Shown: positions 1 to 35,548 of the stretch, one piece after another
How the letters are laid out: each line of letters starts with the position of its first letter
Position numbering within the stretch: position 1 is the stretch's first letter
Source: a virus
Taxonomy: Duplodnaviria > Heunggongvirae > Uroviricota > Caudoviricetes
Virus record (IMG/VR): IMGVR_UViG_646564533_000012
Reading direction: 5' to 3' (one strand)
Length of the DNA stretch: 35,548 nucleotides
The notes under the pieces: model-generated
Database searches by the model: none
What the model was told of the DNA's origin: nothing
Seen by the model: the letters and a program-made list of their open reading frames with translations, nothing else
Position numbers and translations under genes: made by a program

Positions 1-61
1 GGTATCCGTTCTGCTGAAGTGTCATGGCGTTGATTTTACGGTGACTCTTCGACAGTGAAAA

Positions 62-92
62 GAAAAAAGGCCGCAGAGCGGCCATAAACACA
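62..92 (-). terminator. putative rho-independent terminator downstream of the int-cargo operon
   Basis: GGCCGC-N3-GCGGCC hairpin followed by a T-run when read on the minus strand; coordinates approx. Confidence 0.35.
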
Positions 93-189
93 AACAAAAA
101 TCAATAAGTTAGATAATTATCAAAGACTTACAGACACACAAAAACACAGCCAACCACAACAAATAACAGGGATGTGGTCACTTTGTGGA

Positions 190-606
190 TCATTCGCTCC
201 CCTCTTTTTCCTTATTTCGTTGAACGCCAATTGCGACACACGTACTAAGCAAATCTTTACATTTCTCTACGTCTTCAGACTTACGCAATTTGATGCTTTT
301 TACAGACTGCGGGCTACTGTCCGTAGCACGATACATCGTTATTTCAATATCATTTCGGTCTAAGAGTCCCATAATGGCTTTTGCAACCTCCACACCCTTC
401 TTCGCGAAATCAAAGAACAGAGCAAGTTTATATGGATTTTCGACGGAAAAAACTTCAATTTTGCTAAAACCAACATCGTGTCGAGAAAAATATTGCTCAA
501 CCTCATCTCGAAGTTCTGGATCGCAGACAATGTCTATTCTCCAGTACTGACCTAAATGCAAATCGCTATTAACTGTTTTTTCCACAACATCCTCCTTACC
601 CAGCAA
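190..606 (-). CDS. hypothetical protein, AT-rich cargo gene coupled to int
   Basis: 138-aa track ORF whose start overlaps the int stop; strong AAGGAGG sits at the int stop, with an in-frame GTG about 5 nt downstream (alternative start near 585); visibly lower GC than the phage core; no recognisable motif. Confidence 0.55.
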   Translation of the reverse strand: MLGKEDVVEKTVNSDLHLGQYWRIDIVCDPELRDEVEQYFSRHDVGFSKIEVFSVENPYKLALFFDFAKKGVEVAKAIMGLLDRNDIEITMYRATDSSPQSVKSIKLRKSEDVEKCKDLLSTCVAIGVQRNKEKEGSE

Positions 607-1570
607 TAGGATTAAATCTCACCGCATCCTGCAAGTAATCCGGCGCAAGATGGGCATAAATCATCGTTGTCTGAATCTTTGCGTGCCCCAGAATTTTCTG
701 GAGCGTCAGAATATTGCCGCCGTTCATCATGAAATGACTGGCGAAGGTGTGGCGCAGCGCATGAACAGCCTGGCCGTCAGGAACATCAGGTGCGACCGTT
801 TTGATGACATCGCGAACCAATGGATAATCCAGCGTCGGAAACACCAGTTTCCCGCCCCGTTTTTTGATCTTTTCAAACAGGCTTTCAGAAATAGGAACGG
901 TACGGTTTTTGCTGTTCTTCGTTTTTGAAAAAGTGATTCGACAATGAAGAACACGGCGCTGCTCCAGTGCCGCTACCTCGCCCCATCGCGCCCCGGTCGA
1001 CAGAAGGATTTCGACAGCCAGCCGTTCATCGGGATTTTCAGCCAGTGCATCCAGCAACTGAACACATTCAGACTTACTCAGATATCCCATTTCGCGCTCG
1101 TTAACCTTCATTCCTTTAAGGCCTTGAACGGGGTTATCGTTAAGAAAATGGCCGGATGAGATGAGTGCGGTAAACATCGCGCTTAACGCCCCAATCTCTC
1201 GATTTATGGTGCTGGGCTGTATCCCCTGCTCTATCCTGGACACACGTAGCTCGGTGAGCATCGTTGTATTAAGTTTATGCACGCACGGGTCATCCATTGC
1301 CTCACTCAAGCGCAGCAATTTAAGGCGCGTGTTATGCCCTGACTTCATTAGCTGACCGTGGTATTTCCACCACAAGTCAATAAGCACTGACAGCGGACGG
1401 CGATCAATGGAGTTTCCTTTCCACTCATTGTTATGCTGTTGCGCCAGCACCCACCGCTCATATAAAACTGCATCCGATTTCGTTTTAAATTTTTTACGAA
1501 TGCGTTTGCCTTTACGCCCCTCCGGGCGCATGTCAAGAAGATATCCTCCCGGAATTGATTTTATGCTCAT
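596..1570 (-). CDS. int: site-specific tyrosine integrase (P2 Int family)
   Basis: Track ORF 596..1720 trimmed to the internal Met (MSIKSIPGG...); N-terminus and C-terminal HALRHTFASHF / LGH...T..YAH region align with P2 Int as I recall it. Confidence 0.93.
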   Translation of the reverse strand: MSIKSIPGGYLLDMRPEGRKGKRIRKKFKTKSDAVLYERWVLAQQHNNEWKGNSIDRRPLSVLIDLWWKYHGQLMKSGHNTRLKLLRLSEAMDDPCVHKLNTTMLTELRVSRIEQGIQPSTINREIGALSAMFTALISSGHFLNDNPVQGLKGMKVNEREMGYLSKSECVQLLDALAENPDERLAVEILLSTGARWGEVAALEQRRVLHCRITFSKTKNSKNRTVPISESLFEKIKKRGGKLVFPTLDYPLVRDVIKTVAPDVPDGQAVHALRHTFASHFMMNGGNILTLQKILGHAKIQTTMIYAHLAPDYLQDAVRFNPIAG

Positions 1571-1619
1571 TCGTGAAACCCCAGCGTTACAAGACCACCA
1601 TGCCCCCAGCGTTCCATGA

Positions 1620-1928
1620 TTAGCCGGGCTGTGTGCCAGTCTTGCGGGGTTTTTGAGAAGGCGATGTGCTTTTTGGCCCATCAGGGGAGAGAGACGGACT
1701 GATCTGCCCAGCAGCCTCATTTGTTTTTCCCGTCATAAGCCAATTCATGTACTTAAAAAAGCGAGGGTGATTAACAATCTTGATAAGCACTTCGCCCCCT
1801 ATGTTTTCAATCCGCCCCGTTTCATAACGACGCAAAGTGCCGATAGGCACATCAATCAGGCCGCAAAATTCTTCGCGCGTTAAATCCTCTGATTCACGAA
1901 TCACTCTAATTTTTTCACCGATAAGCAT
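1620..1928 (-). CDS. C: immunity repressor (P2 C-like HTH protein)
   Basis: Track ORF trimmed to Met13 (MLIGEKIRV...), about 103 aa; HTH segment and C-terminal FFKYMNWLMTG...GQISP resemble P2 C; divergent from the early operon. Confidence 0.85.
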   Translation of the reverse strand: MLIGEKIRVIRESEDLTREEFCGLIDVPIGTLRRYETGRIENIGGEVLIKIVNHPRFFKYMNWLMTGKTNEAAGQISPSLSPDGPKSTSPSQKPRKTGTQPG

Positions 1929-2024
1929 TGACAGTGTTCCTATAAGTACACTAAGCTTGCGCACAAGGTGTACTTATAAGTACACCAGGTCACAAACAAC
2001 CACAGATAGCGCAGGTTATCACAC
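1929..2024. promoter_or_regulatory. immunity switch region with divergent promoters and operators
   Basis: Perfect 18-bp palindrome GTGTACTTATAAGTACAC (approx 1968..1985) plus an upstream half-site TATAAGTACAC (approx 1941..1951); TTGACA near 1929; TATAAG looks like a -10 element. Confidence 0.55.
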
Positions 2025-2303
2025 ATGGCAAAAGTCCTGAACACACACGAACAGGCAGACTTTGAGCGTTTAGCAGCGTTCTATCCCTACCGCGATGAGC
2101 ATGGGTTACCAGTACTTGAAGAAAGCCTGAAAGATTACGCAAAGCGTACCAACCAAGCTGTTAACACAGTGAAAAGACAGGCTGACAGAGGTTCAATTCC
2201 CATCAACCAGGATGAAAAGAACTCAAGACGCACAGTAAATCTCTTCGCTCTTTTCCTGAAAACAATCAGGAGCGCAGAAAAATACGTGCAGATGACAAAA
2301 TAA
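2025..2303 (+). CDS. Cox/Apl-position small DNA-binding protein (excisionase/regulator candidate)
   Basis: 92-aa first gene of the rightward early operon, divergent from C; assignment is positional, I do not see clear similarity to P2 Cox. Confidence 0.5.
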   Translation: MAKVLNTHEQADFERLAAFYPYRDEHGLPVLEESLKDYAKRTNQAVNTVKRQADRGSIPINQDEKNSRRTVNLFALFLKTIRSAEKYVQMTK

Positions 2304-2317
2304 CGAGGTGTCATTTT

Positions 2318-2656
2318 ATGCTGAAGCAACGCCGTAATTTTCGTACCGGAACAGAACGCCACGCTAACCGTTTCACTACCAGTGCATCACGCAGCAACAT
2401 CCGCTACAGCCTGAGTGATACACACGCAACGCCGGATGGCTACCCAGTAAAACAAATCGGCGAGCACGCCTGGCTGATTGAGAAAGCTGGAATCGTGATC
2501 CACAAATGCCCACGCAATCCGTTTACCGGAAACCGCATTTTTGCATTGAGCTGTGGCGACAATCAGTTCGGGCAGGATTTCACATTATACGAAGCACTTC
2601 GCACGGTTGATCGTCTGCTTCGCGGGCAGAGTTTTATTAAACAGGCTGATTTATAA
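2318..2656 (+). CDS. hypothetical early protein
   Basis: 112-aa ORF with GAGGTG upstream, co-oriented in the early operon. Confidence 0.5.
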   Translation: MLKQRRNFRTGTERHANRFTTSASRSNIRYSLSDTHATPDGYPVKQIGEHAWLIEKAGIVIHKCPRNPFTGNRIFALSCGDNQFGQDFTLYEALRTVDRLLRGQSFIKQADL

Positions 2657-2666
2657 CGGGTGCTTT

Positions 2667-2954
2667 ATGACCAAAGACCATGCACAAGGTGTATTTATCC
2701 GTTTTATTGATTTTCGCGGTGAACTGTTATTACGTGCATCCGCTATTGACGGAGTGACTCCGGCGGGTAAAAACGGAGCCGACGAAGCCACTTACGTTTA
2801 TCTGAACGGCACGCGACTGCTTGTGGAACTTCCGTACCAGACCGTACGAGAAATCATTAGCGAAGCTGAAAAGGCACGCCAAGTTAATGGCGATGAACCC
2901 TATATCGAAATTATTTGTATGGATTCAGAAGCTGAAATACAGAAAGCAGATTAA
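2667..2954 (+). CDS. hypothetical early protein
   Basis: Track ORF 2553..2954 trimmed to the Met just after the upstream stop (MTKDHAQGV...), about 95 aa. Confidence 0.45.
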   Translation: MTKDHAQGVFIRFIDFRGELLLRASAIDGVTPAGKNGADEATYVYLNGTRLLVELPYQTVREIISEAEKARQVNGDEPYIEIICMDSEAEIQKAD

Positions 2955-2965
2955 AGGGTGTTGCA

Positions 2966-3208
2966 ATGGACAAAGAATATAAAACACTCATCAACAAAGC
3001 ACTTGAGCGTTTCTATTTTCGCTTAAGTGCATCAGGCGTTCATGCTGAACGTGCAGCCCGTGACTCATTGACCAGGGCAATCCGGAGTCTGTATGACGTG
3101 GCTTTTTACGCTGATGATCTGGATGCACTTAACGAACTTTCCGAGCTGATCTGTGCCGCAGAATGCGGAGAACATATTGAACCGTATAAGCTGGGGAATA
3201 TCGCATGA
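2966..3208 (+). CDS. hypothetical early protein
   Basis: 80-aa ORF in the early operon. Confidence 0.5.
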   Translation: MDKEYKTLINKALERFYFRLSASGVHAERAARDSLTRAIRSLYDVAFYADDLDALNELSELICAAECGEHIEPYKLGNIA

Positions 3209-3318
3209 GTATATTTATCTCATGGCTTGTTCTGATTATTTCGGTGGCCTGCGCCATTGGGATTATGCGAATTATTAATTCAGTGAAAAAGATCGAGCGT
3301 TTTTTCTCTGATGAATAA
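3205..3318 (+). CDS. small hydrophobic membrane peptide (37 aa)
   Basis: ATGA stop/start overlap with the upstream ORF; reads MSIFISWLVLIISVACAIGIMRIINSVKKIERFFSDE with one predicted TM helix; below the track size cut-off; coordinates approx. Confidence 0.4.
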   Translation: MSIFISWLVLIISVACAIGIMRIINSVKKIERFFSDE

Positions 3319-3411
3319 CGATACAAATAAAACATCAAATTAAATAAGAAAACGTGAAAACCATCCGTATTAACGGAGGTATTCGCACACGCAAATAACG
3401 GAGATACAAAA

Positions 3412-3822
3412 ATGCACGCAAAAGAAGAAGGTATCATCAGAGCACTGAAAGAAATTTCAAAGATGGAAAGCGAAGTAGCGAAAAAAGCCGTGGCCAATGC
3501 TCGCATGGACGTCGCAACCCACACAATGATAGTCGCAAAAGTCACGGCAGAAGCTGCCAAAATCATCGAAGAACAGGGTGTGGAACTTGCGCTTCTCAAA
3601 ACTAAACCAGTCACCGGACTGGATTTATCTGACACCGGACGCCTTATTTACACTATTGGCTCGGAGCCACAGCGATACACCATTATCGCCGGATTACAGA
3701 ACAAATACCTGATCACTCCTCACCCCATAAGGGAATCAGCGCTTCTGACAAATCTCCGCCTGATAGAGCGCTCTCAAGTTGCATTCATTGATGACGCCCG
3801 ACACACCGTATTTAACGCATAG
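3412..3822 (+). CDS. hypothetical early protein
   Basis: 136-aa ORF with GGAG upstream. Confidence 0.55.
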   Translation: MHAKEEGIIRALKEISKMESEVAKKAVANARMDVATHTMIVAKVTAEAAKIIEEQGVELALLKTKPVTGLDLSDTGRLIYTIGSEPQRYTIIAGLQNKYLITPHPIRESALLTNLRLIERSQVAFIDDARHTVFNA

Positions 3823-3845
3823 GGTTACTGGACAAAGGGGGTGCA

Positions 3846-4049
3846 ATGGCAATTAAGCATTTTCCCGTCGTTCGCTTTACCTCCAGAGGGCGCGAATACG
3901 AGGTCGACGAACGCCTGATTACCACTATCGACAAACATCGTTCGGAAAAGGATGCACACCACATCTACCTCACTGACGGCACTTACTTCTGCGCCACCAA
4001 CGTGGCGCGGGTGAATCTTATCCGACAGGTACAGGAGCCACGCAGATGA
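3846..4049 (+). CDS. hypothetical early protein
   Basis: 67-aa ORF, start/stop overlap with the next ORF. Confidence 0.45.
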   Translation: MAIKHFPVVRFTSRGREYEVDERLITTIDKHRSEKDAHHIYLTDGTYFCATNVARVNLIRQVQEPRR

Positions 4050-4312
4050 CCATTCTGGACTACATCGCTACTCATCCGGGTTGTAGCGGCGGAGAGATCG
4101 CCGCAGCACTGAATACTCCAACCACAGCCATTAATGCTGAGTTACGCCAACTTTGGCGCGGCGGCTTAGTCATCAGAACAAACCGCAGCACAGGTGGTCG
4201 CGCTCGCAAAACTGGAGGCCAGGCTTCTTACCACGTAAACCCGATGCCGTTCGGGTGTAGCAATCCACTTACTCACATGTTTAACCAGCTACTGAAGGAA
4301 GCCAGAACATGA
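4046..4312 (+). CDS. putative winged-helix DNA-binding protein
   Basis: 88 aa; segment GGEIAAALNTPTTAINAELRQLWRGGLV reads like a wHTH recognition helix and wing; translationally coupled on both sides. Confidence 0.5.
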   Translation: MTILDYIATHPGCSGGEIAAALNTPTTAINAELRQLWRGGLVIRTNRSTGGRARKTGGQASYHVNPMPFGCSNPLTHMFNQLLKEART

Positions 4313-4608
4313 GCACCATCAACCACCAGAAGCTACGCGAACTGGCATTTGCCCTGCAACGAATGGCAACGCCTCAAAAATTACTGGCGTTTCGCGCAAT
4401 GCTCTCGCCGTCTGCTGTGCTGGCACTGCTGGATGAGCTGGAGCACGCCAGAACCACGGCTCCTGCCATTCGCCTGACACTCCATCATGAAATCGCTGAT
4501 TTCTGCGCAACGTTGGAGGCACCCGGCGAACCGGAAACGCCGGAAGCAATACAGCAAGAGCTGCTGCAACGCATTGACAAGGTTTTTGATTTTTTTCTGA
4601 ACCAGTAA
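4309..4608 (+). CDS. hypothetical early protein
   Basis: 99-aa ORF coupled to the upstream gene. Confidence 0.5.
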   Translation: MSTINHQKLRELAFALQRMATPQKLLAFRAMLSPSAVLALLDELEHARTTAPAIRLTLHHEIADFCATLEAPGEPETPEAIQQELLQRIDKVFDFFLNQ

Positions 4609-4930
4609 GAAACCAGAACATGCACACACAAAAAAACCGCTTGCCATGCCGCAATCGGTCAGGTTACATTTCCGCTGCACCTCATAAAACGGGTGCCGGG
4701 ATTCTCAACCCGATACAGAGCAAAGCGCATAACCGCGCCAGCGGTTTTTTTGTGCGTACTGTATTGCCACGTCTTTTTCGCGTCAGAATTATGGCGGGGC
4801 GTACGGGGCCGACTTCGGTCGGGCCGGATTCTTTGCTCTCCGGTGTTGAGAACCCTGTACGTCTCGCCACCCCGAGATTCTCAACTCTGGATGGTGAGCT
4901 ATTTCTATCACCGAGCAAAGAGGCCACACC
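4609..4930 (+). ncRNA. structured non-coding region (candidate small RNA or protein-binding array)
   Basis: About 320 bp with no credible ORF between coupled early genes; UUCG-loop hairpin (approx 4807..4825); three copies of TTCTCAAC, two direct and one inverted (approx 4702, 4845, 4878). Confidence 0.3.
4731..4753 (+). terminator. putative intrinsic terminator inside the early region
   Basis: AACCGC-GCCA-GCGGTT hairpin followed by TTTTTTTG; coordinates approx. Confidence 0.35.
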
Positions 4931-5161
4931 ATGGCAAACCGCAAACAACAGCGCGCATACGCTGCGCGTCGTCACATCCAGACTGAAATCAACCGTAGAC
5001 TTTTCCGCGCATCACGCGTCGCGCAAATCATGCACATCAATATGCTGCATGAGCGCAGCCACGCACTATCAAACATTTATTCCGCCTCTGTTTTCAGTTA
5101 TCTGGCGGATGATCTGCACGAGCTTCAACAGCTCATCCAGCAGCAAAACAAACTCCATTAA
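4931..5161 (+). CDS. hypothetical small basic protein
   Basis: 76-aa ORF with AAGAGG upstream. Confidence 0.45.
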   Translation: MANRKQQRAYAARRHIQTEINRRLFRASRVAQIMHINMLHERSHALSNIYSASVFSYLADDLHELQQLIQQQNKLH

Positions 5162-5233
5162 TTCCTGTTCCGGGCCTTTCCTGCACCTTGCGGCGGGAGG
5201 CCTTCGCACATCTGTAGTAAAGAGAATTGCAGC

Positions 5234-5623
5234 ATGATTGACGCTCATGACTTCACAAGATGGGTGCGCACACAGGACACCCGTCTGGCTCCCGTTCTTC
5301 AGGGATTATTTGATCTCTACATCCGTGGTCGTGACAACAGAGCACACACCACAAAACCGGAAAATGCAGACACCCTTTATTTCACAGTAGACGACTGCTA
5401 CCGCGTGGACTTCACACCACACGGGCTGGCGTTGCATTGCCTGACACCACACGGAGAATCACTGCTGGCGTATTACGACTCCCCGGCCTCCGTATTTGCG
5501 GCAATGCTGGCGCATCGCACTGCTGGCGGGTGTGCCTCGCTGAGTGAATACACCGCTGAATTTAACCGCCTTTCTGCCCTCTTCTCGCAGGAGTGGCAGC
5601 GCGTGACGGGATACCAGCCATGA
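5234..5623 (+). CDS. hypothetical protein coupled to A
   Basis: 129-aa ORF whose stop overlaps the A start (ATGA). Confidence 0.55.
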   Translation: MIDAHDFTRWVRTQDTRLAPVLQGLFDLYIRGRDNRAHTTKPENADTLYFTVDDCYRVDFTPHGLALHCLTPHGESLLAYYDSPASVFAAMLAHRTAGGCASLSEYTAEFNRLSALFSQEWQRVTGYQP

Positions 5624-8460
5624 GTGAGTTTGCATGGAGCTGGAATGAACCACGGCCAGCCATTGATCCGGCCAGATTTACGGAGCACAGGCAGGAAACT
5701 GAAACCGACCTACAACGCGCCATCCGTTACTACCTTGAGGCAGACAAAAAGGCTCTGGAAGAACAGGAAGCGAAGGAGGAAGCCTTTTTCGCACAATCCA
5801 CCGTGGGTAAAAAACTCATGGCATCCCTTGAGGAAGCCGGACAGCGTGAAAAGCTGGCACAAAGCATCATCAGCAAGCGTCAGGCAACAGAACAAGACCC
5901 GGTGGCCCGTGCTTTTGCCACACTGAAGGTGCTTCCCGTTTATCTGCGTGAACCTCTGAGCCGCCACCTCTCTTTCCTGCGCAAAAAACAGGAAGCCGAT
6001 CGCCAGAAAGGCAAAAAGAGCTGGCAGGCTGAACGCTACGCGCGCGGAACCCTGCGCAAAATATTCGAACGCCTGGACCGCACCGATCACCGCTGGCTGA
6101 CACCGGGTTATCGCTCCCTTGCCGGACGCGAACGCCTGGACGATTTGCTTTACCTGCCGCAGCTCAACAAACACCAGATACAGACGCTGGCCACCATGAC
6201 GGCGGCGATGTTCAGCAGCACCTTCGAAAAACTCTGCGATGGCTTTGGTGCGACTGATGGCGAACTGACCATGGATGTAACGCTGAAGGCGTATCAGATG
6301 CTGGCCCGCATGGCGTTACACCTGCACGCCATGCCTCCACATTATGACGCACTGACAACAGACAAAGACCGGAGGAACGAACCGGACACGGAGCTGCTGC
6401 CGGGCGCAACCCTTCGCCTGACCTGTGCGGAATGGTGGAAACGCAAACTGTGGCTGTTACGTTGCGAGTGGAGAGAAGAACAACTCCGCGCCGCCTGTCT
6501 GGTTTCCAGAAAAACATCACCCTATCTGAGCCAGGACGCGTTAAGCGAGTTTCGCGCACAGCGCGAGAAAACACGCGATTTCCTGAAAAGTTTCATGCTG
6601 GAAAACGAAGACGGGTTCACGATTGATCTCGAGACAGTGTATTACGCGGGAGTAAGTAACCCGGTTCACCGTAAGGCAGAAATGATGGCCACCATGAAGG
6701 GGCTGGAACTTCTGGCCGAAGCCCGTGGCGACAAAGCGGTGTTTCTGACTGTCACCTGCCCGTCAAAATACCACGCCACAACAGAGAACGGTCATCCGAA
6801 TCCCAAATGGAACGGGGCCACCATGCGCGACTCCAGCGATTACCTGGTTAACACGTTTTTTGCGGCGGTCCGCAAGAAACTGAACCGCGACGGCCTGCGC
6901 TGGTATGGCATCCGCACAGTGGAGCCTCACCATGACGGCACCGTGCACTGGCATATGATGGTCTTTGCTCATCCGGAAGAAATCGACACCATTGTGTCCC
7001 ACACCCGCGATATTGCCATTCAGGAAGACCGCCACGAGCTGGGCAATGATATTACTCCGCGCTTTAAGGTGGAGTATGTCGACGGCTCAAAAGGCACGCC
7101 AACCAGCTACATCGCCACCTACATCGGAAAGAACCTGGACAGCCGCGCCGTGGATGGCATCGACCCGAAAACGGGCAAGCCACGCGTTGACCACGAAACC
7201 GGAAAATCAATGGCCGAGAGCGTGGAACGCGCCATCGGCTGGGCACGCCTTCACCGGGTCCGCCAGTTCCAGTTCTTTGGCATCCCCTCCCGTCAGGTAT
7301 GGCGTGAACTCCGCCGCCTTGCCAGCCAGATGGCACGCAACCCGGAAGGCCCACAACGGCTGAAGGATGATGCAATGGATGCGGTACTCGCTGCCGCTGA
7401 TGCCGGGTGTTTTGCCACCTACATTGAGAAACAGGGCGGCGTACTTGTTCCACGCAAAGACTACCTGATTCGCACCGCCTACGACCTCGCAGATGAGCTG
7501 AACGATTACGGCGAACAGAGCGTACAGATTTACGGGATCTGGTCACCACTCATCGGGGAATCCTCCCGTGTGTGCACGCACCCGGATAACTGGAAGCTGG
7601 TAAGACGTAAACCGGAAGCGGAAGACAGCACCCGCGAAAATGGTTTTGACCTTCAGGGCGGCCCTGCCGCCCCTTGGACTCGTGGCAATAACTGTCCCCG
7701 TGTACAGGAAACGGACAACAACGGGACAGAACAGCCGGAAGAACGGCCAGCACCGTGGCCGCAGCTCCCTGACGGCGTTGATGTGGATGAATGGATGCGC
7801 TCACTGAAACGGCACGAACGCCGGGCGCTGATGCGTTCGCTTCGTGACAAACAGGCAAAAAACAGCAGTGATGAAATGCAGAGCTGGACACAGAGCCGCA
7901 AACAGCAGCGGCCTTTGCCTGATAACCACGAATTACTCGCTAAAGAATGGCGGGAGTCTGCTGAATCTCTCGGCCTGCATATCGGTGAACAACAGATGCA
8001 GCACCTGTTACGGGGCGGCAGTCTGTACGTTGACGGCAGCATCATTGCACCGCAGGGATTTGAAATTGTACGCAAACCGGATACCCGCCCGGACAGCCGA
8101 ATCACGCAGCTCTGGCAGCGCCTGAGCCGTAATCATGGCGTAAGCAGCACGGAGATCCGCCATAACCCGGTCGCCAGCTATCTGACACAGCTGGAGGCAT
8201 CAGACCCTGAAGCCGCCGCACGCCTGGCATCCACACTTCAGCAGGACCAGAACACCATGAAAACACCCGTTACCGTGCTTTCTGACATGCTGCGCGCCAT
8301 CCGCGACGCAGAGCACGCACAGAGAATCAGTGAAACCACTGAACGCGCCCGCCGCAAAGCAGACCTGCTGCGGGGTGGCCTGACCAGTGGAAACAAAAAA
8401 CAGACAGAAACGGGACTCACGAATCCCGCAAATGAGCAAAAAACGCGCAGCGATATATGA
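5620..8460 (+). CDS. A: replication initiation endonuclease A (rolling-circle, HUH superfamily)
   Basis: Track ORF trimmed to MSEFAWSW; HUH-type motif HWHMMVF and paired catalytic tyrosines in TPTSYIATYIGK; about 946 aa with a long low-complexity C-terminal extension. Confidence 0.93.
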   Translation: MSEFAWSWNEPRPAIDPARFTEHRQETETDLQRAIRYYLEADKKALEEQEAKEEAFFAQSTVGKKLMASLEEAGQREKLAQSIISKRQATEQDPVARAFATLKVLPVYLREPLSRHLSFLRKKQEADRQKGKKSWQAERYARGTLRKIFERLDRTDHRWLTPGYRSLAGRERLDDLLYLPQLNKHQIQTLATMTAAMFSSTFEKLCDGFGATDGELTMDVTLKAYQMLARMALHLHAMPPHYDALTTDKDRRNEPDTELLPGATLRLTCAEWWKRKLWLLRCEWREEQLRAACLVSRKTSPYLSQDALSEFRAQREKTRDFLKSFMLENEDGFTIDLETVYYAGVSNPVHRKAEMMATMKGLELLAEARGDKAVFLTVTCPSKYHATTENGHPNPKWNGATMRDSSDYLVNTFFAAVRKKLNRDGLRWYGIRTVEPHHDGTVHWHMMVFAHPEEIDTIVSHTRDIAIQEDRHELGNDITPRFKVEYVDGSKGTPTSYIATYIGKNLDSRAVDGIDPKTGKPRVDHETGKSMAESVERAIGWARLHRVRQFQFFGIPSRQVWRELRRLASQMARNPEGPQRLKDDAMDAVLAAADAGCFATYIEKQGGVLVPRKDYLIRTAYDLADELNDYGEQSVQIYGIWSPLIGESSRVCTHPDNWKLVRRKPEAEDSTRENGFDLQGGPAAPWTRGNNCPRVQETDNNGTEQPEERPAPWPQLPDGVDVDEWMRSLKRHERRALMRSLRDKQAKNSSDEMQSWTQSRKQQRPLPDNHELLAKEWRESAESLGLHIGEQQMQHLLRGGSLYVDGSIIAPQGFEIVRKPDTRPDSRITQLWQRLSRNHGVSSTEIRHNPVASYLTQLEASDPEAAARLASTLQQDQNTMKTPVTVLSDMLRAIRDAEHAQRISETTERARRKADLLRGGLTSGNKKQTETGLTNPANEQKTRSDI

Positions 8461-8501
8461 AGCGCGCACAAAACAGGCAAAAACGGGATTTCAGAATCCC
8501 G
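8411..8501. repeat. two near-identical 18-bp palindromes (CGGGAYTC-N2-GAATCCCG), about 73 bp apart, at the A/parM junction
   Basis: Approx 8411..8428 and 8484..8501, each within a longer conserved direct repeat; candidate ParR-binding centromere/operator, or minus-strand terminators. Confidence 0.45.
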
Positions 8502-8536
8502 TAAACGATTAATTAATCAACATAAGGAAAAGCGAC

Positions 8537-9496
8537 ATGAAAATTTGTATCGACGACGGCTCCACCAACATCAAGCTGGCATGGACTGAGAACGGCGAAC
8601 GCCGCAACGCCATCAGCCCGAACAGCTTCAAGTCGGAATGGTCTGCGCCGTTCGGTGGCACGCAGCCCGCGAACTACATGCTTGATGGCGTGCGCTATGG
8701 TTTTGATCCGGTCAGCGATCGCTTTGTCCAGACGACCGACACGCAATACCAATACAGCGATGTGAATGTCATTGCCATTCATCACGCGCTGGTCAAATCA
8801 GGCATCACACCACAGGAGGTGGATGTGGTTGTCACCCTGCCACTGAGCGAGTATTTCGACACAAACGCACAGCCGGACATGGCCAACATCAACCGCAAAA
8901 AAGCGAACGTTATGCGCCCGGTGGAGTACCAGAACGGCGAAGCATTCACTATCCGTAACGTGCGGGTTATGCCTGAATCCATTCCGGCTGGCTTTAAGGC
9001 ACTGGCTGACATGAGTCCGTTTGAATCCCTGCTGATTGTGGATTTGGGCGGAACCACGCTGGATGTGGCAAAGGTTCAGGGGCAACTGGCAGGTATCAGC
9101 CAGGTGTTTTGCGATCCACACGTAGGCGTTTCTCTGATGGCCGATGCCGTACTGTCGGTGATGGCCACTAACGGTATGCGCACCAGTCACCACATCGCCA
9201 ATACCATTATCGAACATCGCCATGATGAAGCCTGGCTGCGCCAGCACATCCACAATGACGCGCATTACGACAGCCTGATGGCGGTTATTCGTGAAAAGGA
9301 AGAAACACTGAAACAACGAGTGATCCGCGCGCTGGCGGGTTTTTCGGGTTACGGGCGGGTGATGGTTGTCGGTGGCGGGGCGGAGATTGTGGCACCCGCT
9401 ATCCGCGAAGCCTGCGGAGTTAATGCGACTTTCATCGCGGACGGGGTGCCACAGTTTGCTCTGGTTAATGGGCTGTACGCAATGGACAAGGAGTAA
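8537..9496 (+). CDS. parM: ParM/StbA-like actin-type segregation ATPase
   Basis: N-terminus MKICIDDGSTNIKLAW matches the plasmid R1 ParM phosphate-1 motif; similarity continues (SPNSF, YSDVNV, HHAL, LIVDLGGTT); 319 aa. Confidence 0.88.
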   Translation: MKICIDDGSTNIKLAWTENGERRNAISPNSFKSEWSAPFGGTQPANYMLDGVRYGFDPVSDRFVQTTDTQYQYSDVNVIAIHHALVKSGITPQEVDVVVTLPLSEYFDTNAQPDMANINRKKANVMRPVEYQNGEAFTIRNVRVMPESIPAGFKALADMSPFESLLIVDLGGTTLDVAKVQGQLAGISQVFCDPHVGVSLMADAVLSVMATNGMRTSHHIANTIIEHRHDEAWLRQHIHNDAHYDSLMAVIREKEETLKQRVIRALAGFSGYGRVMVVGGGAEIVAPAIREACGVNATFIADGVPQFALVNGLYAMDKE

Positions 9497-9500
9497 ACCA

Positions 9501-9812
9501 ATGACGACACCAACCAGACGGATAAGTTTCTATCTGAAGCCCGCCGCCGTCAAGAACGAAGGCGAAGCATGCACCTGGCTGGACAGCCTTACACCAGAAG
9601 CCCGCAAAAGCGGCCAACGTGTGGCTTTTCTGGCCGGGCTGGCACTTCTGAAAATGAATCCGGCAGAGGCTTACCGACTGGCTGCATGGGCTGACGATGA
9701 GGCGTTATCAGTGACACAAACCAGGACAGAACGCCCCGCGTCACAGCCAGTACCAACCTCACAGATAACCAGTCGGATGGCCGGAAATATCAGGGCGTTA
9801 TTTCCCGAATAA
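9501..9812 (+). CDS. parR: ParR/StbB-like centromere-binding adaptor
   Basis: Track ORF trimmed to the Met behind AAGGAG (MTTPTRRISFYLKP...); ISFYLKP, WLDSL, AFLAGLAL and NIRALFPE align with R1 ParR; immediately downstream of parM. Confidence 0.78.
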   Translation: MTTPTRRISFYLKPAAVKNEGEACTWLDSLTPEARKSGQRVAFLAGLALLKMNPAEAYRLAAWADDEALSVTQTRTERPASQPVPTSQITSRMAGNIRALFPE

Positions 9813-9819
9813 CACAACA

Positions 9820-9845
9820 TCAGGGCGCATCCGCCCTGATGACTT
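9820..9845. promoter_or_regulatory. perfect 10-bp-arm inverted repeat (CATCAGGGCG-N4-CGCCCTGATG)
   Basis: Lies between parR and the next gene; operator or terminator hairpin; coordinates approx. Confidence 0.35.
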
Positions 9846-9875
9846 TAATCCGGGAACATAAACAAGGGGGACACA

Positions 9876-10208
9876 ATGCAACACATTGACAGAGAAAAAG
9901 CGCAGCGACTGATTGAGCGGATGGAAGCGCTGGCGAAAGAAGAAAATGTCAACATCCAAAAAATAGCTGAATGTGGCCAGATAGTTCTTCGTCGTGAAAA
10001 AGACCTCAAACAACTGATGTCTGGCGAAACCAGCAAAACATGGACTTCAGGCGAGGAGACGATTTATTGCAGCTTCTGCAATAAATCTCAGTACGAAGTC
10101 ACAAAGGTGATTGCCGGACCGTCTGTTTGCATCTGCAATGAGTGCGTGGATTTGTCCAATGAAATTATCAGGAGAGAAGTGACAGACAAAAAGGGAAAAA
10201 ACGCATGA
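9876..10208 (+). CDS. small protein with ClpX-type C4 zinc-finger (ZBD)-like C-terminal domain
   Basis: [39 protein letters not shown] nearly matches the ClpX N-terminal zinc-binding domain as I recall it; charged, helical N-terminal half. Confidence 0.78.
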
Positions 10209-10543
10209 ACAGAAAACAAAAACAAGAGTTGAAATACTTTTTACGTAAAGAAATTGCCAGGCTTGAAGATGCAGAATCACAATCATCAGAAATTCCGTTC
10301 GGAATGGATATCAACGACGCCCGTATGCTCCAGGCATACCGCATAGCTCAGGCTGCACTACAGGCAAAACCGTCAGATGGACTGGTTAGAGCAGTACGAT
10401 TCTATGAACTGGTAAAGCGTGAGAATCCGCCAGCCGAAACCGGAGCATGGAAAGACGCTGTTGACTGGGTACTCAAAGAGGCTTGTCAGGTTGTAAACAC
10501 TGGCATCAAAGGAGACCTAGCCCAGCCTGCATCAAAGCTATAG
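10205..10543 (+). CDS. hypothetical protein coupled to the ZBD gene
   Basis: 112-aa ORF with ATGA overlap to the upstream gene. Confidence 0.5.
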
Positions 10544-10552
10544 AAATGAGCC

Positions 10553-10580
10553 AAAACGCCCTCTTCCAGGGCGTTTATTT
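10553..10580 (+). terminator. rho-independent terminator of the accessory operon
   Basis: AAACGCCCT-CTTCC-AGGGCGTTT hairpin followed by a T-rich run. Confidence 0.5.
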
Positions 10581-10583
10581 CAA

Positions 10584-11034
10584 TGCACAATAGTGCACAA
10601 ATTTGCACAATTTTTTTGAACGACTTTTTGCCCTTCCGGCCCGCGTGGCGGCTGGATCCGTCAAGGATCCGTGCGTGCACAAAAAAACGCGCTTTTTCTG
10701 CGCGCAGGTGACGGGGGAACAGCCCGCGTTTCAGGGGGTAAATAGCATCCCCTGAACGATGTCGCAGCAACACAACAGAATGGCTGTATTTCTCACGCTG
10801 AGCGTGAAAAAAACGTGAGGGCTTTTGATTTGATGGGGTGAAAGGTAAGGCCGTCAAAATCGCACTGAGGCGGCGAGAACATGCAGTTAACGCGGTGGGA
10901 TTGCGTAAGAGTCTGACCGTCGATGATGGCAATAAGCAGGAAAGCGTCGTGAAATTATCTGACTGATACAGGAGCTGGAGAGTCGGGGCATAAATTTTTT
11001 ATGCCCCGGCGAAGCAGCAGACAAGCGAAGCGCG
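10584..11034. other. putative cos / packaging-recognition region
   Basis: About 450-bp non-coding gap in the position of P2 cos, upstream of Q; TGCACAA x3 at 10-bp phasing (10584, 10594, 10604) plus a fourth copy near 10676; GC-rich GCGTGGCGG and GAGGCGGCG segments resemble 186/P2 cohesive ends; exact cos not assignable. Confidence 0.35.
10984..11009. terminator. strong hairpin just downstream of Q
   Basis: GGGGCATAAA-TTT-TTTATGCCCC, about 25 bp past the Q stop; coordinates approx. Confidence 0.3.
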
Positions 11035-12081
11035 TCAGGATGTGGGCTGGGTGTCCAGCAGTGCATAAGGGTTAAAGCGGATCACCTCTTCGCCAAGCCA
11101 GTCATTGATGTGCTTCATGGCCTCCATGACGGGCATCAGCTCGTTAATTGCGTAAACCCGCGCGGCCTTCTCCACATCACCAAACGCACTTTTTTCACCC
11201 GGCATCGCCCCCATCAGTTGCGGCGGGACACGGTGCGCAGCCAGCACATCATCACGGGATGCCGCCTTAACATTCATGAACTCATCCTTTGCGGTGATCT
11301 GCTGGAACGGCAAAATTTGCACCCCCTCTTTGCCCCCGTTGGGCGCATGAATGAGCACGTTTTTAAACGCACCACCACCACGTGCACCCTGTAACGTTTC
11401 TTTCAGGGAGTCCATGCTTTCGCGGTTTACCTGCGCTGCACCGATGTAGATGATGCACCCGGCGTGGGATCCGTTGTCGTAATACAGTTTTCTGAACATG
11501 TCCGCCGAATGAGACAGGCTGGCCGAGAGTAATGCGCCGAGATATTCCGGCATGCCGTAAATTTCCTGGTTAATGTCCGGATTCATCAGGTGGCACACTT
11601 TGCCAGGGCGAAACTGGAACGCGTCCTTGCCATCCTGCACATACCACCATGATTCAAGATCGCTTCCGCGTCGCATGTATTTCGCCAGTGCGTGCCGTAA
11701 TTTAAGCGGTTCGCAGAGCATATTGCTTCGAAGCTCAAGGAATGCGTTACCGAACACAAACCAGTCCAGCGCCAGCGCCGAGAAATCCTGCCGGGAAAGC
11801 AGCGGGTGCGGAATATAGCAACCGAGCAATACATTCCGCTTAAAGTAAAGCGCAGACTGATGCCAGGACGTTTGCCGGGCAGCTCTTGCCAGACCGTACC
11901 AGTCCACCGGGGTTTCATACCACCGCCCGTTATCAGCACAGTACATATTGTCCAGCAGGTCATGCCCGGTCAGGCGATAAGGACCATCAAATGTGAATGC
12001 ACTGAGCGATGATTCTTTCCTGAGCGCATCAGCGAGATCAATGCGTGAACTCATGCGCACTTTTTTATTTTTTCTGCTCAT
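11035..12081 (-). CDS. Q: portal protein Q
   Basis: 348 aa, position and size match P2 gpQ; stop/start overlap with P. Confidence 0.9.
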   Translation of the reverse strand: MSRKNKKVRMSSRIDLADALRKESSLSAFTFDGPYRLTGHDLLDNMYCADNGRWYETPVDWYGLARAARQTSWHQSALYFKRNVLLGCYIPHPLLSRQDFSALALDWFVFGNAFLELRSNMLCEPLKLRHALAKYMRRGSDLESWWYVQDGKDAFQFRPGKVCHLMNPDINQEIYGMPEYLGALLSASLSHSADMFRKLYYDNGSHAGCIIYIGAAQVNRESMDSLKETLQGARGGGAFKNVLIHAPNGGKEGVQILPFQQITAKDEFMNVKAASRDDVLAAHRVPPQLMGAMPGEKSAFGDVEKAARVYAINELMPVMEAMKHINDWLGEEVIRFNPYALLDTQPTS

Positions 12082-13832
12082 CAGAACTCCATAACCGTGA
12101 AACGCTCGTTTTCTCCTTCGCCGCCAATCGGTTCGTTAATGACAGCAAGCATGGTTGCCCACGCAAGGTCGCCGTGGCTGATCCCCCTCGCTCGGTCCGT
12201 TTCGTAAGTGATAAAGCCGCCCGGTGTTTTCACCTTACGCACGGCGTTAAAGGCCGCGACCAGCTCACGTTCGGCGCGATCGTATTCCCACCGCCCGGCA
12301 CGCATTATTTGCAGCATTTTCAGTACCAGCGACCGTTTTGATGACAGCGTGAAGGTGTACGGAATAGCAGCAGGGAAAAACCGCTTCACTATCTGATAAA
12401 CAGCCTCCCCGTTCCCGCCCGTCACATCAATGCCGATGTGTTCCACGTTGTAGCGATACGTGAACTCTTCAATGACTCTGGCCTGTTCTTCAAACTCCAG
12501 CCCCTGAACGCGTCGCGTCTCCACCGTTCGAAAACGGCCACCAGGAACAGCCGGAGGAACCACCACGGACACAGCGCCGCTGTCGCCGTTGCCACTACTG
12601 CCGTTTGCGTCATACCCAATCCATACCGGACGATTCCCCATCGGTCGGGGAGCAAAAGGTTTCCAGTCTTTCCAGTCGTCGTATCCGTCAACACCGCAGC
12701 CAATCAGGATATTCAGGTTAAATGCCGATTCCCCTTCGCGGACAAACTCACACATATAGAGATTGAGGAACTCGTCTTCGGTGTTTTCATCACGAATTTC
12801 GTCGATATCGGTGTGTTTCCAGCCATGATTAACCACATCTTCCAGCGTGACAATTTGCCGCCACGTCCGGTCAGGGCAGATAAGCCCGTTATGCAGCGTT
12901 TTCCAGTCCACAGAAAAACGCTGGCGTTTATGCGAGGCCTTTTTCTCGTTCCAGCGGTCGCCGTTCCAGTAGGCGTATGCCTCGTGCGTTTCGGTGGATG
13001 GCGTGGAGAAGTAGGTGCGCCGCAGTCCGCTGAGGGTTGCCATAGCGCCAGCCACCTTGCGCAGTTCAGCAAAGCGACTGACCCAGAAAAATTCATCAAA
13101 ATAAAAATTGCCCGTATAGGACTGTGCCGACGCAGCAGAAGTGCCGAGAAAATGCAGCTCTGCGCCGTTTGAGAGGATGATTTTATCGCCCCCTTTCAGC
13201 TCCACATCAACTTCAGCCGCGGCCTTCTGAATAATGCTTTTAAACTGGAACGCCTGACGACGCGACGCAGACAAAAAAATCTGGTTACGCTGGTAAGGTT
13301 GCGCCACATCGTCACGCAGCGCCATCAGCAGTGCTTCCTGTGCAAAATACCAGGTCGCCCCAATCTGTCGGGATTTCAGGATCATCCTGTTACGTATCCC
13401 GGCTTCCCTGCAAAGGGTCAGGGAGTCAAACCAGCCCCGCTGATGCCACTCCAGCCTGCTGATGATTTTTTCCCGCAGTGCGGCAATCTGTTCCGGCGTG
13501 AAATGATTTTTGAGCTTTTTCGCCCGGCCTTTCTTTCCTGTGGCCGTCGCATCCGGCTGGCCATCATGCAGTTTTTTAAGCTGCCGTGTCAGCAGGTCTA
13601 TTTCCTTGAAGTCACCACCTGTTTTATTCTGTTTTTCAGTAAGCTGGATGAGGCGCGCATCGATGGACTGCGTGACACGCTGCACGGGTGGCGTTTCATC
13701 CCACTGGTCGCGTTTTTTCCACGCATAAATCGTGTTCGGGTTTATTCCCATCAGACGTGATATTTCTGCGGGCGGATAACCCTGCCAGTAAAGTTGCCGC
13801 GCACGCTGGCGCACAAAAGCGTCCTGAATCAT
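12081..13832 (-). CDS. P: terminase large (ATPase) subunit P
   Basis: 583 aa, leftward with Q and divergent from O, as in P2. Confidence 0.9.
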   Translation of the reverse strand: MIQDAFVRQRARQLYWQGYPPAEISRLMGINPNTIYAWKKRDQWDETPPVQRVTQSIDARLIQLTEKQNKTGGDFKEIDLLTRQLKKLHDGQPDATATGKKGRAKKLKNHFTPEQIAALREKIISRLEWHQRGWFDSLTLCREAGIRNRMILKSRQIGATWYFAQEALLMALRDDVAQPYQRNQIFLSASRRQAFQFKSIIQKAAAEVDVELKGGDKIILSNGAELHFLGTSAASAQSYTGNFYFDEFFWVSRFAELRKVAGAMATLSGLRRTYFSTPSTETHEAYAYWNGDRWNEKKASHKRQRFSVDWKTLHNGLICPDRTWRQIVTLEDVVNHGWKHTDIDEIRDENTEDEFLNLYMCEFVREGESAFNLNILIGCGVDGYDDWKDWKPFAPRPMGNRPVWIGYDANGSSGNGDSGAVSVVVPPAVPGGRFRTVETRRVQGLEFEEQARVIEEFTYRYNVEHIGIDVTGGNGEAVYQIVKRFFPAAIPYTFTLSSKRSLVLKMLQIMRAGRWEYDRAERELVAAFNAVRKVKTPGGFITYETDRARGISHGDLAWATMLAVINEPIGGEGENERFTVMEF

Positions 13833-13986
13833 TGCTCCCCCTGAGTAATTACAGGAAGATTACCCGCGCGCGAAACTGTTCTCCTTAACCCCCTGTTCTG
13901 GCCGTTTTCTTACAACAAAAGCCCTTTGTATCAGCCTGTTACGCTTTGCCATCATGACTGAAGAACCAGTCAGAGGGGCAAAAACT
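13833..13986. promoter_or_regulatory. divergent late promoter region (P and O operons)
   Basis: Intergenic between divergent P and O; several TGT...ACA dyads, but no clean TGT-N12-ACA Ogr box identified. Confidence 0.35.
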
Positions 13987-14823
13987 ATGGCTAATGAAAA
14001 AAAGACATCCCGCAAAAAGTTTCGCGTGGCTGTCTCCGGATCAACTGTTGATGGCCGTGAAATCAGTCCGGTGCATCTGCGTGAAGCCGCCGAGAACTTC
14101 AACCCGGATGTTTACGCTGCCCGCGTGAACGTTGAGCACTATCTCTCGCCATGCCCGTCAAGCGAATTTTCCGCAATGGGCGATGTCACCGCACTGAGTA
14201 CGGAAGACATTACGGAAGGTCCGCTGGCCGGACGTACTGCGCTGTATGCAGAAATCGAACCGACCGAGCGCATGAAGCAGCTTGTCGCGGACGGCAAGAA
14301 AATCTATTCCAGTATCGAACTGCACCCGCAGTTCTCCGTTAACGGGCGCGCCTATCTGGTCGGGCTGGCGATGACCGACACCCCGGCAAGCCTGGGCACT
14401 GAGCGCCTGAAATTCACGGCACAGCAACGTCAGGCGGTAATGACGTTCAACAGTGTCCAGGGTGAAGCGCCGCTTATCTCCGAAGCCATCGAGTCTGAAA
14501 TCATCGAAATGGCAGAACAACGCCAGGAAGAAGGCACCCAGTGGTTTAACCGCGTAATGGGGATTATTGGCCGTGGCCGCAAAGCGGATGACGCCAGTTT
14601 TTCCCGTATTCAGGAAGCGGTGGAAGGCGTCGCAACGTCACAGGCCGACATTATCGACCGTTTTAATGTGCTGGAAACCCGCCATCAGCAGGACCGCCAG
14701 AAAATCACGTCACTGACCACAGAGCTGACAGCACTGAAGGAAAAACTGCGCACGCAGGACGGCGATCCGCAGAACCGGTTCACCGCAACGGGCGCAGCCT
14801 CCGACCAGCTGGCTGACTTCTGA
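13987..14823 (+). CDS. O: capsid scaffolding protein O
   Basis: Track ORF 13954..14823 trimmed to MANEKK; FRVAVSG...DGR..S and YLVGLAMTDTPASLGTE align with P2 gpO. Confidence 0.88.
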   Translation: MANEKKTSRKKFRVAVSGSTVDGREISPVHLREAAENFNPDVYAARVNVEHYLSPCPSSEFSAMGDVTALSTEDITEGPLAGRTALYAEIEPTERMKQLVADGKKIYSSIELHPQFSVNGRAYLVGLAMTDTPASLGTERLKFTAQQRQAVMTFNSVQGEAPLISEAIESEIIEMAEQRQEEGTQWFNRVMGIIGRGRKADDASFSRIQEAVEGVATSQADIIDRFNVLETRHQQDRQKITSLTTELTALKEKLRTQDGDPQNRFTATGAASDQLADF

Positions 14824-14846
14824 TAAGACAAAGGAGCAAATTTTTT

Positions 14847-15899
14847 ATGAATCTGGTGATGTCAGATATTACCCGCAACAAGCTGGGTTGCTATATGGCG
14901 CAGCAGGCGTCGCTTAATAATATCCCGGTTTCTGCGCTGGTATCGCGATTTACCGTAGAACCCTCGGTGCAGCAGCGTTTTGAAAACGCCTCAAAGGAAA
15001 GCACCGAATTTACAAAAAGAATTAACGTGATCGGCGTGACCGACCAGAAAGGCGAAAAAATCCTCCTGGATACCACAGGACCGATTGCGCGCACGAATAC
15101 CAGTTATGACGGCACAAAACGCCGTAACCCGAATAACGTGGTTGATCTGAAAAACCGCAAATACCAGTGCGAACAGGTGAACTACGACACGTTTATTTCA
15201 TATCCGCAGCTTGATGCCTGGGCGGCACATCCTGATTTTCAGTCCCGCATCAGCGCACAGATTGCCCGACAGGTGGCGCTTGACCGCATCATGATCGGTT
15301 TCAACGGCACGTCTCACGCGGATGAGTCCAACTTCAGCACCAACAAGCTGCTTCAGGACGTTAACGTGGGGTGGCTGGAGCACATCAGAACCGACGCCAG
15401 CGAACGCGTTATGAATGACGTGACGCTGACCTCCCGTAACATGGACAACACCGTGGCGCACGCGGGTAAGTATGCGAACGCTGATGCACTGGTACAGGAC
15501 GCGCGCTCATCCCTGCTGGATGAATGGCACAAGGAAGCTGACGACCTCGTGGTGATTATGGGGCGCAACCTGTTTAACTCGCTGCGTCTGCCCGTGTTGA
15601 ACAGCATCAGCGGCCAGAATCCCAATGCGGAATTACTCGCCGGGCAGCTCATCCTGTCATCGCGCACCATTGGCGGGCTGGGCGTGTTCCTTGCGCCGTT
15701 CTTCCCGGATGCAACGATGCTGATCACCTCGTTCAACAACCTGTCGATTTACTGGCAGAAAGGTTCAATGCGTCGCCTGATGAAAGACGAGCCGGAATAC
15801 AACCGCATCGCCACCTACCAGTCCATCAATGACGCTTATGTCGTTGAAGACTATGGCAAGTGCGCGATGGTCACTGGCCTGAAGTTCGCCGACAGCTAA
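14847..15899 (+). CDS. N: major capsid protein N
   Basis: 350 aa; FTVEPSVQQ, GFNGTS and VVEDYG motifs shared with P2 gpN. Confidence 0.92.
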   Translation: MNLVMSDITRNKLGCYMAQQASLNNIPVSALVSRFTVEPSVQQRFENASKESTEFTKRINVIGVTDQKGEKILLDTTGPIARTNTSYDGTKRRNPNNVVDLKNRKYQCEQVNYDTFISYPQLDAWAAHPDFQSRISAQIARQVALDRIMIGFNGTSHADESNFSTNKLLQDVNVGWLEHIRTDASERVMNDVTLTSRNMDNTVAHAGKYANADALVQDARSSLLDEWHKEADDLVVIMGRNLFNSLRLPVLNSISGQNPNAELLAGQLILSSRTIGGLGVFLAPFFPDATMLITSFNNLSIYWQKGSMRRLMKDEPEYNRIATYQSINDAYVVEDYGKCAMVTGLKFADS

Positions 15900-15944
15900 T
15901 CAACTCACGGCGGGCATCATGCCCGCCAGTAACGGAGAGAACAA

Positions 15945-16745
15945 ATGATTACTCCTGCACAGCAACACTGGCAGAACGTGATGGCACAGCGCGCAGGCCG
16001 GGCGAATGAAGGCGTGGACCACGCCGCGCGTACCGCGCATGAAGAGGTGCTGTATCGTCTGCGTCTGGCACAGGCCCGGCTTAAGGGCGTACAGGCCAGA
16101 AGCGCGAAAGCCGCCATCAAAAAAGAGTTGTTGCCGGATTTTTCCGGCTGGATTGAGGGAACGCTGGAGGCTGACGGCGGGCAGCAGGATGAAGTGATTG
16201 CCACGCTGATGGTGTGGGCGATTGACTGCGGCGATCTTCCGCTGGCGTTGCGTATTGGTGCGTATGTGGTCCGTCATAACCTCATTATGCCGGATAACTT
16301 TGGCCGTACTGCTGCCACAGTGCTGACCGAAGAAATCTGCAACCCGGTACTGACGCAGGCCGGGGCGGATGCCGACGCGGATTTGTCCGCCTTTATCGAA
16401 CCACTGGACACCCTCCGGAAGATTGTCACCGACCAGGACATGCCGGACGAAGTACGCGCCAAATTATGCAAGGCGTGCGCCTTTGCCCGTCGTGGTCTAA
16501 CCGATGCAGACAACATGGCCTTATCACTGAAGCTGCTGCGCGAAGCGATGCACCTGAACCCGAACGCAGGTGTGAAACGCGAGATTGCAACCCTTTCCCG
16601 CGCCCTGAAAAAAGCCGATTCCGCAGCCGAACCAGAAGACGCCAGCGCACAGCAGGCGCAGGACGAAAGCAGCAAAAGTAAAAAGACAACGCGGAAGCCT
16701 GCAACACGAAAAACCACCGCGACGCAGAAGGCGAAGCGCGGTTAA
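15945..16745 (+). CDS. M: terminase small (endonuclease) subunit M
   Basis: 266 aa; ITPAQQHW N-terminus and DMPDEVRAKL motif as in P2 gpM; basic C-terminal tail. Confidence 0.88.
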   Translation: MITPAQQHWQNVMAQRAGRANEGVDHAARTAHEEVLYRLRLAQARLKGVQARSAKAAIKKELLPDFSGWIEGTLEADGGQQDEVIATLMVWAIDCGDLPLALRIGAYVVRHNLIMPDNFGRTAATVLTEEICNPVLTQAGADADADLSAFIEPLDTLRKIVTDQDMPDEVRAKLCKACAFARRGLTDADNMALSLKLLREAMHLNPNAGVKREIATLSRALKKADSAAEPEDASAQQAQDESSKSKKTTRKPATRKTTATQKAKRG

Positions 16746-16847
16746 CGACTGACCCCGTCAGCGGGCGGCGTGCGCGGTGTTCCGGTTTGACTCCGTGACC
16801 GTTTACACCGCGCACCCACCGCCCGATTTTTTTCAGGAGTGAACCCC

Positions 16848-17342
16848 ATGAGTATGGTTGCCAGAACTGAACCCAGACCCGCAGAGGACGACATCACCGA
16901 TACCGATGATGGCGATACCCGCATTTCAGCGGGTGCATTCTGGCCGGATATTGTGCTGCGCGAGCTGCGTCTGGCGGTACGACTGCCGGGCCGCGTGACC
17001 ACCTCCCGCCTGCTGCATACTGCCACCGGGGCTGTGGCACACGTTACCCGCGAGCTGGAAGCATGGCAGCAGGAACAGCAGGCAGCTGGCCATCAGACGC
17101 TGGCCGATGTTCCGGCACCCGTAATTAACGGAGAAAGCGTCAATATCTGGCACTGGCGCAATGCTGTTTATACCGCCACGCGCGCCCTGATTCTGGAGCG
17201 TTATCGTGATGCAGACACAACGGACAAGGGCGACCGCCGGGCGGACGCTCTGGATATACAGACATCGGATTTGTGGCGTGATGTGAGCTGGGCCATCTCT
17301 GACATTCTGTGCCGCCCGCGAATCTTTGCGGAGTTGTGCTGA
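16848..17342 (+). CDS. L: capsid completion protein L
   Basis: Track ORF trimmed to the ATG behind CAGGAG; ERYRD and WAISDI..PR.F.EL align with P2 gpL. Confidence 0.88.
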   Translation: MSMVARTEPRPAEDDITDTDDGDTRISAGAFWPDIVLRELRLAVRLPGRVTTSRLLHTATGAVAHVTRELEAWQQEQQAAGHQTLADVPAPVINGESVNIWHWRNAVYTATRALILERYRDADTTDKGDRRADALDIQTSDLWRDVSWAISDILCRPRIFAELC

Positions 17343-17542
17343 TGAAAGTGAAGGCACTGGAAGGCGACACCGTGGATTCGCTCTGTTTCCGGTACTACGG
17401 CACGACGCAGGGCGTCACCGAAAAGGTGCTGGATGCCAACCCCGGACTCTGTCAGCAGGTATTTCTGGACGCCGGGCAGGAAGTTGAGATGCCGGAGCCG
17501 GAGAAGAAGAAACGAGAAATGATTCAGTTGTGGGGGAAGTAG
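17342..17542 (+). CDS. X: tail protein X
   Basis: 66 aa MKVKALEGDTVDSLCFRYYGTTQGV...ANPGL matches P2 gpX; ATGA overlap with L. Confidence 0.85.
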   Translation: MKVKALEGDTVDSLCFRYYGTTQGVTEKVLDANPGLCQQVFLDAGQEVEMPEPEKKKREMIQLWGK

Positions 17543-17544
17543 CA

Positions 17545-17868
17545 GTGAGCACCATTCAAACAGGGATCACAGAGCAGGTTATTGCGTGGCTCTTTGACCA
17601 CCTGCCAACGGTGTATGCAGTAGGCGCGGCGGTCAGTATTTCCGCGCTGATGAGTCTTTATGACGGACGAACACTGGTTCAGACCGTAACGGGATCGCTG
17701 GCGTGCGGCGTTCTTGCCATGGCCGTGGCCGGGTCGTTGCGCTTCTTCGGGTTTTCTGAAGATGCCGTGACGTTTATCGGCGCATCAATCGGTTTTATGG
17801 GTGCAGAGAAAGCACGCGACAAGGTTATTGCGGCCTTTAATCGCAGGGTGAAGGAGAAGGACGAATGA
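17545..17868 (+). CDS. Y: putative holin
   Basis: GTG start behind GGGGGAAG; about 107 aa with hydrophobic helices; sits in the P2 gene Y position before the endolysin. Confidence 0.55.
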   Translation: MSTIQTGITEQVIAWLFDHLPTVYAVGAAVSISALMSLYDGRTLVQTVTGSLACGVLAMAVAGSLRFFGFSEDAVTFIGASIGFMGAEKARDKVIAAFNRRVKEKDE

Positions 17869-18257
17869 GCAACACATTTAAATTCAGCAGCCGGAGCGAA
17901 AAGAATTTGCAGGGCGTAAATCCTGATCTGGTGAAAGTGACCCGACGGGCACTGGAAATCTCGGAAGTGGATTTTGGTATCACCGAAGGGTTGCGCAGCC
18001 GTTACCGCCAGAAGCAACTGGTGGCCACGGGTAAGAGCCAGACCATGAACAGCCGCCACCTTACGGGGCATGCCGTGGATGTTGTGGCTTATATCGGCAG
18101 CCAGGTGTCATGGGAATGGCCGCTGTACGAAAAAATCGCAGCAGCATTCAGACAGGCCAGCCGGGAACTGAATATTCCGGTGGAATGGGGCGGCGACTGG
18201 AAGACCCTGAAAGACGGACCGCATTTTCAGTTACCACACGGAGCCTATCCGGCATGA
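17865..18257 (+). CDS. endolysin, M15-family peptidase type (L-alanyl-D-glutamate peptidase-like)
   Basis: 130 aa with SRHLTGHAVD zinc-ligand motif typical of VanY/M15 peptidases; in the P2 K position. Confidence 0.8.
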   Translation: MSNTFKFSSRSEKNLQGVNPDLVKVTRRALEISEVDFGITEGLRSRYRQKQLVATGKSQTMNSRHLTGHAVDVVAYIGSQVSWEWPLYEKIAAAFRQASRELNIPVEWGGDWKTLKDGPHFQLPHGAYPA

Positions 18258-18661
18258 AGCTCTGGCCCACGCTGGGCGTCGCTTTCCTTCTGATTGCCGC
18301 ATGGGGAACATCCATGCGTCTGTCGTGGTCGCTGGGCCGGGAGAACGCCAGAAACGAAGCGCAGGCCAGCACCCTGAAAAGTACCGTCGACACCCTGAAT
18401 ATCATCAGCACCGGGGTACAGGATATGCAGCAGGTGCTGGCGCAACTCCGCGTGGAAAATCAACAGAGAAATCAGGACGGAGAGGCCAGACGTGAACAGC
18501 TACGCAACGATATTGCAAAAGATGAATGCGCCCACGCTTTGCCTGACGCTCGTTTTACTGACAGGTTGCGCAGGCACGCAGAACGCGCCACTGCCAGCGC
18601 CGTCAGTCCGGCTTATACCGCAGACGCTGACCATACCGGTAATGCCTCCTCCCTTCCCTGA
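18254..18661 (+). CDS. lysB: LysB / Rz-like inner-membrane spanin
   Basis: Track ORF trimmed to MKLWPTLGVAFLLIAAW (N-terminal TM) followed by a Q/R-rich helical region; ATGA overlap with the endolysin. Confidence 0.7.
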   Translation: MKLWPTLGVAFLLIAAWGTSMRLSWSLGRENARNEAQASTLKSTVDTLNIISTGVQDMQQVLAQLRVENQQRNQDGEARREQLRNDIAKDECAHALPDARFTDRLRRHAERATASAVSPAYTADADHTGNASSLP

Positions 18662-18812
18662 CACTCCCACATGGGGAAATCTCGGTATATGGGGCGACCG
18701 CCTTCTGGATGCACTGGAAACCTGTAACGCGGATAAACGGGCCATTGAATTACTGGAACAGCGCAGGCTGCAACGACTGAACAACGAGGATAACAACCAT
18801 GCTGAAAACTGA
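18522..18812 (+). CDS. lysC: LysC / Rz1-like outer-membrane lipoprotein spanin
   Basis: Embedded out of frame in the 3' end of lysB; MNAPTLCLTLVLLTGCAG lipobox signal; proline-rich. Confidence 0.7.
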   Translation: MNAPTLCLTLVLLTGCAGTQNAPLPAPSVRLIPQTLTIPVMPPPFPDTPTWGNLGIWGDRLLDALETCNADKRAIELLEQRRLQRLNNEDNNHAEN

Positions 18813-19266
18813 TTCCCTGCGTGAAGCCATGACCCGTTCATGCCGATGGTGTCAGGCTAACCCGGAAAAATTCACCATTTTCGTGGAGAGCGGCAACATT
18901 GAAACGACCGGAGAAACGCCCTCGTTTGTTTACCGCTATCAGATGGTGATGTTTGTCATGGATTACGCCGGGGAGCTGGACGACCTCACGCTGCCGCTGC
19001 TGGCGTGGTTATCCGAAAATCAGCCACAGTTGTTGCTCAACCCTGAGCGTAATCAGGACATCAAATTCTCCGCCGTTATCAATGACGATGACAGCGCCGA
19101 TCTCCTGTTTACGCTCCCCCTGCGGGAACGCGTTCGCATCACGCGCAGCAGTCAGGGCACACCGCAGGCAGAACACCTGCCGGAGCCAAAACCCCGCCTG
19201 CCATCTTCCGAAGGCGACTGGTCACATGTATTCCAGGATGTGACGTGGGGTGAAAGCGATGGATAA
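18799..19266 (+). CDS. R: tail completion protein R
   Basis: 155 aa, same size and position as P2 gpR. Confidence 0.82.
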   Translation: MLKTDSLREAMTRSCRWCQANPEKFTIFVESGNIETTGETPSFVYRYQMVMFVMDYAGELDDLTLPLLAWLSENQPQLLLNPERNQDIKFSAVINDDDSADLLFTLPLRERVRITRSSQGTPQAEHLPEPKPRLPSSEGDWSHVFQDVTWGESDG

Positions 19267-19894
19267 GGCATTCACCCGCGTGGATGAAACCTTTGAGGCC
19301 ATCCGCGACAGCCTGAATCAGCAGGCCATCAATAACATCGCCAGAAAGCTGGCACAGGATTTACGCCGCGCCCAGCAGGCGCGTATCCGGTCACAGAAAG
19401 CGCCGGACGGGACCGCGTGGACACCACGCAGACGCCGCGTAACCCGGATACAGGAACGCATTCGCTTTATCTGGAATAACGAAGCACGCACGCTGAAAAA
19501 CTGGCATCACGATACGGGGAAATACGGGCGAACCATTACCGGGTGGGATGAGGATAAAAACAATATCCGCACGTTTTACCGGGATGACATCGACCGTTTT
19601 CTGGAAATACGCACCCGGCGCATCAACCAGGACAGCACAAAGCGCGTCCCCATGTTCGTAAAACTGCGCACCGCCCACTACCTGAAAGCCCGTGCAGATG
19701 CTTCCGGTGTGACGGTGGGTTACAGCGGCGTGGCCGCACGTATTGCACGCGTTCATCAGTTCGGTGAGCGCGATCAGGTTGCGCCGGGCATTTTCACCGA
19801 TTACCCGGTACGTGAGCTGTTGGGTATCAGCCAGGCAGATGAGCGCCTGATTTATAACACGGTGCTGGGCCGGATTGCGGAGGCTGTACGGTGA
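19250..19894 (+). CDS. S: tail completion / virion morphogenesis protein S
   Basis: Position matches P2 gpS; 214 aa, longer than the ~150 aa I recall for P2 S; start may be the ATG at 19259. Confidence 0.75.
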   Translation: MKAMDKAFTRVDETFEAIRDSLNQQAINNIARKLAQDLRRAQQARIRSQKAPDGTAWTPRRRRVTRIQERIRFIWNNEARTLKNWHHDTGKYGRTITGWDEDKNNIRTFYRDDIDRFLEIRTRRINQDSTKRVPMFVKLRTAHYLKARADASGVTVGYSGVAARIARVHQFGERDQVAPGIFTDYPVRELLGISQADERLIYNTVLGRIAEAVR

Positions 19895-20472
19895 GCGCAG
19901 AACTCATGCGACTGCTGAGCAACATCATCCGCACCGGGATCATCTCTGAAGTTGATGAGGAATCCTGGTGCGTGCGCGTTCGCAGCGGCGAACTGGAAAC
20001 AGGCTGGTTGCGCTGGAACACCACGCGCGCGGGAGCCTTCAATGTGTGGCTGCCGCCATCACCAGGCGAACAGGTGGCAATTGCCTGCATCGGCGGCAAC
20101 CCGGAAACCGCCATGATAATCGGCAGCCTGTGGAGTGATGCCATTCCGGCACCCGGCAAAAGCCTGAAAGAAATCGTGGTCAGCGCGCCGGACGGCGCGG
20201 TGTTCCGCTACGACGCAGACGCTGGCGCACTGAGCGCCAGCGGCATGAAAACAGCCACCCTGCAGGCATCCGTCAGCGTGACACTGGATACGCCCGTCGT
20301 GGAATGCACAGACCTTCTGAGAACAGCGACGCTTGACGTCACAAAAGGGGGAAAGATGAGCGGCAATATCACGCACAGCGGCGGCGATTTCACCTCAAAC
20401 GGCATCACAGTGCATACGCATAAGCACGGTGGCGTTAAAGGTGGCAGCGATTCGACAGGAGGCCCGCAGTGA
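19891..20472 (+). CDS. V: baseplate spike protein V
   Basis: 193 aa with GTG start overlapping the S stop; position and size as P2 gpV. Confidence 0.88.
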   Translation: MSAELMRLLSNIIRTGIISEVDEESWCVRVRSGELETGWLRWNTTRAGAFNVWLPPSPGEQVAIACIGGNPETAMIIGSLWSDAIPAPGKSLKEIVVSAPDGAVFRYDADAGALSASGMKTATLQASVSVTLDTPVVECTDLLRTATLDVTKGGKMSGNITHSGGDFTSNGITVHTHKHGGVKGGSDSTGGPQ

Positions 20473-20819
20473 CAACCCGCTACACAGGAATGAACCCGGA
20501 CGGAACGGGAAACCTGAACGATATGGAGCACCTGAAACAGTCAGTCAGGGACATCCTGACCACCCCGCTGGCCAGCCGGGTTATGCGACGGGAATATGGC
20601 AGCCTTGTGCCTGATTTGATTGACGAACCCATGAATAACACCACGCGTCTGCAATGCATGAGTGCTGCCGTGATTGCGCTGACACGATGGGAACCCCGCA
20701 TTGCCCTGGATGCCATCGACGTTGTCTGGAAAGCGGGAGGCCGCGCCGGGGTGACGCTGTCGGGCACTGTCATGCAGACCATGCAGAATGTTGAGTTAAC
20801 CATCACGCTGAGGGAGTAA
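20469..20819 (+). CDS. W: baseplate wedge protein W (gp25-like)
   Basis: 116 aa, size and position as P2 gpW. Confidence 0.88.
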   Translation: MTTRYTGMNPDGTGNLNDMEHLKQSVRDILTTPLASRVMRREYGSLVPDLIDEPMNNTTRLQCMSAAVIALTRWEPRIALDAIDVVWKAGGRAGVTLSGTVMQTMQNVELTITLRE

Positions 20820-20822
20820 ATC

Positions 20823-21719
20823 ATGCCCGCCGTTGACCTTTCCCAGTTACCGGAACCCGCCATCATCGCGGAGCCTGACTTTGAGGCAATTCTGGCTGAC
20901 ACAAAGGCCATGATGATTGCGGCTTATCCCGCCGAACAGCGTGAAGCCGTCTCCGCCGCGCTGGAGCTGGAATCGGAACCCCTGAACGTTATCGCCCAGA
21001 CAACAGCGTTTCGTGAAATGCTGTTACGCCAGCGGGTCAATGAGGGGGCACGCGCCTGCATGTTAAGCCACAGCGCCGGGACAGACCTGGACAACCTCGC
21101 GGGCAATATGAACACAAAGCGCCTGACCATCACTCCGGCAACGGATACCACCGACGCAGTGATGGAAAGTGACACCTCGCTGAGACTGCGGGCGCAGCGG
21201 GCGTACGATGGCCTGAGTGTTGCTGGCCCGTCAGGTGCATACGAGTATTTTGCCCGCAGCGCCAGCGGTCTGGTGCGTGATGCGCGGGCTATCAGTCCGT
21301 CTCCGGCAAATGTGACGGTTTCCATCCTGTCCACTGAAGGCGACGGCACAGCAACGGAGGCGTTGCTTAATACCGTTCGCGCCGTTCTGAATGCAGAGGA
21401 TACCCGCCCGGTGGCCGACCGCCTTACTGTACAGAGCGCCAGAATCGTGACATGGCGGCTGAATGCAAAACTGTACTTTTACCCCGGCCCGGAATCCGAA
21501 CCTATTCTGGCGGCGGCTGAATCGTCGTTCAGGAAGTGGCTGGCTGAGCAGGGGCTTATCGGTCAGGACGTGGCGTTGTCCGCCATTGCTGCCGCACTGC
21601 ATGTGCACGGTGTGCAACGCGTGGAGATAATCGAACCCACACAGAATATGGCCATCAGCGACATACAGGCGGCGCGCTGTGAGTCGTTCACCATCAGCGA
21701 AGGTGGACGCAATGAGTAA
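20823..21719 (+). CDS. J: baseplate assembly protein J
   Basis: 298 aa, size and position as P2 gpJ. Confidence 0.88.
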   Translation: MPAVDLSQLPEPAIIAEPDFEAILADTKAMMIAAYPAEQREAVSAALELESEPLNVIAQTTAFREMLLRQRVNEGARACMLSHSAGTDLDNLAGNMNTKRLTITPATDTTDAVMESDTSLRLRAQRAYDGLSVAGPSGAYEYFARSASGLVRDARAISPSPANVTVSILSTEGDGTATEALLNTVRAVLNAEDTRPVADRLTVQSARIVTWRLNAKLYFYPGPESEPILAAAESSFRKWLAEQGLIGQDVALSAIAAALHVHGVQRVEIIEPTQNMAISDIQAARCESFTISEGGRNE

Positions 21720-22320
21720 TTCGTTGTTACCACCATCAGCCAGCAATTTCATGCGTTGTGCCGAAGCCGTCGGAACACGCATTACAGACATTCCGGTAGA
21801 CCTCAACACGCTGTGGTCGCCGGACACCTGCCCGGTGCATCTGCTGCCTTATCTCGCCTGGGCGTTTTCCGTTGACCGCTGGGATCGCAACTGGCCGGAA
21901 GAGACAAAGCGACAGGTGATTCGTGATGCCTGGCTGATACACCGACACAAAGGGACCATCAGCGCACTGCGAAGAGCCGTGGAGCCTCTCGGCTACCTGA
22001 TTGAAGTAAAGGAGTGGTGGCAACTCAACGAGGAGCCAGGAACATTTCGCATTGTTGTCGGAGTACTTGATCAGGGCATCACCGATGAAATGTATCAGGA
22101 ACTTGAGCGCCTTATTGCGGATGCAAAACCAGTAAGTCGCCATCTGACGGGGCTGGCGATCAGCCTGAGTGTGAACGGAAAGATTTTCGTTGGTACGGGA
22201 TGCTATCACGGCGATGCCCTGACGGTTTATCCCTACACCCCGGAGTCCATTATTGTCGAAGGGGATTATTTCCCTGCCCCAGCCATTCATTTAATTGATA
22301 ATCTGAGAGTAAACGCATGA
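21712..22320 (+). CDS. I: baseplate / tail protein I
   Basis: Track ORF trimmed to MSNSLLPP, overlapping the J stop. Confidence 0.82.
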   Translation: MSNSLLPPSASNFMRCAEAVGTRITDIPVDLNTLWSPDTCPVHLLPYLAWAFSVDRWDRNWPEETKRQVIRDAWLIHRHKGTISALRRAVEPLGYLIEVKEWWQLNEEPGTFRIVVGVLDQGITDEMYQELERLIADAKPVSRHLTGLAISLSVNGKIFVGTGCYHGDALTVYPYTPESIIVEGDYFPAPAIHLIDNLRVNA

Positions 22321-23672
22321 CAGTGAAATACTACGCCATTCTGACTAATCAGGGCGCGGCACGACTGGCTAACGCGACGATGCTCGGCAGTAAGCTGAAT
22401 CTGACGCAAATGGCCGTTGGTGATGCAAATGGTGTGTTACCAACACCAGACCCTGCACAAACAAAACTGATTAACCAGAAACGCATTGCACCGCTGAATC
22501 TTCTGAGTGTTGACCCTAACAATCAGAGCCAGATTATTGCGGAGCAAATCATCCCTGAAAACGAGGGAGGATTCTGGATCCGTGAGATTGGTCTTTATGA
22601 TGATGAAGGTGTACTCATTGCGGTGGCAAACTGCCCGGAAACGTACAAACCGCAGTTGCAGGAAGGCAGTGGACGCACCCAGACTATCCGCATGATTCTG
22701 GTTGTCACGAACACCGAAGCCATCACGCTGAAAATCGACCCGTCTGTGGTTCTGGCAACCCGCAAATATGTGGATGACAAAATCTCAGAGCACGAACAGT
22801 CACGACGTCACCCGGACGCCTCGCTGACCGCAAAAGGTTTTACTCAGTTAAGCAGTGCAATTAACAGTGAATCAGAAACACTGGCCGCAACACCGAAAGC
22901 GGTTAAGGCTGCATATGACCTGGCTAACGCGAAATATACTGCCCAGAACGCCACCACAACACAAAAAGGGATTGTTCAGCTCAGTAGCGCCACGAACAGC
23001 ACGTCTGAAACGCTGGCAGCGACACCAAAAGCTGTTAAGGTGGTAATGGATGAAACGAACAAGAAAGCACCATTAAACAGCCCGGCACTGACCGGAACGC
23101 CAACAACACCAACAGCGCCACAGGGGACTAATAATACCCAGATCGCAAGCACAGCTTTCGTTATGGCCGCGATTGCCGCACTTGTAGATTCGTCACCTGA
23201 TGCACTGAACACGCTGAACGAACTGGCTGCGGCGCTGGGCAATGACCCGAATTTTGCGACCACCATGACTAACGCGCTTGCGGGTAAGCAACCGAAGGAT
23301 GCCACCCTGACGGCGCTGGCGGAGCTTGCTACATCAGCAGATAAACTCCCATATTTTACAGGGGCAGATCGTGCCGCGTTAACCGCGTTGACAAGTGTTG
23401 GACGTGCCATTCTTGGTAAAACCAGCACTCAGGGCGTTCTTGATTACCTTGGTTTGGGGGAAGGCTCTGCGCTGCCCGTTGGTGTGCCCGTTCCATGGCC
23501 CTCAGCCACGCTGCCAACGGGGTGGCTGAAATGTAACGGCGCAGCATTTTCTTCTGAAATGTACCCCAATCTGGCAAAGGCCTACCCCACCAATAAATTA
23601 CCGGATTTACGGGGAGAATTTATTCGTGGCTGGGATGATGGACGCGGTGTGGACATGGGAGAGCATTATTAA
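22317..23672 (+). CDS. H: tail fiber protein H (constant N-terminal part fused to a frameshift-truncated C-terminal cassette)
   Basis: Conserved N-terminus MTVKYYAILTNQGAARLANA; internal SETLAATPKAVK repeats; enters the shared cassette block GLGEGSALPVGVPVPWP at 23451, then terminates early (…GVDMGEHY). Confidence 0.88.
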   Translation: MTVKYYAILTNQGAARLANATMLGSKLNLTQMAVGDANGVLPTPDPAQTKLINQKRIAPLNLLSVDPNNQSQIIAEQIIPENEGGFWIREIGLYDDEGVLIAVANCPETYKPQLQEGSGRTQTIRMILVVTNTEAITLKIDPSVVLATRKYVDDKISEHEQSRRHPDASLTAKGFTQLSSAINSESETLAATPKAVKAAYDLANAKYTAQNATTTQKGIVQLSSATNSTSETLAATPKAVKVVMDETNKKAPLNSPALTGTPTTPTAPQGTNNTQIASTAFVMAAIAALVDSSPDALNTLNELAAALGNDPNFATTMTNALAGKQPKDATLTALAELATSADKLPYFTGADRAALTALTSVGRAILGKTSTQGVLDYLGLGEGSALPVGVPVPWPSATLPTGWLKCNGAAFSSEMYPNLAKAYPTNKLPDLRGEFIRGWDDGRGVDMGEHY

Positions 23673-23881
23673 GCAGCCAAGAGGCTACAAATTTTTCTCA
23701 GCGTGCCGGAAATATAGGCGATGGTGCGGGCCACGCAATTAATTTTCATGATGGCATAGTCGGAAATCAGCCAGGATTTTCACGATTTAATTTCACCAGT
23801 AACTCTGTAGGCGATGGTATAAATTTTGTTGCTGTCAGGCCGCGAAATATCGCATTTAATTACATCGTAAGGGCAGCATGA
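23673..23881 (+). pseudogene. out-of-frame remainder of the H-attached tail-fiber cassette (type E copy)
   Basis: Downstream sequence encodes the rest of the cassette (…IAFNYIVRAA) in another frame; matches the intact inverted copy at 25969..26400 except for one A missing in GACAATGGG. Confidence 0.6.
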
Positions 23882-23888
23882 AAACGTT

Positions 23889-24395
23889 GGTTTGGGGGAA
23901 GGCTCGGCGCTGCCCGTTGGTGTGCCCGTTCCATGGCCTTCAGCCACGCCGCCAACGGGGTGGCTGAAATGTAACGGTGCAGCATTTTCTTCTGAAATGT
24001 ACCCCAATCTGGCAAAGGCCTACCCCGCCAATAAATTACCGGATTTACGGGGAGAATTTATTCGCGGCTGGGATGATGGGCGCGGGGTGGATGCTGGCCG
24101 CGCTTTGCTTAATTGGCAGCCACACACAATTTTGGATCATGCACACTATATGGAATTATGGACCGGGGATGGACTTGCCGCGGGAAGTACACGGGAAGGA
24201 GTAAACCCTGGAATACTGGCTACATACGGGGACGGGGGAATAGTTAAAACAGACGAACCCGGTTTAAAGGTGCCTTCCTCACTACGAGCCATTAGCTCTC
24301 GTAATGTAAAACGGTTTGGTGAAATTAGTGGAAATGTAGGTACAGAAACTCGCCCTCGCAACGTTGCATTTAATTACATCGTAAGAGCCGCATGA
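23889..24395 (+). CDS. alternative tail-fiber C-terminal cassette B (promoterless in this orientation)
   Basis: Begins with the shared block GLGEGSALPVGVPVPWPSATPPTGWLKCNGAAF, unique middle, shared C-terminus ETRPRN.AFNYIVRAA. Confidence 0.7.
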   Translation, partial: GLGEGSALPVGVPVPWPSATPPTGWLKCNGAAFSSEMYPNLAKAYPANKLPDLRGEFIRGWDDGRGVDAGRALLNWQPHTILDHAHYMELWTGDGLAAGSTREGVNPGILATYGDGGIVKTDEPGLKVPSSLRAISSRNVKRFGEISGNVGTETRPRNVAFNYIVRAA

Positions 24396-24402
24396 AAACG
24401 TT

Positions 24403-24882
24403 GGTTTAGGAGAAGGTTCTGCACTGCCCGTTGGTGTGCCCGTTCCGTGGCCCTTAGCAACACCACCAACGGGCTGGCTGAAATGTAACGGTGCAGCATT
24501 TTCTTCTGAAATGTACCCCAAACTGGCAAAAGCCTACCCCACCAATAAATTACCAGACTTACGCGGTGAATTTATCCGTGGCTGGGATGATGGGCGAGGA
24601 ATTGATGCGGCACGCGCTTTATTGAGCATTCAAAACGGGATGTTGGAAAAACACCGCCATATTGTTGTAGCTAACGATGGATATGACACAAAAGATGAAT
24701 GGGAGTTGGCTACGATTTTCAAAAAAACATATACACAAGGCAGGGGGCTTGATGCCACAAATACAGGAGGGAGTTTGATTCCATCACCAACGCTTCATTC
24801 ACGAGGAAGTATTGGTAACACAGGTGGTAGTGAAACCCGCCCCCGCAATATTGCATTTAACTATATCGTGAGGGCGGCTTAG
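24403..24882 (+). CDS. alternative tail-fiber C-terminal cassette C
   Basis: Same shared N-terminal block and C-terminal tail with a distinct, AT-richer variable middle. Confidence 0.7.
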   Translation, partial: GLGEGSALPVGVPVPWPLATPPTGWLKCNGAAFSSEMYPKLAKAYPTNKLPDLRGEFIRGWDDGRGIDAARALLSIQNGMLEKHRHIVVANDGYDTKDEWELATIFKKTYTQGRGLDATNTGGSLIPSPTLHSRGSIGNTGGSETRPRNIAFNYIVRAA

Positions 24883-24888
24883 TTATAT

Positions 24889-25500
24889 TCAACTGGCTGC
24901 TGCCAGTGGTATTTCCGGCAAGTTGATATCTGGTGCCATGTTTATATCCATTGCGTTCAGCGCGTCTATATAATCCAGCACGGCATTAAGCCGGGTGGTT
25001 TCTGCCTGCGTCAACTTCCGCCCGGCCTGCAACTTCAACTGAATCAGACTTATGGAAGCCATTGCCGCATCAGCCAGTGACTGGCGCTTGGTTTCTGCCG
25101 CTTCTACTGCGGCACGATGTTGTGCCTCAGTATCTGTCACCCATTTTTCACCATCCCATTTATCGTATGGTGTGAACGGGGCGATAGTGGTTGTATTTTT
25201 CGGGTAGTCACCCAGCGCCGTGATTTCTTCGGTGTTTCCCGTGTCAGTGCTATAGACGGTTTCACCACGATGGTCTGGCGCATACTCCCATGAACTTAAA
25301 TTCTCCGAACGGCGGATAGCATAGCCCGCTTTATGTGCGCCCGGGGCATCTAAACAGGAATTTGCCGGAATACCGACACCCACAGCAAGATATTCAGTTG
25401 ATTCGGAAATATATTCCCGTGTCTCACCATCATAGTTATAAACGACGATGTTTCCTGCCTGTACGGCAATAAGGTCATCATTTAATATCGCGTTATTCAT
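24889..25500 (-). CDS. tail fiber assembly chaperone (Tfa / gpG-like)
   Basis: 203 aa, convergent with cassettes B and C and directly downstream of cassette D on the minus strand; typical Tfa-type sequence. Confidence 0.8.
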   Translation of the reverse strand: MNNAILNDDLIAVQAGNIVVYNYDGETREYISESTEYLAVGVGIPANSCLDAPGAHKAGYAIRRSENLSSWEYAPDHRGETVYSTDTGNTEEITALGDYPKNTTTIAPFTPYDKWDGEKWVTDTEAQHRAAVEAAETKRQSLADAAMASISLIQLKLQAGRKLTQAETTRLNAVLDYIDALNAMDINMAPDINLPEIPLAAAS

Positions 25501-25958
25501 TATGCGGTTCTCACAATATAATTGAAGGCAATATTGCGTGGGCGGGCTTCATTCCCCCCTGAGGATTCCGTTCTGTATTGACTGGTAAATCTACCGTTAA
25601 TTGCACCTTGCCGGACGGCGTTATCTGTCGACAACAGACTATCCCCTCCTTTGTCATTTGGCACCAGTACCGTGTTATCCCACGCGTCCCATGACCGAAT
25701 ATTATGATAATGACTTCCTGTTAACCACCCCTGCATGCTTAAGATGCCCCTTCCGGCATCCACCCCGCGCCCATCATCCCAGCCACGGATAAATTCACCG
25801 CGTAAGTCTGGTAATTTATTGGTGGGGTAAGCCATTGCCAGTCTGGGATACATTTCAGAAGAAAATGCTGCGCCGTTACATTTCAGCCACCCCGTTGGCG
25901 GCGTGGCTGAGGGCCATGGAACAGGTACACCAACAGGCAGTGCAGAGCCTTCCCCCAA
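25500..25958 (-). CDS. alternative tail-fiber C-terminal cassette D
   Basis: Shared N-terminal block on the minus strand, unique middle, shared C-terminus; stop overlaps the tfa start. Confidence 0.7.
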   Translation of the reverse strand: MGEGSALPVGVPVPWPSATPPTGWLKCNGAAFSSEMYPRLAMAYPTNKLPDLRGEFIRGWDDGRGVDAGRGILSMQGWLTGSHYHNIRSWDAWDNTVLVPNDKGGDSLLSTDNAVRQGAINGRFTSQYRTESSGGNEARPRNIAFNYIVRTA

Positions 25959-25968
25959 ACCAACGTTT

Positions 25969-26454
25969 TCATGCTGCCCTTACGATGTAATTAAATGCGA
26001 TATTTCGCGGCCTGACAGCAACAAAATTTATACCATCGCCTACAGAGTTACTGGTGAAATTAAATCGTGAAAATCCTGGCTGATTTCCGACTATGCCATC
26101 ATGAAAATTAATTGCGTGGCCCGCACCATCGCCTATATTTCCGGCACGCTGAGAAAAATTTGTAGCCTCTTGGCTGCTTAATAATGCTCTCCCATTGTCC
26201 ACACCACGTCCATCATCCCAGCCACGAATAAATTCGCCCCGTAAATCCGGTAATTTATTGGTGGGGTAGGCCTTTGCCAGATTGGGGTACATTTCAGAAG
26301 AAAATGCTGCGCCGTTACATTTCAGCCACCCCGTTGGCAGCGTGGCTGAGGGCCATGGAACGGGCACACCAACGGGCAGCGCAGAGCCTTCCCCCAAACC
26401 AACGTTTTCGTCTTTATCCCTACCTATACCAACTATGTATTTTTCACGAAACAA
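25969..26454 (-). CDS. alternative tail-fiber C-terminal cassette E (intact copy of the cassette fused to H)
   Basis: Shared block starts at 26400; the track ORF extends upstream to 26454 (MFREKYIVGIGRDKDENV); sequence equals the H-attached cassette apart from the 1-nt indel. Confidence 0.7.
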   Translation of the reverse strand: MFREKYIVGIGRDKDENVGLGEGSALPVGVPVPWPSATLPTGWLKCNGAAFSSEMYPNLAKAYPTNKLPDLRGEFIRGWDDGRGVDNGRALLSSQEATNFSQRAGNIGDGAGHAINFHDGIVGNQPGFSRFNFTSNSVGDGINFVAVRPRNIAFNYIVRAA

Positions 26455-26468
26455 AGAGGATGTTTTTT

Positions 26469-27068
26469 ATGCAAATTGGCTATATTCGTGTGTCAACAAA
26501 TGACCAGAACACGGATTTACAACGCAATGCACTGAACTGCGCAGGATGTGAACTGATTTTTGAAGATAAAATCAGCGGAACGAAATCAGCCAGACCGGGA
26601 TTGAAAAAACTGCTCAGAACGCTATCAGAAGGAGATACGCTGGTTGTCTGGAAGCTGGACAGACTGGGCAGAAGTATGAAACACCTGATCACGCTTATTG
26701 AGGAATTGCGGGAAAAAGGTGTTAATTTCCGTAGTCTGACGGACAGCATTGACACATCAACACCCATGGGGCGTTTCTTTTTTCACGTCATGGGGGCTTT
26801 AGCCGAAATGGAACGTGAATTAATTGTAGAGCGTACACTGGCCGGGCTGGCAGCAGCACGCGCACAAGGACGCATTGGCGGACGTCGCCCGAAGTTGACA
26901 AAAGAACAACACGAGCAAATAGCGAGGCTGATTAAAAACGGTCATGACAGGAAACAACTGGCGATCATTTACGACATCGGCATATCGACGATTTATCGTT
27001 ATCACCCTGTAGGCGATATACAGGCTGAAGAAACAACCAGGCAGACTCAGGAAAATGAAAACCGCTAA
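26469..27068 (+). CDS. serine recombinase DNA invertase (Hin/Gin/Cin/Pin family)
   Basis: MQIGYIRVSTNDQNTDLQRNAL...VVWKLDRLGRSMKHLI...MGRFFFHVMGALAEMERELI is near-identical in pattern to Hin/Gin; start behind AGAGGA. Confidence 0.92.
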   Translation: MQIGYIRVSTNDQNTDLQRNALNCAGCELIFEDKISGTKSARPGLKKLLRTLSEGDTLVVWKLDRLGRSMKHLITLIEELREKGVNFRSLTDSIDTSTPMGRFFFHVMGALAEMERELIVERTLAGLAAARAQGRIGGRRPKLTKEQHEQIARLIKNGHDRKQLAIIYDIGISTIYRYHPVGDIQAEETTRQTQENENR

Positions 27069-27090
27069 TCTGACCATTAGCGGTTTTGCG
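27062..27090 (+). terminator. terminator hairpin at the invertase / U convergent junction
   Basis: CCGCTAAT-N6-ATTAGCGG followed by TTTTG; a second GTTTTG-N7-CAAAAC dyad follows; coordinates approx. Confidence 0.4.
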
Positions 27091-27094
27091 TTAA

Positions 27095-27589
27095 TCAAAA
27101 CAGCCCTTTAACGGAGCTGGCCGCGCTGTTAAGGGATGATGTGACCTTGTCTTTGAAGCCGGACAGCATATCACTGAACGATGAGGATTGCAGGCGCTCC
27201 CGCAAATCCTCATCACAGCGTTCAAGAGTCAGTGAAAATTCTATCTTTTTCGCCTTACCGTAGCGATCAAACTCGGAGCGGGTCGTATTCGTTCCGGTCA
27301 GGACATACATGCCGTAAATCTGCCCGACACCATCAATCAGAGGCCAGGGGCGTCCTGTATATGCCTGCGTGGTCAGCAACGAAAGCGACACTTCGCCACC
27401 TGTAATTTCAGGATAAAGCACGCCGGAAAGCACGATGCGATCATCACCTGCACCGATATACTGCCAGCTTGCTGAACGGTTAACACGTTCATTTTTCACA
27501 TGCCGCCAGCTTTTGTTTTGCTGTAACTGCTGATGCGGCAGTGTGCGCAGCTCAAAAACAAACATGCCGTAGATCATCATCATGACCAT
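27095..27589 (-). CDS. U: tail protein U
   Basis: 164 aa; conserved LSGVLYPEITGG and WPLIDG.G.IYGMYV as in P2 gpU. Confidence 0.85.
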   Translation of the reverse strand: MVMMMIYGMFVFELRTLPHQQLQQNKSWRHVKNERVNRSASWQYIGAGDDRIVLSGVLYPEITGGEVSLSLLTTQAYTGRPWPLIDGVGQIYGMYVLTGTNTTRSEFDRYGKAKKIEFSLTLERCDEDLRERLQSSSFSDMLSGFKDKVTSSLNSAASSVKGLF

Positions 27590-27595
27590 GACTCC

Positions 27596-30412
27596 TCAAT
27601 CTTTATCGTAAAAACTGCCACGTCCGGCACGGGCGCGCCGTTCCATCTCTGCCCTGACCATTTCACCGACCAGTTTCGCCAGTTCGCGGGGATTCTGCGT
27701 AACAACGTTATGCAGATGAACATGAATTTCACCGCCAAATCCGGAGGCAACAGGCTCCCGGTTACGGGAAGTTACAGGAACTGATGCCACTGGAGATCGT
27801 ATGGCCTCCGCCACCGGGCGGGAGCTGGCCGCAACAACAGGGACCAGCGCCGGAGGCAGCGGAGCCGGGACCACGGGTGTGATATTAATTGCGGGGGCAG
27901 GCTTACTGACCTGCGCAATCTTCCGCTCCTGCCACTCCCCACGAACAGCAAGTGCGCGGGGCAGGTTCTTAAAGACAATATCGCCGGGGCCAATGCGTTT
28001 TTTCGTCTCATCAACCAGCTTACCTGTGTTATCAGCAATTTTGCTGAGTCTGCGTAGCGTCCCGGTATTGCTGTCTGTGAGCGGTTTGTTGTCTTTGGGT
28101 TTATCACCTCCGGTGCCATTGCCATTTTCCACAGGCTTCGGCGGATTGATTTTCGCAAGGTCCCCCTGAAGCAAGGCAACCTTGTCCTGAAGAATGGCCG
28201 CACGCTGTGCGTCTTCGATTTTCTTGCGCGCCCTTTCCGCTTCATCCGGAAGGACGCCAAGTTTTTCAAGTATCCACGCCAGCGTATCCAGTAGCATTTT
28301 TGCAGGTGTCAGAACAAGCTGTAACGCACCGCCAAGAACGTTACCGAATATCTCGCCAGCACTGGTACATTTATCCAGCGTTTCCTTGCTGGACTCCATC
28401 GGTGACAGCAGCGATTTAAACCAGTTAAACACCTGGCTGATCCCGCTTCCGATTGCGTCAAAAACAGGACCAAACCGTTCAAAGGTTTCGCGCAACGGGG
28501 TCAGCCTTTCCATAATCCCGCTGAACACCCCGGCAAAAAATGCCCTGATGGGATCCCAGTATTTCCAGATAAGAACGGCAGCTCCGGCAAGCGCAGCCAC
28601 GATAAGACCAACCGGACTGAACAGCGCCCCGATAGCGCCTCCCAGTAAAGAAACGGAACCCGTCACCATTCCCCACAGCGCAGGCAACACCCTGACGACA
28701 TTCATTGACCGGGTAAGAATGTCAAAACCAAGACGCAGGGTGGCCAGCTTCCCGTAAAGCACCCCAATAACCAGCGACAACGAGCCAATCGTTGCAGTCA
28801 TTGCCAGCAACGCACCGCCTGCTATCAGTAGCTGGCGCGTCAGTACCGGATGGGCCTGCGCCAGCGAGGTGATTTTTTCAAGCACCCGCGTGAGCCACTG
28901 CGTGACAGAACGCAGCGGACCGTCAACCAGATCACTGATGCGAATACGAAGACCTTCCCATGCGCTGTCGAGATTTTTCAGGTCCCCATCAAGATTATCG
29001 GCCATTACTTTTGCGACGCGATCGGCCTCTCCCCTTGCCCCCTGCAATTCTCTGGTCAGTTTTTGCAGCTCTCCTGAACCAGCCGCCGCAACAAGCGTCT
29101 GCAAACCAACGAACGCCTCTTCTCCGGCGATGTCCTTGAAGAAGGAAACCTGGTCCACCTGTCCGTATTTTTGTGTCGCCTTATAGAGATCAAGCAGCAC
29201 ATCCTCCATCGGGCGCATTTTGCCTCTGGCGTCAGCAACTGACACCCCCAGCTCTTTCAGTGCATCAGCCGCAGCTTTTGGCGGTGATGCAAGGCGGGAC
29301 AGACTTGCGCGCATGGCCGTACCAGCATCGCTTCCGCGAAGACCATTATTGGCAAGCATCCCGGCCATGGCCGCCGCTTCTTCAAGACTGATACCAAGTT
29401 TTGCGGCAACCGGACCGGTATACTTCATGGTTTCGCCCAGCGCGCGTAAATCAGTATTGGTCCGGGTGAATGCCGCTGTCAGCGTATCGCCAACACGGTC
29501 CATTTGATCGGCTGTCAGGTTGAACTGTGTGAGGATATTGGAGCCTATATCAGCCGTCTCGCCGAGTTCGACGCCACCTGCCAGCGCCATATTAAGAACA
29601 CCGGGCAATGCGGCCTGAATGGCCTGCGGAGTAAAACCAGCCATTGCCAGAAAGCTCTGCCCACTGGCGGCATCACTCGCAGTAAACTGTGTTTCAGAGC
29701 CAAGTTTTAACGCCTGCTCACGCAGCGCCTTAAACTGCGGGCTGTTTTTGTCGATTCGCGTCAGTGCCTGAACGCGGGACATCTCTTTGCCGAACCCGAT
29801 CGCAGGCTGCAAAAAACGCCCGGCAGCATAGCCGCCCGCCGCTGCCGCACCAATTGCCAGCGCACCACCTGTTTTCAGTTTCCCCGCGGTTTCCTGCGCG
29901 CGCGAATACCGCTCACGCGCCCGCGTTACACGCGCAAGCGCCTGCCGTTCGCGTTCAAGCTGGTTGTTGTACTGTTCGGTGCGTCTGATGGCCTGCTGGA
30001 TGGTGTTATCGCTGCCTGTCAGGGAAATGCCGTGTCGTTTCAGTTCTCCGCCAAGTTCCCGCATTTTCTGAATTTCCCGTGTGCGCGATTCATTCAGGCG
30101 TTCAAGCCGGGTGCTTAACTGCTGCATCAGCTTTTGTTGTTTTTCGCTGAGCACTGTACCCGTGCGTTGTAACTGATTAAGGGCGTTAAGCTGGCGTCGT
30201 GCTTTCACGATGCCCGCATCCGCTTTACTGACAGCGTCACGGGCGCGCTCAAATGAACGCGCCTGACGCTCGAGATTTTTGATCGCCCCCTGCGTTCGCT
30301 GGATGGAGTCACCAAACTGCCCCATCAGGCGGCGGGCGTTTTCGGCAGGCCGGGTCAGCCTGTCAACGGCGCTGAAAGCGACCCGGATATCAAGAGTCTT
30401 CATTGTCTGCAT
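27596..30412 (-). CDS. T: tail tape measure protein T
   Basis: About 940 aa, helical N-terminal half and Gly/Ala-rich hydrophobic core typical of tape measure proteins; start trimmed to MQTMKTL after the E' stop. Confidence 0.9.
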   Translation of the reverse strand: MQTMKTLDIRVAFSAVDRLTRPAENARRLMGQFGDSIQRTQGAIKNLERQARSFERARDAVSKADAGIVKARRQLNALNQLQRTGTVLSEKQQKLMQQLSTRLERLNESRTREIQKMRELGGELKRHGISLTGSDNTIQQAIRRTEQYNNQLERERQALARVTRARERYSRAQETAGKLKTGGALAIGAAAAGGYAAGRFLQPAIGFGKEMSRVQALTRIDKNSPQFKALREQALKLGSETQFTASDAASGQSFLAMAGFTPQAIQAALPGVLNMALAGGVELGETADIGSNILTQFNLTADQMDRVGDTLTAAFTRTNTDLRALGETMKYTGPVAAKLGISLEEAAAMAGMLANNGLRGSDAGTAMRASLSRLASPPKAAADALKELGVSVADARGKMRPMEDVLLDLYKATQKYGQVDQVSFFKDIAGEEAFVGLQTLVAAAGSGELQKLTRELQGARGEADRVAKVMADNLDGDLKNLDSAWEGLRIRISDLVDGPLRSVTQWLTRVLEKITSLAQAHPVLTRQLLIAGGALLAMTATIGSLSLVIGVLYGKLATLRLGFDILTRSMNVVRVLPALWGMVTGSVSLLGGAIGALFSPVGLIVAALAGAAVLIWKYWDPIRAFFAGVFSGIMERLTPLRETFERFGPVFDAIGSGISQVFNWFKSLLSPMESSKETLDKCTSAGEIFGNVLGGALQLVLTPAKMLLDTLAWILEKLGVLPDEAERARKKIEDAQRAAILQDKVALLQGDLAKINPPKPVENGNGTGGDKPKDNKPLTDSNTGTLRRLSKIADNTGKLVDETKKRIGPGDIVFKNLPRALAVRGEWQERKIAQVSKPAPAINITPVVPAPLPPALVPVVAASSRPVAEAIRSPVASVPVTSRNREPVASGFGGEIHVHLHNVVTQNPRELAKLVGEMVRAEMERRARAGRGSFYDKD

Positions 30413-30928
30413 TCCCGCTGCGAAGTGCCGCCCGCTCACGCCAGCTAACCACTTCGCCGGGCGTCATCATGAAGATTTCGGCGGGCGACCAGTTAAAAAT
30501 GGCGGCGATATCTGCCACCAGATCTTCGATGTGCTCAAAGCACACCAGGGTGATTACGCTGCCGTCTCCTGCACGCTCTTCGCGCCAGAGTCTGGCTCGC
30601 TCATAAAATTTACAGCCACAGCGCACAACTGAATAAAATCGCGTGACGACATTTTTTTAATCATCACTTCATCCAGTCGTGGCGAGGTCACGCGAGGCAA
30701 CAGCGTGAACATGGTATCCGCTTTCAGATTCAGCACATCAGACAGCGACAGACCACGCAGGGATCCAGCCTGTTCAATAGCCCCGGTGATCTCCACATAC
30801 GTGATTTTTTCGCCACCACGCTCAATTGGTCGGGTCAGTTTTACGCCACGTTCGACAGCCATATCCTCACCTGCCGTCACATCATCCGCCACGGTGTTAT
30901 TCCGGGTTTCAGTATCGATGTCTTTCAT
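30390..30928 (-). CDS. tail assembly chaperone E+E' (-1 programmed frameshift product)
   Basis: Seven-A run at approx 30653..30659 on the coding strand (ATT AAA AAA ATG); the -1 frame continues as the 30390..30626 track ORF; analogous to P2 E/E+E' and lambda G/GT. Confidence 0.65.
30554..30928 (-). CDS. E: tail assembly chaperone E
   Basis: 124-aa ORF between FII and T; contains the A7 slippery run. Confidence 0.8.
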   Translation of the reverse strand: MKDIDTETRNNTVADDVTAGEDMAVERGVKLTRPIERGGEKITYVEITGAIEQAGSLRGLSLSDVLNLKADTMFTLLPRVTSPRLDEVMIKKMSSRDFIQLCAVAVNFMSEPDSGAKSVQETAA

Positions 30929-30983
30929 CAGTTGTCTCCTTTTCAGTCAGAGGCGACGCACTGCGCCGCCTGCATATTACTTA

Positions 30984-31496
30984 TCAGCCAAGCCCAAGCG
31001 CGGAACGGATACGGTCAGGCACAATGTCCTTGCCGTCCTTCCGGTAAATGAAGTTCAGCAGGTCAATCTCCCACAGCGGGCGATCGTTAACGCTCAGCTT
31101 GTAGTAGGTGTTTTTAATGGCGTAAGAGTGTGATGTGGCTTCGCCCTGTTTGGCTTCCCCCATATCAATTTCCGTCACACGTCCGCGCATTTCGACTTCA
31201 TACAGGTCGCTTTCTGCATCGGTGTAGTATTCACCCGCAAAACGCAGCAGCGTGCCGTCAATCGTGCCGCCATACTTAAGGAACAGCTCACGAACTGCGC
31301 CCCCCATGACAAAGCTCGCATCAAGCGCGGAGTCGTCCAGACCGAGATCAATACTTACCGCACCCATCATGCCACCACCCCGGTAGCTGTCGGTTTTGCG
31401 CGTCAGCTTAGGCAGAGTGACGGACGTCACCTTACCCACTTCGTTTTCACCATCCACAAACAGCGTAAAAAAGCGAAGATGTTTTGGCACAGCCAT
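30984..31496 (-). CDS. FII: tail tube protein FII
   Basis: 170 aa, size and position as P2 FII. Confidence 0.9.
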   Translation of the reverse strand: MAVPKHLRFFTLFVDGENEVGKVTSVTLPKLTRKTDSYRGGGMMGAVSIDLGLDDSALDASFVMGGAVRELFLKYGGTIDGTLLRFAGEYYTDAESDLYEVEMRGRVTEIDMGEAKQGEATSHSYAIKNTYYKLSVNDRPLWEIDLLNFIYRKDGKDIVPDRIRSALGLG

Positions 31497-32680
31497 CAGG
31501 CACCTCCCAGCACCGCAAATGCGGGTTCAAAGTATTCATCAGTAAACGTCTGGTAAAGCTCCATATCTTCCAGCGGGGGAACAGGCGTATATTTGTAGCG
31601 AATACGCACACGCCCCTGACGTAAATCCGTGGTGCTGTTATCCACCACGTCATACCAGCACTCCGCGCCAATCAGTTTCCCGGCAGTAACCAGTGAATCC
31701 AGTTTTGCCCTGATGGCACTGATAACATCCTTCACGTTCGCAGGCGTCAGTGGACTGTCGATGGTTTCAAACTGCGCTTCCGCAATTGAATCAGCCAACA
31801 CCTGTGCGGTTCGGGTATACACCTCAAAGATGTAGGCGTTCGTTTCCGGTGTGCGGTTGCCCCAGAAGCGGAACCCGTTGCGACGAATAATGGTCGTGAT
31901 TTCTTTGTTGTTGAGGCTGTTGGCATCACTGTCTTCGGCCTGCAACGACCAGAACACATGCCTGGACATCCCCAGCACATTTTTAACCGGAACGTTGGAC
32001 AGCGATTTGTGCCAGCCCTGTTCATGGTCAATGTACGCACGGAGGCCGCACGCATAGGCAGGCGCGGGGAACGTTTCGTTTTTGCCACTTTTGGGGTTGT
32101 AGGCGATGAAGTCCGGCCATAAGAGCATCACCTCACGTTCGTTGAATTTCTGGCGGTAGGTAATCGCCTCAGCCATCGTGTTACAGCCGTGACATGAGGC
32201 ATACACAAACGCGCGCAGTTTACCTGCAATCACGCACAGGGATTTTGTTACAGCCTCCGTGTCCAGCTCCGGCGCGGCCAGAATACGCGGACGGTATCCG
32301 ATGCTTTCATCCTGCTCTGCAACAAGCAGCGCATACATCCCCGTATAGCTGCCGTCATCCTCAGAACCACCGATAACCAGTTGATCCTGCGTCTTTCCGT
32401 CTTCTTCTTTGTGTTCAGCCACGCGAACGACGATCACCTTTGTGCTCACCTGGTCTGCAATGGCCTTAAGCGCACGATAAAGCGTCCCCGTTGTCCCGCA
32501 TTTTCCCAGCACGTCATTGACGCGGATCAGCAGTGTGGGCTTGTTCAGCGGGAACAGCTTCGCGTCCGCATCATCCGCCGTTGCCACGATACCGATAACG
32601 CTGGAATCAACATCGTTAATCGCTGTTACCAGGTCGGTATTTTCCGTAACACGGGCACCATGAAAACGAGTTTCACTCAT
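31496..32680 (-). CDS. FI: tail sheath protein FI
   Basis: 394 aa, size and position as P2 FI. Confidence 0.92.
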   Translation of the reverse strand: MSETRFHGARVTENTDLVTAINDVDSSVIGIVATADDADAKLFPLNKPTLLIRVNDVLGKCGTTGTLYRALKAIADQVSTKVIVVRVAEHKEEDGKTQDQLVIGGSEDDGSYTGMYALLVAEQDESIGYRPRILAAPELDTEAVTKSLCVIAGKLRAFVYASCHGCNTMAEAITYRQKFNEREVMLLWPDFIAYNPKSGKNETFPAPAYACGLRAYIDHEQGWHKSLSNVPVKNVLGMSRHVFWSLQAEDSDANSLNNKEITTIIRRNGFRFWGNRTPETNAYIFEVYTRTAQVLADSIAEAQFETIDSPLTPANVKDVISAIRAKLDSLVTAGKLIGAECWYDVVDNSTTDLRQGRVRIRYKYTPVPPLEDMELYQTFTDEYFEPAFAVLGGA

Positions 32681-32837
32681 AGCTTCAGCCCCTTGTATCC
32701 GTTAAATGATTCGGCAACAATCATCACCCACCACGCGCGTAATCTCACCCCTGCGCCGTTCTCCCGACCCGGCGACAACAAAAAGCAGTAACCCCCTCCG
32801 CACGCACATGCGACCATGCCGCACAGGGAGGGAACAG
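32681..32837. promoter_or_regulatory. divergent promoter region between FI (leftward) and D (rightward)
   Basis: 157-bp gap between two divergent starts; promoters inferred from arrangement only. Confidence 0.3.
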
Positions 32838-33947
32838 ATGACCGACACCACCATGCAATTGCTCAGTCAGGGCACAGACCCCGTGAAAATGCCGGATTTT
32901 GATATTCTTGCGGAGGGTAAAACGCTGTCAGGCGTGGCAGAGCGCCTGATGAGCCTGTCACTGACCGACAACCGGGGATTTGAGGCGGACCAGCTCACCA
33001 TCACGCTGGATGATGCGGATGGTCAGTTGCAGCTACCGCCACGGGGCGCGCGCCTGACGGTTCTCATTGGCTGGAAAGGAGAACCGCTGACAGAAAAAGG
33101 CACTTACATTGTTGATGAAATCGCTCACGAAGGACCGCCGGACAGGCTGACTGTTTCAGCCAGAAGCGCAGATTTTCGGGATGAATTTAACGTTAAACGT
33201 GAGGTGTCCTGGCATGATGTGACCCTTGAGCGTGTGGTATCCGCCATCGCTCATCGGTATGGTCTGAAACCACAAATCAGCGAAATGCTGATGGATATCG
33301 AAATCGACCACGCCGACCAGACCGAAGAAAGCGACATGTCCTTCCTTACGCGCATGGCGGAAATGCTGGGCGCAATCACCACGGTAAAAAGCGGTAATCT
33401 GTTATTCATCATGCCAGGCGGTGGCGTGAACGCACAGGGCCAGCCGTTGCCCTCGTTCGCCATCACGCGCAGCAGTGGCGATCGCCATCAGTTCCGCATT
33501 GCTGACCGCGAAGCGTATACGGGGGTACGCGCTTACTGGCTTGATCTTAATTACGGGAAAAAGAAAAAAGTCAGCGTGAAACGCCGCAAACCGCCAAAAC
33601 CCAAAAAGGAGAAAAGCAGCAGCCGTGAAGGTGATTATATGGAAGGCGCAGAAGGCAATGTGTTTGTGTTACGCAAGACTTATCAGAACGAGCAGGCAGC
33701 AAGACGCGCAGCGGCGGCAAAGTGGCAGCAGCTACAACGCGGAGCCGCAGCGTTCTCCATCACACTGGCACGTGGACGCGCAGAACTCTACCCCGAAATG
33801 CATGGCACGGTAACAGGATTTAAAAGCGAAATTGATAATCAGGACTGGATTATTGCAAAAGCCGAGCACACCATTGATAACAGTGGCTTTACCACGCAGC
33901 TTGAGCTTGAAGCCAAAATCCCGGAATGGATAGCAGAAACAGAGTAA
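32838..33947 (+). CDS. D: tail protein D (late control gene D family)
   Basis: Track ORF 32706..33947 trimmed to the Met behind GGGAGGGAACAG; about 369 aa, size and neighbourhood match P2 gpD. Confidence 0.82.
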   Translation: MTDTTMQLLSQGTDPVKMPDFDILAEGKTLSGVAERLMSLSLTDNRGFEADQLTITLDDADGQLQLPPRGARLTVLIGWKGEPLTEKGTYIVDEIAHEGPPDRLTVSARSADFRDEFNVKREVSWHDVTLERVVSAIAHRYGLKPQISEMLMDIEIDHADQTEESDMSFLTRMAEMLGAITTVKSGNLLFIMPGGGVNAQGQPLPSFAITRSSGDRHQFRIADREAYTGVRAYWLDLNYGKKKKVSVKRRKPPKPKKEKSSSREGDYMEGAEGNVFVLRKTYQNEQAARRAAAAKWQQLQRGAAAFSITLARGRAELYPEMHGTVTGFKSEIDNQDWIIAKAEHTIDNSGFTTQLELEAKIPEWIAETE

Positions 33948-34141
33948 ACAACTTAGATGCATTAGCCCTGACATTTGCTAACGCGCTTACAGCAAGAATC
34001 ATAACCAATCTGACAGCCTACCCGGTGTCAAAATCAGAAGAGCCTTACATTAGAATATGTTAATTTGTAGCAAACAAATTTACACACAAATGATTACTGC
34101 TGAAATAGCCCCCATAAATACCATGTCAAAGGATCCATGTT

Positions 34142-34807
34142 ATGAATATGCAAATTTTTATCGCACCAGCAGCCACAGTTGCTGCAGTCTGCCTTGCTGC
34201 ATATTTTGCTTTACGAAATGAACGTAAAAAGAAAGCACTTGAGATTAGAACAACTCAACTAGATCGAATATCAGAGCTAGTAAACCGAGCATCTACCAAT
34301 TTGATGCAATATACAGGTACTCTTGCCTCTATACTGGAAGCGCACGCCAAAGATAATTATCTACCGAACAAAAAATTTGACATTAATGTAATTAGCAAAT
34401 GGAAAGATTGCCTCGATGAGAGTGAGGTCTGGGCGATTGATAGACAGCAACTAAGAACATGTCAGCACAGTCTGGAGTTTCATCGTGAAAAAGAATGGGC
34501 TGAATGGAAAAAAATAATTCCACCATTACTTGATAAAATTGACCAATTTTTTCTCATATCTAAGCCAGGGCAACCTGTTACGTTTATAAATGGCCAAAAC
34601 AAAACAGCTGATGAACTACTTGTTTTCTCAAGATATTTGAGAAAACAAACAGCAGAAATTGAATCAGTACGTCAGCTGTTACTTTCTCAAATGAGAGAGG
34701 AATTCATCGAGTTAACTAGCTTTGAACCTGTCACAATGTTTAGCTTATTTAAATCAATAAAGAAAAATGTCATGCAATTTTTCTGTATCAGTGCTCTTAA
34801 AAATTGA
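34142..34807 (+). CDS. hypothetical membrane-anchored protein, AT-rich cargo gene
   Basis: 221 aa with N-terminal TM helix IFIAPAATVAAVCLAAYFAL; markedly AT-rich against flanking D and ogr; own AT-rich upstream region and downstream terminator. Confidence 0.6.
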   Translation: MNMQIFIAPAATVAAVCLAAYFALRNERKKKALEIRTTQLDRISELVNRASTNLMQYTGTLASILEAHAKDNYLPNKKFDINVISKWKDCLDESEVWAIDRQQLRTCQHSLEFHREKEWAEWKKIIPPLLDKIDQFFLISKPGQPVTFINGQNKTADELLVFSRYLRKQTAEIESVRQLLLSQMREEFIELTSFEPVTMFSLFKSIKKNVMQFFCISALKN

Positions 34808-34821
34808 CGCTCTGTTGCAAG

Positions 34822-34852
34822 CAACCCCAGTGTTAAACTGGGGTTATTCTTG
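34822..34852 (+). terminator. putative terminator after the cargo gene
   Basis: AACCCCAGT-GTTAA-ACTGGGGTT hairpin followed by ATTCTTG; coordinates approx. Confidence 0.4.
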
Positions 34853-34956
34853 CTAAGAGACCTTTCTACGGCATCAGTAAACAAAACGAACTATCAGTTG
34901 GAGTCTGAGCAAGTTCAGCCTAAACTAGCGACAGCACTACGTTAAGGGAGGTCGCT

Positions 34957-35217
34957 ATGTTCCGTTGTCCGCTTTGTGGCGCATCTGCCCGTATCCGCAC
35001 CAGTCGTCCGGAAAATGATTCAAACACCGTGCGGCAAAAGTATTACCAGTGTAACAACCTGGAATGCGGCGTATGCTTCTCAACACTGGAAGCTTTCCAT
35101 AAATTCACATCGAAACACGCCTCCGGCATCCACTCTTCAGAAGGTATCCCGTGGCATGAGCTGCCAGCTTCACACAGGGGAAACAATCAGATGAGCTTGC
35201 CTTTACCTCAGAATTAA
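34957..35217 (+). CDS. ogr: late transcription activator Ogr/Delta family zinc-finger protein
   Basis: MFRCPLCGASARIRTSR...YYQCNNLECGVCFSTLE matches the P2 Ogr C-X2-C...C-X4-C pattern; AAGGGAGG upstream. Confidence 0.9.
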   Translation: MFRCPLCGASARIRTSRPENDSNTVRQKYYQCNNLECGVCFSTLEAFHKFTSKHASGIHSSEGIPWHELPASHRGNNQMSLPLPQN

Positions 35218-35277
35218 CAGGCAGAATTGCCGGAGTAACAAAAAAGCGATAGATTACGCGCGGGTGCCTTTCGGCTG

Positions 35278-35490
35278 ATGGTCGGAGGGAATACCCGAAG
35301 GCCAGATGTGGAAAGGCCCCGGAAAACATCTCTGTTTAACCGAGGCCCTAACCGCATTACCTTGACAAGTGAAAGGTTAGCGCCTCTCCGGAAAAGGAGC
35401 AAGTGCTATGTCGCAAAAATCGCTTACGGCCATCACGTTCTGCGTGACGGCAATCCTCATCATCTGGATGTTGCACGGTTCGCTGTGTGA
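35278..35490 (+). CDS. mok-like overlapping reading frame of the hok locus
   Basis: 70-aa ORF starting upstream of and overlapping the hok-like frame, as in hok/mok/sok loci. Confidence 0.35.
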   Translation: MVGGNTRRPDVERPRKTSLFNRGPNRITLTSERLAPLRKRSKCYVAKIAYGHHVLRDGNPHHLDVARFAV

Positions 35491-35548
35491 AATACGGATG
35501 AGCTTCTGGGGAGCGGAGTTTGCGGCGTTCTTACAGTGTAAGCAGTAA
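35408..35548 (+). CDS. hok: Hok/Gef-family type I toxin (46 aa)
   Basis: MSQKSLTAITFCVTAILIIWMLHGSLCEIRMSFWGAEFAAFLQCKQ: one TM helix then the SLCEIR...AAF signature of Hok/Gef toxins; below the track cut-off; stop is the last codon of the window. Confidence 0.6.
   Translation: MSQKSLTAITFCVTAILIIWMLHGSLCEIRMSFWGAEFAAFLQCKQ

What the first reader, a model, noticed from the sequence alone, without database searches (positions are those of the whole stretch)
23445..27068. Five-site multiple-inversion tail-fiber locus with one chaperone gene
Five copies of a crossover-like site, each followed by the same ~200-bp tail-fiber block and a different variable C-terminal domain, are arranged three forward and two reverse beside a Hin/Gin-family invertase. 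Only one Tfa gene exists, downstream of cassette D on the minus strand, so in the present orientation H has no co-oriented chaperone. Inversion between the H site and the D site would create H-D plus tfa. The locus appears captured in a non-productive configuration of a host-range switch.
Basis: partly seen in the sequence, partly recalled or inferred. Interest (0 to 1): 0.6.

Follow-up and report, generated by a model that had tools for sequence, protein, structure and literature searches.

The report
Five-site invertible phage tail-fibre switch
This is a real multi-site DNA-inversion switch that lets a P2-like E. coli prophage swap the tip of its tail fibre, but it belongs to a common family whose inversion has already been shown experimentally, and it is unusual only because the copy now fused to the fibre gene is broken by a one-base deletion.

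Summary
Five 26-bp Hin-type crossover sites (three forward, two reverse; 0 expected by chance) each precede a ~210-bp Collar-domain block and a variable tip. They lie beside one Tfa gene and an intact Gin-like invertase.

One detail is wrong. Cassette 1, fused to H, is not a different domain. It is an inverted duplicate of cassette 5 with two substitutions and a 1-nt deletion, so H stops at 451 aa.

The window is E. coli O55:H7 CB9615. The same prophage in strains EC43 and EcE.CRE.COL (flanks ≥99.94% identical) carries the cassettes in other orders. More than 20 related loci follow one layout: H | forward cassettes | [C→ ←tfa ←D] | reverse cassettes | invertase.

The 3-site homologue in EPEC E2348/69 inverts in culture (Goldberg 2014). 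Two E2348/69 assemblies are inversion isomers, one being H–D+tfa.

The present state is non-productive because of the frameshift, not because tfa is reversed. Tfa is reversed in 14 of 21 natural loci. Cassette C can never be co-oriented with tfa yet is under strong purifying selection (pN/pS 0.04).

Verdict: a new member of a known kind. The open question is how one chaperone serves many tips.

The parts
22317..23448 (+). Constant 5' part of tail-fibre gene H, up to the crossover core of s1. The present ORF runs to 23672 (451 aa) and is truncated.
   Evidence: Pfam Phage_tail_fib (E 1.6e-62), Phage_fiber_2 and Collar. The ORF is listed. The exact 451-aa protein is ADD56710.1, named 'DNA inversion product' in CB9615, and occurs on one contig only.
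23437..23462 (+). Crossover site s1 inside H: TTCTTGATTACC TT GGTTTGGGGGAA
   Evidence: Site s1 of the E2348/69 homologue maps to NC_011601.1 position 1891695, the inversion endpoint in Goldberg 2014 Table S1.
23451..23881 (+). Cassette 1 (E*): a Collar block plus an E-type tip. It carries a 1-nt deletion at 23655 and substitutions at 23615 and 23645. It is an inverted duplicate of cassette 5.
   Evidence: Pairwise alignment to cassette 5. The deletion is unique among ~17 E-type copies in other genomes.
23875..23900 (+). Crossover site s2: AGCATGAAAACG TT GGTTTGGGGGAA. The stop codon of cassette 1 lies in its left half.
23889..24395 (+). Cassette 2 (B-type tip, silent).
   Evidence: Collar domain E 7.4e-14. 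The B type is found fused to H in EC43, L013, L016 and L024.
24389..24414 (+). Crossover site s3: CGCATGAAAACG TT GGTTTAGGAGAA
24403..24882 (+). Cassette 3 (C-type tip, silent). It is convergent with tfa, with the two stop codons separated by 6 nt.
   Evidence: C is always adjacent to and convergent with tfa in all relatives. pN/pS is 0.04.
24889..25500 (-). The single tail-fibre assembly (chaperone) gene tfa. Its ATG overlaps the stop of cassette D (ATAATG).
   Evidence: Caudo_TAP E 3.1e-31. It is the only tblastn hit in the window. The exact protein is found on 249 contigs.
25500..25961 (-). Cassette 4 (D-type tip), directly upstream of tfa. C, tfa and D together form the core unit bounded by s3 and s4.
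   Evidence: The D cassette matches PDB short-tail-fibre chain 9cuy_c (E 2.4e-18) and the T4 gp37 and gp12 collar regions.
25950..25975 (-). Crossover site s4 (minus strand): AGCATGAAAACG TT GGTTTGGGGGAA
25969..26400 (-). Cassette 5 (E-type tip, intact).
   Evidence: In-silico s1xs5 gives a 521-aa H-E. Natural intact 521-aa H-E fusions occur in strains 23CRST001 and 19AR0253.
26389..26414 (-). Outer crossover site s5 (minus strand): AAGACGAAAACG TT GGTTTGGGGGAA
26469..27068 (+). Serine DNA invertase of the Hin/Gin/Cin/Pin/Min ('Din') group, 199 aa.
   Evidence: Resolvase E 1.5e-51 plus HTH_7. Gin structures 4M6F/3UJ3 match at E ~1e-91, with 74% identity and Ser9 kept. It differs from the E2348/69 enzyme by one residue (E197K). 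The exact protein is found on at least 1000 contigs.

Best explanation
The locus is a Min-type (shufflon-like) multiple-inversion switch of a P2-like prophage of E. coli O55:H7 CB9615.

Mechanism:
- A Gin-like serine invertase recombines any forward site (s1-s3) with any reverse site (s4, s5) at the shared TT core.
- The layout is fixed as [H const..L][R-cassette-L]n [R-C> <tfa <D-R'] [L'-cassette'-R']m [L'..invertase]. Every permitted inversion therefore flips the central C-tfa-D unit and moves cassettes from one side to the other.
- The cassette that ends up next to s1 is fused in frame to H and supplies the receptor-binding tip: a Collar domain, a ~60-95-aa variable insert and the conserved end RPRNIAFNYIVRAA.
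- With three simple cassettes plus the core unit, 48 arrangements are reachable.

The sequenced state has H fused to a frameshifted copy (E*) of the E cassette, so it should make a truncated, non-functional fibre. A single inversion restores an intact H-D followed by tfa (s1xs4) or an intact H-E (s1xs5).

The inverted E*/E duplicate is best explained by an unequal exchange between two sister copies that were in different isomeric states. Isomer [E,B|M|] crossed at its last site with isomer [|M'|B',E'] at the B'/E' site, which yields exactly [E,B|M|E'].

What is shown and what is inferred:
- Shown here: the anatomy, the reading-frame outcomes, the natural isomers and an intact invertase.
- Shown by others on the 3-site homologue: inversion in culture.
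- Inferred: that this particular copy inverts, that tips change host range, and the origin of the duplicate.
For: - Sites, blocks and orientation.
- Domain content.
- In-silico inversions restore ORFs of 531 and 521 aa.
- There are 48 reachable states and every step flips the core unit.
- The same prophage has differently arranged interiors. Flanks 1-23449 and 26403-end are 99.94-99.99% identical to EC43 and EcE.CRE.COL. Their interiors read H|B,F,G,D,tfa+,C-,E*- and H|G,C,tfa-,D-,E-,E-,B-.
- More than 20 loci carrying the identical Tfa or invertase all obey the layout. Several are pure permutations of {B,C,D,E,F,G}.
- Experimental inversion was shown at the homologous E2348/69 locus. Goldberg 2014 (PMC4272514) Table S1 gives coordinates 1891695-1893703 and 1892127-1893703, which are the L002 sites. 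Four variants coexisted by PCR.
- E2348/69 assemblies NC_011601.1 and NZ_CP059840.2 are s1xs3 isomers of each other.
- EC958 Phi2, a smaller member of the family, switched in PacBio reads (PMC4134206).
- The invertase differs by one residue from the E2348/69 enzyme.
- Inverted or direct cassette duplicates also occur in L006, L022 and L027.
Against: - No read-level data exist for this strain, so inversion at this copy is inferred from relatives.
- Block haplotypes are re-assorted relative to the variable parts between genomes. Part of the rearrangement history therefore went through homologous recombination or gene conversion inside the 210-bp blocks, not only through the 26-bp sites.
- A crude scan found no clean pair of Fis-like sites 48 bp apart in the 5' part of the invertase gene (inconclusive).
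- The E* frameshift and the E*/E duplication occur in this one assembly only. They could be consensus artefacts from a mixed-isomer template.
Confidence: 0.85

Rival explanations
1. The locus is a working switch caught in a dead state because the only chaperone gene points the wrong way. Only isomers with tfa co-oriented with H, ideally H-D+tfa, are productive.
For: - Across species the ancestral unit is a Collar-type tip directly followed by a Tfa of this family: Hn+ c+ tfa+ in Kluyvera, Erwinia and Pantoea.
- N3 and N6 tips have their own adjacent Tfa in L020 and L026.
- A strong terminator-like hairpin at 27058-27087 argues against read-through from the minus-strand tail operon into tfa.
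- No sigma-70-like promoter was found upstream of tfa on the minus strand.
Against: - Cassette C can never be co-oriented with tfa, yet it is intact in nearly all loci with pN/pS 0.04.
- B, E, F and G also have pN/pS of 0.04-0.25.
- Tfa is anti-oriented in 14 of 21 natural loci.
- In E2348/69 cultures about 90% of cells stay in the tfa-reversed state.
- The actual defect in this state is the frameshift in H.
Confidence: 0.2
2. The E*/E inverted duplication and the 1-nt deletion are assembly or consensus artefacts of sequencing a mixed population of isomers. The true locus would have four sites, cassettes E, B and C-tfa-D, and an intact H-E.
For: - Every junction in the window arrangement also exists in some isomer of a 4-site {E,B,M} locus (my derivation).
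- Forde 2014 explicitly warns that mixed isomers cause artefactual duplications in phage regions (PMC4134206).
- The arrangement and the 451-aa H occur in this assembly only.
- No complete RefSeq E. coli genome reproduces it.
Against: - The two copies differ at three positions within 42 nt. A single physical cassette read in two orientations should give identical copies.
- CB9615 was Sanger-sequenced, with repeats verified by PCR and sequencing (PMC2806823).
- Cassette duplicates, direct and inverted, recur in independent assemblies L006, L022 and L027.
Confidence: 0.17
3. Rearrangement here is driven mainly by RecA-type homologous recombination between the 210-440-bp inverted blocks. The invertase and the 26-bp sites would be dispensable or decayed.
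For: - Block haplotypes are re-assorted relative to the variable parts. Haplotype h4 sits on D in the window and EC43 but on E in EcE. Haplotype h5 sits on C in EC43 but on D in EcE. EcE's B block is an h4/h2 mosaic.
- The inverted repeats are long and 85-99% identical.
Against: - All five sites keep the 12-TT-12 architecture exactly at the cassette boundaries.
- The invertase is intact, differs by one residue from the enzyme of a locus that switches within single-colony cultures at 10-50% levels, and the identical protein sits on at least 1000 contigs.
- Permutations among relatives always respect site boundaries.
Confidence: 0.06
4. The locus is a decaying relic in a domesticated or defective prophage. 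The cassettes are no longer used, and the frameshift is one sign of erosion.
For: - Frameshifted or truncated cassettes are frequent in relatives (L004, L005, L008, L018, L019, L022, L023, L024).
- Tfa is split by an IS element in 23CRST001.
- Late-control gene D is annotated as shortened with a pseudogene fragment in the identical prophages.
Against: - The prophage has a full P2-type gene set.
- Intact alleles of all cassette types show purifying selection.
- The invertase, Tfa and sites are intact.
Confidence: 0.1

Closest known systems
Three-repeat 'shufflon' in the P2-like prophage of EPEC E2348/69 (Goldberg et al. 2014, Genome Med, PMC4272514)
   Same: It is a direct homologue. It has the same site sequences, the same Collar blocks, the same C-tfa-D core unit and an invertase that differs by one residue. 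The published inversion endpoints coincide with the sites. Four variants coexist in culture.
   Different: It has three sites and four states, against five sites and 48 states here. Its tip A2 is intact, with no duplicated cassette and no frameshift.
Min multiple-inversion system of plasmid p15B (Sandmeier, Iida, Arber 1990-1992); the description is from my own knowledge because the papers are not held
   Same: It uses a Din-family serine invertase, six crossover sites, overlapping invertible segments, a constant 5' tail-fibre gene part joined to alternative 3' parts, and hundreds of isomers. A P1-like plasmid examined here (L027) has the same cassette family, one tfa and an invertase 180/190 identical to the window's.
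   Different: The host replicon is a P1-like plasmid prophage, not a chromosomal P2-like prophage. I could not align the original p15B sequence (X62121), so orthology to Min itself is inferred from P1-like relatives.
Two-site invertible segments: Mu G/Gin, P1 C/Cin, e14 P/Pin, Salmonella Hin
   Same: The enzyme family is the same (74% identity to Gin). The sites are 26 bp with a 2-bp core (consensus quoted in PMC4134206). The logic of swapping the tail-fibre 3' end is the same.
   Different: Those systems have two sites, two states and one chaperone gene per alternative tip (S-U / S'-U'). Here several tips share or lack a chaperone, and tfa orientation flips with every event.
EC958 prophage Phi2 tail-fibre switch (Forde et al. 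2014, PMC4134206)
   Same: The sites are of the same type (…ATTACCTT GGTTTAGGAGAA) inside a 227-bp inverted repeat, the invertible 3' part carries a Collar domain, and switching was seen in PacBio reads. The locus has one tfa adjacent to a D-like cassette.
   Different: It has fewer cassettes and a more divergent invertase (86%) and Tfa (58%).
R64 shufflon (Rci / pilV); from my own knowledge, and cited as the analogy by Goldberg 2014
   Same: It has multiple inverted sites, a constant 5' gene part with alternative 3' ends, and generates many isomers.
   Different: It uses a tyrosine recombinase, different sites, and a conjugative-pilus adhesin rather than a phage fibre. It is analogous, not homologous.

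Membership tests
Din (Hin/Gin/Cin/Pin/Min) serine DNA invertases | Small serine recombinase (~185-200 aa) with an N-terminal resolvase catalytic domain, the catalytic Ser at position 9/10, and a C-terminal HTH | tested here: met
   The protein is 199 aa. PF00239 matches at E 1.5e-51 and PF02796 at 1.4e-12. 'GYIRVSTNDQ' aligns with Gin Ser9, with 74% identity to Gin over residues 1-185.
Din (Hin/Gin/Cin/Pin/Min) serine DNA invertases | 26-bp imperfectly dyad-symmetric crossover sites with a 2-bp core that is identical in partner sites, arranged as inverted repeats | tested here: met
   There are five sites of 12+TT+12. The right halves read GGTTT(G/A)GG(G/A)GAA and the left halves …(A/T)(A/T)AC(C/G). 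Three are forward and two reverse. They match the Sandmeier consensus as quoted in PMC4134206.
Din (Hin/Gin/Cin/Pin/Min) serine DNA invertases | Fis-dependent recombinational enhancer in cis, in the 5' part of the invertase gene | tested here: inconclusive
   A crude scan for two Fis-like 15-mers about 48 bp apart in 26400-26800 found no clean pair. The motif is too degenerate to decide, and function is not testable in silico.
Din (Hin/Gin/Cin/Pin/Min) serine DNA invertases | Catalyses inversion between its sites | not testable with these tools
   Indirect evidence only. The enzyme differs by one residue from the E2348/69 enzyme, whose locus inverts in culture. Natural isomers of the same prophage exist.
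Multiple-inversion (Min-type) tail-fibre systems | More than two crossover sites giving overlapping invertible segments | tested here: met
   Five sites give six permitted pairings and 48 reachable arrangements.
Multiple-inversion (Min-type) tail-fibre systems | A constant 5' gene part that becomes fused in frame to alternative 3' cassettes | tested here: met
   In-silico s1xs4 gives 531 aa and s1xs5 gives 521 aa, both in frame. Natural H-B, H-C, H-D, H-E, H-F and H-G fusions exist in relatives.
Multiple-inversion (Min-type) tail-fibre systems | Coexistence of several isomers in a clonal population of this strain | not testable with these tools
   Reads from CB9615 are needed. This was shown only for the E2348/69 and EC958 relatives.
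Tail-fibre assembly proteins (Caudo_TAP; P2 gpG / Mu gpU / lambda Tfa) | A ~200-aa protein with a variable N-terminal fibre-binding domain and a conserved C-terminal helical domain, encoded directly downstream of the fibre tip | tested here: met
   PF02413 matches at E 3.1e-31, and PF28596 Caudo_TAP_N is on record. The C-half is 77-78% identical and the N-half 32-74% identical among Tfas paired with other tips. Its start overlaps the D stop. The domain roles come from PMC9608196, citing North 2019.
Tail-fibre assembly proteins (Caudo_TAP; P2 gpG / Mu gpU / lambda Tfa) | Required for folding of the fibre tips encoded in this locus | not testable with these tools
   There is no solved homologue by sequence. 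The selection data argue only that co-orientation is not required for C.

The most novel reading that the evidence does not exclude
Every permitted inversion flips the C-tfa-D unit, so the switch controls two things at once: which tip is fused to H, and whether the single Tfa is co-transcribed. Tips B and E can each occur with tfa co-oriented or reversed, C only with it reversed, and D only with it co-oriented. Tfa proteins can stay on the fibre and bind host surfaces (stated in the title of North & Davidson 2021, as listed in PMC9608196). The same tip with and without Tfa could then give different receptor specificities, roughly doubling the repertoire. Alternatively, non-D Collar tips may fold without any Tfa. 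Either way, one chaperone gene serving up to 13 cassettes would be a design principle not described for the classical S-U / S'-U' systems.
Probability: 0.15. Interest if true: 0.55.

Novelty: new member of a known kind. Interest (0 to 1): 0.3.

Why it matters
The locus itself is ordinary for E. coli. 3,220 of 5,426 complete genomes have some match to it, and its 3-site homologue is already an experimental example of a prophage 'shufflon'. Three things are useful here.

- It gives an explicit layout rule that predicts every arrangement seen in more than 20 natural loci, and it shows that tfa orientation toggles with each inversion.
- The inverted duplicate is a concrete footprint of how cassette arrays can grow, through exchange between copies in different isomeric states.
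- It poses a clear, testable question: do Collar-type tips other than D need the Tfa, and if so, how is tfa expressed when reversed?

The answers matter for engineering phage or tailocin host range with swappable Collar-domain tips. They also matter for annotation, because the silent cassettes are routinely called as separate 'phage tail protein' genes.

Tried and rejected
- Read-through from the minus-strand tail operon (FI…U) as the source of tfa transcripts in the reversed state. Rejected as unlikely, because a 12-bp-stem bidirectional terminator-like hairpin lies at 27058-27087 between gpU and the invertase.
- An Ogr-type late promoter reading leftward from the spacer between the invertase and s5. 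A perfect TGT-N12-ACA dyad is there (26436-26453). However, the prophage's own late-promoter regions show only imperfect boxes, and no plausible -10/-35 follows the dyad. Left as unexplained.
- The Fis enhancer scan was inconclusive.
- Using the three O127:H6 assemblies as isomers. They turned out to have the same arrangement, and the different coverage was a chaining effect. A true isomer assembly of E2348/69 was found later.
- The 451-aa H in strain 19AR1321 looked like the same frameshift. It is a different 1-nt indel inside the block that happens to reach the same stop codon.
- A suspected absence of H-D fusions (0 of ~22 loci) was disproved by a targeted search, which found five one-piece matches.
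- Tfa N-domain co-variation with tip type gave mixed signals. The Tfas paired with D and N3 are 74% identical in the N-half although the tips are 28% identical, while the N6-paired Tfa is 32% identical.
- The original p15B Min papers, Johnson's review and North & Davidson 2021 are not held.
- Rfam found nothing in 22-28 kb.
- The Tfa has no solved homologue by sequence.

Full report
**What is in the sequence**

The window is a P2-like prophage. It has an integrase, portal and terminase genes, capsid genes, then V-W-J-I-H. The tail operon FI…T-U lies on the minus strand. A stretch of 9,612 nt (window 20389-30000) is 100% identical to E. coli O55:H7 CB9615, CP001846.1.

Between 23437 and 26414 there are five 26-bp sites of the form 12 nt + TT + 12 nt:

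| Site | Coordinates | Strand | Sequence |
|---|---|---|---|
| s1 | 23437-23462 | + | TTCTTGATTACC TT GGTTTGGGGGAA |
| s2 | 23875-23900 | + | AGCATGAAAACG TT GGTTTGGGGGAA |
| s3 | 24389-24414 | + | CGCATGAAAACG TT GGTTTAGGAGAA |
| s4 | 25950-25975 | − | AGCATGAAAACG TT GGTTTGGGGGAA |
| s5 | 26389-26414 | − | AAGACGAAAACG TT GGTTTGGGGGAA |

A degenerate 22-nt pattern finds exactly these five in 35.5 kb, against 0.00 expected in shuffles.

Each site is followed by a ~210-nt block that is 85-99% identical between copies. [quoted passage not shown] After it comes a variable stretch of ~60-95 codons and a conserved end, …RPRN(I/V)AFNYIVR(A/T)A. For the cassettes that are followed by another site (1, 2 and 5), the stop codon lies inside the left half of that next site.

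The window has one Tfa gene (24889-25500, minus strand). Its ATG overlaps the stop of cassette D, and its own stop lies 6 nt from the stop of cassette C on the other strand.

There is one serine invertase (26469-27068). It has Resolvase and HTH_7 domains, is 74% identical to Mu Gin and keeps Ser9.

Cassette 1, the one fused to H, is not a fifth kind of tip. It is the same E-type cassette as cassette 5, in inverted orientation. Over ~440 nt the two copies differ only at 23615, at 23645 and by a 1-nt deletion at 23655.

The deletion shifts the frame, so H ends at 23672 after 451 aa (…GVDMGEHY*). It lacks most of the tip and the conserved C-terminal strand. So there are four distinct tips (E, B, C, D).

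The exact 451-aa protein is GenBank ADD56710.1. The CB9615 annotators named it 'DNA inversion product', and it occurs on that one contig only. None of ~17 other E-type copies in other genomes has the deletion or the two substitutions. Intact 521-aa H-E fusions exist in strains 23CRST001 and 19AR0253.

**How it works**

Cutting at the TT cores in silico gives two one-step outcomes from the sequenced state:

- s1×s4 gives an in-frame 531-aa H-D with tfa immediately downstream and co-oriented.
- s1×s5 gives an intact 521-aa H-E.

Decomposing this locus and its relatives gives one layout:

[H const…L] [R-cassette-L]n [R-C→ ←tfa ←D-R′] [L′-cassette′-R′]m [L′…invertase]

L and R are the left and right half-sites. 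All cassettes left of the C-tfa-D unit are forward, and all cassettes right of it are reverse. Only forward × reverse site pairs can invert, so each inversion includes the C-tfa-D unit and flips it.

From the window's state, 48 arrangements are reachable in at most four steps. H-C is always with tfa reversed, H-D is always with tfa co-oriented, and the other tips occur in both states.

**Evidence that the switch really operates**

(a) The same prophage, at the same btuC-side insertion, is present in strains EC43 and EcE.CRE.COL. Its flanks are 99.94-99.99% identical to the window on both sides of the outer sites, but the interiors differ:

| Genome | Arrangement between H and the invertase |
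|---|---|
| Window (CB9615) | H \| E*, B, C, tfa−, D−, E− |
| EC43 | H \| B, F, G, D, tfa+, C−, E*− |
| EcE.CRE.COL | H \| G, C, tfa−, D−, E−, E−, B− |

(b) Twenty further loci were fetched through the exact Tfa or invertase protein. Apart from two classical two-chaperone loci (L020, L026) and one truncated locus (L018), they all obey the layout. They have 3 to 8 sites, and several are pure permutations of {B,C,D,E,F,G}. A P1-like plasmid has 13 cassettes, one tfa and an invertase 180/190 identical to the window's.

(c) The 3-site homologue in EPEC E2348/69 was shown by Goldberg et al. 2014 to exist as four coexisting variants in single-colony cultures (PMC4272514). Their Table S1 coordinates, 1891695-1893703 and 1892127-1893703, coincide with the sites I located in NC_011601.1. 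That invertase differs from the window's by one residue, E197K.

(d) The in-silico H-D+tfa junction is matched in one piece at 100% coverage in five complete genomes. One is a second assembly of E2348/69, NZ_CP059840.2. It reads H-D (531 aa), tfa+, C−, A2−, invertase, which is the s1×s3 isomer of the reference assembly.

(e) Forde et al. 2014 saw switching in PacBio reads at a smaller member of the family, EC958 Phi2 (PMC4134206).

**The chaperone argument**

The facts are right, but the inference is not supported.

- One tfa glued to D is the rule in all relatives.
- Among 21 loci sampled without regard to arrangement, tfa is reversed in 14 and co-oriented in 7.
- In E2348/69 cultures about 90% of cells keep the tfa-reversed state.
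- Cassette C can never be co-oriented with tfa. Yet its variable part shows pN/pS 0.04 at pS 0.21.
- The other tips have pN/pS of 0.04-0.28. The caveats are small samples, non-independent pairs and the use of intact alleles only.

So either non-D tips do not need Tfa, or tfa is expressed whatever its orientation.

Other evidence keeps the question open:

- In other species and in two-cassette loci, Collar tips normally have their own adjacent Tfa.
- According to PMC9608196, citing North et al. 2019, the variable N-domain of a Tfa binds the fibre and the conserved C-domain trimerises.
- The N-half of this Tfa is 74% identical to the N3-paired Tfa although the tips share only 28%. It is only 32% identical to the N6-paired Tfa.
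- Read-through from the tail operon is unlikely because of the hairpin at 27058-27087.
- A perfect TGT-N12-ACA dyad at 26436-26453, between s5 and the invertase ATG, is unexplained.

**Origin of the duplicate, and the role of homologous recombination**

The arrangement [E*,B | C-tfa-D | E′] is exactly what one unequal exchange would produce. Write M for the C-tfa-D unit. Sister copy [E,B|M|] crossed at its last site with sister copy [|M′|B′,E′] at the site between B′ and E′. This is my inference. Duplicated cassettes also occur in EcE.CRE.COL (two E, direct), in L022 (two A2) and in the P1-like plasmid (one cassette protein present both forward and reverse).

Block haplotypes are re-assorted relative to the variable parts between genomes, and one block is a mosaic. 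Crossovers or gene conversion inside the blocks have therefore acted alongside exchange at the sites.

**Caveats**

- The frameshift and the duplication are seen only in this assembly.
- Forde et al. warn that mixed isomers can cause artefactual duplications.
- Against an artefact, the two copies differ at three clustered positions, and CB9615 was Sanger-sequenced with repeats verified by PCR (PMC2806823).
- I put the artefact reading at about 0.17.

**Comparison with known systems, and verdict**

By enzyme, site architecture and logic this is a Din-family, Min-type multiple-inversion tail-fibre system. It is a direct homologue of the E2348/69 prophage 'shufflon' and of EC958 Phi2. It is related to the cassette arrays of P1-like plasmids. 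The link to p15B Min itself rests on my own knowledge and on P1-like relatives, because the original sequence could not be aligned.

It differs from Mu G, P1 C and e14 P in having more than two sites and a single chaperone gene.

It is a new member of a known kind. Interest is modest at 0.3. The one non-trivial open question is how one Tfa gene, which flips with every inversion, relates to up to 13 alternative tips.

Noticed in passing
window 26436-26453: A perfect TGT-N12-ACA dyad (TGTATTTTTCACGAAACA), the shape of a P2 Ogr/late-promoter box, lies in the 54-nt spacer between outer site s5 and the invertase start codon. Only five such dyads occur in the window. The prophage's own late-promoter regions have only TGT-N12-AGA.
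   Followed up: partly
window 27058-27087: A 12-bp-stem palindromic hairpin (AAAACCGCTAAT…ATTAGCGGTTTT) has T-runs on both strands and lies between the convergent invertase and gpU genes. It looks like a bidirectional terminator that insulates the inversion region from the tail operon.
   Followed up: no
window 27095-32680 (minus strand): The FI-FII-E-E'-T-U tail operon is inverted relative to the canonical P2 gene order, so it converges on the invertase. All fetched relatives share this layout.
   Followed up: no
window 23451-23660, 23889-24100, 24403-24615, 25750-25961, 26195-26400; L005, L006: The ~210-bp Collar blocks carry haplotypes that are re-assorted relative to the variable tips between otherwise identical prophages. 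For example, one haplotype sits on D here but on E in EcE.CRE.COL, and one block is a mosaic. This points to homologous recombination or gene conversion inside the blocks.
   Followed up: partly
L071 (NZ_AP045758.1) 6352-8301: In strain 23CRST001 the single tfa of the homologous locus is split by an IS4-like ISVsa5 element, while H-E (521 aa) is intact.
   Followed up: no
L027 (plasmid NZ_CP196102.1) 1-7693: A P1-like 92-kb plasmid carries the same system with 13 Collar cassettes, a single tfa and a 190-aa invertase 180/190 identical to the window's. One cassette protein (WP_072756900.1) is present in both forward and reverse orientation.
   Followed up: partly
L020 4046-5468; L026 2470-5429: The identical invertase protein also flanks classical two-alternative loci in which each tip has its own Tfa: a Gp53-like_C tip with a 146-aa Tfa, opposite a Collar tip with a ~200-aa Tfa.
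   Followed up: partly
L004 (NZ_CM127582.1) 2501-3856; L005 40053-40541: Two other genomes carry independent 1-nt frameshifts in E-type cassettes. In 19AR1321 the indel lies inside the block and by coincidence also yields a 451-aa H. In EC43 the insertion lies after …GRALL. Frameshifted silent cassettes are common in the family.
   Followed up: partly
window 8537-9812: The prophage carries ParM-like and ParR-like partition genes, as annotated in the identical prophages of EC43 and EcE.CRE.COL. This is unusual cargo for an integrated P2-like phage.
   Followed up: no
window 32681-33947: The region upstream of FI and the late-control gene D is annotated in the identical prophages as a shortened 266-aa VgrG/Pvc8-family gene plus a pseudogene fragment. 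The window has a 413-aa ORF there (32706-33947). The integrity of gene D is unclear.
   Followed up: no

What the first reader, a model, noticed from the sequence alone, without database searches (positions are those of the whole stretch)
23451..26400. H-fused cassette is a frameshifted inverted duplicate of cassette E
The cassette currently fused to H and the minus-strand cassette E are the same type (both carry ATLPTGW rather than ATPPTGW) and match over roughly 430 bp in inverted orientation. The H-linked copy lacks one A in GACAATGGG, so H stops early at …GVDMGEHY and the rest of the cassette is out of frame. This is either a genuine inactivating mutation, a phase-variable homopolymer, or an assembly artifact caused by inversion heterogeneity.
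Basis: seen in the sequence. Interest (0 to 1): 0.55.

Follow-up and report, generated by a model that had tools for sequence, protein, structure and literature searches.

The report
Duplicated, frameshifted phage tail-fibre cassette
A prophage tail-fibre gene that swaps its tip by DNA inversion carries one tip cassette twice, and the copy joined to the gene is broken by a one-base deletion; this is most likely a by-product of sequencing a mixed, inverting population, not a new biological switch.

Summary
The cassette fused to tail-fibre gene H (23451-23881, +) and cassette E (25969-26400, -) are the same 434-nt unit. They differ by two synonymous substitutions (23615, 23645) and one missing A (23655/56), which ends H at ...GVDMGEHY (451 aa instead of 521 aa).

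The locus is a Min/Gin-type multiple-inversion switch in a P2/P88-like prophage. It has five 26-bp crossover sites, cassettes E*, B, C, D+tfa and E, and an invertase about 75% identical to Mu Gin. The window is E. coli O55:H7 CB9615 (CP001846), a 9.5x Sanger assembly from 2010.

The layout H-E*-B-C-tfa'-D'-E'-inv is the union of two legitimate inversion isomers. The broken allele occurs in no other genome. Its three differences lie within 42 nt at the conserved/variable boundary. The other 32.6 kb of the prophage shows only 6 private substitutions and no indels. Other assemblies of this locus show different private duplications, mosaics and frameshifts.

My best reading (about 0.55) is a mixed-isomer assembly chimera plus local base errors. 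A real duplicate made by recombination between isomers remains possible (about 0.30 with a real frameshift, about 0.10 with an erroneous one). Phase variation is rejected, because the site is only an AA dinucleotide. Interest is low.

The parts
22317..23436 (+). Constant part of tail-fibre gene H (P2 gpH-like). In this isomer the ORF runs on to the premature stop at 23670-23672 (451 aa).
   Evidence: ORF. (Pfam Phage_tail_fib, Phage_fiber_2, Collar). (Hconst 99-100% identical in 20 related loci, fused to different cassettes).
23437..23462 (+). Crossover site s1 (TTCTTGATTACC TT GGTTTGGGGGAA). The left half is H-specific and the right half is the cassette start.
   Evidence: motif scan; alignment.
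23451..23881 (+). Cassette E* fused to H. It is an E-type copy with substitutions at 23615 and 23645 and a 1-nt deletion at 23655/56, so the E-type reading frame downstream of 23655 is out of frame with H.
23875..23900 (+). Crossover site s2 (AGCATGAAAACG TT GGTTTGGGGGAA).
23889..24395 (+). Silent cassette B (167-aa ORF, Collar domain).
24389..24414 (+). Crossover site s3 (CGCATGAAAACG TT GGTTTAGGAGAA).
24403..24882 (+). Silent cassette C. Together with tfa and D it forms the central invertible unit.
24889..25500 (-). The single tail-fibre assembly gene (tfa, 203 aa), downstream of cassette D.
   Evidence: Caudo_TAP_N, Caudo_TAP; annotation in related loci.
25500..25961 (-). Silent cassette D.
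25950..25975 (-). Crossover site s4, in inverted orientation.
25969..26400 (-). Cassette E, the intact copy, next to the invertase. The canonical allele is identical in 16 loci.
26389..26414 (-). Outer crossover site s5 (AAGACGAAAACG TT GGTTTGGGGGAA on the minus strand).
26469..27068 (+). Serine DNA invertase of the Din (Gin/Cin/Pin/Hin/Min) group, 199 aa.
   Evidence: Resolvase + HTH_7. (Mu Gin structures 4m6f/3uj3, E=3e-91, aligned over residues 1-185, about 75% identical).

Best explanation
The region is a Min/Gin-type multiple-inversion tail-fibre switch in a P2/P88-like prophage of E. coli O55:H7 CB9615. A Gin-like serine invertase recombines five 26-bp sites (three in + orientation, two in - orientation). 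The constant part of H therefore becomes fused to alternative C-terminal receptor-binding cassettes of 143-180 aa.

The E cassette appears twice because the deposited sequence joins two different inversion isomers of the same locus: H-E-B-C-tfa'-D'-inv and H-B-C-tfa'-D'-E'-inv. The join most likely happened in silico, during assembly and finishing of a low-coverage clone-based Sanger shotgun of a culture containing several isomers.

The one-base deletion and the two neighbouring substitutions in the H-linked copy are probably local consensus errors. They sit where reads from H-E and H-B molecules stop being alignable, at the end of the 205-nt conserved cassette head.

Shown: the anatomy, the identity of the recombinase family, the existence of many isomers in related genomes, the uniqueness of the lesion and its clustering. 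Inferred: that the join and the lesion arose in assembly and not in the cell.

Either way the lesion is not programmed. A single s1 x s5 inversion would fuse H to the intact E copy.
For: (1) Anatomy and family.

(2) Related loci carry the same cassettes once each in many permutations, for example H-B-G-F-D-tfa-C'-E'-inv, H-G-D-tfa-C'-B'-F'-E'-inv and H-E-C-tfa'-D'-inv. This shows that inversion isomers exist and that the window equals two of them superimposed.

(3) The truncated 451-aa H was found on one contig only in the whole collection, CP001846. The E* haplotype is absent from 5,426 complete E. coli genomes, from IMG/VR and from all fetched loci, while the canonical E haplotype is invariant in 16 loci.

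(4) Against its two nearest relatives (EC43 and EcE.CRE.COL), the window has only 6 private substitutions and 0 indels in 32,570 nt outside the switch. Three private differences within 42 nt then has P of about 8e-8 under that rate. The chance that 3 random differences in 434 nt fall within a 42-nt span is 0.026.

(5) Both substitutions equal the state of cassette B, which is fused to H in the alternative isomer.

(6) Other assemblies show the same class of private anomaly at this locus. 19AR0253 has a base-level E/D mosaic next to the invertase (87% identity, 15 gaps). EcE.CRE.COL has a tandem E with a chimeric head that is a singleton. 23CRST001 has a perfect inverted E duplicate. 19AR1321, EC43 and EC291 have E frameshifts at other positions.

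(7) CB9615 was a 9.47-fold ABI3730 plasmid-clone shotgun assembled with PHRAP/CONSED (PMC2806823).
Against: [quoted passage not shown]

The rest of the window looks accurate, with no private indels in 32.6 kb.

Both substitutions are synonymous third-position changes, which random base-calling errors need not be.

The E* head is not a simple E/B segment mosaic. Only 2 of 6 E/B-informative positions in 23615-23655 carry the B state, so a PHRAP read-switch alone does not explain it.

Homologous recombination between sister genomes in different isomer states would give exactly the same layout in vivo.

No reads were available, so none of this is direct.
Confidence: 0.55

Rival explanations
1. The inverted duplication and the frameshift are both genuine. 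Two copies of the prophage (sister chromosomes or replicating genomes) in different inversion states recombined homologously within the collinear B-C-tfa'-D' stretch. One product has E at both ends and the reciprocal product has none. The H-linked copy then acquired, or acquired during heteroduplex repair at the end of the conserved head, two B-like substitutions and a 1-nt deletion. It is now a pseudo-cassette, and the phage can still express H-D or H-E after one inversion.
For: The layout is exactly the predicted recombinant of two isomers (logic). Cassette number varies from 3 to 6 among single-contig assemblies of closely related prophages, so gain and loss do occur. Heads and variable parts are re-paired in ways that are shared by independent assemblies (cC-G and cX-C in both EC43 and L013), which shows real homologous exchange inside the conserved heads. 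Both substitutions are synonymous and B-like. The authors report PCR verification of repeats. Two other complete genomes also carry two E copies.
Against: No duplicate is shared by two genomes. Each is private and structurally different, although prophages only 6-16 differences apart in 32.6 kb would have had to acquire them independently. Three changes in 42 nt is far above the background rate. One comparable case (19AR0253) is visibly a garbled consensus.
Confidence: 0.3
2. The duplication is genuine but the frameshift is not. The strain really has two E cassettes, and the missing A (with the two nearby substitutions) is a base-calling or finishing error in a thinly covered stretch.
For: The differences are clustered in 42 nt, while 165 nt upstream and 225 nt downstream are identical. 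The haplotype is a singleton. In 23CRST001 the two inverted copies are 100% identical, as expected for a recent duplication.
Against: The evidence against a real duplication is the same as for the previous rival. The assembly has no other private indel in 32.6 kb.
Confidence: 0.1
3. The missing A is a programmed on/off device, either slipped-strand phase variation at a homopolymer or a site read through by ribosomal frameshifting.
For: None beyond the fact that a 1-nt indel lies in a run of identical bases (AA).
Against: The run is two bases long. All 16 other E alleles read GACAATGGG. Indels in other assemblies fall at different positions. Restoring the frame needs a -1 shift at GAC ATG GGA, which contains no X XXY YYZ slippery heptamer (read directly from the sequence).
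Confidence: 0.02

Closest known systems
Min multiple-inversion system of plasmid p15B (Din-family invertase; Iida et al. 1990 as cited in PMC6906374; details from my own knowledge of Sandmeier/Iida/Arber work)
   Same: A Gin-like serine invertase lies next to an array of several crossover sites inside the 3' part of a tail-fibre gene. Cassettes with a shared 5' head and variable tails are shuffled by inversions. The E-type cassette of the window is also found at 96-97% identity on about 95-kb P1/p15B-like plasmids.
   Different: The system here sits in a P2/P88-like chromosomal prophage. This assembly has five sites (up to seven in relatives with six cassettes), against six in p15B. There is only one tfa gene, in the central unit. 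Direct sequence identity to p15B Min was not tested.
Gin/G segment of phage Mu, Cin/C segment of P1, Pin/P region of e14
   Same: The invertase is about 75% identical to Mu Gin over 185 residues. Sites are 26-bp imperfectly palindromic crossover sites with a central dinucleotide. Inversion swaps the tail-fibre C-terminus.
   Different: Those systems have one invertible segment with two alternatives, each with its own assembly gene (U/U'). Here there are four to six alternatives and a single tfa.
P88-like (Xuanwuvirus) and P2-like prophages of E. coli
   Same: The whole window is a P2-family prophage between ihfA and btuC. Phage records P884B11, 520873 and 503458 match H, the invertase and gpU in the same order. 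738 of 5,426 complete E. coli genomes hold at least 80% of the left 22 kb.
   Different: The reference phages carry fewer cassettes. The duplicated and frameshifted E copy is private to CB9615.
R64 shufflon (Rci)
   Same: It is a multi-cassette inversion array that changes the C-terminus of an adhesin (PilV). Assemblies of such regions represent one of many co-existing isomers (PMC9881135, for the class).
   Different: The recombinase is a tyrosine recombinase, with different sites and a different target protein.

Membership tests
Din-family (Gin/Cin/Pin/Hin/Min) DNA-inversion system | Small serine recombinase with an N-terminal resolvase catalytic domain and a C-terminal HTH, closely related to Gin/Hin | tested here: met
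   Pfam Resolvase + HTH_7. Mu Gin structures 4m6f/3uj3, E=3e-91, about 75% identity over residues 1-185, with the GY(I/V)RVSTNDQ catalytic motif conserved.
Din-family (Gin/Cin/Pin/Hin/Min) DNA-inversion system | 26-bp crossover sites made of two imperfect inverted half-sites around a 2-bp core, present in inverted orientation | tested here: met
   Five sites share (A/T)AAC(C/G) TT GGTTT(G/A)GG(G/A)GAA, three on + and two on -. The resemblance to hixL (TTCTTGAAAACCAAGGTTTTTGATAA) is recalled from memory and was not tested against a database.
Din-family (Gin/Cin/Pin/Hin/Min) DNA-inversion system | Fis-dependent recombinational enhancer inside the 5' part of the invertase gene | not tested
   No tool result. 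It is inferred only from the 75% identity to gin.
Din-family (Gin/Cin/Pin/Hin/Min) DNA-inversion system | Inversion actually occurs, so that alternative isomers of the same element are observed | tested here: met
   Twenty related loci carry the same cassettes in different orders and orientations, with H fused in frame to B, C, D, E, F or G. This was not shown within CB9615 itself.
Multiple-inversion (Min-like) tail-fibre switch | More than two crossover sites and more than two alternative 3' gene segments sharing a conserved head | tested here: met
   Five sites and five cassettes of four types. The conserved head is about 205 nt and 86-95% identical between types.
Slipped-strand phase-variable (contingency) homopolymer | A tract of many identical bases whose length varies between or within strains | tested here: not met
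   The tract is AA versus A. AA is invariant in 16 other loci. No other genome has the A allele.
Programmed ribosomal frameshift site | A slippery heptamer at the shift site that allows the required -1 shift | tested here: not met
   The sequence GTG GAC ATG GGA GAG CAT TAT TAA has no X XXY YYZ motif before the stop.

The most novel reading that the evidence does not exclude
The duplicate is real and records a general mechanism. Homologous recombination between two copies of an invertible array that are in different inversion states produces one product with a cassette at both ends (one copy free to decay) and one product lacking it. This would explain why near-identical P88-like prophages carry 3, 4, 5 or 6 cassettes and why heads and tails of cassettes are re-paired.
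Probability: 0.3. Interest if true: 0.4.

Novelty: already known. Interest (0 to 1): 0.15.

Why it matters
The main value is as a caution. Reference assemblies of inverting multi-cassette loci (tail fibres, shufflons, hsdS) can contain cassette duplications, chimeric heads and frameshifts that look like pseudogenes or phase-variable sites. These may reflect isomer mixtures in the sequenced culture. For this prophage, the annotated 451-aa truncated tail fibre of CB9615 should not be taken as evidence that the phage is defective. An intact E copy and the D cassette are each one inversion away from H. If the duplication is real, it would illustrate how cassette repertoires expand and shrink, which is of modest interest to phage host-range evolution.

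Tried and rejected
- I looked for the frameshifted allele elsewhere. The 44-nt E*-specific pattern scan of IMG/VR gave 0 hits, and a pattern accepting either allele (A or AA) found one contig, with the intact allele. Megablast of 151-nt and 73-nt windows against 5,426 complete E. coli genomes gave a best match equal to the canonical E allele, three differences away. An exact-protein lookup of the 451-aa H found only CP001846.
- I looked for a natural donor of the two substitutions, meaning any cassette head with the E* haplotype. None was found among 17 head haplotypes in 20 loci. A simple gene-conversion tract from B is rejected, because intermediate E/B-informative positions keep the E state.
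- I tried to find a close relative of CB9615 to test inheritance. The private sheath variant (I52) occurs in one further assembly (Logan SRR26665227), but that 7.7-kb contig ends inside the invertase gene and says nothing about the cassettes.
- I tried to fetch the RefSeq record NC_013941.1 for PGAP's view of the locus. It is not in the collection.
- NCBIfam gave no family above cut-off for H, tfa or the cassette.
- The sigma-70 promoter scan of 23300-27200 found fewer sites than in shuffles and none upstream of the minus-strand cassettes. It is uninformative, since P2 late promoters are not covered.
- I considered and rejected phase variation and programmed frameshifting (see rivals).
Full report
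**Observation**

The finding is accurate. A global alignment of 23430-23900 (+) with 25950-26420 (-) shows that the two sequences are the same unit from the crossover core onward. There are 433 nt in the H-linked copy against 434 nt in the minus-strand copy. The differences are two substitutions (23615 A vs C, 23645 C vs T) and one missing A: a single A at 23655 versus AA at 26195-26196, that is GACATGGG versus GACAATGGG. The repeat finder reports the same thing as two arms offset by one base (I4 and I1). H therefore ends at 23672 after 451 residues (...GVDMGEHY), while the minus-strand copy has an open frame. Both copies have ATLPTGW, and cassettes B, C and D have ATPPTGW. Putting the A back gives a 521-aa H-E fusion. 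Its cassette part is identical to the annotated H of 19AR0253. It differs from DLI.5a by two residues (L399P, N426S) and from 23CRST001 by one (A450V).

**What the locus is**

The window is a P2-family prophage inserted between ihfA and btuC.

- Downstream of baseplate genes V, W, J and I lies tail-fibre gene H (Pfam Phage_tail_fib, Phage_fiber_2, Collar).
- The end of H is followed by an array of Collar-domain cassettes, one tail-fibre assembly gene and a 199-aa serine recombinase (Resolvase + HTH_7).
- The recombinase aligns with the Mu Gin structures 4m6f/3uj3 at E=3e-91 and about 75% identity.
- Five 26-bp sites with the pattern ...AAAC(C/G) TT GGTTT(G/A)GG(G/A)GAA occur at 23437, 23875 and 24389 (+) and at 25950 and 26389 (-).
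- Each cassette starts at a site, has a head of about 205 nt that is 86-95% identical between cassettes, a type-specific tail, and a shared ...NIAFNYIVRAA end.
- The order here is H-s1-E*-s2-B-s3-[C, tfa', D']-s4-E'-s5-invertase.

This is a Din-type multiple-inversion switch, closest in kind to Min of p15B. E-type cassettes also occur at 96-97% identity on about 95-kb P1/p15B-like plasmids.

**Source**

The exact 451-aa H occurs on a single contig in the large collection. That contig is CP001846.1, E. coli O55:H7 CB9615. The genome was produced in 2010 from a 9.47-fold ABI3730 plasmid-clone shotgun assembled with PHRED/PHRAP/CONSED. The authors state that repeats and low-quality regions were checked by PCR sequencing (PMC2806823). 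The record is not in the RefSeq-based E. coli collection available here.

**Comparative picture**

- The common repertoire is six cassettes (B, C, D+tfa, E, F, G), each present once, in many permutations. H is fused in frame to B, C, D, E, F or G. Smaller sets also exist ({C,D,E}, {C,D,G,E} and two five-cassette sets). Inversion isomers of this element are therefore abundantly documented.
- E occurs twice in only four assemblies:
  - CB9615, where the copies are inverted and the H-linked copy is broken;
  - EcE.CRE.COL, where they are in tandem and the second copy carries a D-type head. That junction is a singleton among 5,426 genomes;
  - 23CRST001, where they are inverted and 100% identical, including strain-specific SNPs, with B missing and an IS inserted in tfa;
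  - 19AR0253, where a garbled base-level mosaic of E and D sits next to the invertase, at 87% identity with 15 gaps.
- Frameshifts in E-type cassettes are annotated or visible in 19AR1321, EC43 and EC291, always at other positions.
- None of these anomalies is shared by two genomes.

**Is the lesion ordinary mutation?**

EC43 and EcE.CRE.COL carry essentially the same prophage. Outside the switch, the window has 6 private substitutions and no private indel in 32,570 nt. At that rate, three private changes in the 434-nt cassette has P of about 8e-5, and three within 42 nt has P of about 8e-8. Three changes placed at random in 434 nt fall within 42 nt with P=0.026.

The canonical E haplotype across this stretch is invariant in 16 loci, and the E* haplotype is a singleton. 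The changes sit in the last 42 nt of the shared head, with the deletion at the point where cassette types stop being alignable. Both substitutions equal the state of cassette B. They are synonymous. Intermediate E/B-informative positions keep the E state, so the pattern is neither a simple conversion tract nor a simple read switch.

**Interpretation**

H-E-B-C-tfa'-D'-inv and H-B-C-tfa'-D'-E'-inv are both legitimate isomers of a four-cassette array, two inversions apart. The window is their union. Two processes could produce that union. One is in-silico joining of reads from different isomers through the collinear B-C-tfa'-D' stretch. The other is real homologous recombination between two genome copies in different states.

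I favour the in-silico origin (about 0.55) for four reasons:
- every duplicate found is private to one assembly and structurally different, even among prophages a handful of SNPs apart;
- one case is visibly a mixed consensus;
- the lesion is a local cluster at the alignability boundary with B-like states, as expected if H-B molecules contributed to the H-E consensus;
- the data were low-coverage clone reads from a lysogen culture.

Several points keep the real-duplication readings alive, at about 0.30 with a real frameshift and about 0.10 with an erroneous one:
- the authors report PCR verification of repeats;
- the rest of the window is accurate;
- both substitutions are synonymous;
- real head/tail re-pairings shared by independent assemblies exist (cC-G and cX-C in both EC43 and L013).

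Phase variation and programmed frameshifting are rejected. The tract is AA, it is invariant elsewhere, and there is no slippery heptamer.

**Consequences**

If the sequence is taken at face value, the phage in this isomer makes a tail fibre that lacks about 70 C-terminal residues. A single inversion restores a complete gene: s1 x s5 fuses H to the intact E, and s1 x s4 fuses H to D followed by tfa. The lesion is not a regulatory device under any reading.

**Novelty and score**

The system belongs to a long-known kind, and this prophage type is present in hundreds of E. coli genomes. The specific feature is most likely not biological, and if real it is a private pseudo-cassette. Interest is low (0.15). 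The most novel surviving reading is inter-isomer recombination as the engine of cassette gain and loss. It has probability about 0.3 and modest interest.

Noticed in passing
window 24889-25500 (-), with cassettes C (24403-24882, +) and D (25500-25961, -): There is only one tail-fibre assembly gene, and it sits behind cassette D in the central invertible unit. In this isomer, and in every isomer with C facing H (L003, L017, L021), tfa is antisense to the H operon and C has no assembly gene of its own. Mu and P1 differ, because each orientation carries its own U/U'. How tfa is expressed in those states is unexplained.
   Followed up: partly
window 27095-32680 (-) versus 32706-33947 (+): The tail genes FI, FII, E, T and U lie on the strand opposite to H and to gpD/ogr. 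The block is therefore inverted relative to the P2 order H-G-FI-FII-E-T-U-D (P2 order from my own knowledge), with the invertase gene at one edge. The arrangement is conserved in all related loci and in P88-like phage records.
   Followed up: partly
window 25969-26454 (-): The silent E cassette has an upstream in-frame extension across the outer crossover site to a TTG at 26454. This gives a 161-aa ORF that gene callers annotate as a protein in at least 36 blocks of the collection. It is probably an annotation by-product of a silent cassette.
   Followed up: no
L009/L022 (EC43), L013, L007/L010 (EcE.CRE.COL), L024 (23CRST001): Conserved heads and variable tails of cassettes are paired differently in different genomes. 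Examples are cC-G and cX-C in EC43 and L013, cX-D and cD-E in EcE, and a B-like head on D in 23CRST001. Site-specific inversion at the 26-bp sites cannot do this, so homologous exchange inside the 205-nt heads (or assembly chimerism) must occur.
   Followed up: partly
L006 (19AR0253) 5397-5900; L005 (EC291) 2719-6817: These are published complete genomes with a garbled, base-level mosaic cassette (E/D) or with six frameshifted or partial tail-fibre pseudogenes in this locus. They look like consensus from mixed isomers or long-read indel errors.
   Followed up: partly
L024 (23CRST001) 6751-8700: The tail-fibre assembly gene of this related prophage is interrupted by an IS4-like ISVsa5 element.
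   Followed up: no
E-type cassette, window 25969-26250: The same cassette type is found at 96-97% identity on many P1/p15B-like plasmids of about 90-100 kb (205 plasmid places). This indicates that cassettes are shared between P2-like prophages and P1-like phage-plasmids.
   Followed up: no
window about 8537-9812 (equivalent to L022 27606-28881): This P2-like prophage carries genes annotated in its relatives as plasmid segregation protein ParM and a partitioning/stability protein. A Hok/Gef toxin gene lies at the ihfA-proximal end, near the window's 3' end.
   Followed up: no
window 4509, 10156, 11836, 16499, 17755, 32526: These are the only six positions outside the switch where CB9615 differs from both EC43 and EcE.CRE.COL. 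At least three are nonsynonymous: C94S in a ClpX-type zinc-finger protein, P76S in the holin-region ORF and T52I in the sheath. A fourth, at 4509, is nonsynonymous only in an unconfirmed ORF. The sheath variant recurs in Logan sample SRR26665227.
   Followed up: partly

What the first reader, a model, noticed from the sequence alone, without database searches (positions are those of the whole stretch)
27069..32837. Tail operon FI-FII-E-T-U inverted relative to canonical P2 order
In P2 the order is H, G, FI, FII, E, T, U, D, all rightward, with D the last gene of the FI operon. Here the FI to U block runs leftward (U abuts the invertase, FI abuts D) while D stays rightward and alone. A simple 5.8-kb inversion explains the layout and means D must now be expressed from a new promoter in the 157-bp FI/D divergent gap.
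Basis: partly seen in the sequence, partly recalled or inferred. Interest (0 to 1): 0.5.

Follow-up and report, generated by a model that had tools for sequence, protein, structure and literature searches.

The report
P88-type prophage's normal tail gene order
The tail sheath-to-U gene block does run backwards compared with phage P2, but this is the fixed, ancient gene order of a whole clade of P2-like phages found in about a quarter of complete E. coli genomes, so it is ordinary.

Summary
U, T, E/E', FII and FI lie on the minus strand (27095-32680). D (32838-33947) lies on the plus strand across a 157-bp gap. The invertase (26469-27068) converges on U.

The same layout is found in:
- phage P88 and Citrobacter phage PhiSM, both viable phages;
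- all 80 closest IMG/VR relatives;
- three further Peduoviridae genera and Serratia phage KSP20;
- 46 prophages in GTDB species-representative genomes, from Salmonella to Xenorhabdus and Yersinia;
- 1356 of 5426 complete E. coli genomes.

FI and D trees each split cleanly into inverted and canonical groups, which fits one old inversion. The inversion is not tied to the invertase. Seventy of 100 assessable relatives with this order lack an adjacent invertase, no crossover sites or inverted repeats mark the junctions, and no relative shows the other orientation.

The gap holds a conserved T(G/C)T-N12-ACA site, matching the Ogr activator consensus, about 84 nt from the FI start as in P2. Its extended form occurs only once more in the window, in the divergent P/O gap. 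I infer one activator site serving divergent FI and D late promoters, as annotated for P2's pP/pO. This is untested. Interest is low.

The parts
26469..27068 (+). Serine DNA invertase (Din/Hin-type), converging on U. It belongs to the tail-fibre switching module, not to the inverted block.
   Evidence: Pfam Resolvase plus HTH_7. ATG at 26469 read from the sequence and confirmed by translation.
27058..27087 (.). Hairpin with a 12-bp stem (AAAACCGCTAAT / ATTAGCGGTTTT) and T-runs on both strands. Likely a bidirectional terminator for the invertase and the FI-U operon.
   Evidence: Terminator scan and the sequence itself.
27095..27589 (-). gpU-like tail protein, last gene of the leftward operon.
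   Evidence: PF06995, 1.5e-38.
27596..30403 (-). gpT-like tape measure protein. ATG at 30403; the longest ORF reaches 30439.
   Evidence: PF10145; sequence; the P88 homologue is 2808 nt.
30390..30928 (-). gpE (30554-30928) and its -1 frameshift extension E' (to 30390). Candidate slippery heptamer A AAT TTT at 30611-30605.
   Evidence: Weak PF10109 match. Frame analysis of the sequence. P88 annotates two matching small tail genes. The frameshift itself is inferred.
30984..31496 (-). gpFII tail tube.
   Evidence: PF04985, 6.3e-47.
31496..32680 (-). gpFI tail sheath, first gene of the leftward operon.
   Evidence: PF04984, PF22671 and PF17482.
32681..32837 (.). 157-bp divergent FI/D intergenic region. 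Inferred bidirectional late promoter region (P_F leftward, P_D rightward).
   Evidence: Sequence. The gap is 122-198 nt in 128 related loci. Conserved blocks in the anchored alignment. No sigma-70 consensus promoter in the gap.
32758..32783 (.). GTTCT-N12-ACAACAAAA. The core TCT-N12-ACA (32760-32777) is one mismatch from the published Ogr/delta consensus TGT-N12-ACA. Centre 32768.5, which is 88.5 nt from the FI ATG and 69.5 nt from the D ATG.
   Evidence: Consensus as quoted in PMC3931495.
32838..33947 (+). gpD baseplate hub (late control D / VgrG-related).
   Evidence: PF05954, NCBIfam VgrG_rel weak match, P88 gp51 coordinates.
34957..35217 (+). Ogr/Delta-type zinc-finger late activator, downstream of D as in P2.
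   Evidence: PF04606, 5.1e-14.
13895..13920 (.). The only other copy of the extended motif (GTTCT-N12-ACAACAAAA) in the window. It lies in the divergent terminase P / scaffold O gap. Centre 13905.5, which is 73.5 nt from the P ATG and 81.5 nt from the likely O ATG (13987).

Best explanation
The window is a P88-type (genus Xuanwuvirus) P2-like prophage, and the leftward FI-FII-E/E'-T-U block is the standard, fixed gene order of its lineage. One ancient inversion of the FI-U segment, carrying its late promoter, in an ancestor of a large enterobacterial clade of Peduoviridae separated D from the F operon. The inversion placed the FI 5' end and its Ogr-type activator site head-to-head with D. The likely mechanism is inferred, not shown. 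The single dyad-like site T(G/C)T-N12-ACA in the middle of the gap would recruit the phage's Ogr homologue and activate two divergent late promoters. P_F would run leftward (FI to U, ending at the hairpin at 27058-27087). P_D would run rightward (D, possibly reading on towards ogr). The P2 record annotates one activator site in the same way for the divergent pP and pO promoters. The neighbouring invertase plays no part; it only switches the tail-fibre C-termini upstream.
For: The layout is identical in many independent sources:
- P88 and PhiSM annotations; both are described as active temperate phages (PMC6456863).
- 80 of 80 closest IMG/VR loci.
- The FI/D junction is spanned in one piece in Novemvirus phiT5282H, Reginaelenavirus 3LV2017, Reipivirus ST16-OXA48phi5.4, Serratia KSP20 and dozens of Klebsiella phages.
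- 46 of 80 GTDB species-representative loci have it. They are every locus with FI at least 54% identical to the window's by the locus search's own figures; all those at 51% or below are canonical.
- A junction-spanning match occurs in 1356 of 5426 complete E. coli genomes.

Other supporting results:
- The window is colinear with P88: 77.7% aligned at 94.8% identity.
- NJ trees of FI and of D each contain a single branch separating all inverted from all canonical loci.
- Canonical loci include Beta- and Gammaproteobacteria and P2 and Fels-2, which points to canonical as the ancestral state.
- In canonical loci U and D abut or overlap.

Promoter evidence:
- 88 of 89 distinct gap sequences carry T[GC]T-N12-ACA centred 76-90 nt from the FI start.
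- This geometry matches the P2 pF site (centre about 83 nt from the FI ATG) and Fels-2 (84.5 nt).
- The extended motif occurs exactly twice per genome, in the P/O and FI/D divergent gaps, in the window, phiT5282H and 3LV2017.
- The P2 record annotates one activator site for both pO and pP.
- An ogr homologue is present.
Against: - No transcript data were available, so the start sites, Ogr dependence and sharing of one site are all inferred.
- The core motif alone is not enriched in the window: 11 matches against 15.9 +/- 3.9 in shuffles. The case rests on the extended motif, its position and its conservation.
- The window's site is TCT, not TGT.
- With a -55 spacing the D leader would be only about 14 nt.
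- The trees are NJ without bootstrap, unrooted, and sample only the 80 best GTDB loci.
- I found no paper in the held library that describes the arrangement explicitly.
Confidence: 0.85

Rival explanations
1. A recent 5.8-kb inversion specific to this genome.
For: The layout differs from P2 and Fels-2.
Against: All close and many distant relatives share it, including 1356 complete E. coli genomes. FI is only 45-48% identical to P2 and Fels-2 FI, so P2 is a distant comparator.
Confidence: 0.01
2. An assembly artefact that flipped a contig segment.
For: None, beyond the unusual order relative to P2.
Against: The same junctions occur in more than 120 independently assembled loci and in isolated phage genomes. 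Both junctions carry sensible signals: a bidirectional terminator and a conserved promoter region.
Confidence: 0.005
3. A programmed, reversible inversion of the FI-U block catalysed by the adjacent invertase.
For: A Din-type invertase abuts U.
Against: Din-type crossover sites (core AAACCNNGGTTT) occur only at 23439, 23875, 24389, 25950 and 26389, all inside the tail-fibre region. The longest inverted repeat between the two junction neighbourhoods is 9 nt, reached by 24% of shuffles. Seventy of 100 assessable loci with this order have no invertase next to U. No locus in the clade shows the other orientation.
Confidence: 0.01
4. The lineage-trait conclusion holds, but D is transcribed from its own independent promoter. 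That could be a separate unrecognised activator site or an Ogr-independent promoter, rather than sharing the central site with FI.
For: The D-side flank carries its own strongly conserved GC-rich block and a -10-like element (for example CGCGCGCGCATGAAACTATCAGCG in many relatives). These could bind something else. In the window the site centre sits closer to D (69.5 nt) than is typical for P2 late promoters.
Against: Only one T(G/C)T-N12-ACA site is conserved in the gap. No sigma-70 consensus promoter is found there. The same single-site, two-gene geometry recurs in the P/O gap, and the P2 record assigns one site to both promoters there.
Confidence: 0.25
5. The layout arose by modular recombination or several steps (for example capture of a D-ogr or tail module from another phage), not by one simple inversion.
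For: P2-like phages are mosaic, and other P2-like phages have differently rearranged late operons (Smp131; PMC3931495).
Against: FI and D trees give the same clean split with similar internal branch lengths (0.18 and 0.16). Gene order inside FI-U and D-ogr is unchanged. One inversion suffices.
Confidence: 0.1

Closest known systems
Escherichia phage P88 and relatives (Peduoviridae, genus Xuanwuvirus; also Citrobacter phage PhiSM, Xuanwuvirus P884B11, phages 500465-2 and 520873)
   Same: Colinear genome: 77.7% of the window aligns to P88 at 94.8% identity. The layout H - invertible fibre segment - invertase -> <- U T E FII FI <- -> D is identical, with a 157-bp FI/D gap.
   Different: The tail-fibre variable region and parts of the early region differ. 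The window has a roughly 970-bp low-GC insertion with a 221-aa ORF between D and ogr that P88 lacks.
Phage P2 F operon (FI FII E E' T U D, promoter pF) and Fels-2
   Same: Same gene set and same internal order FI to U. A candidate E/E' -1 frameshift is present. ogr lies downstream of D. The activator site sits about 83-89 nt upstream of the FI ATG.
   Different: The FI-U block is inverted, so D is not co-transcribed with FI. U converges on the fibre/invertase module instead of abutting D. FI is only 45-48% identical.
Phage P2 divergent late promoters pP/pO with a single annotated activator-binding site
   Same: A divergent gene pair about 150-175 bp apart with one central dyad-type site. In P2 the centre is 55-56 nt from each TSS, 79 nt from the P ATG and 95 nt from the O ATG. 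In the window the distances are 88.5 and 69.5 nt (FI/D) and 73.5 and 81.5 nt (P/O).
   Different: The FI/D version serves different genes and has no experimental support. P2 itself has no promoter directly upstream of D.
Din-family invertase tail-fibre switches (Mu Gin, P1 Cin, e14 Pin, Fels-2 invertase)
   Same: An invertase gene sits at the end of a fibre region that holds gix/cix-like crossover sites in both orientations.
   Different: This system acts on 23.4-26.4 kb only. It does not bound the FI-U block.
Other P2-like phages with rearranged late operons (Stenotrophomonas phage Smp131)
   Same: Late tail operons are shuffled relative to P2, while TGT-N12-ACA sites are retained, including one site assigned to both PP' and PO' (PMC3931495).
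   Different: A different rearrangement in a different lineage.

Membership tests
P2-like (Peduoviridae) contractile tail module | Sheath FI, tube FII, chaperone E/E', tape measure T, U and hub D homologues present | tested here: met
   Pfam matches above cut-off for FI, FII, T, U and D. The E match is weak, at 20.6 bits against a cut-off of 25.
P2-like (Peduoviridae) contractile tail module | Programmed -1 frameshift producing E+E' | tested here: inconclusive
   An overlapping -1 ORF runs to 30390, and the X XXY YYZ heptamer A AAT TTT lies at 30611-30605 in the right frame. No expression data.
P2-like (Peduoviridae) contractile tail module | Canonical P2 order with D as last gene of the F operon | tested here: not met
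   FI-U is on the opposite strand to D. This is a feature of P2 itself, not a requirement for the family. Four ICTV genera of Peduoviridae share the inverted order.
Genus Xuanwuvirus (P88-like) | Nucleotide similarity across the genome of about 70% or more to a member. This ICTV genus guideline is quoted from my own knowledge. | tested here: met
   Local blastn against P88: aligned fraction 0.777 times identity 94.8% gives 73.7%. This is approximate, because the window may include non-phage flanks.
Genus Xuanwuvirus (P88-like) | Colinear gene order, including inverted FI-U and divergent D | tested here: met
Ogr/Delta-dependent P2-type late promoter | TGT-N12-ACA dyad upstream of the transcription start (about -55) | tested here: inconclusive
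   TCT-N12-ACA lies at 32760-32777. T[GC]T-N12-ACA is conserved in 88 of 89 distinct gaps at a fixed distance from FI. The TSS is not known.
Ogr/Delta-dependent P2-type late promoter | Cognate Ogr/Delta zinc-finger activator encoded by the phage | tested here: met
   PF04606, 5.1e-14, at 34957-35217.
Ogr/Delta-dependent P2-type late promoter | Activator-dependent transcription in vivo, or activator binding in vitro | not testable with these tools
   Requires TSS mapping, reporter assays or footprinting.
Invertase-bounded invertible DNA segment | Crossover sites in inverted orientation at both ends of the segment | tested here: not met
   No Din-type core and no above-chance inverted repeat at 27069-27094 or 32681-32837.
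Invertase-bounded invertible DNA segment | Both orientations observed among copies or populations | tested here: not met
   All 128 assessable loci from the clade (127 fetched relatives plus the window) have the same orientation.

The most novel reading that the evidence does not exclude
The inversion was tolerated, and then fixed, because the Ogr-type activator site is dyad-like and works in both directions. In this clade two activator sites (the P/O gap and the FI/D gap) would then drive four late transcription units, and the hub gene D would be a separately tunable late unit. This would be a second, evolutionarily derived example of a shared bidirectional late promoter in P2-like phages.
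Probability: 0.55. Interest if true: 0.3.

Novelty: already known. Interest (0 to 1): 0.12.

Why it matters
It matters little for discovery. The gene order is the ordinary state of a very common prophage lineage and is visible in annotated public genomes, including isolated phages. The practical points are these:
- P2 is a poor synteny reference for P88-type prophages, so a difference from P2 should not be flagged as a rearrangement or misassembly.
- Annotation pipelines mislabel genes around this junction. In the PhiSM record, FI is called 'late control gene D' and D is called 'ogr'. In the P88 RefSeq record, ogr is not annotated.
- The conserved single activator-type site between FI and D gives a cheap, testable model for how late-operon architecture can be rewired by an inversion without a new regulator.

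Tried and rejected
- **Inverted repeats linking the two junctions.** None appeared among 62 pairs in 22.0-34.2 kb. A dedicated junction-to-junction test gave a 9-nt best match, no better than shuffles.
- **Invertase crossover sites at the junctions.** None; all five lie in the tail-fibre region.
- **Sigma-70 promoter scan of the gap.** Nothing was found in the gap, and the region as a whole was below the shuffle expectation.
- **Core motif enrichment in the whole window.** Not enriched, so I relied on the extended motif, its position and its conservation.
- **Strict T[GC]T-N12-ACA upstream of FI in canonical relatives.** Present in only 6 of 36 at 78-88 nt; P2's own sites are imperfect. The strict pattern is therefore not a universal marker.
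- **Literature.** I found no explicit description of the inverted order in the P88 paper, the C. rodentium prophage paper, tailocin papers or keyword searches. The xnp1 paper, PMC3133312, is not held.
- **The 221-aa ORF between D and ogr.** No Pfam, PHROG, PADLOC or NCBIfam match.
- **An error of mine.** In some searches the invertase query was taken one base out of frame (26470 instead of 26469). This affected only the 'inv' labels in those tables. It was corrected, and the FI/D orientation results are unaffected.
- **First tree attempt.** It timed out and was redone.
Full report
**1.
The ORF map and Pfam place five genes on the minus strand:
- gpU at 27095-27589;
- the tape measure T at 27596-30439 as the longest ORF, with the likely ATG at 30403;
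- gpE at 30554-30928;
- the tube FII at 30984-31496;
- the sheath FI at 31496-32680.

The hub gene D is on the plus strand. Its longest ORF begins at 32706. The start preceded by GGGAGGG, which is also the one annotated in phage P88, is 32838. The FI/D gap is therefore 32681-32837, 157 bp.

The serine invertase is 26469-27068 on the plus strand and converges on U. A 12-bp-stem hairpin with T-runs on both strands (27058-27087) fills the junction.

The P2 record confirms the reference order H, G, FI, FII, E/E', T, U, D, ogr, all rightward, with D in the F operon.

One detail needs correcting. D is followed on its strand by a 221-aa ORF and an ogr homologue (34957-35217; PF04606), so it is not 'alone'.

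**2. The orientation is the norm in the lineage.**
- The right 11.5 kb of the window matches P88, Xuanwuvirus P884B11, phages 500465-2 and 520873, and Citrobacter phage PhiSM at 93-95% identity, colinearly.
- The P88 and PhiSM annotations show the same order: invertase (+), then U, T, E', E, FII, FI (all -), then D (+).
- Both are described as active temperate phages (PMC6456863; P88 was obtained by induction, PMC5285337), so the layout is functional.
- The whole window aligns to P88 over 77.7% of its length at 94.8% identity. That places it in or next to genus Xuanwuvirus.
- All 80 closest IMG/VR loci (FI at least 98% identical) have D divergent from FI.
- A 901-bp probe spanning the junction finds a single-piece match covering at least 80% of the probe in 1356 of 5426 complete E. 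coli genomes.

**3. The arrangement is deep.**
A junction-spanning probe in the more sensitive (distant) search mode also hit, in one piece, Enterobacter phage phiT5282H (Novemvirus), Klebsiella phage 3LV2017 (Reginaelenavirus), Klebsiella phage ST16-OXA48phi5.4 (Reipivirus), Serratia phage KSP20 and many Klebsiella phages. Their annotations confirm the order.

In GTDB species representatives, 46 of the 80 best FI loci have the inverted order. They come from records titled Salmonella, Citrobacter, Enterobacter, Kosakonia, Symbiopectobacterium, Pantoea, Mixta, Izhakiella, Erwinia, Trabulsiella, Klebsiella, Raoultella, Brenneria, Serratia, Pectobacterium, Yokenella, Photorhabdus, Morganella, Xenorhabdus, Chania and Yersinia, plus one assembly labelled Vagococcus that is probably mislabelled or contaminated (see the passing notes). 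The other 34 are canonical, as are P2 and Fels-2.

The split follows FI similarity exactly. By the locus search's own figures, every locus with FI at least 54% identical to the window's is inverted, and every locus at 51% or below is canonical.

Neighbour-joining trees of FI (89 sequences) and of D (88 sequences) each contain one branch that separates all inverted from all canonical loci. The canonical loci include Betaproteobacteria and Acinetobacter and are much more diverse in D (maximum distance 1.60 against 0.63). The canonical order is therefore most simply ancestral, and the inverted order arose once. The trees have no bootstrap support and are unrooted, so this is well supported but not proven.

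In canonical loci U and D abut or overlap. This fits a breakpoint between U and D.

**4. The invertase is not involved.**
- Din-type crossover sites (core AAACCNNGGTTT) occur only at 23439, 23875 and 24389 in one orientation, and at 25950 and 26389 in the other. All lie inside the tail-fibre region, which also holds all the long inverted repeats.
- The two block junctions share no inverted repeat beyond chance: 9 nt, reached by 24% of shuffles.
- Among inverted-order loci with enough sequence beyond U to judge, 30 have an invertase next to U and 70 do not. Among canonical loci, 10 of 36 have one just upstream of FI. The invertase is therefore an optional part of the fibre module in both layouts.
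- No locus in the clade shows the alternative orientation.

**5. How D is probably expressed (inferred).**
The FI/D gap is 122-198 nt in 128 loci, which give 89 distinct sequences. In 88 of the 89 there is a T(G/C)T-N12-ACA element centred 76-90 nt from the FI start. This matches the published consensus for P2 late promoters (TGT-N12-ACA; PMC3931495). The distance matches the annotated pF activator site of P2, whose centre is about 83 nt from the FI ATG, and Fels-2 at 84.5 nt.

In the window the element is TCT-N12-ACA at 32760-32777, within GTTCT-N12-ACAACAAAA. The core pattern alone is not enriched in the window: 11 matches against 15.9 +/- 3.9 in shuffles. The extended motif, however, occurs exactly twice in 35.5 kb. 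Both copies are in the same orientation, and both lie in the only two divergent late-gene gaps: P/O at 13895 and FI/D at 32758. By my own arithmetic, ten fixed bases would be expected about 0.07 times on two strands.

The same pattern of two sites per genome holds in phiT5282H and 3LV2017.

| Gap | Centre to left ATG (nt) | Centre to right ATG (nt) | Source |
|---|---|---|---|
| Window FI/D | 88.5 (FI) | 69.5 (D) | |
| Window P/O | 73.5 (P) | 81.5 (likely O start, 13987) | |
| P2 pP/pO, one annotated activator site | 79 (P) | 95 (O) | |

In P2 that single site lies 55-56 nt from each transcription start.

The anchored alignment also shows conserved blocks on both flanks at about 20-50 nt from the centre. 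Examples are GTGATAATCC and CTCACGC on the FI side and CGCGCGCGCATGAAAC(T/C)ATCAGCG on the D side in many relatives. No sigma-70 consensus promoter is present in the gap.

My reading is that the inversion carried pF with FI, and the central activator site now serves both FI and D. If the -55 spacing applies, the starts would lie near 32713 on the minus strand and 32824 on the plus strand. None of this has been tested. An independent D promoter remains a live alternative.

**6. Verdict.**
It is the standard gene order of P88-type phages and of a broad enterobacterial clade of P2-like phages and prophages.

I found no paper in the held library that spells out the arrangement, but it is plain in public annotated records. 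The only mildly new element is the hypothesis of a shared, bidirectional late promoter.

Noticed in passing
window 23439-26414: A multi-site invertible tail-fibre region. Five gix/cix-like crossover sites lie at 23439, 23875 and 24389 in one orientation and at 25950 and 26389 in the other. Long inverted repeats (up to 443 nt, 95-99% complementary) link alternative fibre C-termini and tail-fibre assembly genes on both strands. Several fibre variants should be reachable by inversion.
   Followed up: partly
window 33958-34925 (ORF 34142-34807): A roughly 970-bp low-GC (about 0.39) insertion between D and ogr that P88 lacks. It encodes a 221-aa protein with a hydrophobic N-terminus and no Pfam, PHROG, PADLOC or NCBIfam match. 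It may be cargo (a 'moron') at a variable spot.
   Followed up: partly
L171 (P88, NC_026014) about 34476-34736; L002 (PhiSM, OR565851): Annotation problems in relatives. The ogr homologue is not annotated in the P88 RefSeq record. In the PhiSM record the sheath gene is labelled 'late control gene D protein' and D is labelled 'ogr'.
   Followed up: partly
window 19250-20472 and whole window: S and V overlap (19894/19891), and the extended activator motif occurs only in the P/O and FI/D gaps. This lineage may therefore lack a separate pV promoter, and O through the fibre genes may form one long late unit.
   Followed up: partly
window 30605-30611, minus strand: Candidate -1 slippery heptamer A AAT TTT for the E/E' tail chaperone frameshift. 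The -1 frame stays open to 30390 and overlaps the T start at 30403.
   Followed up: partly
window 35241-35548: The right end of the window matches a hok/gef (MokW-like) host-killing locus at 83% identity. The same locus is found in many Stx-converting phages and is annotated in P88.
   Followed up: no
window 8537-9496: A ParM-like partition protein (phrog_691; annotated as ParM in P88) inside an integrating P2-like prophage. P88 is mentioned in a phage-plasmid survey (PMC7969092).
   Followed up: no
L090 (NZ_JBQPOM010000071.1, labelled Vagococcus sp. WN89Y): A 226-kb contig of a supposed Vagococcus (Firmicutes) assembly carries this enterobacterial prophage with FI 97% identical to the window's. 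The assembly is probably contaminated or mislabelled.
   Followed up: no
phage records NC_049344 (520873) and NC_049341 (503458): IS100/IS21-family insertions are annotated within the tail tape-measure/sheath region of these P88-like prophages, so these copies are probably defective.
   Followed up: no
L087 (Klebsiella phage ST16-OXA48phi5.4) 4543-6446: In this relative, the position between the fibre genes and U holds a DUF262 protein plus a hypothetical gene. In the window the invertase occupies that position. The U-side junction therefore looks like a variable cargo site across the clade.
   Followed up: no

What the first reader, a model, noticed from the sequence alone, without database searches (positions are those of the whole stretch)
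30640..30670. A7 slippery run supports an E/E' programmed -1 frameshift
A run of seven A on the coding strand sits where the -1 frame opens into a 78-aa extension ending just before T. This is the expected tail-chaperone frameshift, but the zero-frame product continues about 30 aa past the slip site, more than I recall for P2.
Basis: partly seen in the sequence, partly recalled or inferred. Interest (0 to 1): 0.28.

Follow-up and report, generated by a model that had tools for sequence, protein, structure and literature searches.

The report
Tail-chaperone frameshift; slip site misplaced
This P88-like prophage of E. coli has the ordinary P2-type tail-chaperone frameshift (E and E+E'), but comparison with relatives places the slip 47 bases downstream of the A7 run, at the heptamer A_AAT_TTT.

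Summary
The A7 run is real. It lies on the minus strand at 30658..30652, read ATT AAA AAA ATG in gene E. The -1 frame opens inside it, after a TAA at 30659..30657.

The A7 run is almost certainly not the programmed slip site:
- A7 runs are no more frequent in the window than chance predicts (12 found, 10.5 expected).
- In frame it reads T_AAA_AAA, which is not a canonical heptamer.
- In 14 of 43 unique relatives that carry the A-run, a -1-frame stop lies just downstream. Three of these belong to the window's own lineage.

The experimentally established P2 site (GGT TTT TTG) aligns with window GTA AAT TTT ATG. That gives the canonical heptamer A_AAT_TTT at 30611..30605, 16 codons before the E stop.
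- 85 of 87 unique related sequences carry a canonical heptamer on this invariant Phe codon.
- Amino-acid conservation and the position of variable sites both switch from frame 0 to frame -1 at the heptamer, not at A7.

The predicted E+E' is join(30928..30605, 30605..30390), 179 aa. The window lineage has lost P2's T_TTT_TTG (TTG became ATG) but keeps the overlapping A_AAT_TTT. This allele is present in about 600 complete E. coli genomes and in the plaque-forming phage phiSM.

This is an ordinary, known kind of recoding that the database records inspected here do not annotate.

The parts
30554..30928 (-). Gene E, the zero-frame tail assembly chaperone. 124 aa; ATG at 30928, TAA at 30556..30554; AGGAG Shine-Dalgarno at 30940..30936.
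   Evidence: ORF list and translation. PHROG 103 'tail protein' at 1e-36. Pfam PF10109 at 20.6 bits, below the 25-bit cutoff. Aligns with P2 gpE.
30652..30658 (-). It is probably not the programmed slip site. It is an indel hot spot.
30657..30659 (-). TAA stop in the -1 frame. The -1 frame is open from 30656 onward.
30605..30611 (-). Predicted slippery heptamer A_AAT_TTT (GTA AAT TTT ATG; Asn107-Phe108). tRNA-Asn and tRNA-Phe re-pair to AAA and TTT, and the next codon read is TAT (30605..30603).
   Evidence: Positionally homologous to the annotated P2 site T_TTT_TTG. A canonical heptamer sits here in 85 of 87 unique relatives. Conservation switches frame here. The motif class H_HH.U_UU.Y is rated efficient in E. 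coli (PMC4066793).
30554..30604 (-). Dual-coding overlap: the last 16 codons of E plus its stop in frame 0, and the first 17 codons of the E' extension in frame -1.
   Evidence: In the relatives that differ here, -1-frame amino-acid identity to the window (10-15 of 16) is higher than 0-frame identity (7-14 of 16). Variable sites fall mostly on the -1 wobble position: 3/10/6 by 0-frame codon position.
30390..30605 (-). E' extension read in the -1 frame after the slip: 71 aa (YERARLW...NADNEDS), stop TGA at 30392..30390. It contains the GpE domain.
   Evidence: Pfam PF06528 at 46.3 bits against a 23-bit cutoff. PHROG 1756 at 1.8e-38, covering fusion residues 104-177. Translation verified.
30390..30928 (-). 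Predicted E+E' fusion, join(30928..30605, 30605..30390), 179 aa.
   Evidence: Translation. BLASTP against P2 E+E' gives 1e-28, 33% identity end to end.
30390..30545 (-). The 51-aa 'GpE family phage tail protein' CDS, as RefSeq and GenBank annotate it in relatives, with GTG 30545 as its start. This is probably an annotation artefact of the unmodelled frameshift.
   Evidence: Annotation of relatives. No Shine-Dalgarno within 15 nt upstream (sequence). -1-frame conservation extends 20 codons upstream of this GTG.
27596..30403 (-). Gene T, the tape measure. Its start as annotated in relatives is ATG 30403, which overlaps the end of E' by 14 nt.
30984..31496 (-). Gene FII, the tail tube, immediately upstream of E.
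   Evidence: Pfam PF04985 at 6e-47.

Best explanation
The locus is the P2-type tail assembly chaperone pair of a Xuanwuvirus (P88-like) prophage.

Proposed mechanism:
- Most ribosomes translate E (124 aa) to its TAA at 30554.
- A minority slip back one base while tRNA-Asn and tRNA-Phe occupy AAT TTT of the heptamer A_AAT_TTT (30611..30605), re-pairing to AAA TTT.
- These ribosomes then read TAT GAG CGA... in the -1 frame to the TGA at 30390, giving a 179-aa E+E'.
- By analogy with lambda gpG/gpGT and P2 gpE/gpE+E', E and the E part of the fusion coat the tape measure T. The E' domain recruits the tube protein FII, so the fixed frameshift ratio sets the stoichiometry needed for tail assembly.

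The A7 run 47 nt upstream is an incidental Lys-Lys-Met codon string, not the programmed site.

Shown here: the anatomy, the homology, the conservation of the heptamer position, and the switch in coding constraint.

Inferred, not shown: that slippage actually occurs, its efficiency, and the chaperone roles.
For: 1. Context. The order is sheath, tube, E, -1 ORF, tape measure. E' matches PF06528. The predicted fusion aligns end to end with P2 E+E' at 1e-28.

2. Position of the P2 site. The P2 record annotates the -1 site at GGT TTT TTG, 6 codons before the E stop. In the protein alignment P2 V-G-F-L aligns with window V-N-F-M, and the Phe is invariant.

3. Conservation of the heptamer. Of 87 unique E-3'/E' regions drawn from 253 loci, 85 have a canonical X_XXY_YYZ on that Phe codon, 14-19 codons before the E stop.
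- 43 have both registers, 35 have only X_XXT_TTY, and 7 have only T_TTT_TTN. None has neither.
- The two exceptions are P2 itself, which fell outside the scan range, and one copy with an indel.
- Every lineage that lacks T_TTT_TTN keeps the upstream register: window A_AAT_TTT, L095 A_AAT_TTT, Reipivirus C_CCT_TTC.

4. The -1 frame after the A-run.
- It is closed by a stop in 14 of 43 unique A-run sequences.
- These include window-lineage variants in which a synonymous CGC to CGT change creates TGA.
- They also include L192, which combines the ATG allele with a closed -1 frame.

5. Amino-acid identity to the window, by frame.
- Between A7 and the heptamer: 12-15 of 15 in frame 0, against 5-10 of 15 in frame -1.
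- After the heptamer: 10-15 of 16 in frame -1, against 7-14 of 16 in frame 0.

6. Variable sites by 0-frame codon position, 1/2/3.
- 3/4/11 between A7 and the heptamer, resembling upstream E at 23/13/43.
- 3/10/6 after the heptamer, resembling E' proper at 8/26/12.
- Fisher p = 0.008 for the A7-to-heptamer segment against all -1-coded sequence.

7. Motif efficiency. Sharma et al. 2014 (PMC4066793) list H_HH.U_UU.Y among the most efficient -1 motifs in E. coli. They rate UUG and UUA A-site codons lower, and A_AA.A as the weakest active tetramer.

8. The allele works in nature. The window's 60-mer is present in 598 of 5426 complete E. coli genomes. It is also in OR565851 phiSM, which is plaque-forming (PMC6456863).
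Against: - There is no direct expression data for this phage.
- The window lineage lacks the P2 heptamer T_TTT_TTG, and A_AAU_UUU has not been tested in this context.
- No downstream stimulatory structure is detectable: z = -1.3 and 0.0 in the window, and a mean z of +0.24 over 48 unique relatives. This is also reported for P2 (PMC3091744).
- In the window lineage the -1 frame happens to be open all the way from the A-run. A minor product from A7, by ribosomal or RNA-polymerase slippage, is therefore not excluded.
- The comparative counts involve related sequences, so the number of independent events is small.
Confidence: 0.85

Rival explanations
1. One reading: the A7 run (30658..30652) is the programmed -1 site. 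Ribosomes slip on the Lys codons and produce E(1-92) fused to an 87-aa -1 extension.
For: - The -1 frame opens exactly in the run, and in the window it is stop-free from there to E'.
- This is also true of 27 of 30 unique window-lineage variants.
- A-rich runs are known to be shifty on E. coli tRNA-Lys (PMC5009743).
Against: - In frame the run reads T_AAA_AAA, which is not X_XXY_YYZ. The A_AA.A tetramer is the weakest of the active ones.
- 14 of 43 unique A-run relatives have a -1 stop 4-6 codons downstream, including near-identical window-lineage copies.
- The 15 codons after A7 are conserved in frame 0, not frame -1.
- Such a fusion would delete the E helix (D97, L101, V106, F108 invariant) that P2 E+E' retains.
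- A7 frequency in the window is at chance level.
Confidence: 0.04
2. Dual use: A_AAT_TTT is the main ribosomal site, but the A7 run also yields a minor alternative fusion, either by RNA-polymerase slippage (a +1 A in the mRNA) or through heritable A7/A8 length variation in the DNA.
For: - Genomic A8 alleles exist that encode exactly this 179-aa fusion as a plain ORF.
- They lie on at least 3 backbones and about 49 contigs.
- In L255-L257 the extra A is the only indel in 3.5 kb compared with the window.
- The -1 frame is open from the run in the window lineage.
Against: - None of 574 complete RefSeq E. coli records has the exact A8 63-mer, while 562 have the exact A7 62-mer.
- High-efficiency slippage by bacterial RNA polymerase is reported for runs of 9 A or T (PMC5009743).
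- There is no selection to keep the -1 frame open.
- A8 alleles would lack free E. From my own knowledge of Christie et al. 2002, P2 requires free E.
- A8 could also be a homopolymer sequencing error.
Confidence: 0.08
3. There is no recoding. E' is an independent 51-aa protein initiated at GTG 30545, as RefSeq, PGAP and GenBank annotate it in relatives.
For: All inspected records of this group annotate a separate 'GpE family phage tail protein' CDS, and none annotates a join.
Against: - There is no Shine-Dalgarno within about 15 nt upstream of the GTG.
- -1-frame conservation and wobble-phase variation extend 20 codons upstream of that GTG, back to the heptamer.
- PHROG 1756 matches from fusion residue 104.
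- The equivalent start is absent in P2, where the fusion is annotated from experiment (PMC3091744).
Confidence: 0.03

Closest known systems
Bacteriophage P2 gpE / gpE+E' programmed -1 frameshift (Christie et al. 2002; annotated in NC_001895)
   Same: - Same gene position, between FII and T.
- Homologous E and E' (33% identity over the fusion).
- The slip occurs on the same invariant Phe codon.
- E' ends overlapping the start of T.
- No downstream RNA structure.
   Different: - The heptamer is A_AAT_TTT, with Phe in the A site, instead of T_TTT_TTG, with Phe in the P site.
- The zero-frame tail is 16 codons past the site instead of 6.
- The linker before the GpE domain is 11 aa longer, and E has a 22-aa N-terminal extension.
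- The fusion is 179 aa against 142 aa.
Xuanwuvirus P88 and relatives (P88, Chuche, 500465-2, PhiR44_2)
   Same: Same genus-level gene set and order, about 85% nucleotide identity, the same A7 (Lys-Lys-Met) run, and the same position of the slippery site.
   Different: - They carry the double motif A_AAT_TTT_TTG, with both registers available.
- They have a TGA in the -1 frame 4 codons after the A-run.
- The window lineage has ATG in place of TTG and lacks that stop.
Phage lambda gpG/gpGT (G_GGA_AAG) tail assembly chaperones
   Same: Same logic: a chaperone and a frameshift-extended chaperone encoded between the tail tube and tape-measure genes, made in a fixed ratio and absent from virions (PMC5009743).
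   Different: No detectable sequence similarity was tested or claimed here. The heptamer is different, and lambda is a siphovirus. The frameshift efficiency reported for P2-like phages is 2-3 times higher.

Membership tests
P2-type E/E+E' (lambda G/GT-type) tail assembly chaperone frameshift | The gene pair lies between the major tail tube gene and the tape measure gene. | tested here: met
   FII at 31496..30984 (PF04985, 6e-47), E at 30928..30554, the -1 ORF running to 30390, and T from 30403.
P2-type E/E+E' (lambda G/GT-type) tail assembly chaperone frameshift | The downstream ORF is in the -1 frame, overlaps the 3' end of the upstream gene, and lacks its own ribosome-binding site. | tested here: met
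   The -1 frame is open over 30656..30390 and overlaps the last 33 codons of E. No Shine-Dalgarno precedes the first in-frame start codons.
P2-type E/E+E' (lambda G/GT-type) tail assembly chaperone frameshift | Sequence homology of the upstream product to gpE (Pfam PF10109, Phage_TAC_7). | tested here: inconclusive
   - The single sequence scores 20.6 bits, below the 25-bit cutoff.
- 6 of 8 aligned relatives match, the best at 1.5e-12.
- PHROG 103 matches at 1e-36.
- BLASTP to P2 E+E' gives 1e-28.
- Homology is therefore clear even though the Pfam threshold is not reached.
P2-type E/E+E' (lambda G/GT-type) tail assembly chaperone frameshift | Homology of the -1 extension to the GpE domain (Pfam PF06528). 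| tested here: met
   46.3 bits against a 23-bit cutoff. PHROG 1756 matches at 1.8e-38.
P2-type E/E+E' (lambda G/GT-type) tail assembly chaperone frameshift | A canonical X_XXY_YYZ heptamer in the 0 frame within the overlap, conserved in position among relatives. | tested here: met
   A_AAT_TTT at 30611..30605. 85 of 87 unique relatives have a canonical heptamer on the same Phe codon.
P2-type E/E+E' (lambda G/GT-type) tail assembly chaperone frameshift | The specific P2 heptamer T_TTT_TTG. | tested here: not met
   The window reads T_TTT_ATG. This is a feature of P2 itself rather than of the family: relatives use T_TTT_TTC/T/A, C_CCT_TTC and A_AAT_TTT.
P2-type E/E+E' (lambda G/GT-type) tail assembly chaperone frameshift | Both the short and the frameshifted product are made in vivo in a fixed ratio and are required for tail assembly. 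| not testable with these tools
   Needs proteomics, reporter assays and genetics. The only indirect support is that phiSM, which carries the same allele, forms plaques.
A-run slippage site (ribosomal heptamer or RNA-polymerase slippage) at 30658..30652 | An in-frame canonical heptamer, or a run long enough for polymerase slippage (about 9). | tested here: not met
   In frame the run is T_AAA_AAA and its length is 7. Efficient RNA-polymerase slippage is reported for runs of 9 A or T (PMC5009743).
A-run slippage site (ribosomal heptamer or RNA-polymerase slippage) at 30658..30652 | The alternative frame downstream of the site is kept open and under purifying selection in relatives. | tested here: not met
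   14 of 43 unique A-run sequences have a -1 stop before the heptamer. In that segment -1-frame identity is 5-10 of 15 against 12-15 of 15 in frame 0, and variable sites fall on the 0-frame wobble position.

The most novel reading that the evidence does not exclude
In the window's sublineage the A-run may be a second, heritable or transcriptional, frame switch. It differs from P88 by lacking the -1 stop after the run and by having lost T_TTT_TTG. A7/A8 length variation, or RNA-polymerase slippage, would toggle between normal E plus E+E' and an alternative E(1-92)-E' fusion. That would make tail assembly phase-variable in a prophage carried by about 10% of E. coli.
Probability: 0.04. Interest if true: 0.5.

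Novelty: new member of a known kind. Interest (0 to 1): 0.15.

Why it matters
The main value is for annotation.
- This prophage family is present in about a quarter of complete E. coli genomes: 1369 of 5426 carry at least 80% of the E/E' segment.
- None of the Xuanwuvirus-group RefSeq or GenBank records inspected models the frameshift. E' is given as an orphan 51-aa CDS.
- The correct join for the window allele is (30928..30605, 30605..30390).

The locus also offers a small natural experiment on slippery-site evolution. The ancestral double motif A_AAT_TTT_TTG has lost the P2 register in one abundant lineage and kept the upstream one. The same thing has happened independently in Reipivirus (C_CCT_TTC).

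Nothing here challenges current understanding of tail-chaperone recoding.

Tried and rejected
- The genome-contig scan with the single E protein returned only 2 loci. An alignment would have been the better query. The viral-contig scans with three differently ordered alignments supplied the diversity instead.
- A downstream stimulatory hairpin or pseudoknot was sought and not found. Window folds give z = -1.3 and 0.0. Over 48 unique relatives the mean z is +0.24 and none is below -2. The alifold step of that script failed and was not repeated.
- By eye, no Shine-Dalgarno-like stimulator (GGAG, GAGG or AGGA) lies within 25 nt upstream of the heptamer.
- Christie et al. 2002 (PMC135442) is not held. 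The facts about the P2 site were taken from the NC_001895 annotation and from PMC3091744.
- NCBIfam gave no hit.
- The PDB sequence search gave nothing meaningful.
- Structure prediction was not run, because it would not discriminate between the two candidate slip sites.

Full report
**What is there**

The window is a P88-like (Xuanwuvirus, Peduoviridae) prophage. The E/E' segment is 100% identical to E. coli strain 300709 and 99% identical to phages P88_4B11 and phiSM.

The tail genes lie on the minus strand:
- sheath FI, 32680..31496
- tube FII, 31496..30984
- E, 30928..30554 (124 aa)
- an overlapping -1 ORF that ends at 30390
- tape measure T, from ATG 30403
- a 164-aa ORF at 27589..27095, in the position of the 'tail protein' gene that follows T in P88; its family was not tested.

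The -1 ORF carries the Pfam GpE domain (PF06528, 46 bits). E matches PHROG 103 at 1e-36.

**Checking the observation**

The A7 run exists at 30658..30652 on the coding strand, read ATT AAA AAA ATG in E.
- The -1 frame has a TAA at 30659..30657 and is then open for 88 codons.
- The 0 frame runs 32 more codons.
- The description is therefore accurate, except that E' overlaps the start of T by 14 nt rather than ending before it.

The run is not statistically remarkable. The window has 12 A7/T7 runs against 10.5 +/- 4.2 expected. The run is simply Lys-Lys-Met in preferred codons.

**Where the slip site really is**

The P2 record annotates the -1 site at GGT TTT TTG, 6 codons before the E stop. The literature gives the same heptamer, TTTTTTG (PMC3091744).

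In a protein alignment of E homologues, P2 ...VVGFL aligns with window ...AVNFM, and the Phe is invariant. At the DNA level this is GTA AAT TTT ATG, the canonical heptamer A_AAT_TTT at 30611..30605. It lies 47 nt downstream of the A-run and 16 codons before the E stop.

**Comparative test**

I assembled 253 related loci from GenBank phages, RefSeq E. coli and three IMG/VR scans. They reduce to 87 unique E-3'/E' regions.
- 85 have a canonical X_XXY_YYZ heptamer on the invariant Phe codon, 14-19 codons before the E stop.
- The two exceptions are P2 itself, whose site at -6 codons fell outside the scan range, and one copy with a 1-nt indel.
- 43 have two overlapping registers, such as A_AAT_TTT_TTG or C_CCT_TTT_TTG.
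- 35 have only the upstream register, with Phe in the A site: A_AAT_TTT or C_CCT_TTC.
- 7 have only the P2 register, T_TTT_TTN.
- None lacks both.

The A-run, by contrast, occurs only in the Xuanwuvirus group.
- In 14 of 43 unique A-run sequences a stop closes the -1 frame a few codons later.
- This holds for P88, Chuche, L009 and L012.
- It holds for L192, which has the window's ATG allele on a P88 backbone.
- It holds for three unique variants of the window's own lineage, in which a synonymous CGC to CGT change creates TGA.

**Frame-specific constraint**

Amino-acid identity to the window, against six relatives:

| Segment | Frame 0 | Frame -1 |
|---|---|---|
| 15 codons between A7 and the heptamer | 12-15 of 15 | 5-10 of 15 |
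| 16 codons after the heptamer | 7-14 of 16 | 10-15 of 16 |

Variable sites by 0-frame codon position (1/2/3), among 64 unique ungapped Xuanwuvirus sequences:

| Segment | Position 1/2/3 |
|---|---|
| Upstream E | 23/13/43 |
| A7 to heptamer | 3/4/11 |
| Heptamer to E stop | 3/10/6 |
| E' proper | 8/26/12 |

Position 2 of the 0 frame is the wobble position of the -1 frame.
- The A7-to-heptamer segment differs from -1-coded sequence (Fisher p = 0.008).
- It does not differ from upstream E (p = 0.75).
- Purifying selection therefore changes frame at the heptamer, not at A7.

**Plausibility of the heptamer**

Sharma et al. 2014 (PMC4066793) tested all 64 heptamers in E. coli.
- They list H_HH.U_UU.Y among the most efficient classes.
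- They note R_RR.U_UU.Y as a shift-prone exception to the homogeneity rule.
- They find homogeneous A-site codons (UUU, UUC) better than UUG and UUA.
- They rank the A_AA.A tetramer as the weakest of the six active tetramers.

A_AAU_UUU is therefore at least as credible as P2's U_UUU_UUG. T_AAA_AAA is non-canonical.

No downstream structure is evident, as reported for P2 and relatives.

The allele is not a decaying remnant.
- The window's 60-mer is in 598 of 5426 complete E. coli genomes, against 820 for the P88 allele.
- It is in phiSM (OR565851), which forms plaques (PMC6456863).

**Mechanism (inferred)**

The slip is a tandem -1 slippage with AAU in the P site and UUU in the A site. Reading then continues in the -1 frame through TAT GAG CGA and onward to TGA 30390. 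The product is E+E' of 179 aa, E(1-108) plus 71 aa, which aligns with P2 E+E' at 1e-28.

By analogy with lambda gpG/gpGT (review PMC5009743), E and the E moiety bind the tape measure and the E' moiety recruits the tube protein. The same review states that frameshift efficiency in P2-like phages is 2-3 times that of lambda. None of this was measured here.

**An unexpected side result**

The exact protein that a shift at the A-run would give (...MIKK|NVVTRF...) is present in public protein collections as an ordinary ORF.
- The underlying contigs carry A8 instead of A7. In L255-L257 this is the only indel in 3.5 kb compared with the window.
- Such alleles occur on at least three backbones, and one A5 variant also exists.
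- They are rare, about 49 contigs. None of 574 complete RefSeq records has the exact A8 sequence, against 562 with exact A7.

I read this as a homopolymer indel hot spot, either a real mutation or a sequencing error. In this lineage it happens to fuse the two ORFs. It does not show programmed use of the run, but it leaves a small probability for a dual-use or phase-variable reading.

**Comparison with what is known, and novelty**

This is a member of the P2 E/E+E' (lambda G/GT-type) recoding family. Every testable defining feature is met except the P2-specific heptamer sequence, and that varies across the family.

No inspected Xuanwuvirus-group record annotates the slippage. The practical outcome is a corrected slip site and join. 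It is a new member of a known kind and of low interest.

Noticed in passing
window 30652..30658; loci L255-L258 (gene at 1501-2040): Public assemblies contain A8 alleles, and one A5 allele, of the run. These turn E and E' into a single 179-aa (or 178-aa) ORF. They occur on at least 3 backbones and about 49 contigs. None of 574 complete RefSeq E. coli records has the A8 sequence. The run is either a real indel hot spot or a site of homopolymer sequencing error.
   Followed up: partly
window 30435..30468: A spacer in an annotated CRISPR array of E. coli strain GmM066 (NZ_CM183652.1, 4375146..4375179) matches this stretch, at the 3' end of E' near the start of T, with 34 of 34 identical bases.
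   Followed up: partly
window 30602..30613 compared with L002, L003, L009, L192, L184: The P88 lineage carries the 10-nt double slippery motif A_AAT_TTT_TTG. The window lineage has TTG changed to ATG (Leu to Met), which removes the P2 register. L184 and L192 carry the ATG allele on a P88-like backbone, which suggests recombination or a recurrent mutation.
   Followed up: partly
L005, L006, L147, L149 (Reipivirus, Klebsiella): These relatives have GTC CCT TTC TTG. Only the upstream register C_CCT_TTC is canonical, which parallels the window's use of the Phe-in-A-site register.
   Followed up: partly
window 27095..33947: The FI-FII-E-T block and the 164-aa ORF after it (27095..27589, minus strand) is inverted relative to D (32706..33947, plus strand) and to the Ogr-like zinc-finger ORF (34957..35217, identified by eye only). 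In P2 all of these genes are co-directional. P88 has the same arrangement, with a DNA invertase and inverted tail-fibre genes next to the block.
   Followed up: partly
L001-L004, L006, L007 (annotation of relatives): Annotation oddities in public records. RefSeq phage records name the tail tube protein (PF04985) 'head closure'. OR565851 names the sheath CDS 'late control gene D protein'. The phiSM paper describes a non-contractile siphovirus tail, although the record encodes a sheath.
   Followed up: no
L013 (NZ_JBQPOM010000071.1, labelled Vagococcus sp.): An assembly labelled as a Gram-positive Vagococcus carries a P88-type enterobacterial prophage segment, which probably reflects contamination or mislabelling. 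Here ATC has become ATA, giving an A8 run that forms an in-frame A_AAA_AAA heptamer with an open -1 frame.
   Followed up: no
L158 (IMGVR_UViG_2526164662_000048): This copy appears to have a 1-nt insertion inside E' (GAAGACTTTGGTGGC against GAAGATCTGGTGGC, compared by eye only), which would break the -1 ORF. It is either a degenerate prophage or a sequencing error.
   Followed up: no

What the first reader, a model, noticed from the sequence alone, without database searches (positions are those of the whole stretch)
33948..34860. AT-rich membrane-anchored cargo gene between D and ogr
A 221-aa protein with a single N-terminal TM helix and a soluble domain of no recognisable family is inserted between two core late genes, with its own AT-rich upstream region and a terminator. 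Composition is far lower in GC than the neighbours, indicating recent horizontal acquisition. Single-gene membrane-anchored cargo in this position is typical of abortive-infection or superinfection-exclusion factors.
Basis: partly seen in the sequence, partly recalled or inferred. Interest (0 to 1): 0.66.

Follow-up and report, generated by a model that had tools for sequence, protein, structure and literature searches.

The report
Known prophage anti-phage gene DS-43

Summary
A 221-aa ORF (34142-34807, +) lies in a 968-bp insert (33958-34925) between gene D and ogr of a P88-like (Xuanwuvirus) prophage next to ihfA. Its GC is 0.36 against 0.53 for the window. It has one N-terminal membrane helix, an upstream Shine-Dalgarno sequence and a strong downstream hairpin.

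The protein is identical to WP_001057122.1. DeWeirdt et al. (DefensePredictor, Science 2026, PMC13092281) cloned it with its native promoter. It cut plating of Bas1, Bas3, Bas9, Bas19 and SECphi18 by 10^4.8 to 10^6.3, and they named it DS-43. The defence reading is therefore supported and already known.

New here:
- The D/ogr junction is polymorphic. It is empty in 720 of 5426 complete E. coli genomes. At least five other cargos use it, including DUF2971/PDC-S31, PIN, weak-HEPN and Mrr-like genes.
- The DS-43 family is small and restricted to Enterobacterales. It occurs on P2-like and lambdoid prophages, plasmids, an ICE and defence islands.
- The predicted build (N-out/C-in anchor plus cytoplasmic helical bundle) matches Csx28, but no sequence or profile homology to Csx28-like proteins was found.

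Mechanism is inferred only. A membrane pore causing abortive infection is my first choice (about 0.4). Exclusion at DNA entry is the main rival.

The parts
32847..33947 (+). Gene D (tail / late control D family), left conserved flank of the cargo site
   Evidence: ORF ends at 33947. Annotated as tail protein / phage late control D family in P88 and in E. coli records. Homology with the empty-junction phage runs to 33957.
33958..34925 (+). Inserted cassette relative to the empty D/ogr junction of phage P88 (968 bp, GC 0.376)
   Evidence: BLAST and junction alignment against P88, 500465-2 and strain 48956.
34000..34141 (+). Upstream non-coding region that travels with the gene. It presumably carries the native promoter. 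It contains the invariant block GAATATGTTAATTTGT and the AGGA Shine-Dalgarno at 34130-34133.
   Evidence: 77% nucleotide homology with the Kluyvera lambdoid prophage starts at 34000 and ends at 34814. Alignment. No sigma-70 consensus site was found. The native-promoter clone was active in MG1655 (PMC13092281).
34142..34807 (+). DS-43 gene (221 aa, WP_001057122.1). Residues 4-24 (34151-34213) form the membrane helix. The juxtamembrane motif is RNERKKK. Invariant H114 is at 34481-34483 and invariant W122 at 34505-34507.
   Evidence: ORF. Accession from the 100% identical record. Identical sequence string in Table S8 of PMC13092281. Hydropathy. Invariant columns. AlphaFold2 model with pLDDT 80.6.
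34810..34859 (+). Terminator-like hairpin (core stem 34823-34845) after the stop codon
   Evidence: -26.7 kcal/mol, z -5.8.
34882..34956 (+). Pre-ogr segment shared by all cargo cassettes at this site. It holds a possible ogr promoter: TTGGAG 34898-34903, a 17-nt spacer, then TAAACT 34921-34926. This is inferred and weak in this copy (7 of 12 consensus positions).
   Evidence: Alignment of five different cassettes. Junction comparison.
34957..35217 (+). ogr (Ogr/Delta zinc-finger late-gene activator), right conserved flank
   Evidence: ORF. Annotation.

Best explanation
The gene is DS-43, a single-gene anti-phage defence system. It is carried as a moron at a polymorphic cargo site between gene D and ogr of a P88-like prophage.

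Shown:
- The protein is identical to WP_001057122.1.
- When cloned alone with its native upstream region on a low-copy plasmid in E. coli MG1655, it lowers plating of Bas1, Bas3, Bas9, Bas19 and SECphi18 by about 10^5 to 10^6. Bas11 gives small plaques.

Inferred from sequence and model:
- A single N-terminal helix anchors the protein in the inner membrane, with a very short N-terminus outside.
- An all-helical bundle faces the cytoplasm. This follows from the positive-inside rule, which holds across the family.

Proposed mechanism (inference, about 0.4): the protein rests as an inactive membrane-tethered oligomer. A cytoplasmic or membrane-proximal cue from infection by certain siphoviruses then opens or assembles it into a pore. 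The pore depolarises the membrane and aborts the infection. Csx28 does this downstream of Cas13b, but DS-43 would have no separate sensor.

Confidence in identity and defence function is about 0.97. The confidence figure below covers the whole statement, mechanism included.
For: Identity: the 100% identical E. coli record annotates this CDS as WP_001057122.1. The sequence string in Table S8 equals the window translation.

Function (PMC13092281): Table S6 lists D668 / DS-43 with defensive = TRUE. Table S7 gives log10 EOP drops of 5.0 for Bas1, 5.0 for Bas3, 4.78 for Bas9, 0.52 with small plaques for Bas11, 6.34 for Bas19 and 5.11 for SECphi18. The native-promoter, low-copy design is described.

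Context: other cargos at the same site are defence-like. Distant relatives lie in islands with SMODS+S_4TM, KAP NTPase, TIR, nSTAND, RES and Abi genes.
Against: No mechanistic experiment exists for DS-43. The main text of the paper does not discuss it.

Homology to Csx28 is not supported here:
- The family HMM against all PDB sequences gives no Csx28 hit at E <= 10.
- hhalign against the Csx28-like DS-13A gives 1-2% probability and covers only the TM region.
- The paper's own HHblits link is weak, with coverage 0.167 and probability 55.7.

The sensitive phages I can place are siphoviruses (Bas1-11 and Bas19; family assignment from my own knowledge of the BASEL collection). That pattern would equally suit a block of DNA entry at the inner membrane. 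These phages are also hit by many other DS systems in the same screen, so the spectrum says little.
Confidence: 0.45

Rival explanations
1. Superinfection exclusion at the DNA-entry step. The inner-membrane protein blocks passage of the siphovirus genome across the cytoplasmic membrane, and the cell survives. This is the way HK97 gp15 or T4 Imm act (my own knowledge of those systems).
For: It is an inner-membrane-anchored single gene on a prophage. EOP drops are very large, 10^5 to 10^6, with no plaques. Only a subset of the 24 panel phages is affected, and those I can place are siphoviruses (family assignment from my own knowledge). The juxtamembrane segment LRNExxKKxLEIR is the best conserved part of the family.
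Against: The predicted topology puts nearly the whole protein in the cytoplasm, not the periplasm. The family also sits on plasmids, an ICE and chromosomal defence islands, where exclusion of a specific phage type is less expected. There is no similarity to Imm or SieB families in Pfam.
Confidence: 0.27
2. Indirect resistance. Expression of the membrane protein perturbs the envelope, for example receptor or TonB-dependent uptake functions, so some phages adsorb or inject poorly. It would not be a dedicated immune function.
For: Phenotype data are plaque assays only. The affected phages are the ones most often hit by other systems in the same screen.
Against: The protein was expressed from its native promoter on a low-copy plasmid. 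The gene is under purifying selection, with dN/dS 0.24-0.34. It is kept on many kinds of mobile element next to defence genes. The protection is specific and very strong.
Confidence: 0.1
3. DS-43 is one part of a larger system and normally works with a partner, for example the SMODS cyclase plus S_4TM effector found beside distant relatives.
For: Relatives P0022 and P0029 lie 520-570 bp upstream of SMODS+S_4TM in two islands with different outer flanks.
Against: The single gene alone protects. In the window it stands alone between D and ogr. The other independent contexts examined lack SMODS. An HMM search of all fetched loci found no second family copy in any locus.
Confidence: 0.05
4. It is a host-fitness or virulence moron unrelated to phages, as neaT is in the P2-like prophage of CFT073.
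For: P2-like morons can have such roles (PMC3573123). The gene is AT-rich and phyletically rare, like neaT.
Against: There is direct anti-phage phenotype data. The neighbours of relatives are defence genes.
Confidence: 0.03

Closest known systems
DS-43 (working id D668, WP_001057122.1), DefensePredictor-discovered system, DeWeirdt et al., Science 2026 (PMC13092281)
   Same: The 221-aa sequence is identical. It is a single-gene system with TM 1-23 and a coiled coil at 158-184.
   Different: Nothing differs in the protein. The paper gives no genomic-site analysis, family description or mechanism.
Csx28, accessory membrane pore of type VI-B2 CRISPR-Cas13b (PDB 8GI1; preprint 10.1101/2021.11.02.466367)
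   Same: Both have a single N-terminal TM helix, a cytoplasmic helical-bundle domain and an anti-phage role. DS-43 is filed in the paper as a structural homologue of a known defence protein; Csx28 is listed there as its best HHblits hit to a known defence protein.
   Different: No sequence or profile homology was detected here. There is no conserved Rx4-6H motif and no cas13b neighbour. DS-43 is 221 aa against 177 aa and has extra helices. It acts alone, so it must sense infection itself.
Prophage superinfection-exclusion membrane proteins (HK97 gp15, T4 Imm, P22 SieA; recalled from my own knowledge)
   Same: All are small inner-membrane proteins encoded by a phage or prophage that protect the lysogen from other phages.
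   Different: There is no sequence similarity. The predicted bulk of DS-43 is cytoplasmic. The DS-43 family is also found on plasmids, an ICE and defence islands.
P2 moron / defence hotspots: old-tin between A and Q, and Z/fun in the tail region (PMC9122126, PMC13586616, 10.1101/2024.10.15.618418)
   Same: It is a variable, AT-rich cargo between conserved core genes of a P2-like phage, and cassettes are swapped at the site.
   Different: The position differs (D/ogr). Occupancy is low: the junction is empty in 720 genomes, whereas the main P2 hotspots are reported never to be empty. [quoted passage not shown]

Membership tests
DS-43 (DefensePredictor system) | Protein sequence equals WP_001057122.1 | tested here: met
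   The record that is 100% identical over window 33700-35300 annotates the CDS as WP_001057122.1. The sequence string in Table S8 is identical to the window translation.
DS-43 (DefensePredictor system) | Confers phage resistance when expressed alone | not testable with these tools
   Taken from the paper: defensive = TRUE, with EOP drops of 10^4.8 to 10^6.3 for five phages.
Csx28 | Single N-terminal TM helix with a cytoplasmic four-helix-bundle domain | tested here: met
   Hydropathy and the positive-inside rule across the family. All-helical AlphaFold2 model. These are predictions, not experiments.
Csx28 | Detectable sequence or profile homology to Csx28 / TM-HEPN VI-B proteins | tested here: not met
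   Family HMM against all PDB sequences gives no Csx28 at E <= 10. hhalign against DS-13A sequence and profile gives probability 1.1% and 2.0%, covering the TM region only. The paper's HHblits hit has coverage 0.167 and probability 55.7.
Csx28 | Specific fold match to 8GI1 | tested here: inconclusive
Csx28 | Divergent HEPN Rx4-6H motif | tested here: not met
   Only H114 and W122 are invariant. No conserved arginine lies 4-6 residues before H114, and the conserved motif reads LxFHRxxEW.
Csx28 | Encoded next to cas13b and activated by it | tested here: not met
   The gene lies between D and ogr. No cas gene appears in any of the family contexts examined.
Csx28 | Octameric pore and membrane depolarisation on activation | not testable with these tools
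   This needs oligomer-state and DiBAC4(3)-type assays.
Superinfection-exclusion proteins (Imm, SieB and similar) | Homology to a described Sie family | tested here: not met
   No Pfam or PHROG family at significant E-value.
Superinfection-exclusion proteins (Imm, SieB and similar) | Blocks DNA entry without killing the cell | not testable with these tools
   This needs DNA-entry and survival assays.
P2-like phage moron / cargo hotspot | Variable occupancy between conserved core genes, with alternative cargos | tested here: met
   The junction is empty in 720 genomes and this cassette is in 51. Other cargo genes occur in 65, 59, 20 and 16 genomes. The sampled loci are all at D/ogr.
P2-like phage moron / cargo hotspot | Atypical composition and own transcription signals | tested here: met
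   GC 0.36 and CAI 0.50. Terminator-like hairpin. The conserved upstream region travels with the gene. The promoter was not located by consensus, but the native-promoter clone is active.

The most novel reading that the evidence does not exclude
DS-43 is a self-contained sensor and effector. It would be a stand-alone, CRISPR-independent analogue of the Csx28 membrane pore whose cytoplasmic helical bundle, with invariant H114 and W122, recognises a siphovirus component directly and gates depolarisation. Its cassette sits in a previously unnamed D/ogr swap site. Cassettes there bring a shared right-hand adapter that may rebuild the ogr promoter, so defence genes can be exchanged without harming late-gene control.
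Probability: 0.25. Interest if true: 0.5.

Novelty: already known. Interest (0 to 1): 0.28.

Why it matters
The anti-phage role of this exact protein is published, so the finding adds no new kind of system.

What remains useful:
- The site. The D/ogr junction of P88-like prophages is a low-occupancy cassette-exchange locus with shared borders. The P2 hotspot papers read here do not name it explicitly.
- The family. DS-43 belongs to a small Enterobacterales-only family that moves between prophages, plasmids, an ICE and defence islands. It has two invariant residues that are obvious mutagenesis targets.
- The Csx28 link. It rests on shared architecture, not on detectable sequence or profile homology.

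A one-gene, membrane-tethered system with 10^5- to 10^6-fold protection is a tractable case for asking how a single small protein both senses and stops a phage.

Tried and rejected
- Family searches of the protein in Pfam, PADLOC 2.0, PHROGs and NCBIfam gave only noise.
- The family HMM against PDB sequences gave only chance-level hits.
- phmmer of the Csx28-like DS-13A against PDB did not retrieve 8GI1, so I could not get the Csx28 sequence for a direct comparison. As a substitute I ran hhalign against DS-13A and its homologue profile, which was negative.
- The sigma-70 consensus scan found no promoter in the 184-bp upstream region. Candidates picked by eye were weak and are not claimed.
- A lipoprotein or cleaved signal peptide was rejected. 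There is no lipobox, C17 is not conserved, and the N-region has no positive charge.
- The idea that the protein is the immunity protein of the neighbouring colicin-domain gene in Kluyvera was rejected. A 100-aa reverse gene sits in the usual immunity position.
- Tandem paralogues or an obligatory partner gene were not found.
- Peptides from the four alternative D/ogr cargos were not found in the stored DefensePredictor supplements, some of which were cut on storage.
- No supplements are held for the 2026 NAR P2/P4 paper.
- No paper in the library mentions WP_001057122 or DS-43 in its main text.

Full report
**1. The observation**

The window is a P2-like prophage of the P88 type (Xuanwuvirus, Peduoviridae). 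A 1.6-kb query spanning the finding matches E. coli chromosomes at 100% identity. There the element lies beside ihfA/pheT and ends with ogr and a hok/gef gene. Phage P88 and relatives match the flanks.

The ORF 34142..34807 (+) encodes 221 aa, and AGGA lies 8 nt before the ATG. ORF GC is 0.360, GC3 0.281, and CAI against the phage core genes 0.50. Thirteen other genes of the window have GC 0.49-0.60 and CAI 0.64-0.78. The stretch 34.0-34.6 kb is the GC minimum of the whole window.

The only strongly hydrophobic segment is residues 4-24, followed by RNERKKK. A hairpin at 34823-34845 (extended 34810-34859) folds at -26.7 kcal/mol with z = -5.8. Its T-tract is poor. Pfam, PADLOC, PHROGs and NCBIfam give nothing. 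The description is therefore correct.

Alignment with the empty junction of P88 sets the insert at 33958-34925, or 968 bp replacing about one base.

**2. It is a real, selected gene of a small mobile family**

A word-indexed search of 5.8 billion proteins found seven hits. An exhaustive HMMER scan of 1.84 billion representatives found 23. A profile search found 24. Every hit that carries a source name is called hypothetical and comes from an Enterobacterales genus.

Members down to 21% identity keep the length (199-259 aa), the N-terminal hydrophobic helix and the juxtamembrane motif LRNExxKKxLEIR. H114 and W122, in LxFHRxxEW, are invariant. dN/dS against the 85% and 73% identical homologues is 0.34 and 0.24.

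The family is found only as accessory DNA:
- at the same D/ogr junction of another P2-like prophage near serS;
- in the P-to-Q region of a Kluyvera lambdoid prophage;
- on Rep3/RepE plasmids of Klebsiella, Citrobacter, Pantoea, Erwinia and Winslowiella;
- between traC and traU of a Salmonella ICE;
- in islands holding SMODS+S_4TM, KAP NTPase, TIR, RES, nSTAND and YobI-type genes.

Nucleotide homology with the Kluyvera copy runs from 142 bp upstream of the ATG to 7 bp past the stop codon. The gene therefore moves together with its upstream region.

**3. The site is a cassette-exchange locus**

Counts are among 5426 complete E. coli genomes:

| State of the D/ogr junction | Genomes |
|---|---|
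| Flanks present | 1240 |
| Empty junction | 720 |
| This cassette (DS-43) | 51 |
| 340-aa reverse-strand gene, weak RiboL-PSP HEPN hit | 65 |
| 500-aa PIN_4 protein | 59 |
| 384-aa unknown gene | 20 |
| DUF2971 protein matching PADLOC candidate PDC-S31 | 16 |

One further locus has an Mrr-type nuclease fragment with IS1. The counts for the alternative cargos are for the gene anywhere in the genome. Only the sampled loci were checked to be at D/ogr.

All cassettes are AT-rich. They share a left border, TTAGA(T/C)(G/A)(C/T)ATTAGC, and a right-hand segment of about 75 bp before ogr. That segment contains TTGGA(N), 17 nt, then TA(G/A)A(A/C)T. The upstream half of this element is missing from the empty P88 junction. 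I read it as a possible ogr promoter brought by the cassettes. This is inference only, and in the window copy it matches just 7 of 12 consensus positions.

The hotspot papers I read name other P2 sites: A-Q, downstream of L (Z/fun), int-att, int-primase and 'within tail genes' (PMC9122126, PMC13586616). [quoted passage not shown]

**4. What the gene is**

The 100% identical E. coli record annotates the CDS as WP_001057122.1. That accession and the identical sequence string are in the supplements of DeWeirdt et al., 'DefensePredictor', Science 2026 (PMC13092281).
- Table S6 lists working id D668, log-odds 4.94, category 'Structural defense homolog', defensive = TRUE, name DS-43.
- Each unit was cloned with its predicted native promoter on a low-copy plasmid in MG1655 and challenged with 24 phages (strain list).
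- Table S7 gives log10 drops in plating of 5.0 (Bas1), 5.0 (Bas3), 4.78 (Bas9), 0.52 with small plaques (Bas11), 6.34 (Bas19) and 5.11 (SECphi18).
- Table S8 marks TM 1-23 and a coiled coil at 158-184. It gives Csx28 of Prevotella buccae as the best HHblits match to a known defence protein, at coverage 0.167 and probability 55.7.
- The main text does not discuss DS-43.

**5. How it may work**

Across 29 of 30 full-length family members the hydrophobic helix has 0-2 K/R on its N side and 4-6 on its C side (P0008, whose called start looks too far upstream, has 5). The positive-inside rule therefore places the short N-terminus outside and the rest in the cytoplasm.

This build matches Csx28. Csx28 is a 177-aa protein with one N-terminal TM helix and a cytoplasmic four-helix bundle. 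It forms an octameric pore and depolarises the membrane once Cas13b is activated.

Homology is not supported, however:
- The family HMM finds no Csx28 among PDB sequences at E <= 10.
- hhalign against the Csx28-like DS-13A and its homologue profile gives 1-2% probability, over the TM region only.
- No Rx4-6H motif is conserved.
- No cas gene is nearby.

My preferred mechanism is a membrane-tethered oligomer that opens into a pore on infection and aborts it. I hold this at about 0.4. The main rival is exclusion at the DNA-entry step (about 0.27). It is suggested because the sensitive phages I can place are siphoviruses (family assignment from my own knowledge). The cytoplasmic orientation argues against it, and so does the family's presence on plasmids, an ICE and islands. 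Indirect envelope effects (about 0.1) cannot be excluded from plaque data alone. A partner-dependent role with SMODS+S_4TM applies at most to a distant subfamily, because the single gene suffices.

**6. Verdict**

Novelty is 'already known' for the gene's function.

The modest additions are the description of the D/ogr cassette site, the family's distribution and invariant residues, and the negative test of Csx28 homology. Interest is low to moderate, because the mechanism of a validated one-gene system is still open.

Noticed in passing
window 35408-35548: A hok/gef-family ORF (46 aa) follows ogr at the right end of the prophage, just before host ihfA. It is present in all related prophages examined.
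   Followed up: partly
window 4677-4751 and 4787-4874: Rfam gathering-score matches to isrK (62.8 bits) and C4 antisense RNA (78.5 bits), on the + strand in the early/immunity region of the prophage.
   Followed up: no
window 33958-33975 and 34882-34956; L002, L005, L021, L022: Unrelated cargo cassettes at D/ogr share both borders. The left motif is ATTAGC(C/T)C. The right segment is about 75 bp and contains TTGGA(N)-17 nt-TA(G/A)A(A/C)T just before ogr. The empty P88 junction looks like a deletion between short C(T)TAGA repeats.
   Followed up: partly
L015 6001-9199; L018 6001-9233: Distant DS-43 relatives (P0022, P0029) lie 520-570 bp upstream of a SMODS cyclase plus S_4TM effector pair. The two islands have different outer flanks, and one also carries KAP NTPase, TIR, YuaX and RES genes.
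   Followed up: partly
L009, L031, L033, L034 (family gene at about 5930-6660 in each): On Rep3/RepE plasmids of Klebsiella, Pantoea, Erwinia and Winslowiella the family gene is convergent with a tyrosine recombinase of about 245 aa, next to the replication module. In these plasmids it looks like backbone rather than variable cargo.
   Followed up: no
L006 4077-5652: The Kluyvera lambdoid prophage that carries the 73% homologue also carries a 408-aa protein with a pore-forming colicin domain. A 100-aa reverse gene (possibly immunity) sits beside it in the P-to-Q region.
   Followed up: no
L003 2919-3317; hits H18 and H19: Decayed copies exist. In phage 520873 the gene is truncated to 124-132 aa, and in strains AR_0128 and AR_0118 an IS1A lies within the matched region.
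   Followed up: no
window 27596-33947: Sheath, tube, E and tape-measure genes are on the - strand and D is on the + strand. D, the cargo, ogr and hok therefore form their own rightward block, unlike the FETUD order of P2. PGAP annotates D as a shortened 801-bp CDS with an upstream pseudo fragment, whereas P88 has 1101 bp.
   Followed up: no
window 1-600 and 2800-3800: These are the only other low-GC stretches of the window (0.405 and 0.42-0.44). ORFs at 2318-2653, 3129-3632 and 4620-5234, and in the A-Q interval (8537-10540), have no PADLOC match.
   Followed up: partly

Follow-up and report, generated by a model that had tools for sequence, protein, structure and literature searches.

A probable hok/sok toxin-antitoxin module as phage cargo in the ogr-attR interval of a P88-like prophage

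[quoted passage not shown] A hok/sok-type locus adjoining ogr had been proposed in an earlier note on this DNA, and this identification is borne out. However, two parts of that first interpretation have to be corrected: the existence of a mok gene is unsupported, and the combination of the toxin with a ParMR partition system, regarded then as unusual for a P2-like phage, is normal for the lineage. The question of whether the locus belongs to the phage or to its surroundings can also be settled, as hok sits firmly inside the prophage, where ogr and attP enclose a slot of variable cargo.

The hok gene (35408-35548, plus strand) starts with ATG, encodes 46 amino acids and has its stop codon in the last bases of the window. 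Its start lies 190 bp downstream of the end of ogr (34957-35217, plus strand), the late-gene activator (Pfam Ogr_Delta, 52.4 bits; annotated as ogr/Delta in Escherichia coli EC43). Because the window stops at the hok stop codon, it was extended with the chromosome of E. coli EC43, which is identical at both window ends (100% over the first 2400 and the last 1649 bases) and where the prophage sits between btuC and ihfA, adjacent genes in K-12. The att repeats, which the earlier note had suggested locating through both flanks and an empty site, could be mapped in this way. The longest direct repeat between the two flanks is a 25-bp core, AAAGAAAAAAGGCCGCAGAGCGGCC, present in one copy in K-12 and in two in the lysogen. 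The attL core occupies positions 59-83, within the ihfA terminator hairpin, and the attR core corresponds to window-equivalent positions 35810-35834, outside the window and 262 bp beyond its end. Agreement between the window and the K-12 empty site extends as far as base 83 and ends there; on the right, the EC43 flank agrees with K-12 again from the very start of the attR copy, and the K-12 empty site contains no hok. Since the att cores flank the locus and the empty site lacks it, hok lies with its whole 3′ UTR inside the prophage.

The contrary reading, in which the locus would be host or flanking-replicon cargo outside the prophage, owed its appeal to a window that ends at the hok stop codon with attR out of view, and it could also point to ETEC IncF plasmids that carry the ogr-hok pair without phage structural genes. 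The earlier note had named an attR core between ogr and the hok leader as the arrangement that would make hok host cargo; the attR core is found instead to the right of hok, past the window end, K-12 has a single att copy and no hok at the site, and hok occurs in packaged or induced phage genomes. The att mapping refutes this reading, which is left with next to no probability. Both marks of phage cargo (morons) are found at the locus, which lies between the att cores while being absent from the empty site, and travels with the phage genome: hok/sok is cargo of the phage, lodged between ogr and attR, and does not belong to the host DNA. The initial doubt is itself instructive. Prophage callers that cut at the last gene drop the 3′ regulatory half of the hok mRNA together with attR, and so such windows look ambiguous when they are not. 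Among 80 viral contigs with this locus, 47 end on the hok stop codon, as the window does, and a cut made at the last gene would account for the ambiguous look of the window.

The element is a P88-like prophage (genus Xuanwuvirus, family Peduoviridae, P2-family). Bases 2339-23364 show 95-97% identity to phages PhiR44_2, P88, Shae_phiSM, Chuche and 520873, and the 749 bases at the right end match the same P88-like phages at 94-98%. The hok locus is present in the sequenced phages P88, PhiR44_2, Chuche, 520873, P884B11 and Shae_phiSM, where P88-like records label it as “MokW-like host killing”, as Hok/Gef or as a hypothetical protein. The order gpD - ogr - hok - attP is the same in P88 (hok being gp52, YP_009113095.1), PhiR44_2, Chuche, 520873, 500465-2, P884B11 and Shae_phiSM; compared with the window, the DNA of these Xuanwuvirus phages is 94-98% identical, Hok has no more than one substitution (A15V in P88), and most of them carry ParM. 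The window differs from them in having an extra AT-rich ORF of 221 aa between gpD and ogr, and the DNA between hok and attP varies among all of them. The viral contigs mentioned above are the best 80 matches, all with an identical Hok, a selection that makes them unusable to argue for purifying selection on the peptide; in 74 of them ogr is found ~194 bp upstream of hok. When the right-end segment (from the end of gpD to hok) is followed in E. coli genomes, 2214 of its 2231 matches are chromosomal, and in strain E2348/69 the segment is 99.7% identical.

The partition module lies far to the left of hok, with parM at 8537-9496 (plus strand; Pfam StbA_N, 275 bits, and ParM_N, the ParM C-terminal domain, 231 bits) and parR at 9501-9812 (plus strand; Plasmid_stab_B, 83 bits, within an ORF at 9366-9812). 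The start of parR was set by analogy to NZ_CP148288.1, where a 312-nt gene follows parM at a distance of 4 nt. Within the phage collection, ten P88-like phages have a ParM of at least 95% identity, six of them also showing the hok of the window, and ParM occurs elsewhere only in phage D6, at 48% identity. Thus, ParMR and hok are indeed found together, as had been noticed, but the combination of ParMR with ogr-hok is standard for the P88-like (Xuanwuvirus) lineage in public records, and not a quirk of the copy in the window.

The 46-aa product, MSQKSLTAITFCVTAILIIWMLHGSLCEIRMSFWGAEFAAFLQCKQ, shows the layout of its family, with an N-terminal hydrophobic segment, LTAITFCVTAILIIWML, followed by SLCEIR and then by EFAAFL. 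Its size falls within that of the Hok/Gef family (~45-55 aa) and it scores above the curated cut-off of Pfam PF01848 HOK_GEF (29.9 bits, cut-off 22, E 4e-7), and PHROG 251 (“MokW-like host killing”) aligns with its whole length (E 1e-22). An assignment as an orthologue of HokA, the nearest NCBIfam model, was rejected, as the 34 bits obtained are to be compared with an equivalog cut-off of 89. Identity to the Hok of plasmid R1, whose sequence was checked against a published table, is 39% over 31 residues, and that to the presumed sequence of E. coli K-12 HokA is 43% over the full length. SLCEIR and AAF are motifs common to the window Hok, R1 Hok and the presumed HokA sequence, and an alignment of five members of the clade leaves C12, C27, E28, R30, A39, A40 and L42 invariant. 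Upstream of the gene, a Shine-Dalgarno (SD) sequence, AAGGAG (35394-35399, plus strand), can be read 8 nt before the ATG, and it is kept as AGGAG or GGAGG in 88 of 89 related loci.

The peptide is not new. RefSeq lists the same sequence as WP_000078916.1 (“Hok/Gef family protein”), and it is also identical to peptide 72_1621 in the toxicity panel of Table S2 of a 2026 preprint (Escalera-Maurer et al., bioRxiv 10.1101/2025.08.07.668861), where it belongs, together with 72_1589, to Hok cluster 72 and was cloned and overexpressed. In that panel 42 of 45 overexpressed Hok peptides were toxic, and 72_1621 is not among the three non-toxic ones that are named; by this exclusion, and on the literature only, the Hok of the window is toxic. 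The same work catalogued 44,248 Hok homologues and found Hok to be encoded by 9.3% of Escherichia phages, with a four-fold prophage enrichment. It covers the coding sequence only, with mok, Sok, mRNA structure and the position between ogr and attP outside its scope. In short, hok/sok in P88-like prophages is already known from RefSeq, from a PHROG family and from a published Hok catalogue, and the discovery value of the present locus, an ordinary and catalogued feature of the P88-like lineage whose peptide has been tested before, is small.

What the locus does offer is a view of its RNA. The leader (35262-35421) matches the hok/sok family of Rfam, RF01794, with 48.4 bits (E 2e-9), a value that does not reach the gathering score of 59; the “sok” match falls on the hok-sense strand, so it marks the locus and not the antisense transcript. 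The start of this match gives the predicted 5′ end of the hok mRNA, a tac element, GGGUGCCUUUCGGCU (35262-35276, plus strand). The extended sequence carries, outside the window and 3′ of the hok stop, a GC hairpin (window-equivalent 35558-35579), an fbi element, GGUCGAUAAGGCACCC (window-equivalent 35598-35613, 50-65 nt beyond the window end), and a predicted intrinsic terminator of the hok mRNA (window-equivalent 35635-35671). The resulting 410-nt RNA, from 35262 to the terminator, folds with -177.8 kcal/mol (z -7.8), and in this fold nucleotides 1-15 (tac) pair with the fbi element in the 3′ UTR. This tac/fbi fold-back, which the earlier note had expected to appear on extending the window rightward, is the defining trait of hok mRNAs (R1 elements as in PMC9841398).

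Two alternative pairings are predicted for the 5′ region. A ucb-like box, AAAGGCCCC (35312-35320, plus strand), emerges as the alternative partner of tac from folds of the truncated mRNA and of its first 64 nt and from pair counts, and a switch hairpin (35342-35389, plus strand) joins GAGGC (35342-35346), which sits at the position of the R1 mok SD, with GCCUC/CUCC (35382-35389; dcb/anti-SD). In the full-length fold, CUCC (35386-35389) pairs with the hok SD, AAGGAG; when the RNA is cut after the first 3′ hairpin, tac is predicted to pair with ucb and GAGGC with GCCUC (35382-35386), leaving the hok SD unpaired. These predicted folds reproduce the logic of tac/ucb and SD/dcb in R1.

The pairings can be followed in related loci. 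We aligned nine loci with 73-92% identity, comprising P88-like, IncI1 plasmid, three Stx phage, two chromosomal and E. albertii plasmid types. In this alignment, 85.7% of the cells are paired, against 36-43% when the partners are slid by 1-3 columns, the tac helix pairs in 93% (tac/fbi) and 96% (tac/ucb), and the SD/CUCC and GAGGC/GCCUC helices are 92% and 96% paired, the percentages of pairing in the unshifted alignment being somewhat inflated by the derivation of the structures from one of the aligned sequences. Twenty-five pairs vary on both sides. The conserved pairings are invariant or change mostly one-sidedly, and the helices of the switch hairpin show no double compensatory changes. 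In viral contigs that reach past hok, the fbi variants GGCACUC, GGCAUCC and GGUACCC all still pair with GGGUGCC through G-U, and the first two scored 9/9 for pairing. The homology with Stx phages spans from ~35241, in the -10 region, to 35613, the end of fbi, and ~10 nt past fbi the viral contigs split into at least five unrelated contexts. This break in homology marks the right edge of the hok module, and the several contexts beyond it identify the stretch up to attP as a cargo hotspot.

The promoters are less conspicuous. A sigma-70 consensus scan of the locus at 9/12 called no promoter, at neither the hok nor the Sok site, so both are proposed from position and conservation only. The putative hok promoter (35227-35255, plus strand) would consist of a -35 TTGCCG (35227-35232), a 17-nt spacer and a -10 TAGATT (35250-35255); it fits 8 of the 12 consensus positions, and its -10 reads TAGATT, TAGAAT, TAAATT or TACATT in the readable relatives. 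On the opposite strand, a candidate Sok promoter (35374-35402, minus strand) with a -35 TTGCTC (35402-35397), a 17-nt spacer and a -10 TAACCT (35379-35374) overlaps the hok ribosome-binding site. The sok antisense promoter anticipated by the earlier note is found as a promoter-like and conserved sequence (TAACCT in 88 and TTGCTC in 84 of 89 related loci), albeit one that the 9/12 scan does not call. It would drive a Sok antisense RNA of ~57 nt (35310-35367, minus strand) with a predicted start near 35366 and a terminator hairpin at 35349-35313 followed by UUU (-28.5 kcal/mol, z -3.0). We take the positions of the Sok gene and its promoter to be homologous to those of R1 Sok, and by this analogy we infer a Sok antisense gene at the place it has in R1.

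A final regulatory question concerns ogr itself. A view of hok as an Ogr-activated late gene was dropped, as no Ogr-type TGT-N12-ACA site was found upstream of hok within 8 kb of the locus. However, the stretch from ogr to hok has no predicted intrinsic terminator, so transcription of ogr may still read through into the toxin gene.

The first interpretation also included a mok-like frame overlapping hok upstream. The Hok half of that claim is upheld by Pfam, PHROG 251 and RF01794, and the frame does exist as a 70-aa entry of the ORF list (35278-35490, plus strand), with hok in the mok frame +1, which is the frame relation of R1. Its standing as a gene, however, does not hold. The ATG falls within the tac stem, at nucleotide 17 of the predicted mRNA, and no Shine-Dalgarno precedes it; no canonical start is found 5-10 nt after GAGGC, where the mok AUG lies in R1, and the frame has no match among Pfam and PHROG protein families. 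An in-frame ATG, GTG or TTG upstream of hok is missing in six of nine diverged relatives and in 20 of the 80 viral loci with identical Hok. Over all 89 related loci, the mok-like frame is absent from 27. There is also a shared AUGUG site behind GAAGG from which an ORF spans the hok start in 62 of 89 loci, despite a 1-nt indel, but it never reaches hok in the five diverged lineages that retain an intact 46-aa Hok. In the diverged lineages (Stx phages, EDL933-like, STEC639, IncI1) there is either no in-frame start or a stop. A leader ORF at the AUGUG site as a conserved coding unit was rejected, since its length and frame differ between lineages. As judged from these sequences, the mok-like frame appears to be no more than what chance or shared ancestry would give, and mok as a gene in this clade is unsupported.

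A rival reading is an operation exactly as in R1, where the mok leader is translated, translation of hok depends on it and Sok prevents mok from being initiated. Besides the 70-codon frame with the R1 frame relation and the ORF through the hok start that is kept in 62 of 89 loci, the GAGGC box sits where R1 has the SD of mok. The start that should follow this box at 5-10 nt is nevertheless lacking, the ATG of the 70-aa frame is buried in the tac stem without an SD, all five diverged lineages with an intact Hok have no in-frame start or a stop, and in the predicted open form the SD of hok is itself left accessible. We regard R1-type coupling as possible, if on balance rather unlikely; judging from the folds, direct control of the hok ribosome-binding site would be the simpler reading, though not a proven one. 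This abundant phage-borne Hok clade, which appears to have all the R1-type RNA elements except a conserved mok, is a handy case for asking how universal mok coupling is.

Set beside the hok/sok (parB) system of plasmid R1 as a whole, the window shares the SLCEIR and AAF motifs, tac/fbi, ucb and the GAGGC/GCCUC hairpin (R1 elements per PMC9841398), as well as, in putative form, an antisense promoter over the hok SD with the same 17-nt spacing. The differences lie in the peptide, of 46 aa instead of 52 and 39% identical over 31 residues, in a leader that is ~30 nt shorter, in a clade without a conserved mok start, and in the carrier, an integrated phage instead of a plasmid.

The right edge of the window carries a genuine hok/sok module that is probably functional. 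We infer its transcript ends, Sok expression, 3′ processing and biological role, and propose a mechanism as follows. A weak promoter would yield an hok mRNA of ~350-410 nt, whose 5′ tac (35262-35276) and 3′ fbi would pair and lock the RNA, with the hok ribosome-binding site held by the upstream CUCC. Slow 3′ trimming would strip fbi, upon which the freed tac would pair anew with ucb, GAGGC would take the anti-SD, and ribosomes would gain access to the binding site of hok. A short and unstable Sok (~35367 to ~35310, minus strand) would pair with the leader of the open form, so that the mRNA is destroyed or silenced. If Sok synthesis stops, the pool of stable mRNA would be translated into the 46-aa membrane peptide, which would depolarise the membrane and kill the cell.

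Among the roles that such a module could have, we rank a killing or lysis helper on prophage induction in the first place, addiction of the host to the prophage in the second and abortive infection in the third. The only experimental phage precedent, and one for the first of these roles, is hokW-sokW of the Stx2 phage Sp5/VT2-Sakai, a phage-borne type I TA system whose toxin rises on prophage induction with mitomycin C and which is reported to double phage release (Takada et al. 2021, PMC8621323). In lytic growth, transcription from ogr could continue through hok and oppose the Sok promoter, a route that the absence of a predicted terminator between them leaves available and that would fit an induction-linked role.

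Abortive infection would work otherwise: a lytic superinfecting phage would halt transcription in the host, Sok would decay, and Hok would kill the cell too early for the invader to mature. R1 hok/sok is reported to exclude T4 (a work cited as reference 15 in bioRxiv 10.1101/2025.08.07.668861), and the slot beside attP holds variable cargo. Yet no PADLOC model matches Hok or the neighbouring unknown ORFs, and the same preprint reports no enrichment of hok near defence systems, so we consider this role unlikely. A further candidate role is post-segregational killing that, together with partition, would stabilise P88-like prophages as extrachromosomal, plasmid-like elements. ParMR and hok/sok do occur together in at least six P88-like phages, ParM is otherwise found in the phage collection only in the phage-plasmid D6, and one complete 34.5-kb P88-like genome has been deposited as a circular plasmid. 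Against these stand the chromosomal integration of the element, with intact integrase and att sites, the chromosomal location of 2214 of the 2231 right-end segment matches in E. coli genomes, and the single free phage-sized copy among the 72,556 plasmid records of PLSDB. The only replication gene recognised is a P2-type rolling-circle gpA, and a scan of eight ORFs revealed no plasmid replicon, so that the integrated copy in the window does not count as a phage-plasmid. All this makes a plasmid-stabilising role highly doubtful. Bolder still would be to propose that P88-like phages are facultative plasmid prophages, with hok/sok and ParMR stabilising the episome, and separately that the 46-aa Hok clade is controlled free of mok; these ideas, which derive from the one circular 34.5-kb genome and from the lack of mok in diverged members with an intact Hok, are speculative and we lend them little credence.

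It might finally be argued that the locus is a decaying, non-functional relic. Several hok loci of E. coli K-12 are inactive, and dead relatives of the present one do exist, through an 8-bp deletion in Stx2_EH2011 and through a stop codon behind the ATG in the copy on the E. albertii plasmid. In the window, however, the ORF, the SD, tac, fbi and both promoter-like sites are intact, the same DNA recurs in many genomes, and the identical peptide is toxic according to the literature, which renders a relic very improbable. The preferred reading continues to be an intact module with a killing or lysis function on induction as its foremost candidate role.

The comparison with hokW requires care. An equation of the Stx-phage relatives of the window locus with the published hokW was rejected, as hokW of VT2-Sakai is a separate 51-aa locus and not orthologous; the experimental results on hokW therefore apply to the hok of the window by analogy only. 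HokW of Sp5 is a HokD-like peptide of 51 aa, encoded within the 70-aa frame orf74, and shares 31% identity with the Hok of the window. Downstream of lom, the same phage Sp5 also has an unannotated 46-aa relative of the window Hok, with 74% amino acid and ~81-83% nucleotide identity.

An exact contig end on the hok stop codon, as in the window (35548), is shared by 47 of the best 80 related IMG/VR contigs (L014-L093), and contigs ending there lack both attR and the hok 3′ UTR with its fold-back element (fbi) and terminator. The stretch from fbi to attP, which we located in the E. coli EC43 chromosome identical to the window (L003 6715-6910, window-equivalent 35614-35809) and compared with loci L014-L092, is occupied by at least five unrelated contexts. 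P88 carries there a 243-nt ORF, PhiR44_2 two additional ORFs, and the record NZ_CP148288.1 a Com regulator together with a DNA methyltransferase. These comparisons mark the fbi-attP stretch as a hotspot for cargo.

The latter record (L094) is, over its whole extent, a complete P88-like genome from a cat E. coli, deposited as a circular “plasmid” of 34,461 bp, with the integrase, gpA, ParMR, structural genes, ogr and hok. No second free copy of phage size occurs among 72,556 plasmid records. The circle could be a replicative form after excision, or the phage in an episomal state. A second plasmid context was found in NZ_CP023347.1 (L095 6032-6623) and in some ten other ETEC IncF plasmids like it, of 142-165 kb, where an ogr-hok remnant encoding the identical Hok adjoins a group II intron, and where the annotation shows no phage structural genes over 6 kb to the left or right of the remnant. 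The killer module appears to have persisted after loss of the phage in these plasmids.

Some relatives of the locus (L008 and L012) are dead copies. In hok of Stx2_EH2011, 8 bp are deleted directly past the start; in the IncF copy of E. albertii, a stop codon follows the ATG immediately, and the alignment shows a gap of 15 columns (15 nt) inside hok. Phage VT2-Sakai (Sp5), for its part, harbors two hok loci (L096 20001-20309 and 32970-33182). One is the published hokW, of 51 aa, which lies within the 70-aa orf74 (“gef homolog”), while downstream of lom a second, unannotated locus encodes a 46-aa Hok, 74% identical to the Hok of the window. The published deletion of hokW-sokW would not have removed this second locus.

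On the minus strand, between attL and the integrase, a 138-aa ORF (window 190-606) has as its sole match PHROG 14142 (E 2e-69), a family labelled as of unknown function, and is thus a further conserved gene of the phage to which no role is assigned. Between gpD and ogr, a GC island of 35-40%, flanked by DNA of ~50-59% GC, holds a plus-strand ORF of 221 aa with a hydrophobic N-terminus (34142-34807), which gave no match in Pfam, NCBIfam, PHROG or PADLOC; present in just 8 of the best 80 related viral loci, it is a variable moron. Finally, a match to the Rfam model of STnc540, an enterobacterial sRNA, spans attR on the minus strand (L003 6867-6950), with a sub-threshold score of 35.4 bits (gathering score 38); it covers the att core, the terminator of ihfA and, on the phage side, ~44 nt. 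When the prophage integrates, it may change or remake a 3′ end, either that of a host sRNA or that of the ihfA transcript.
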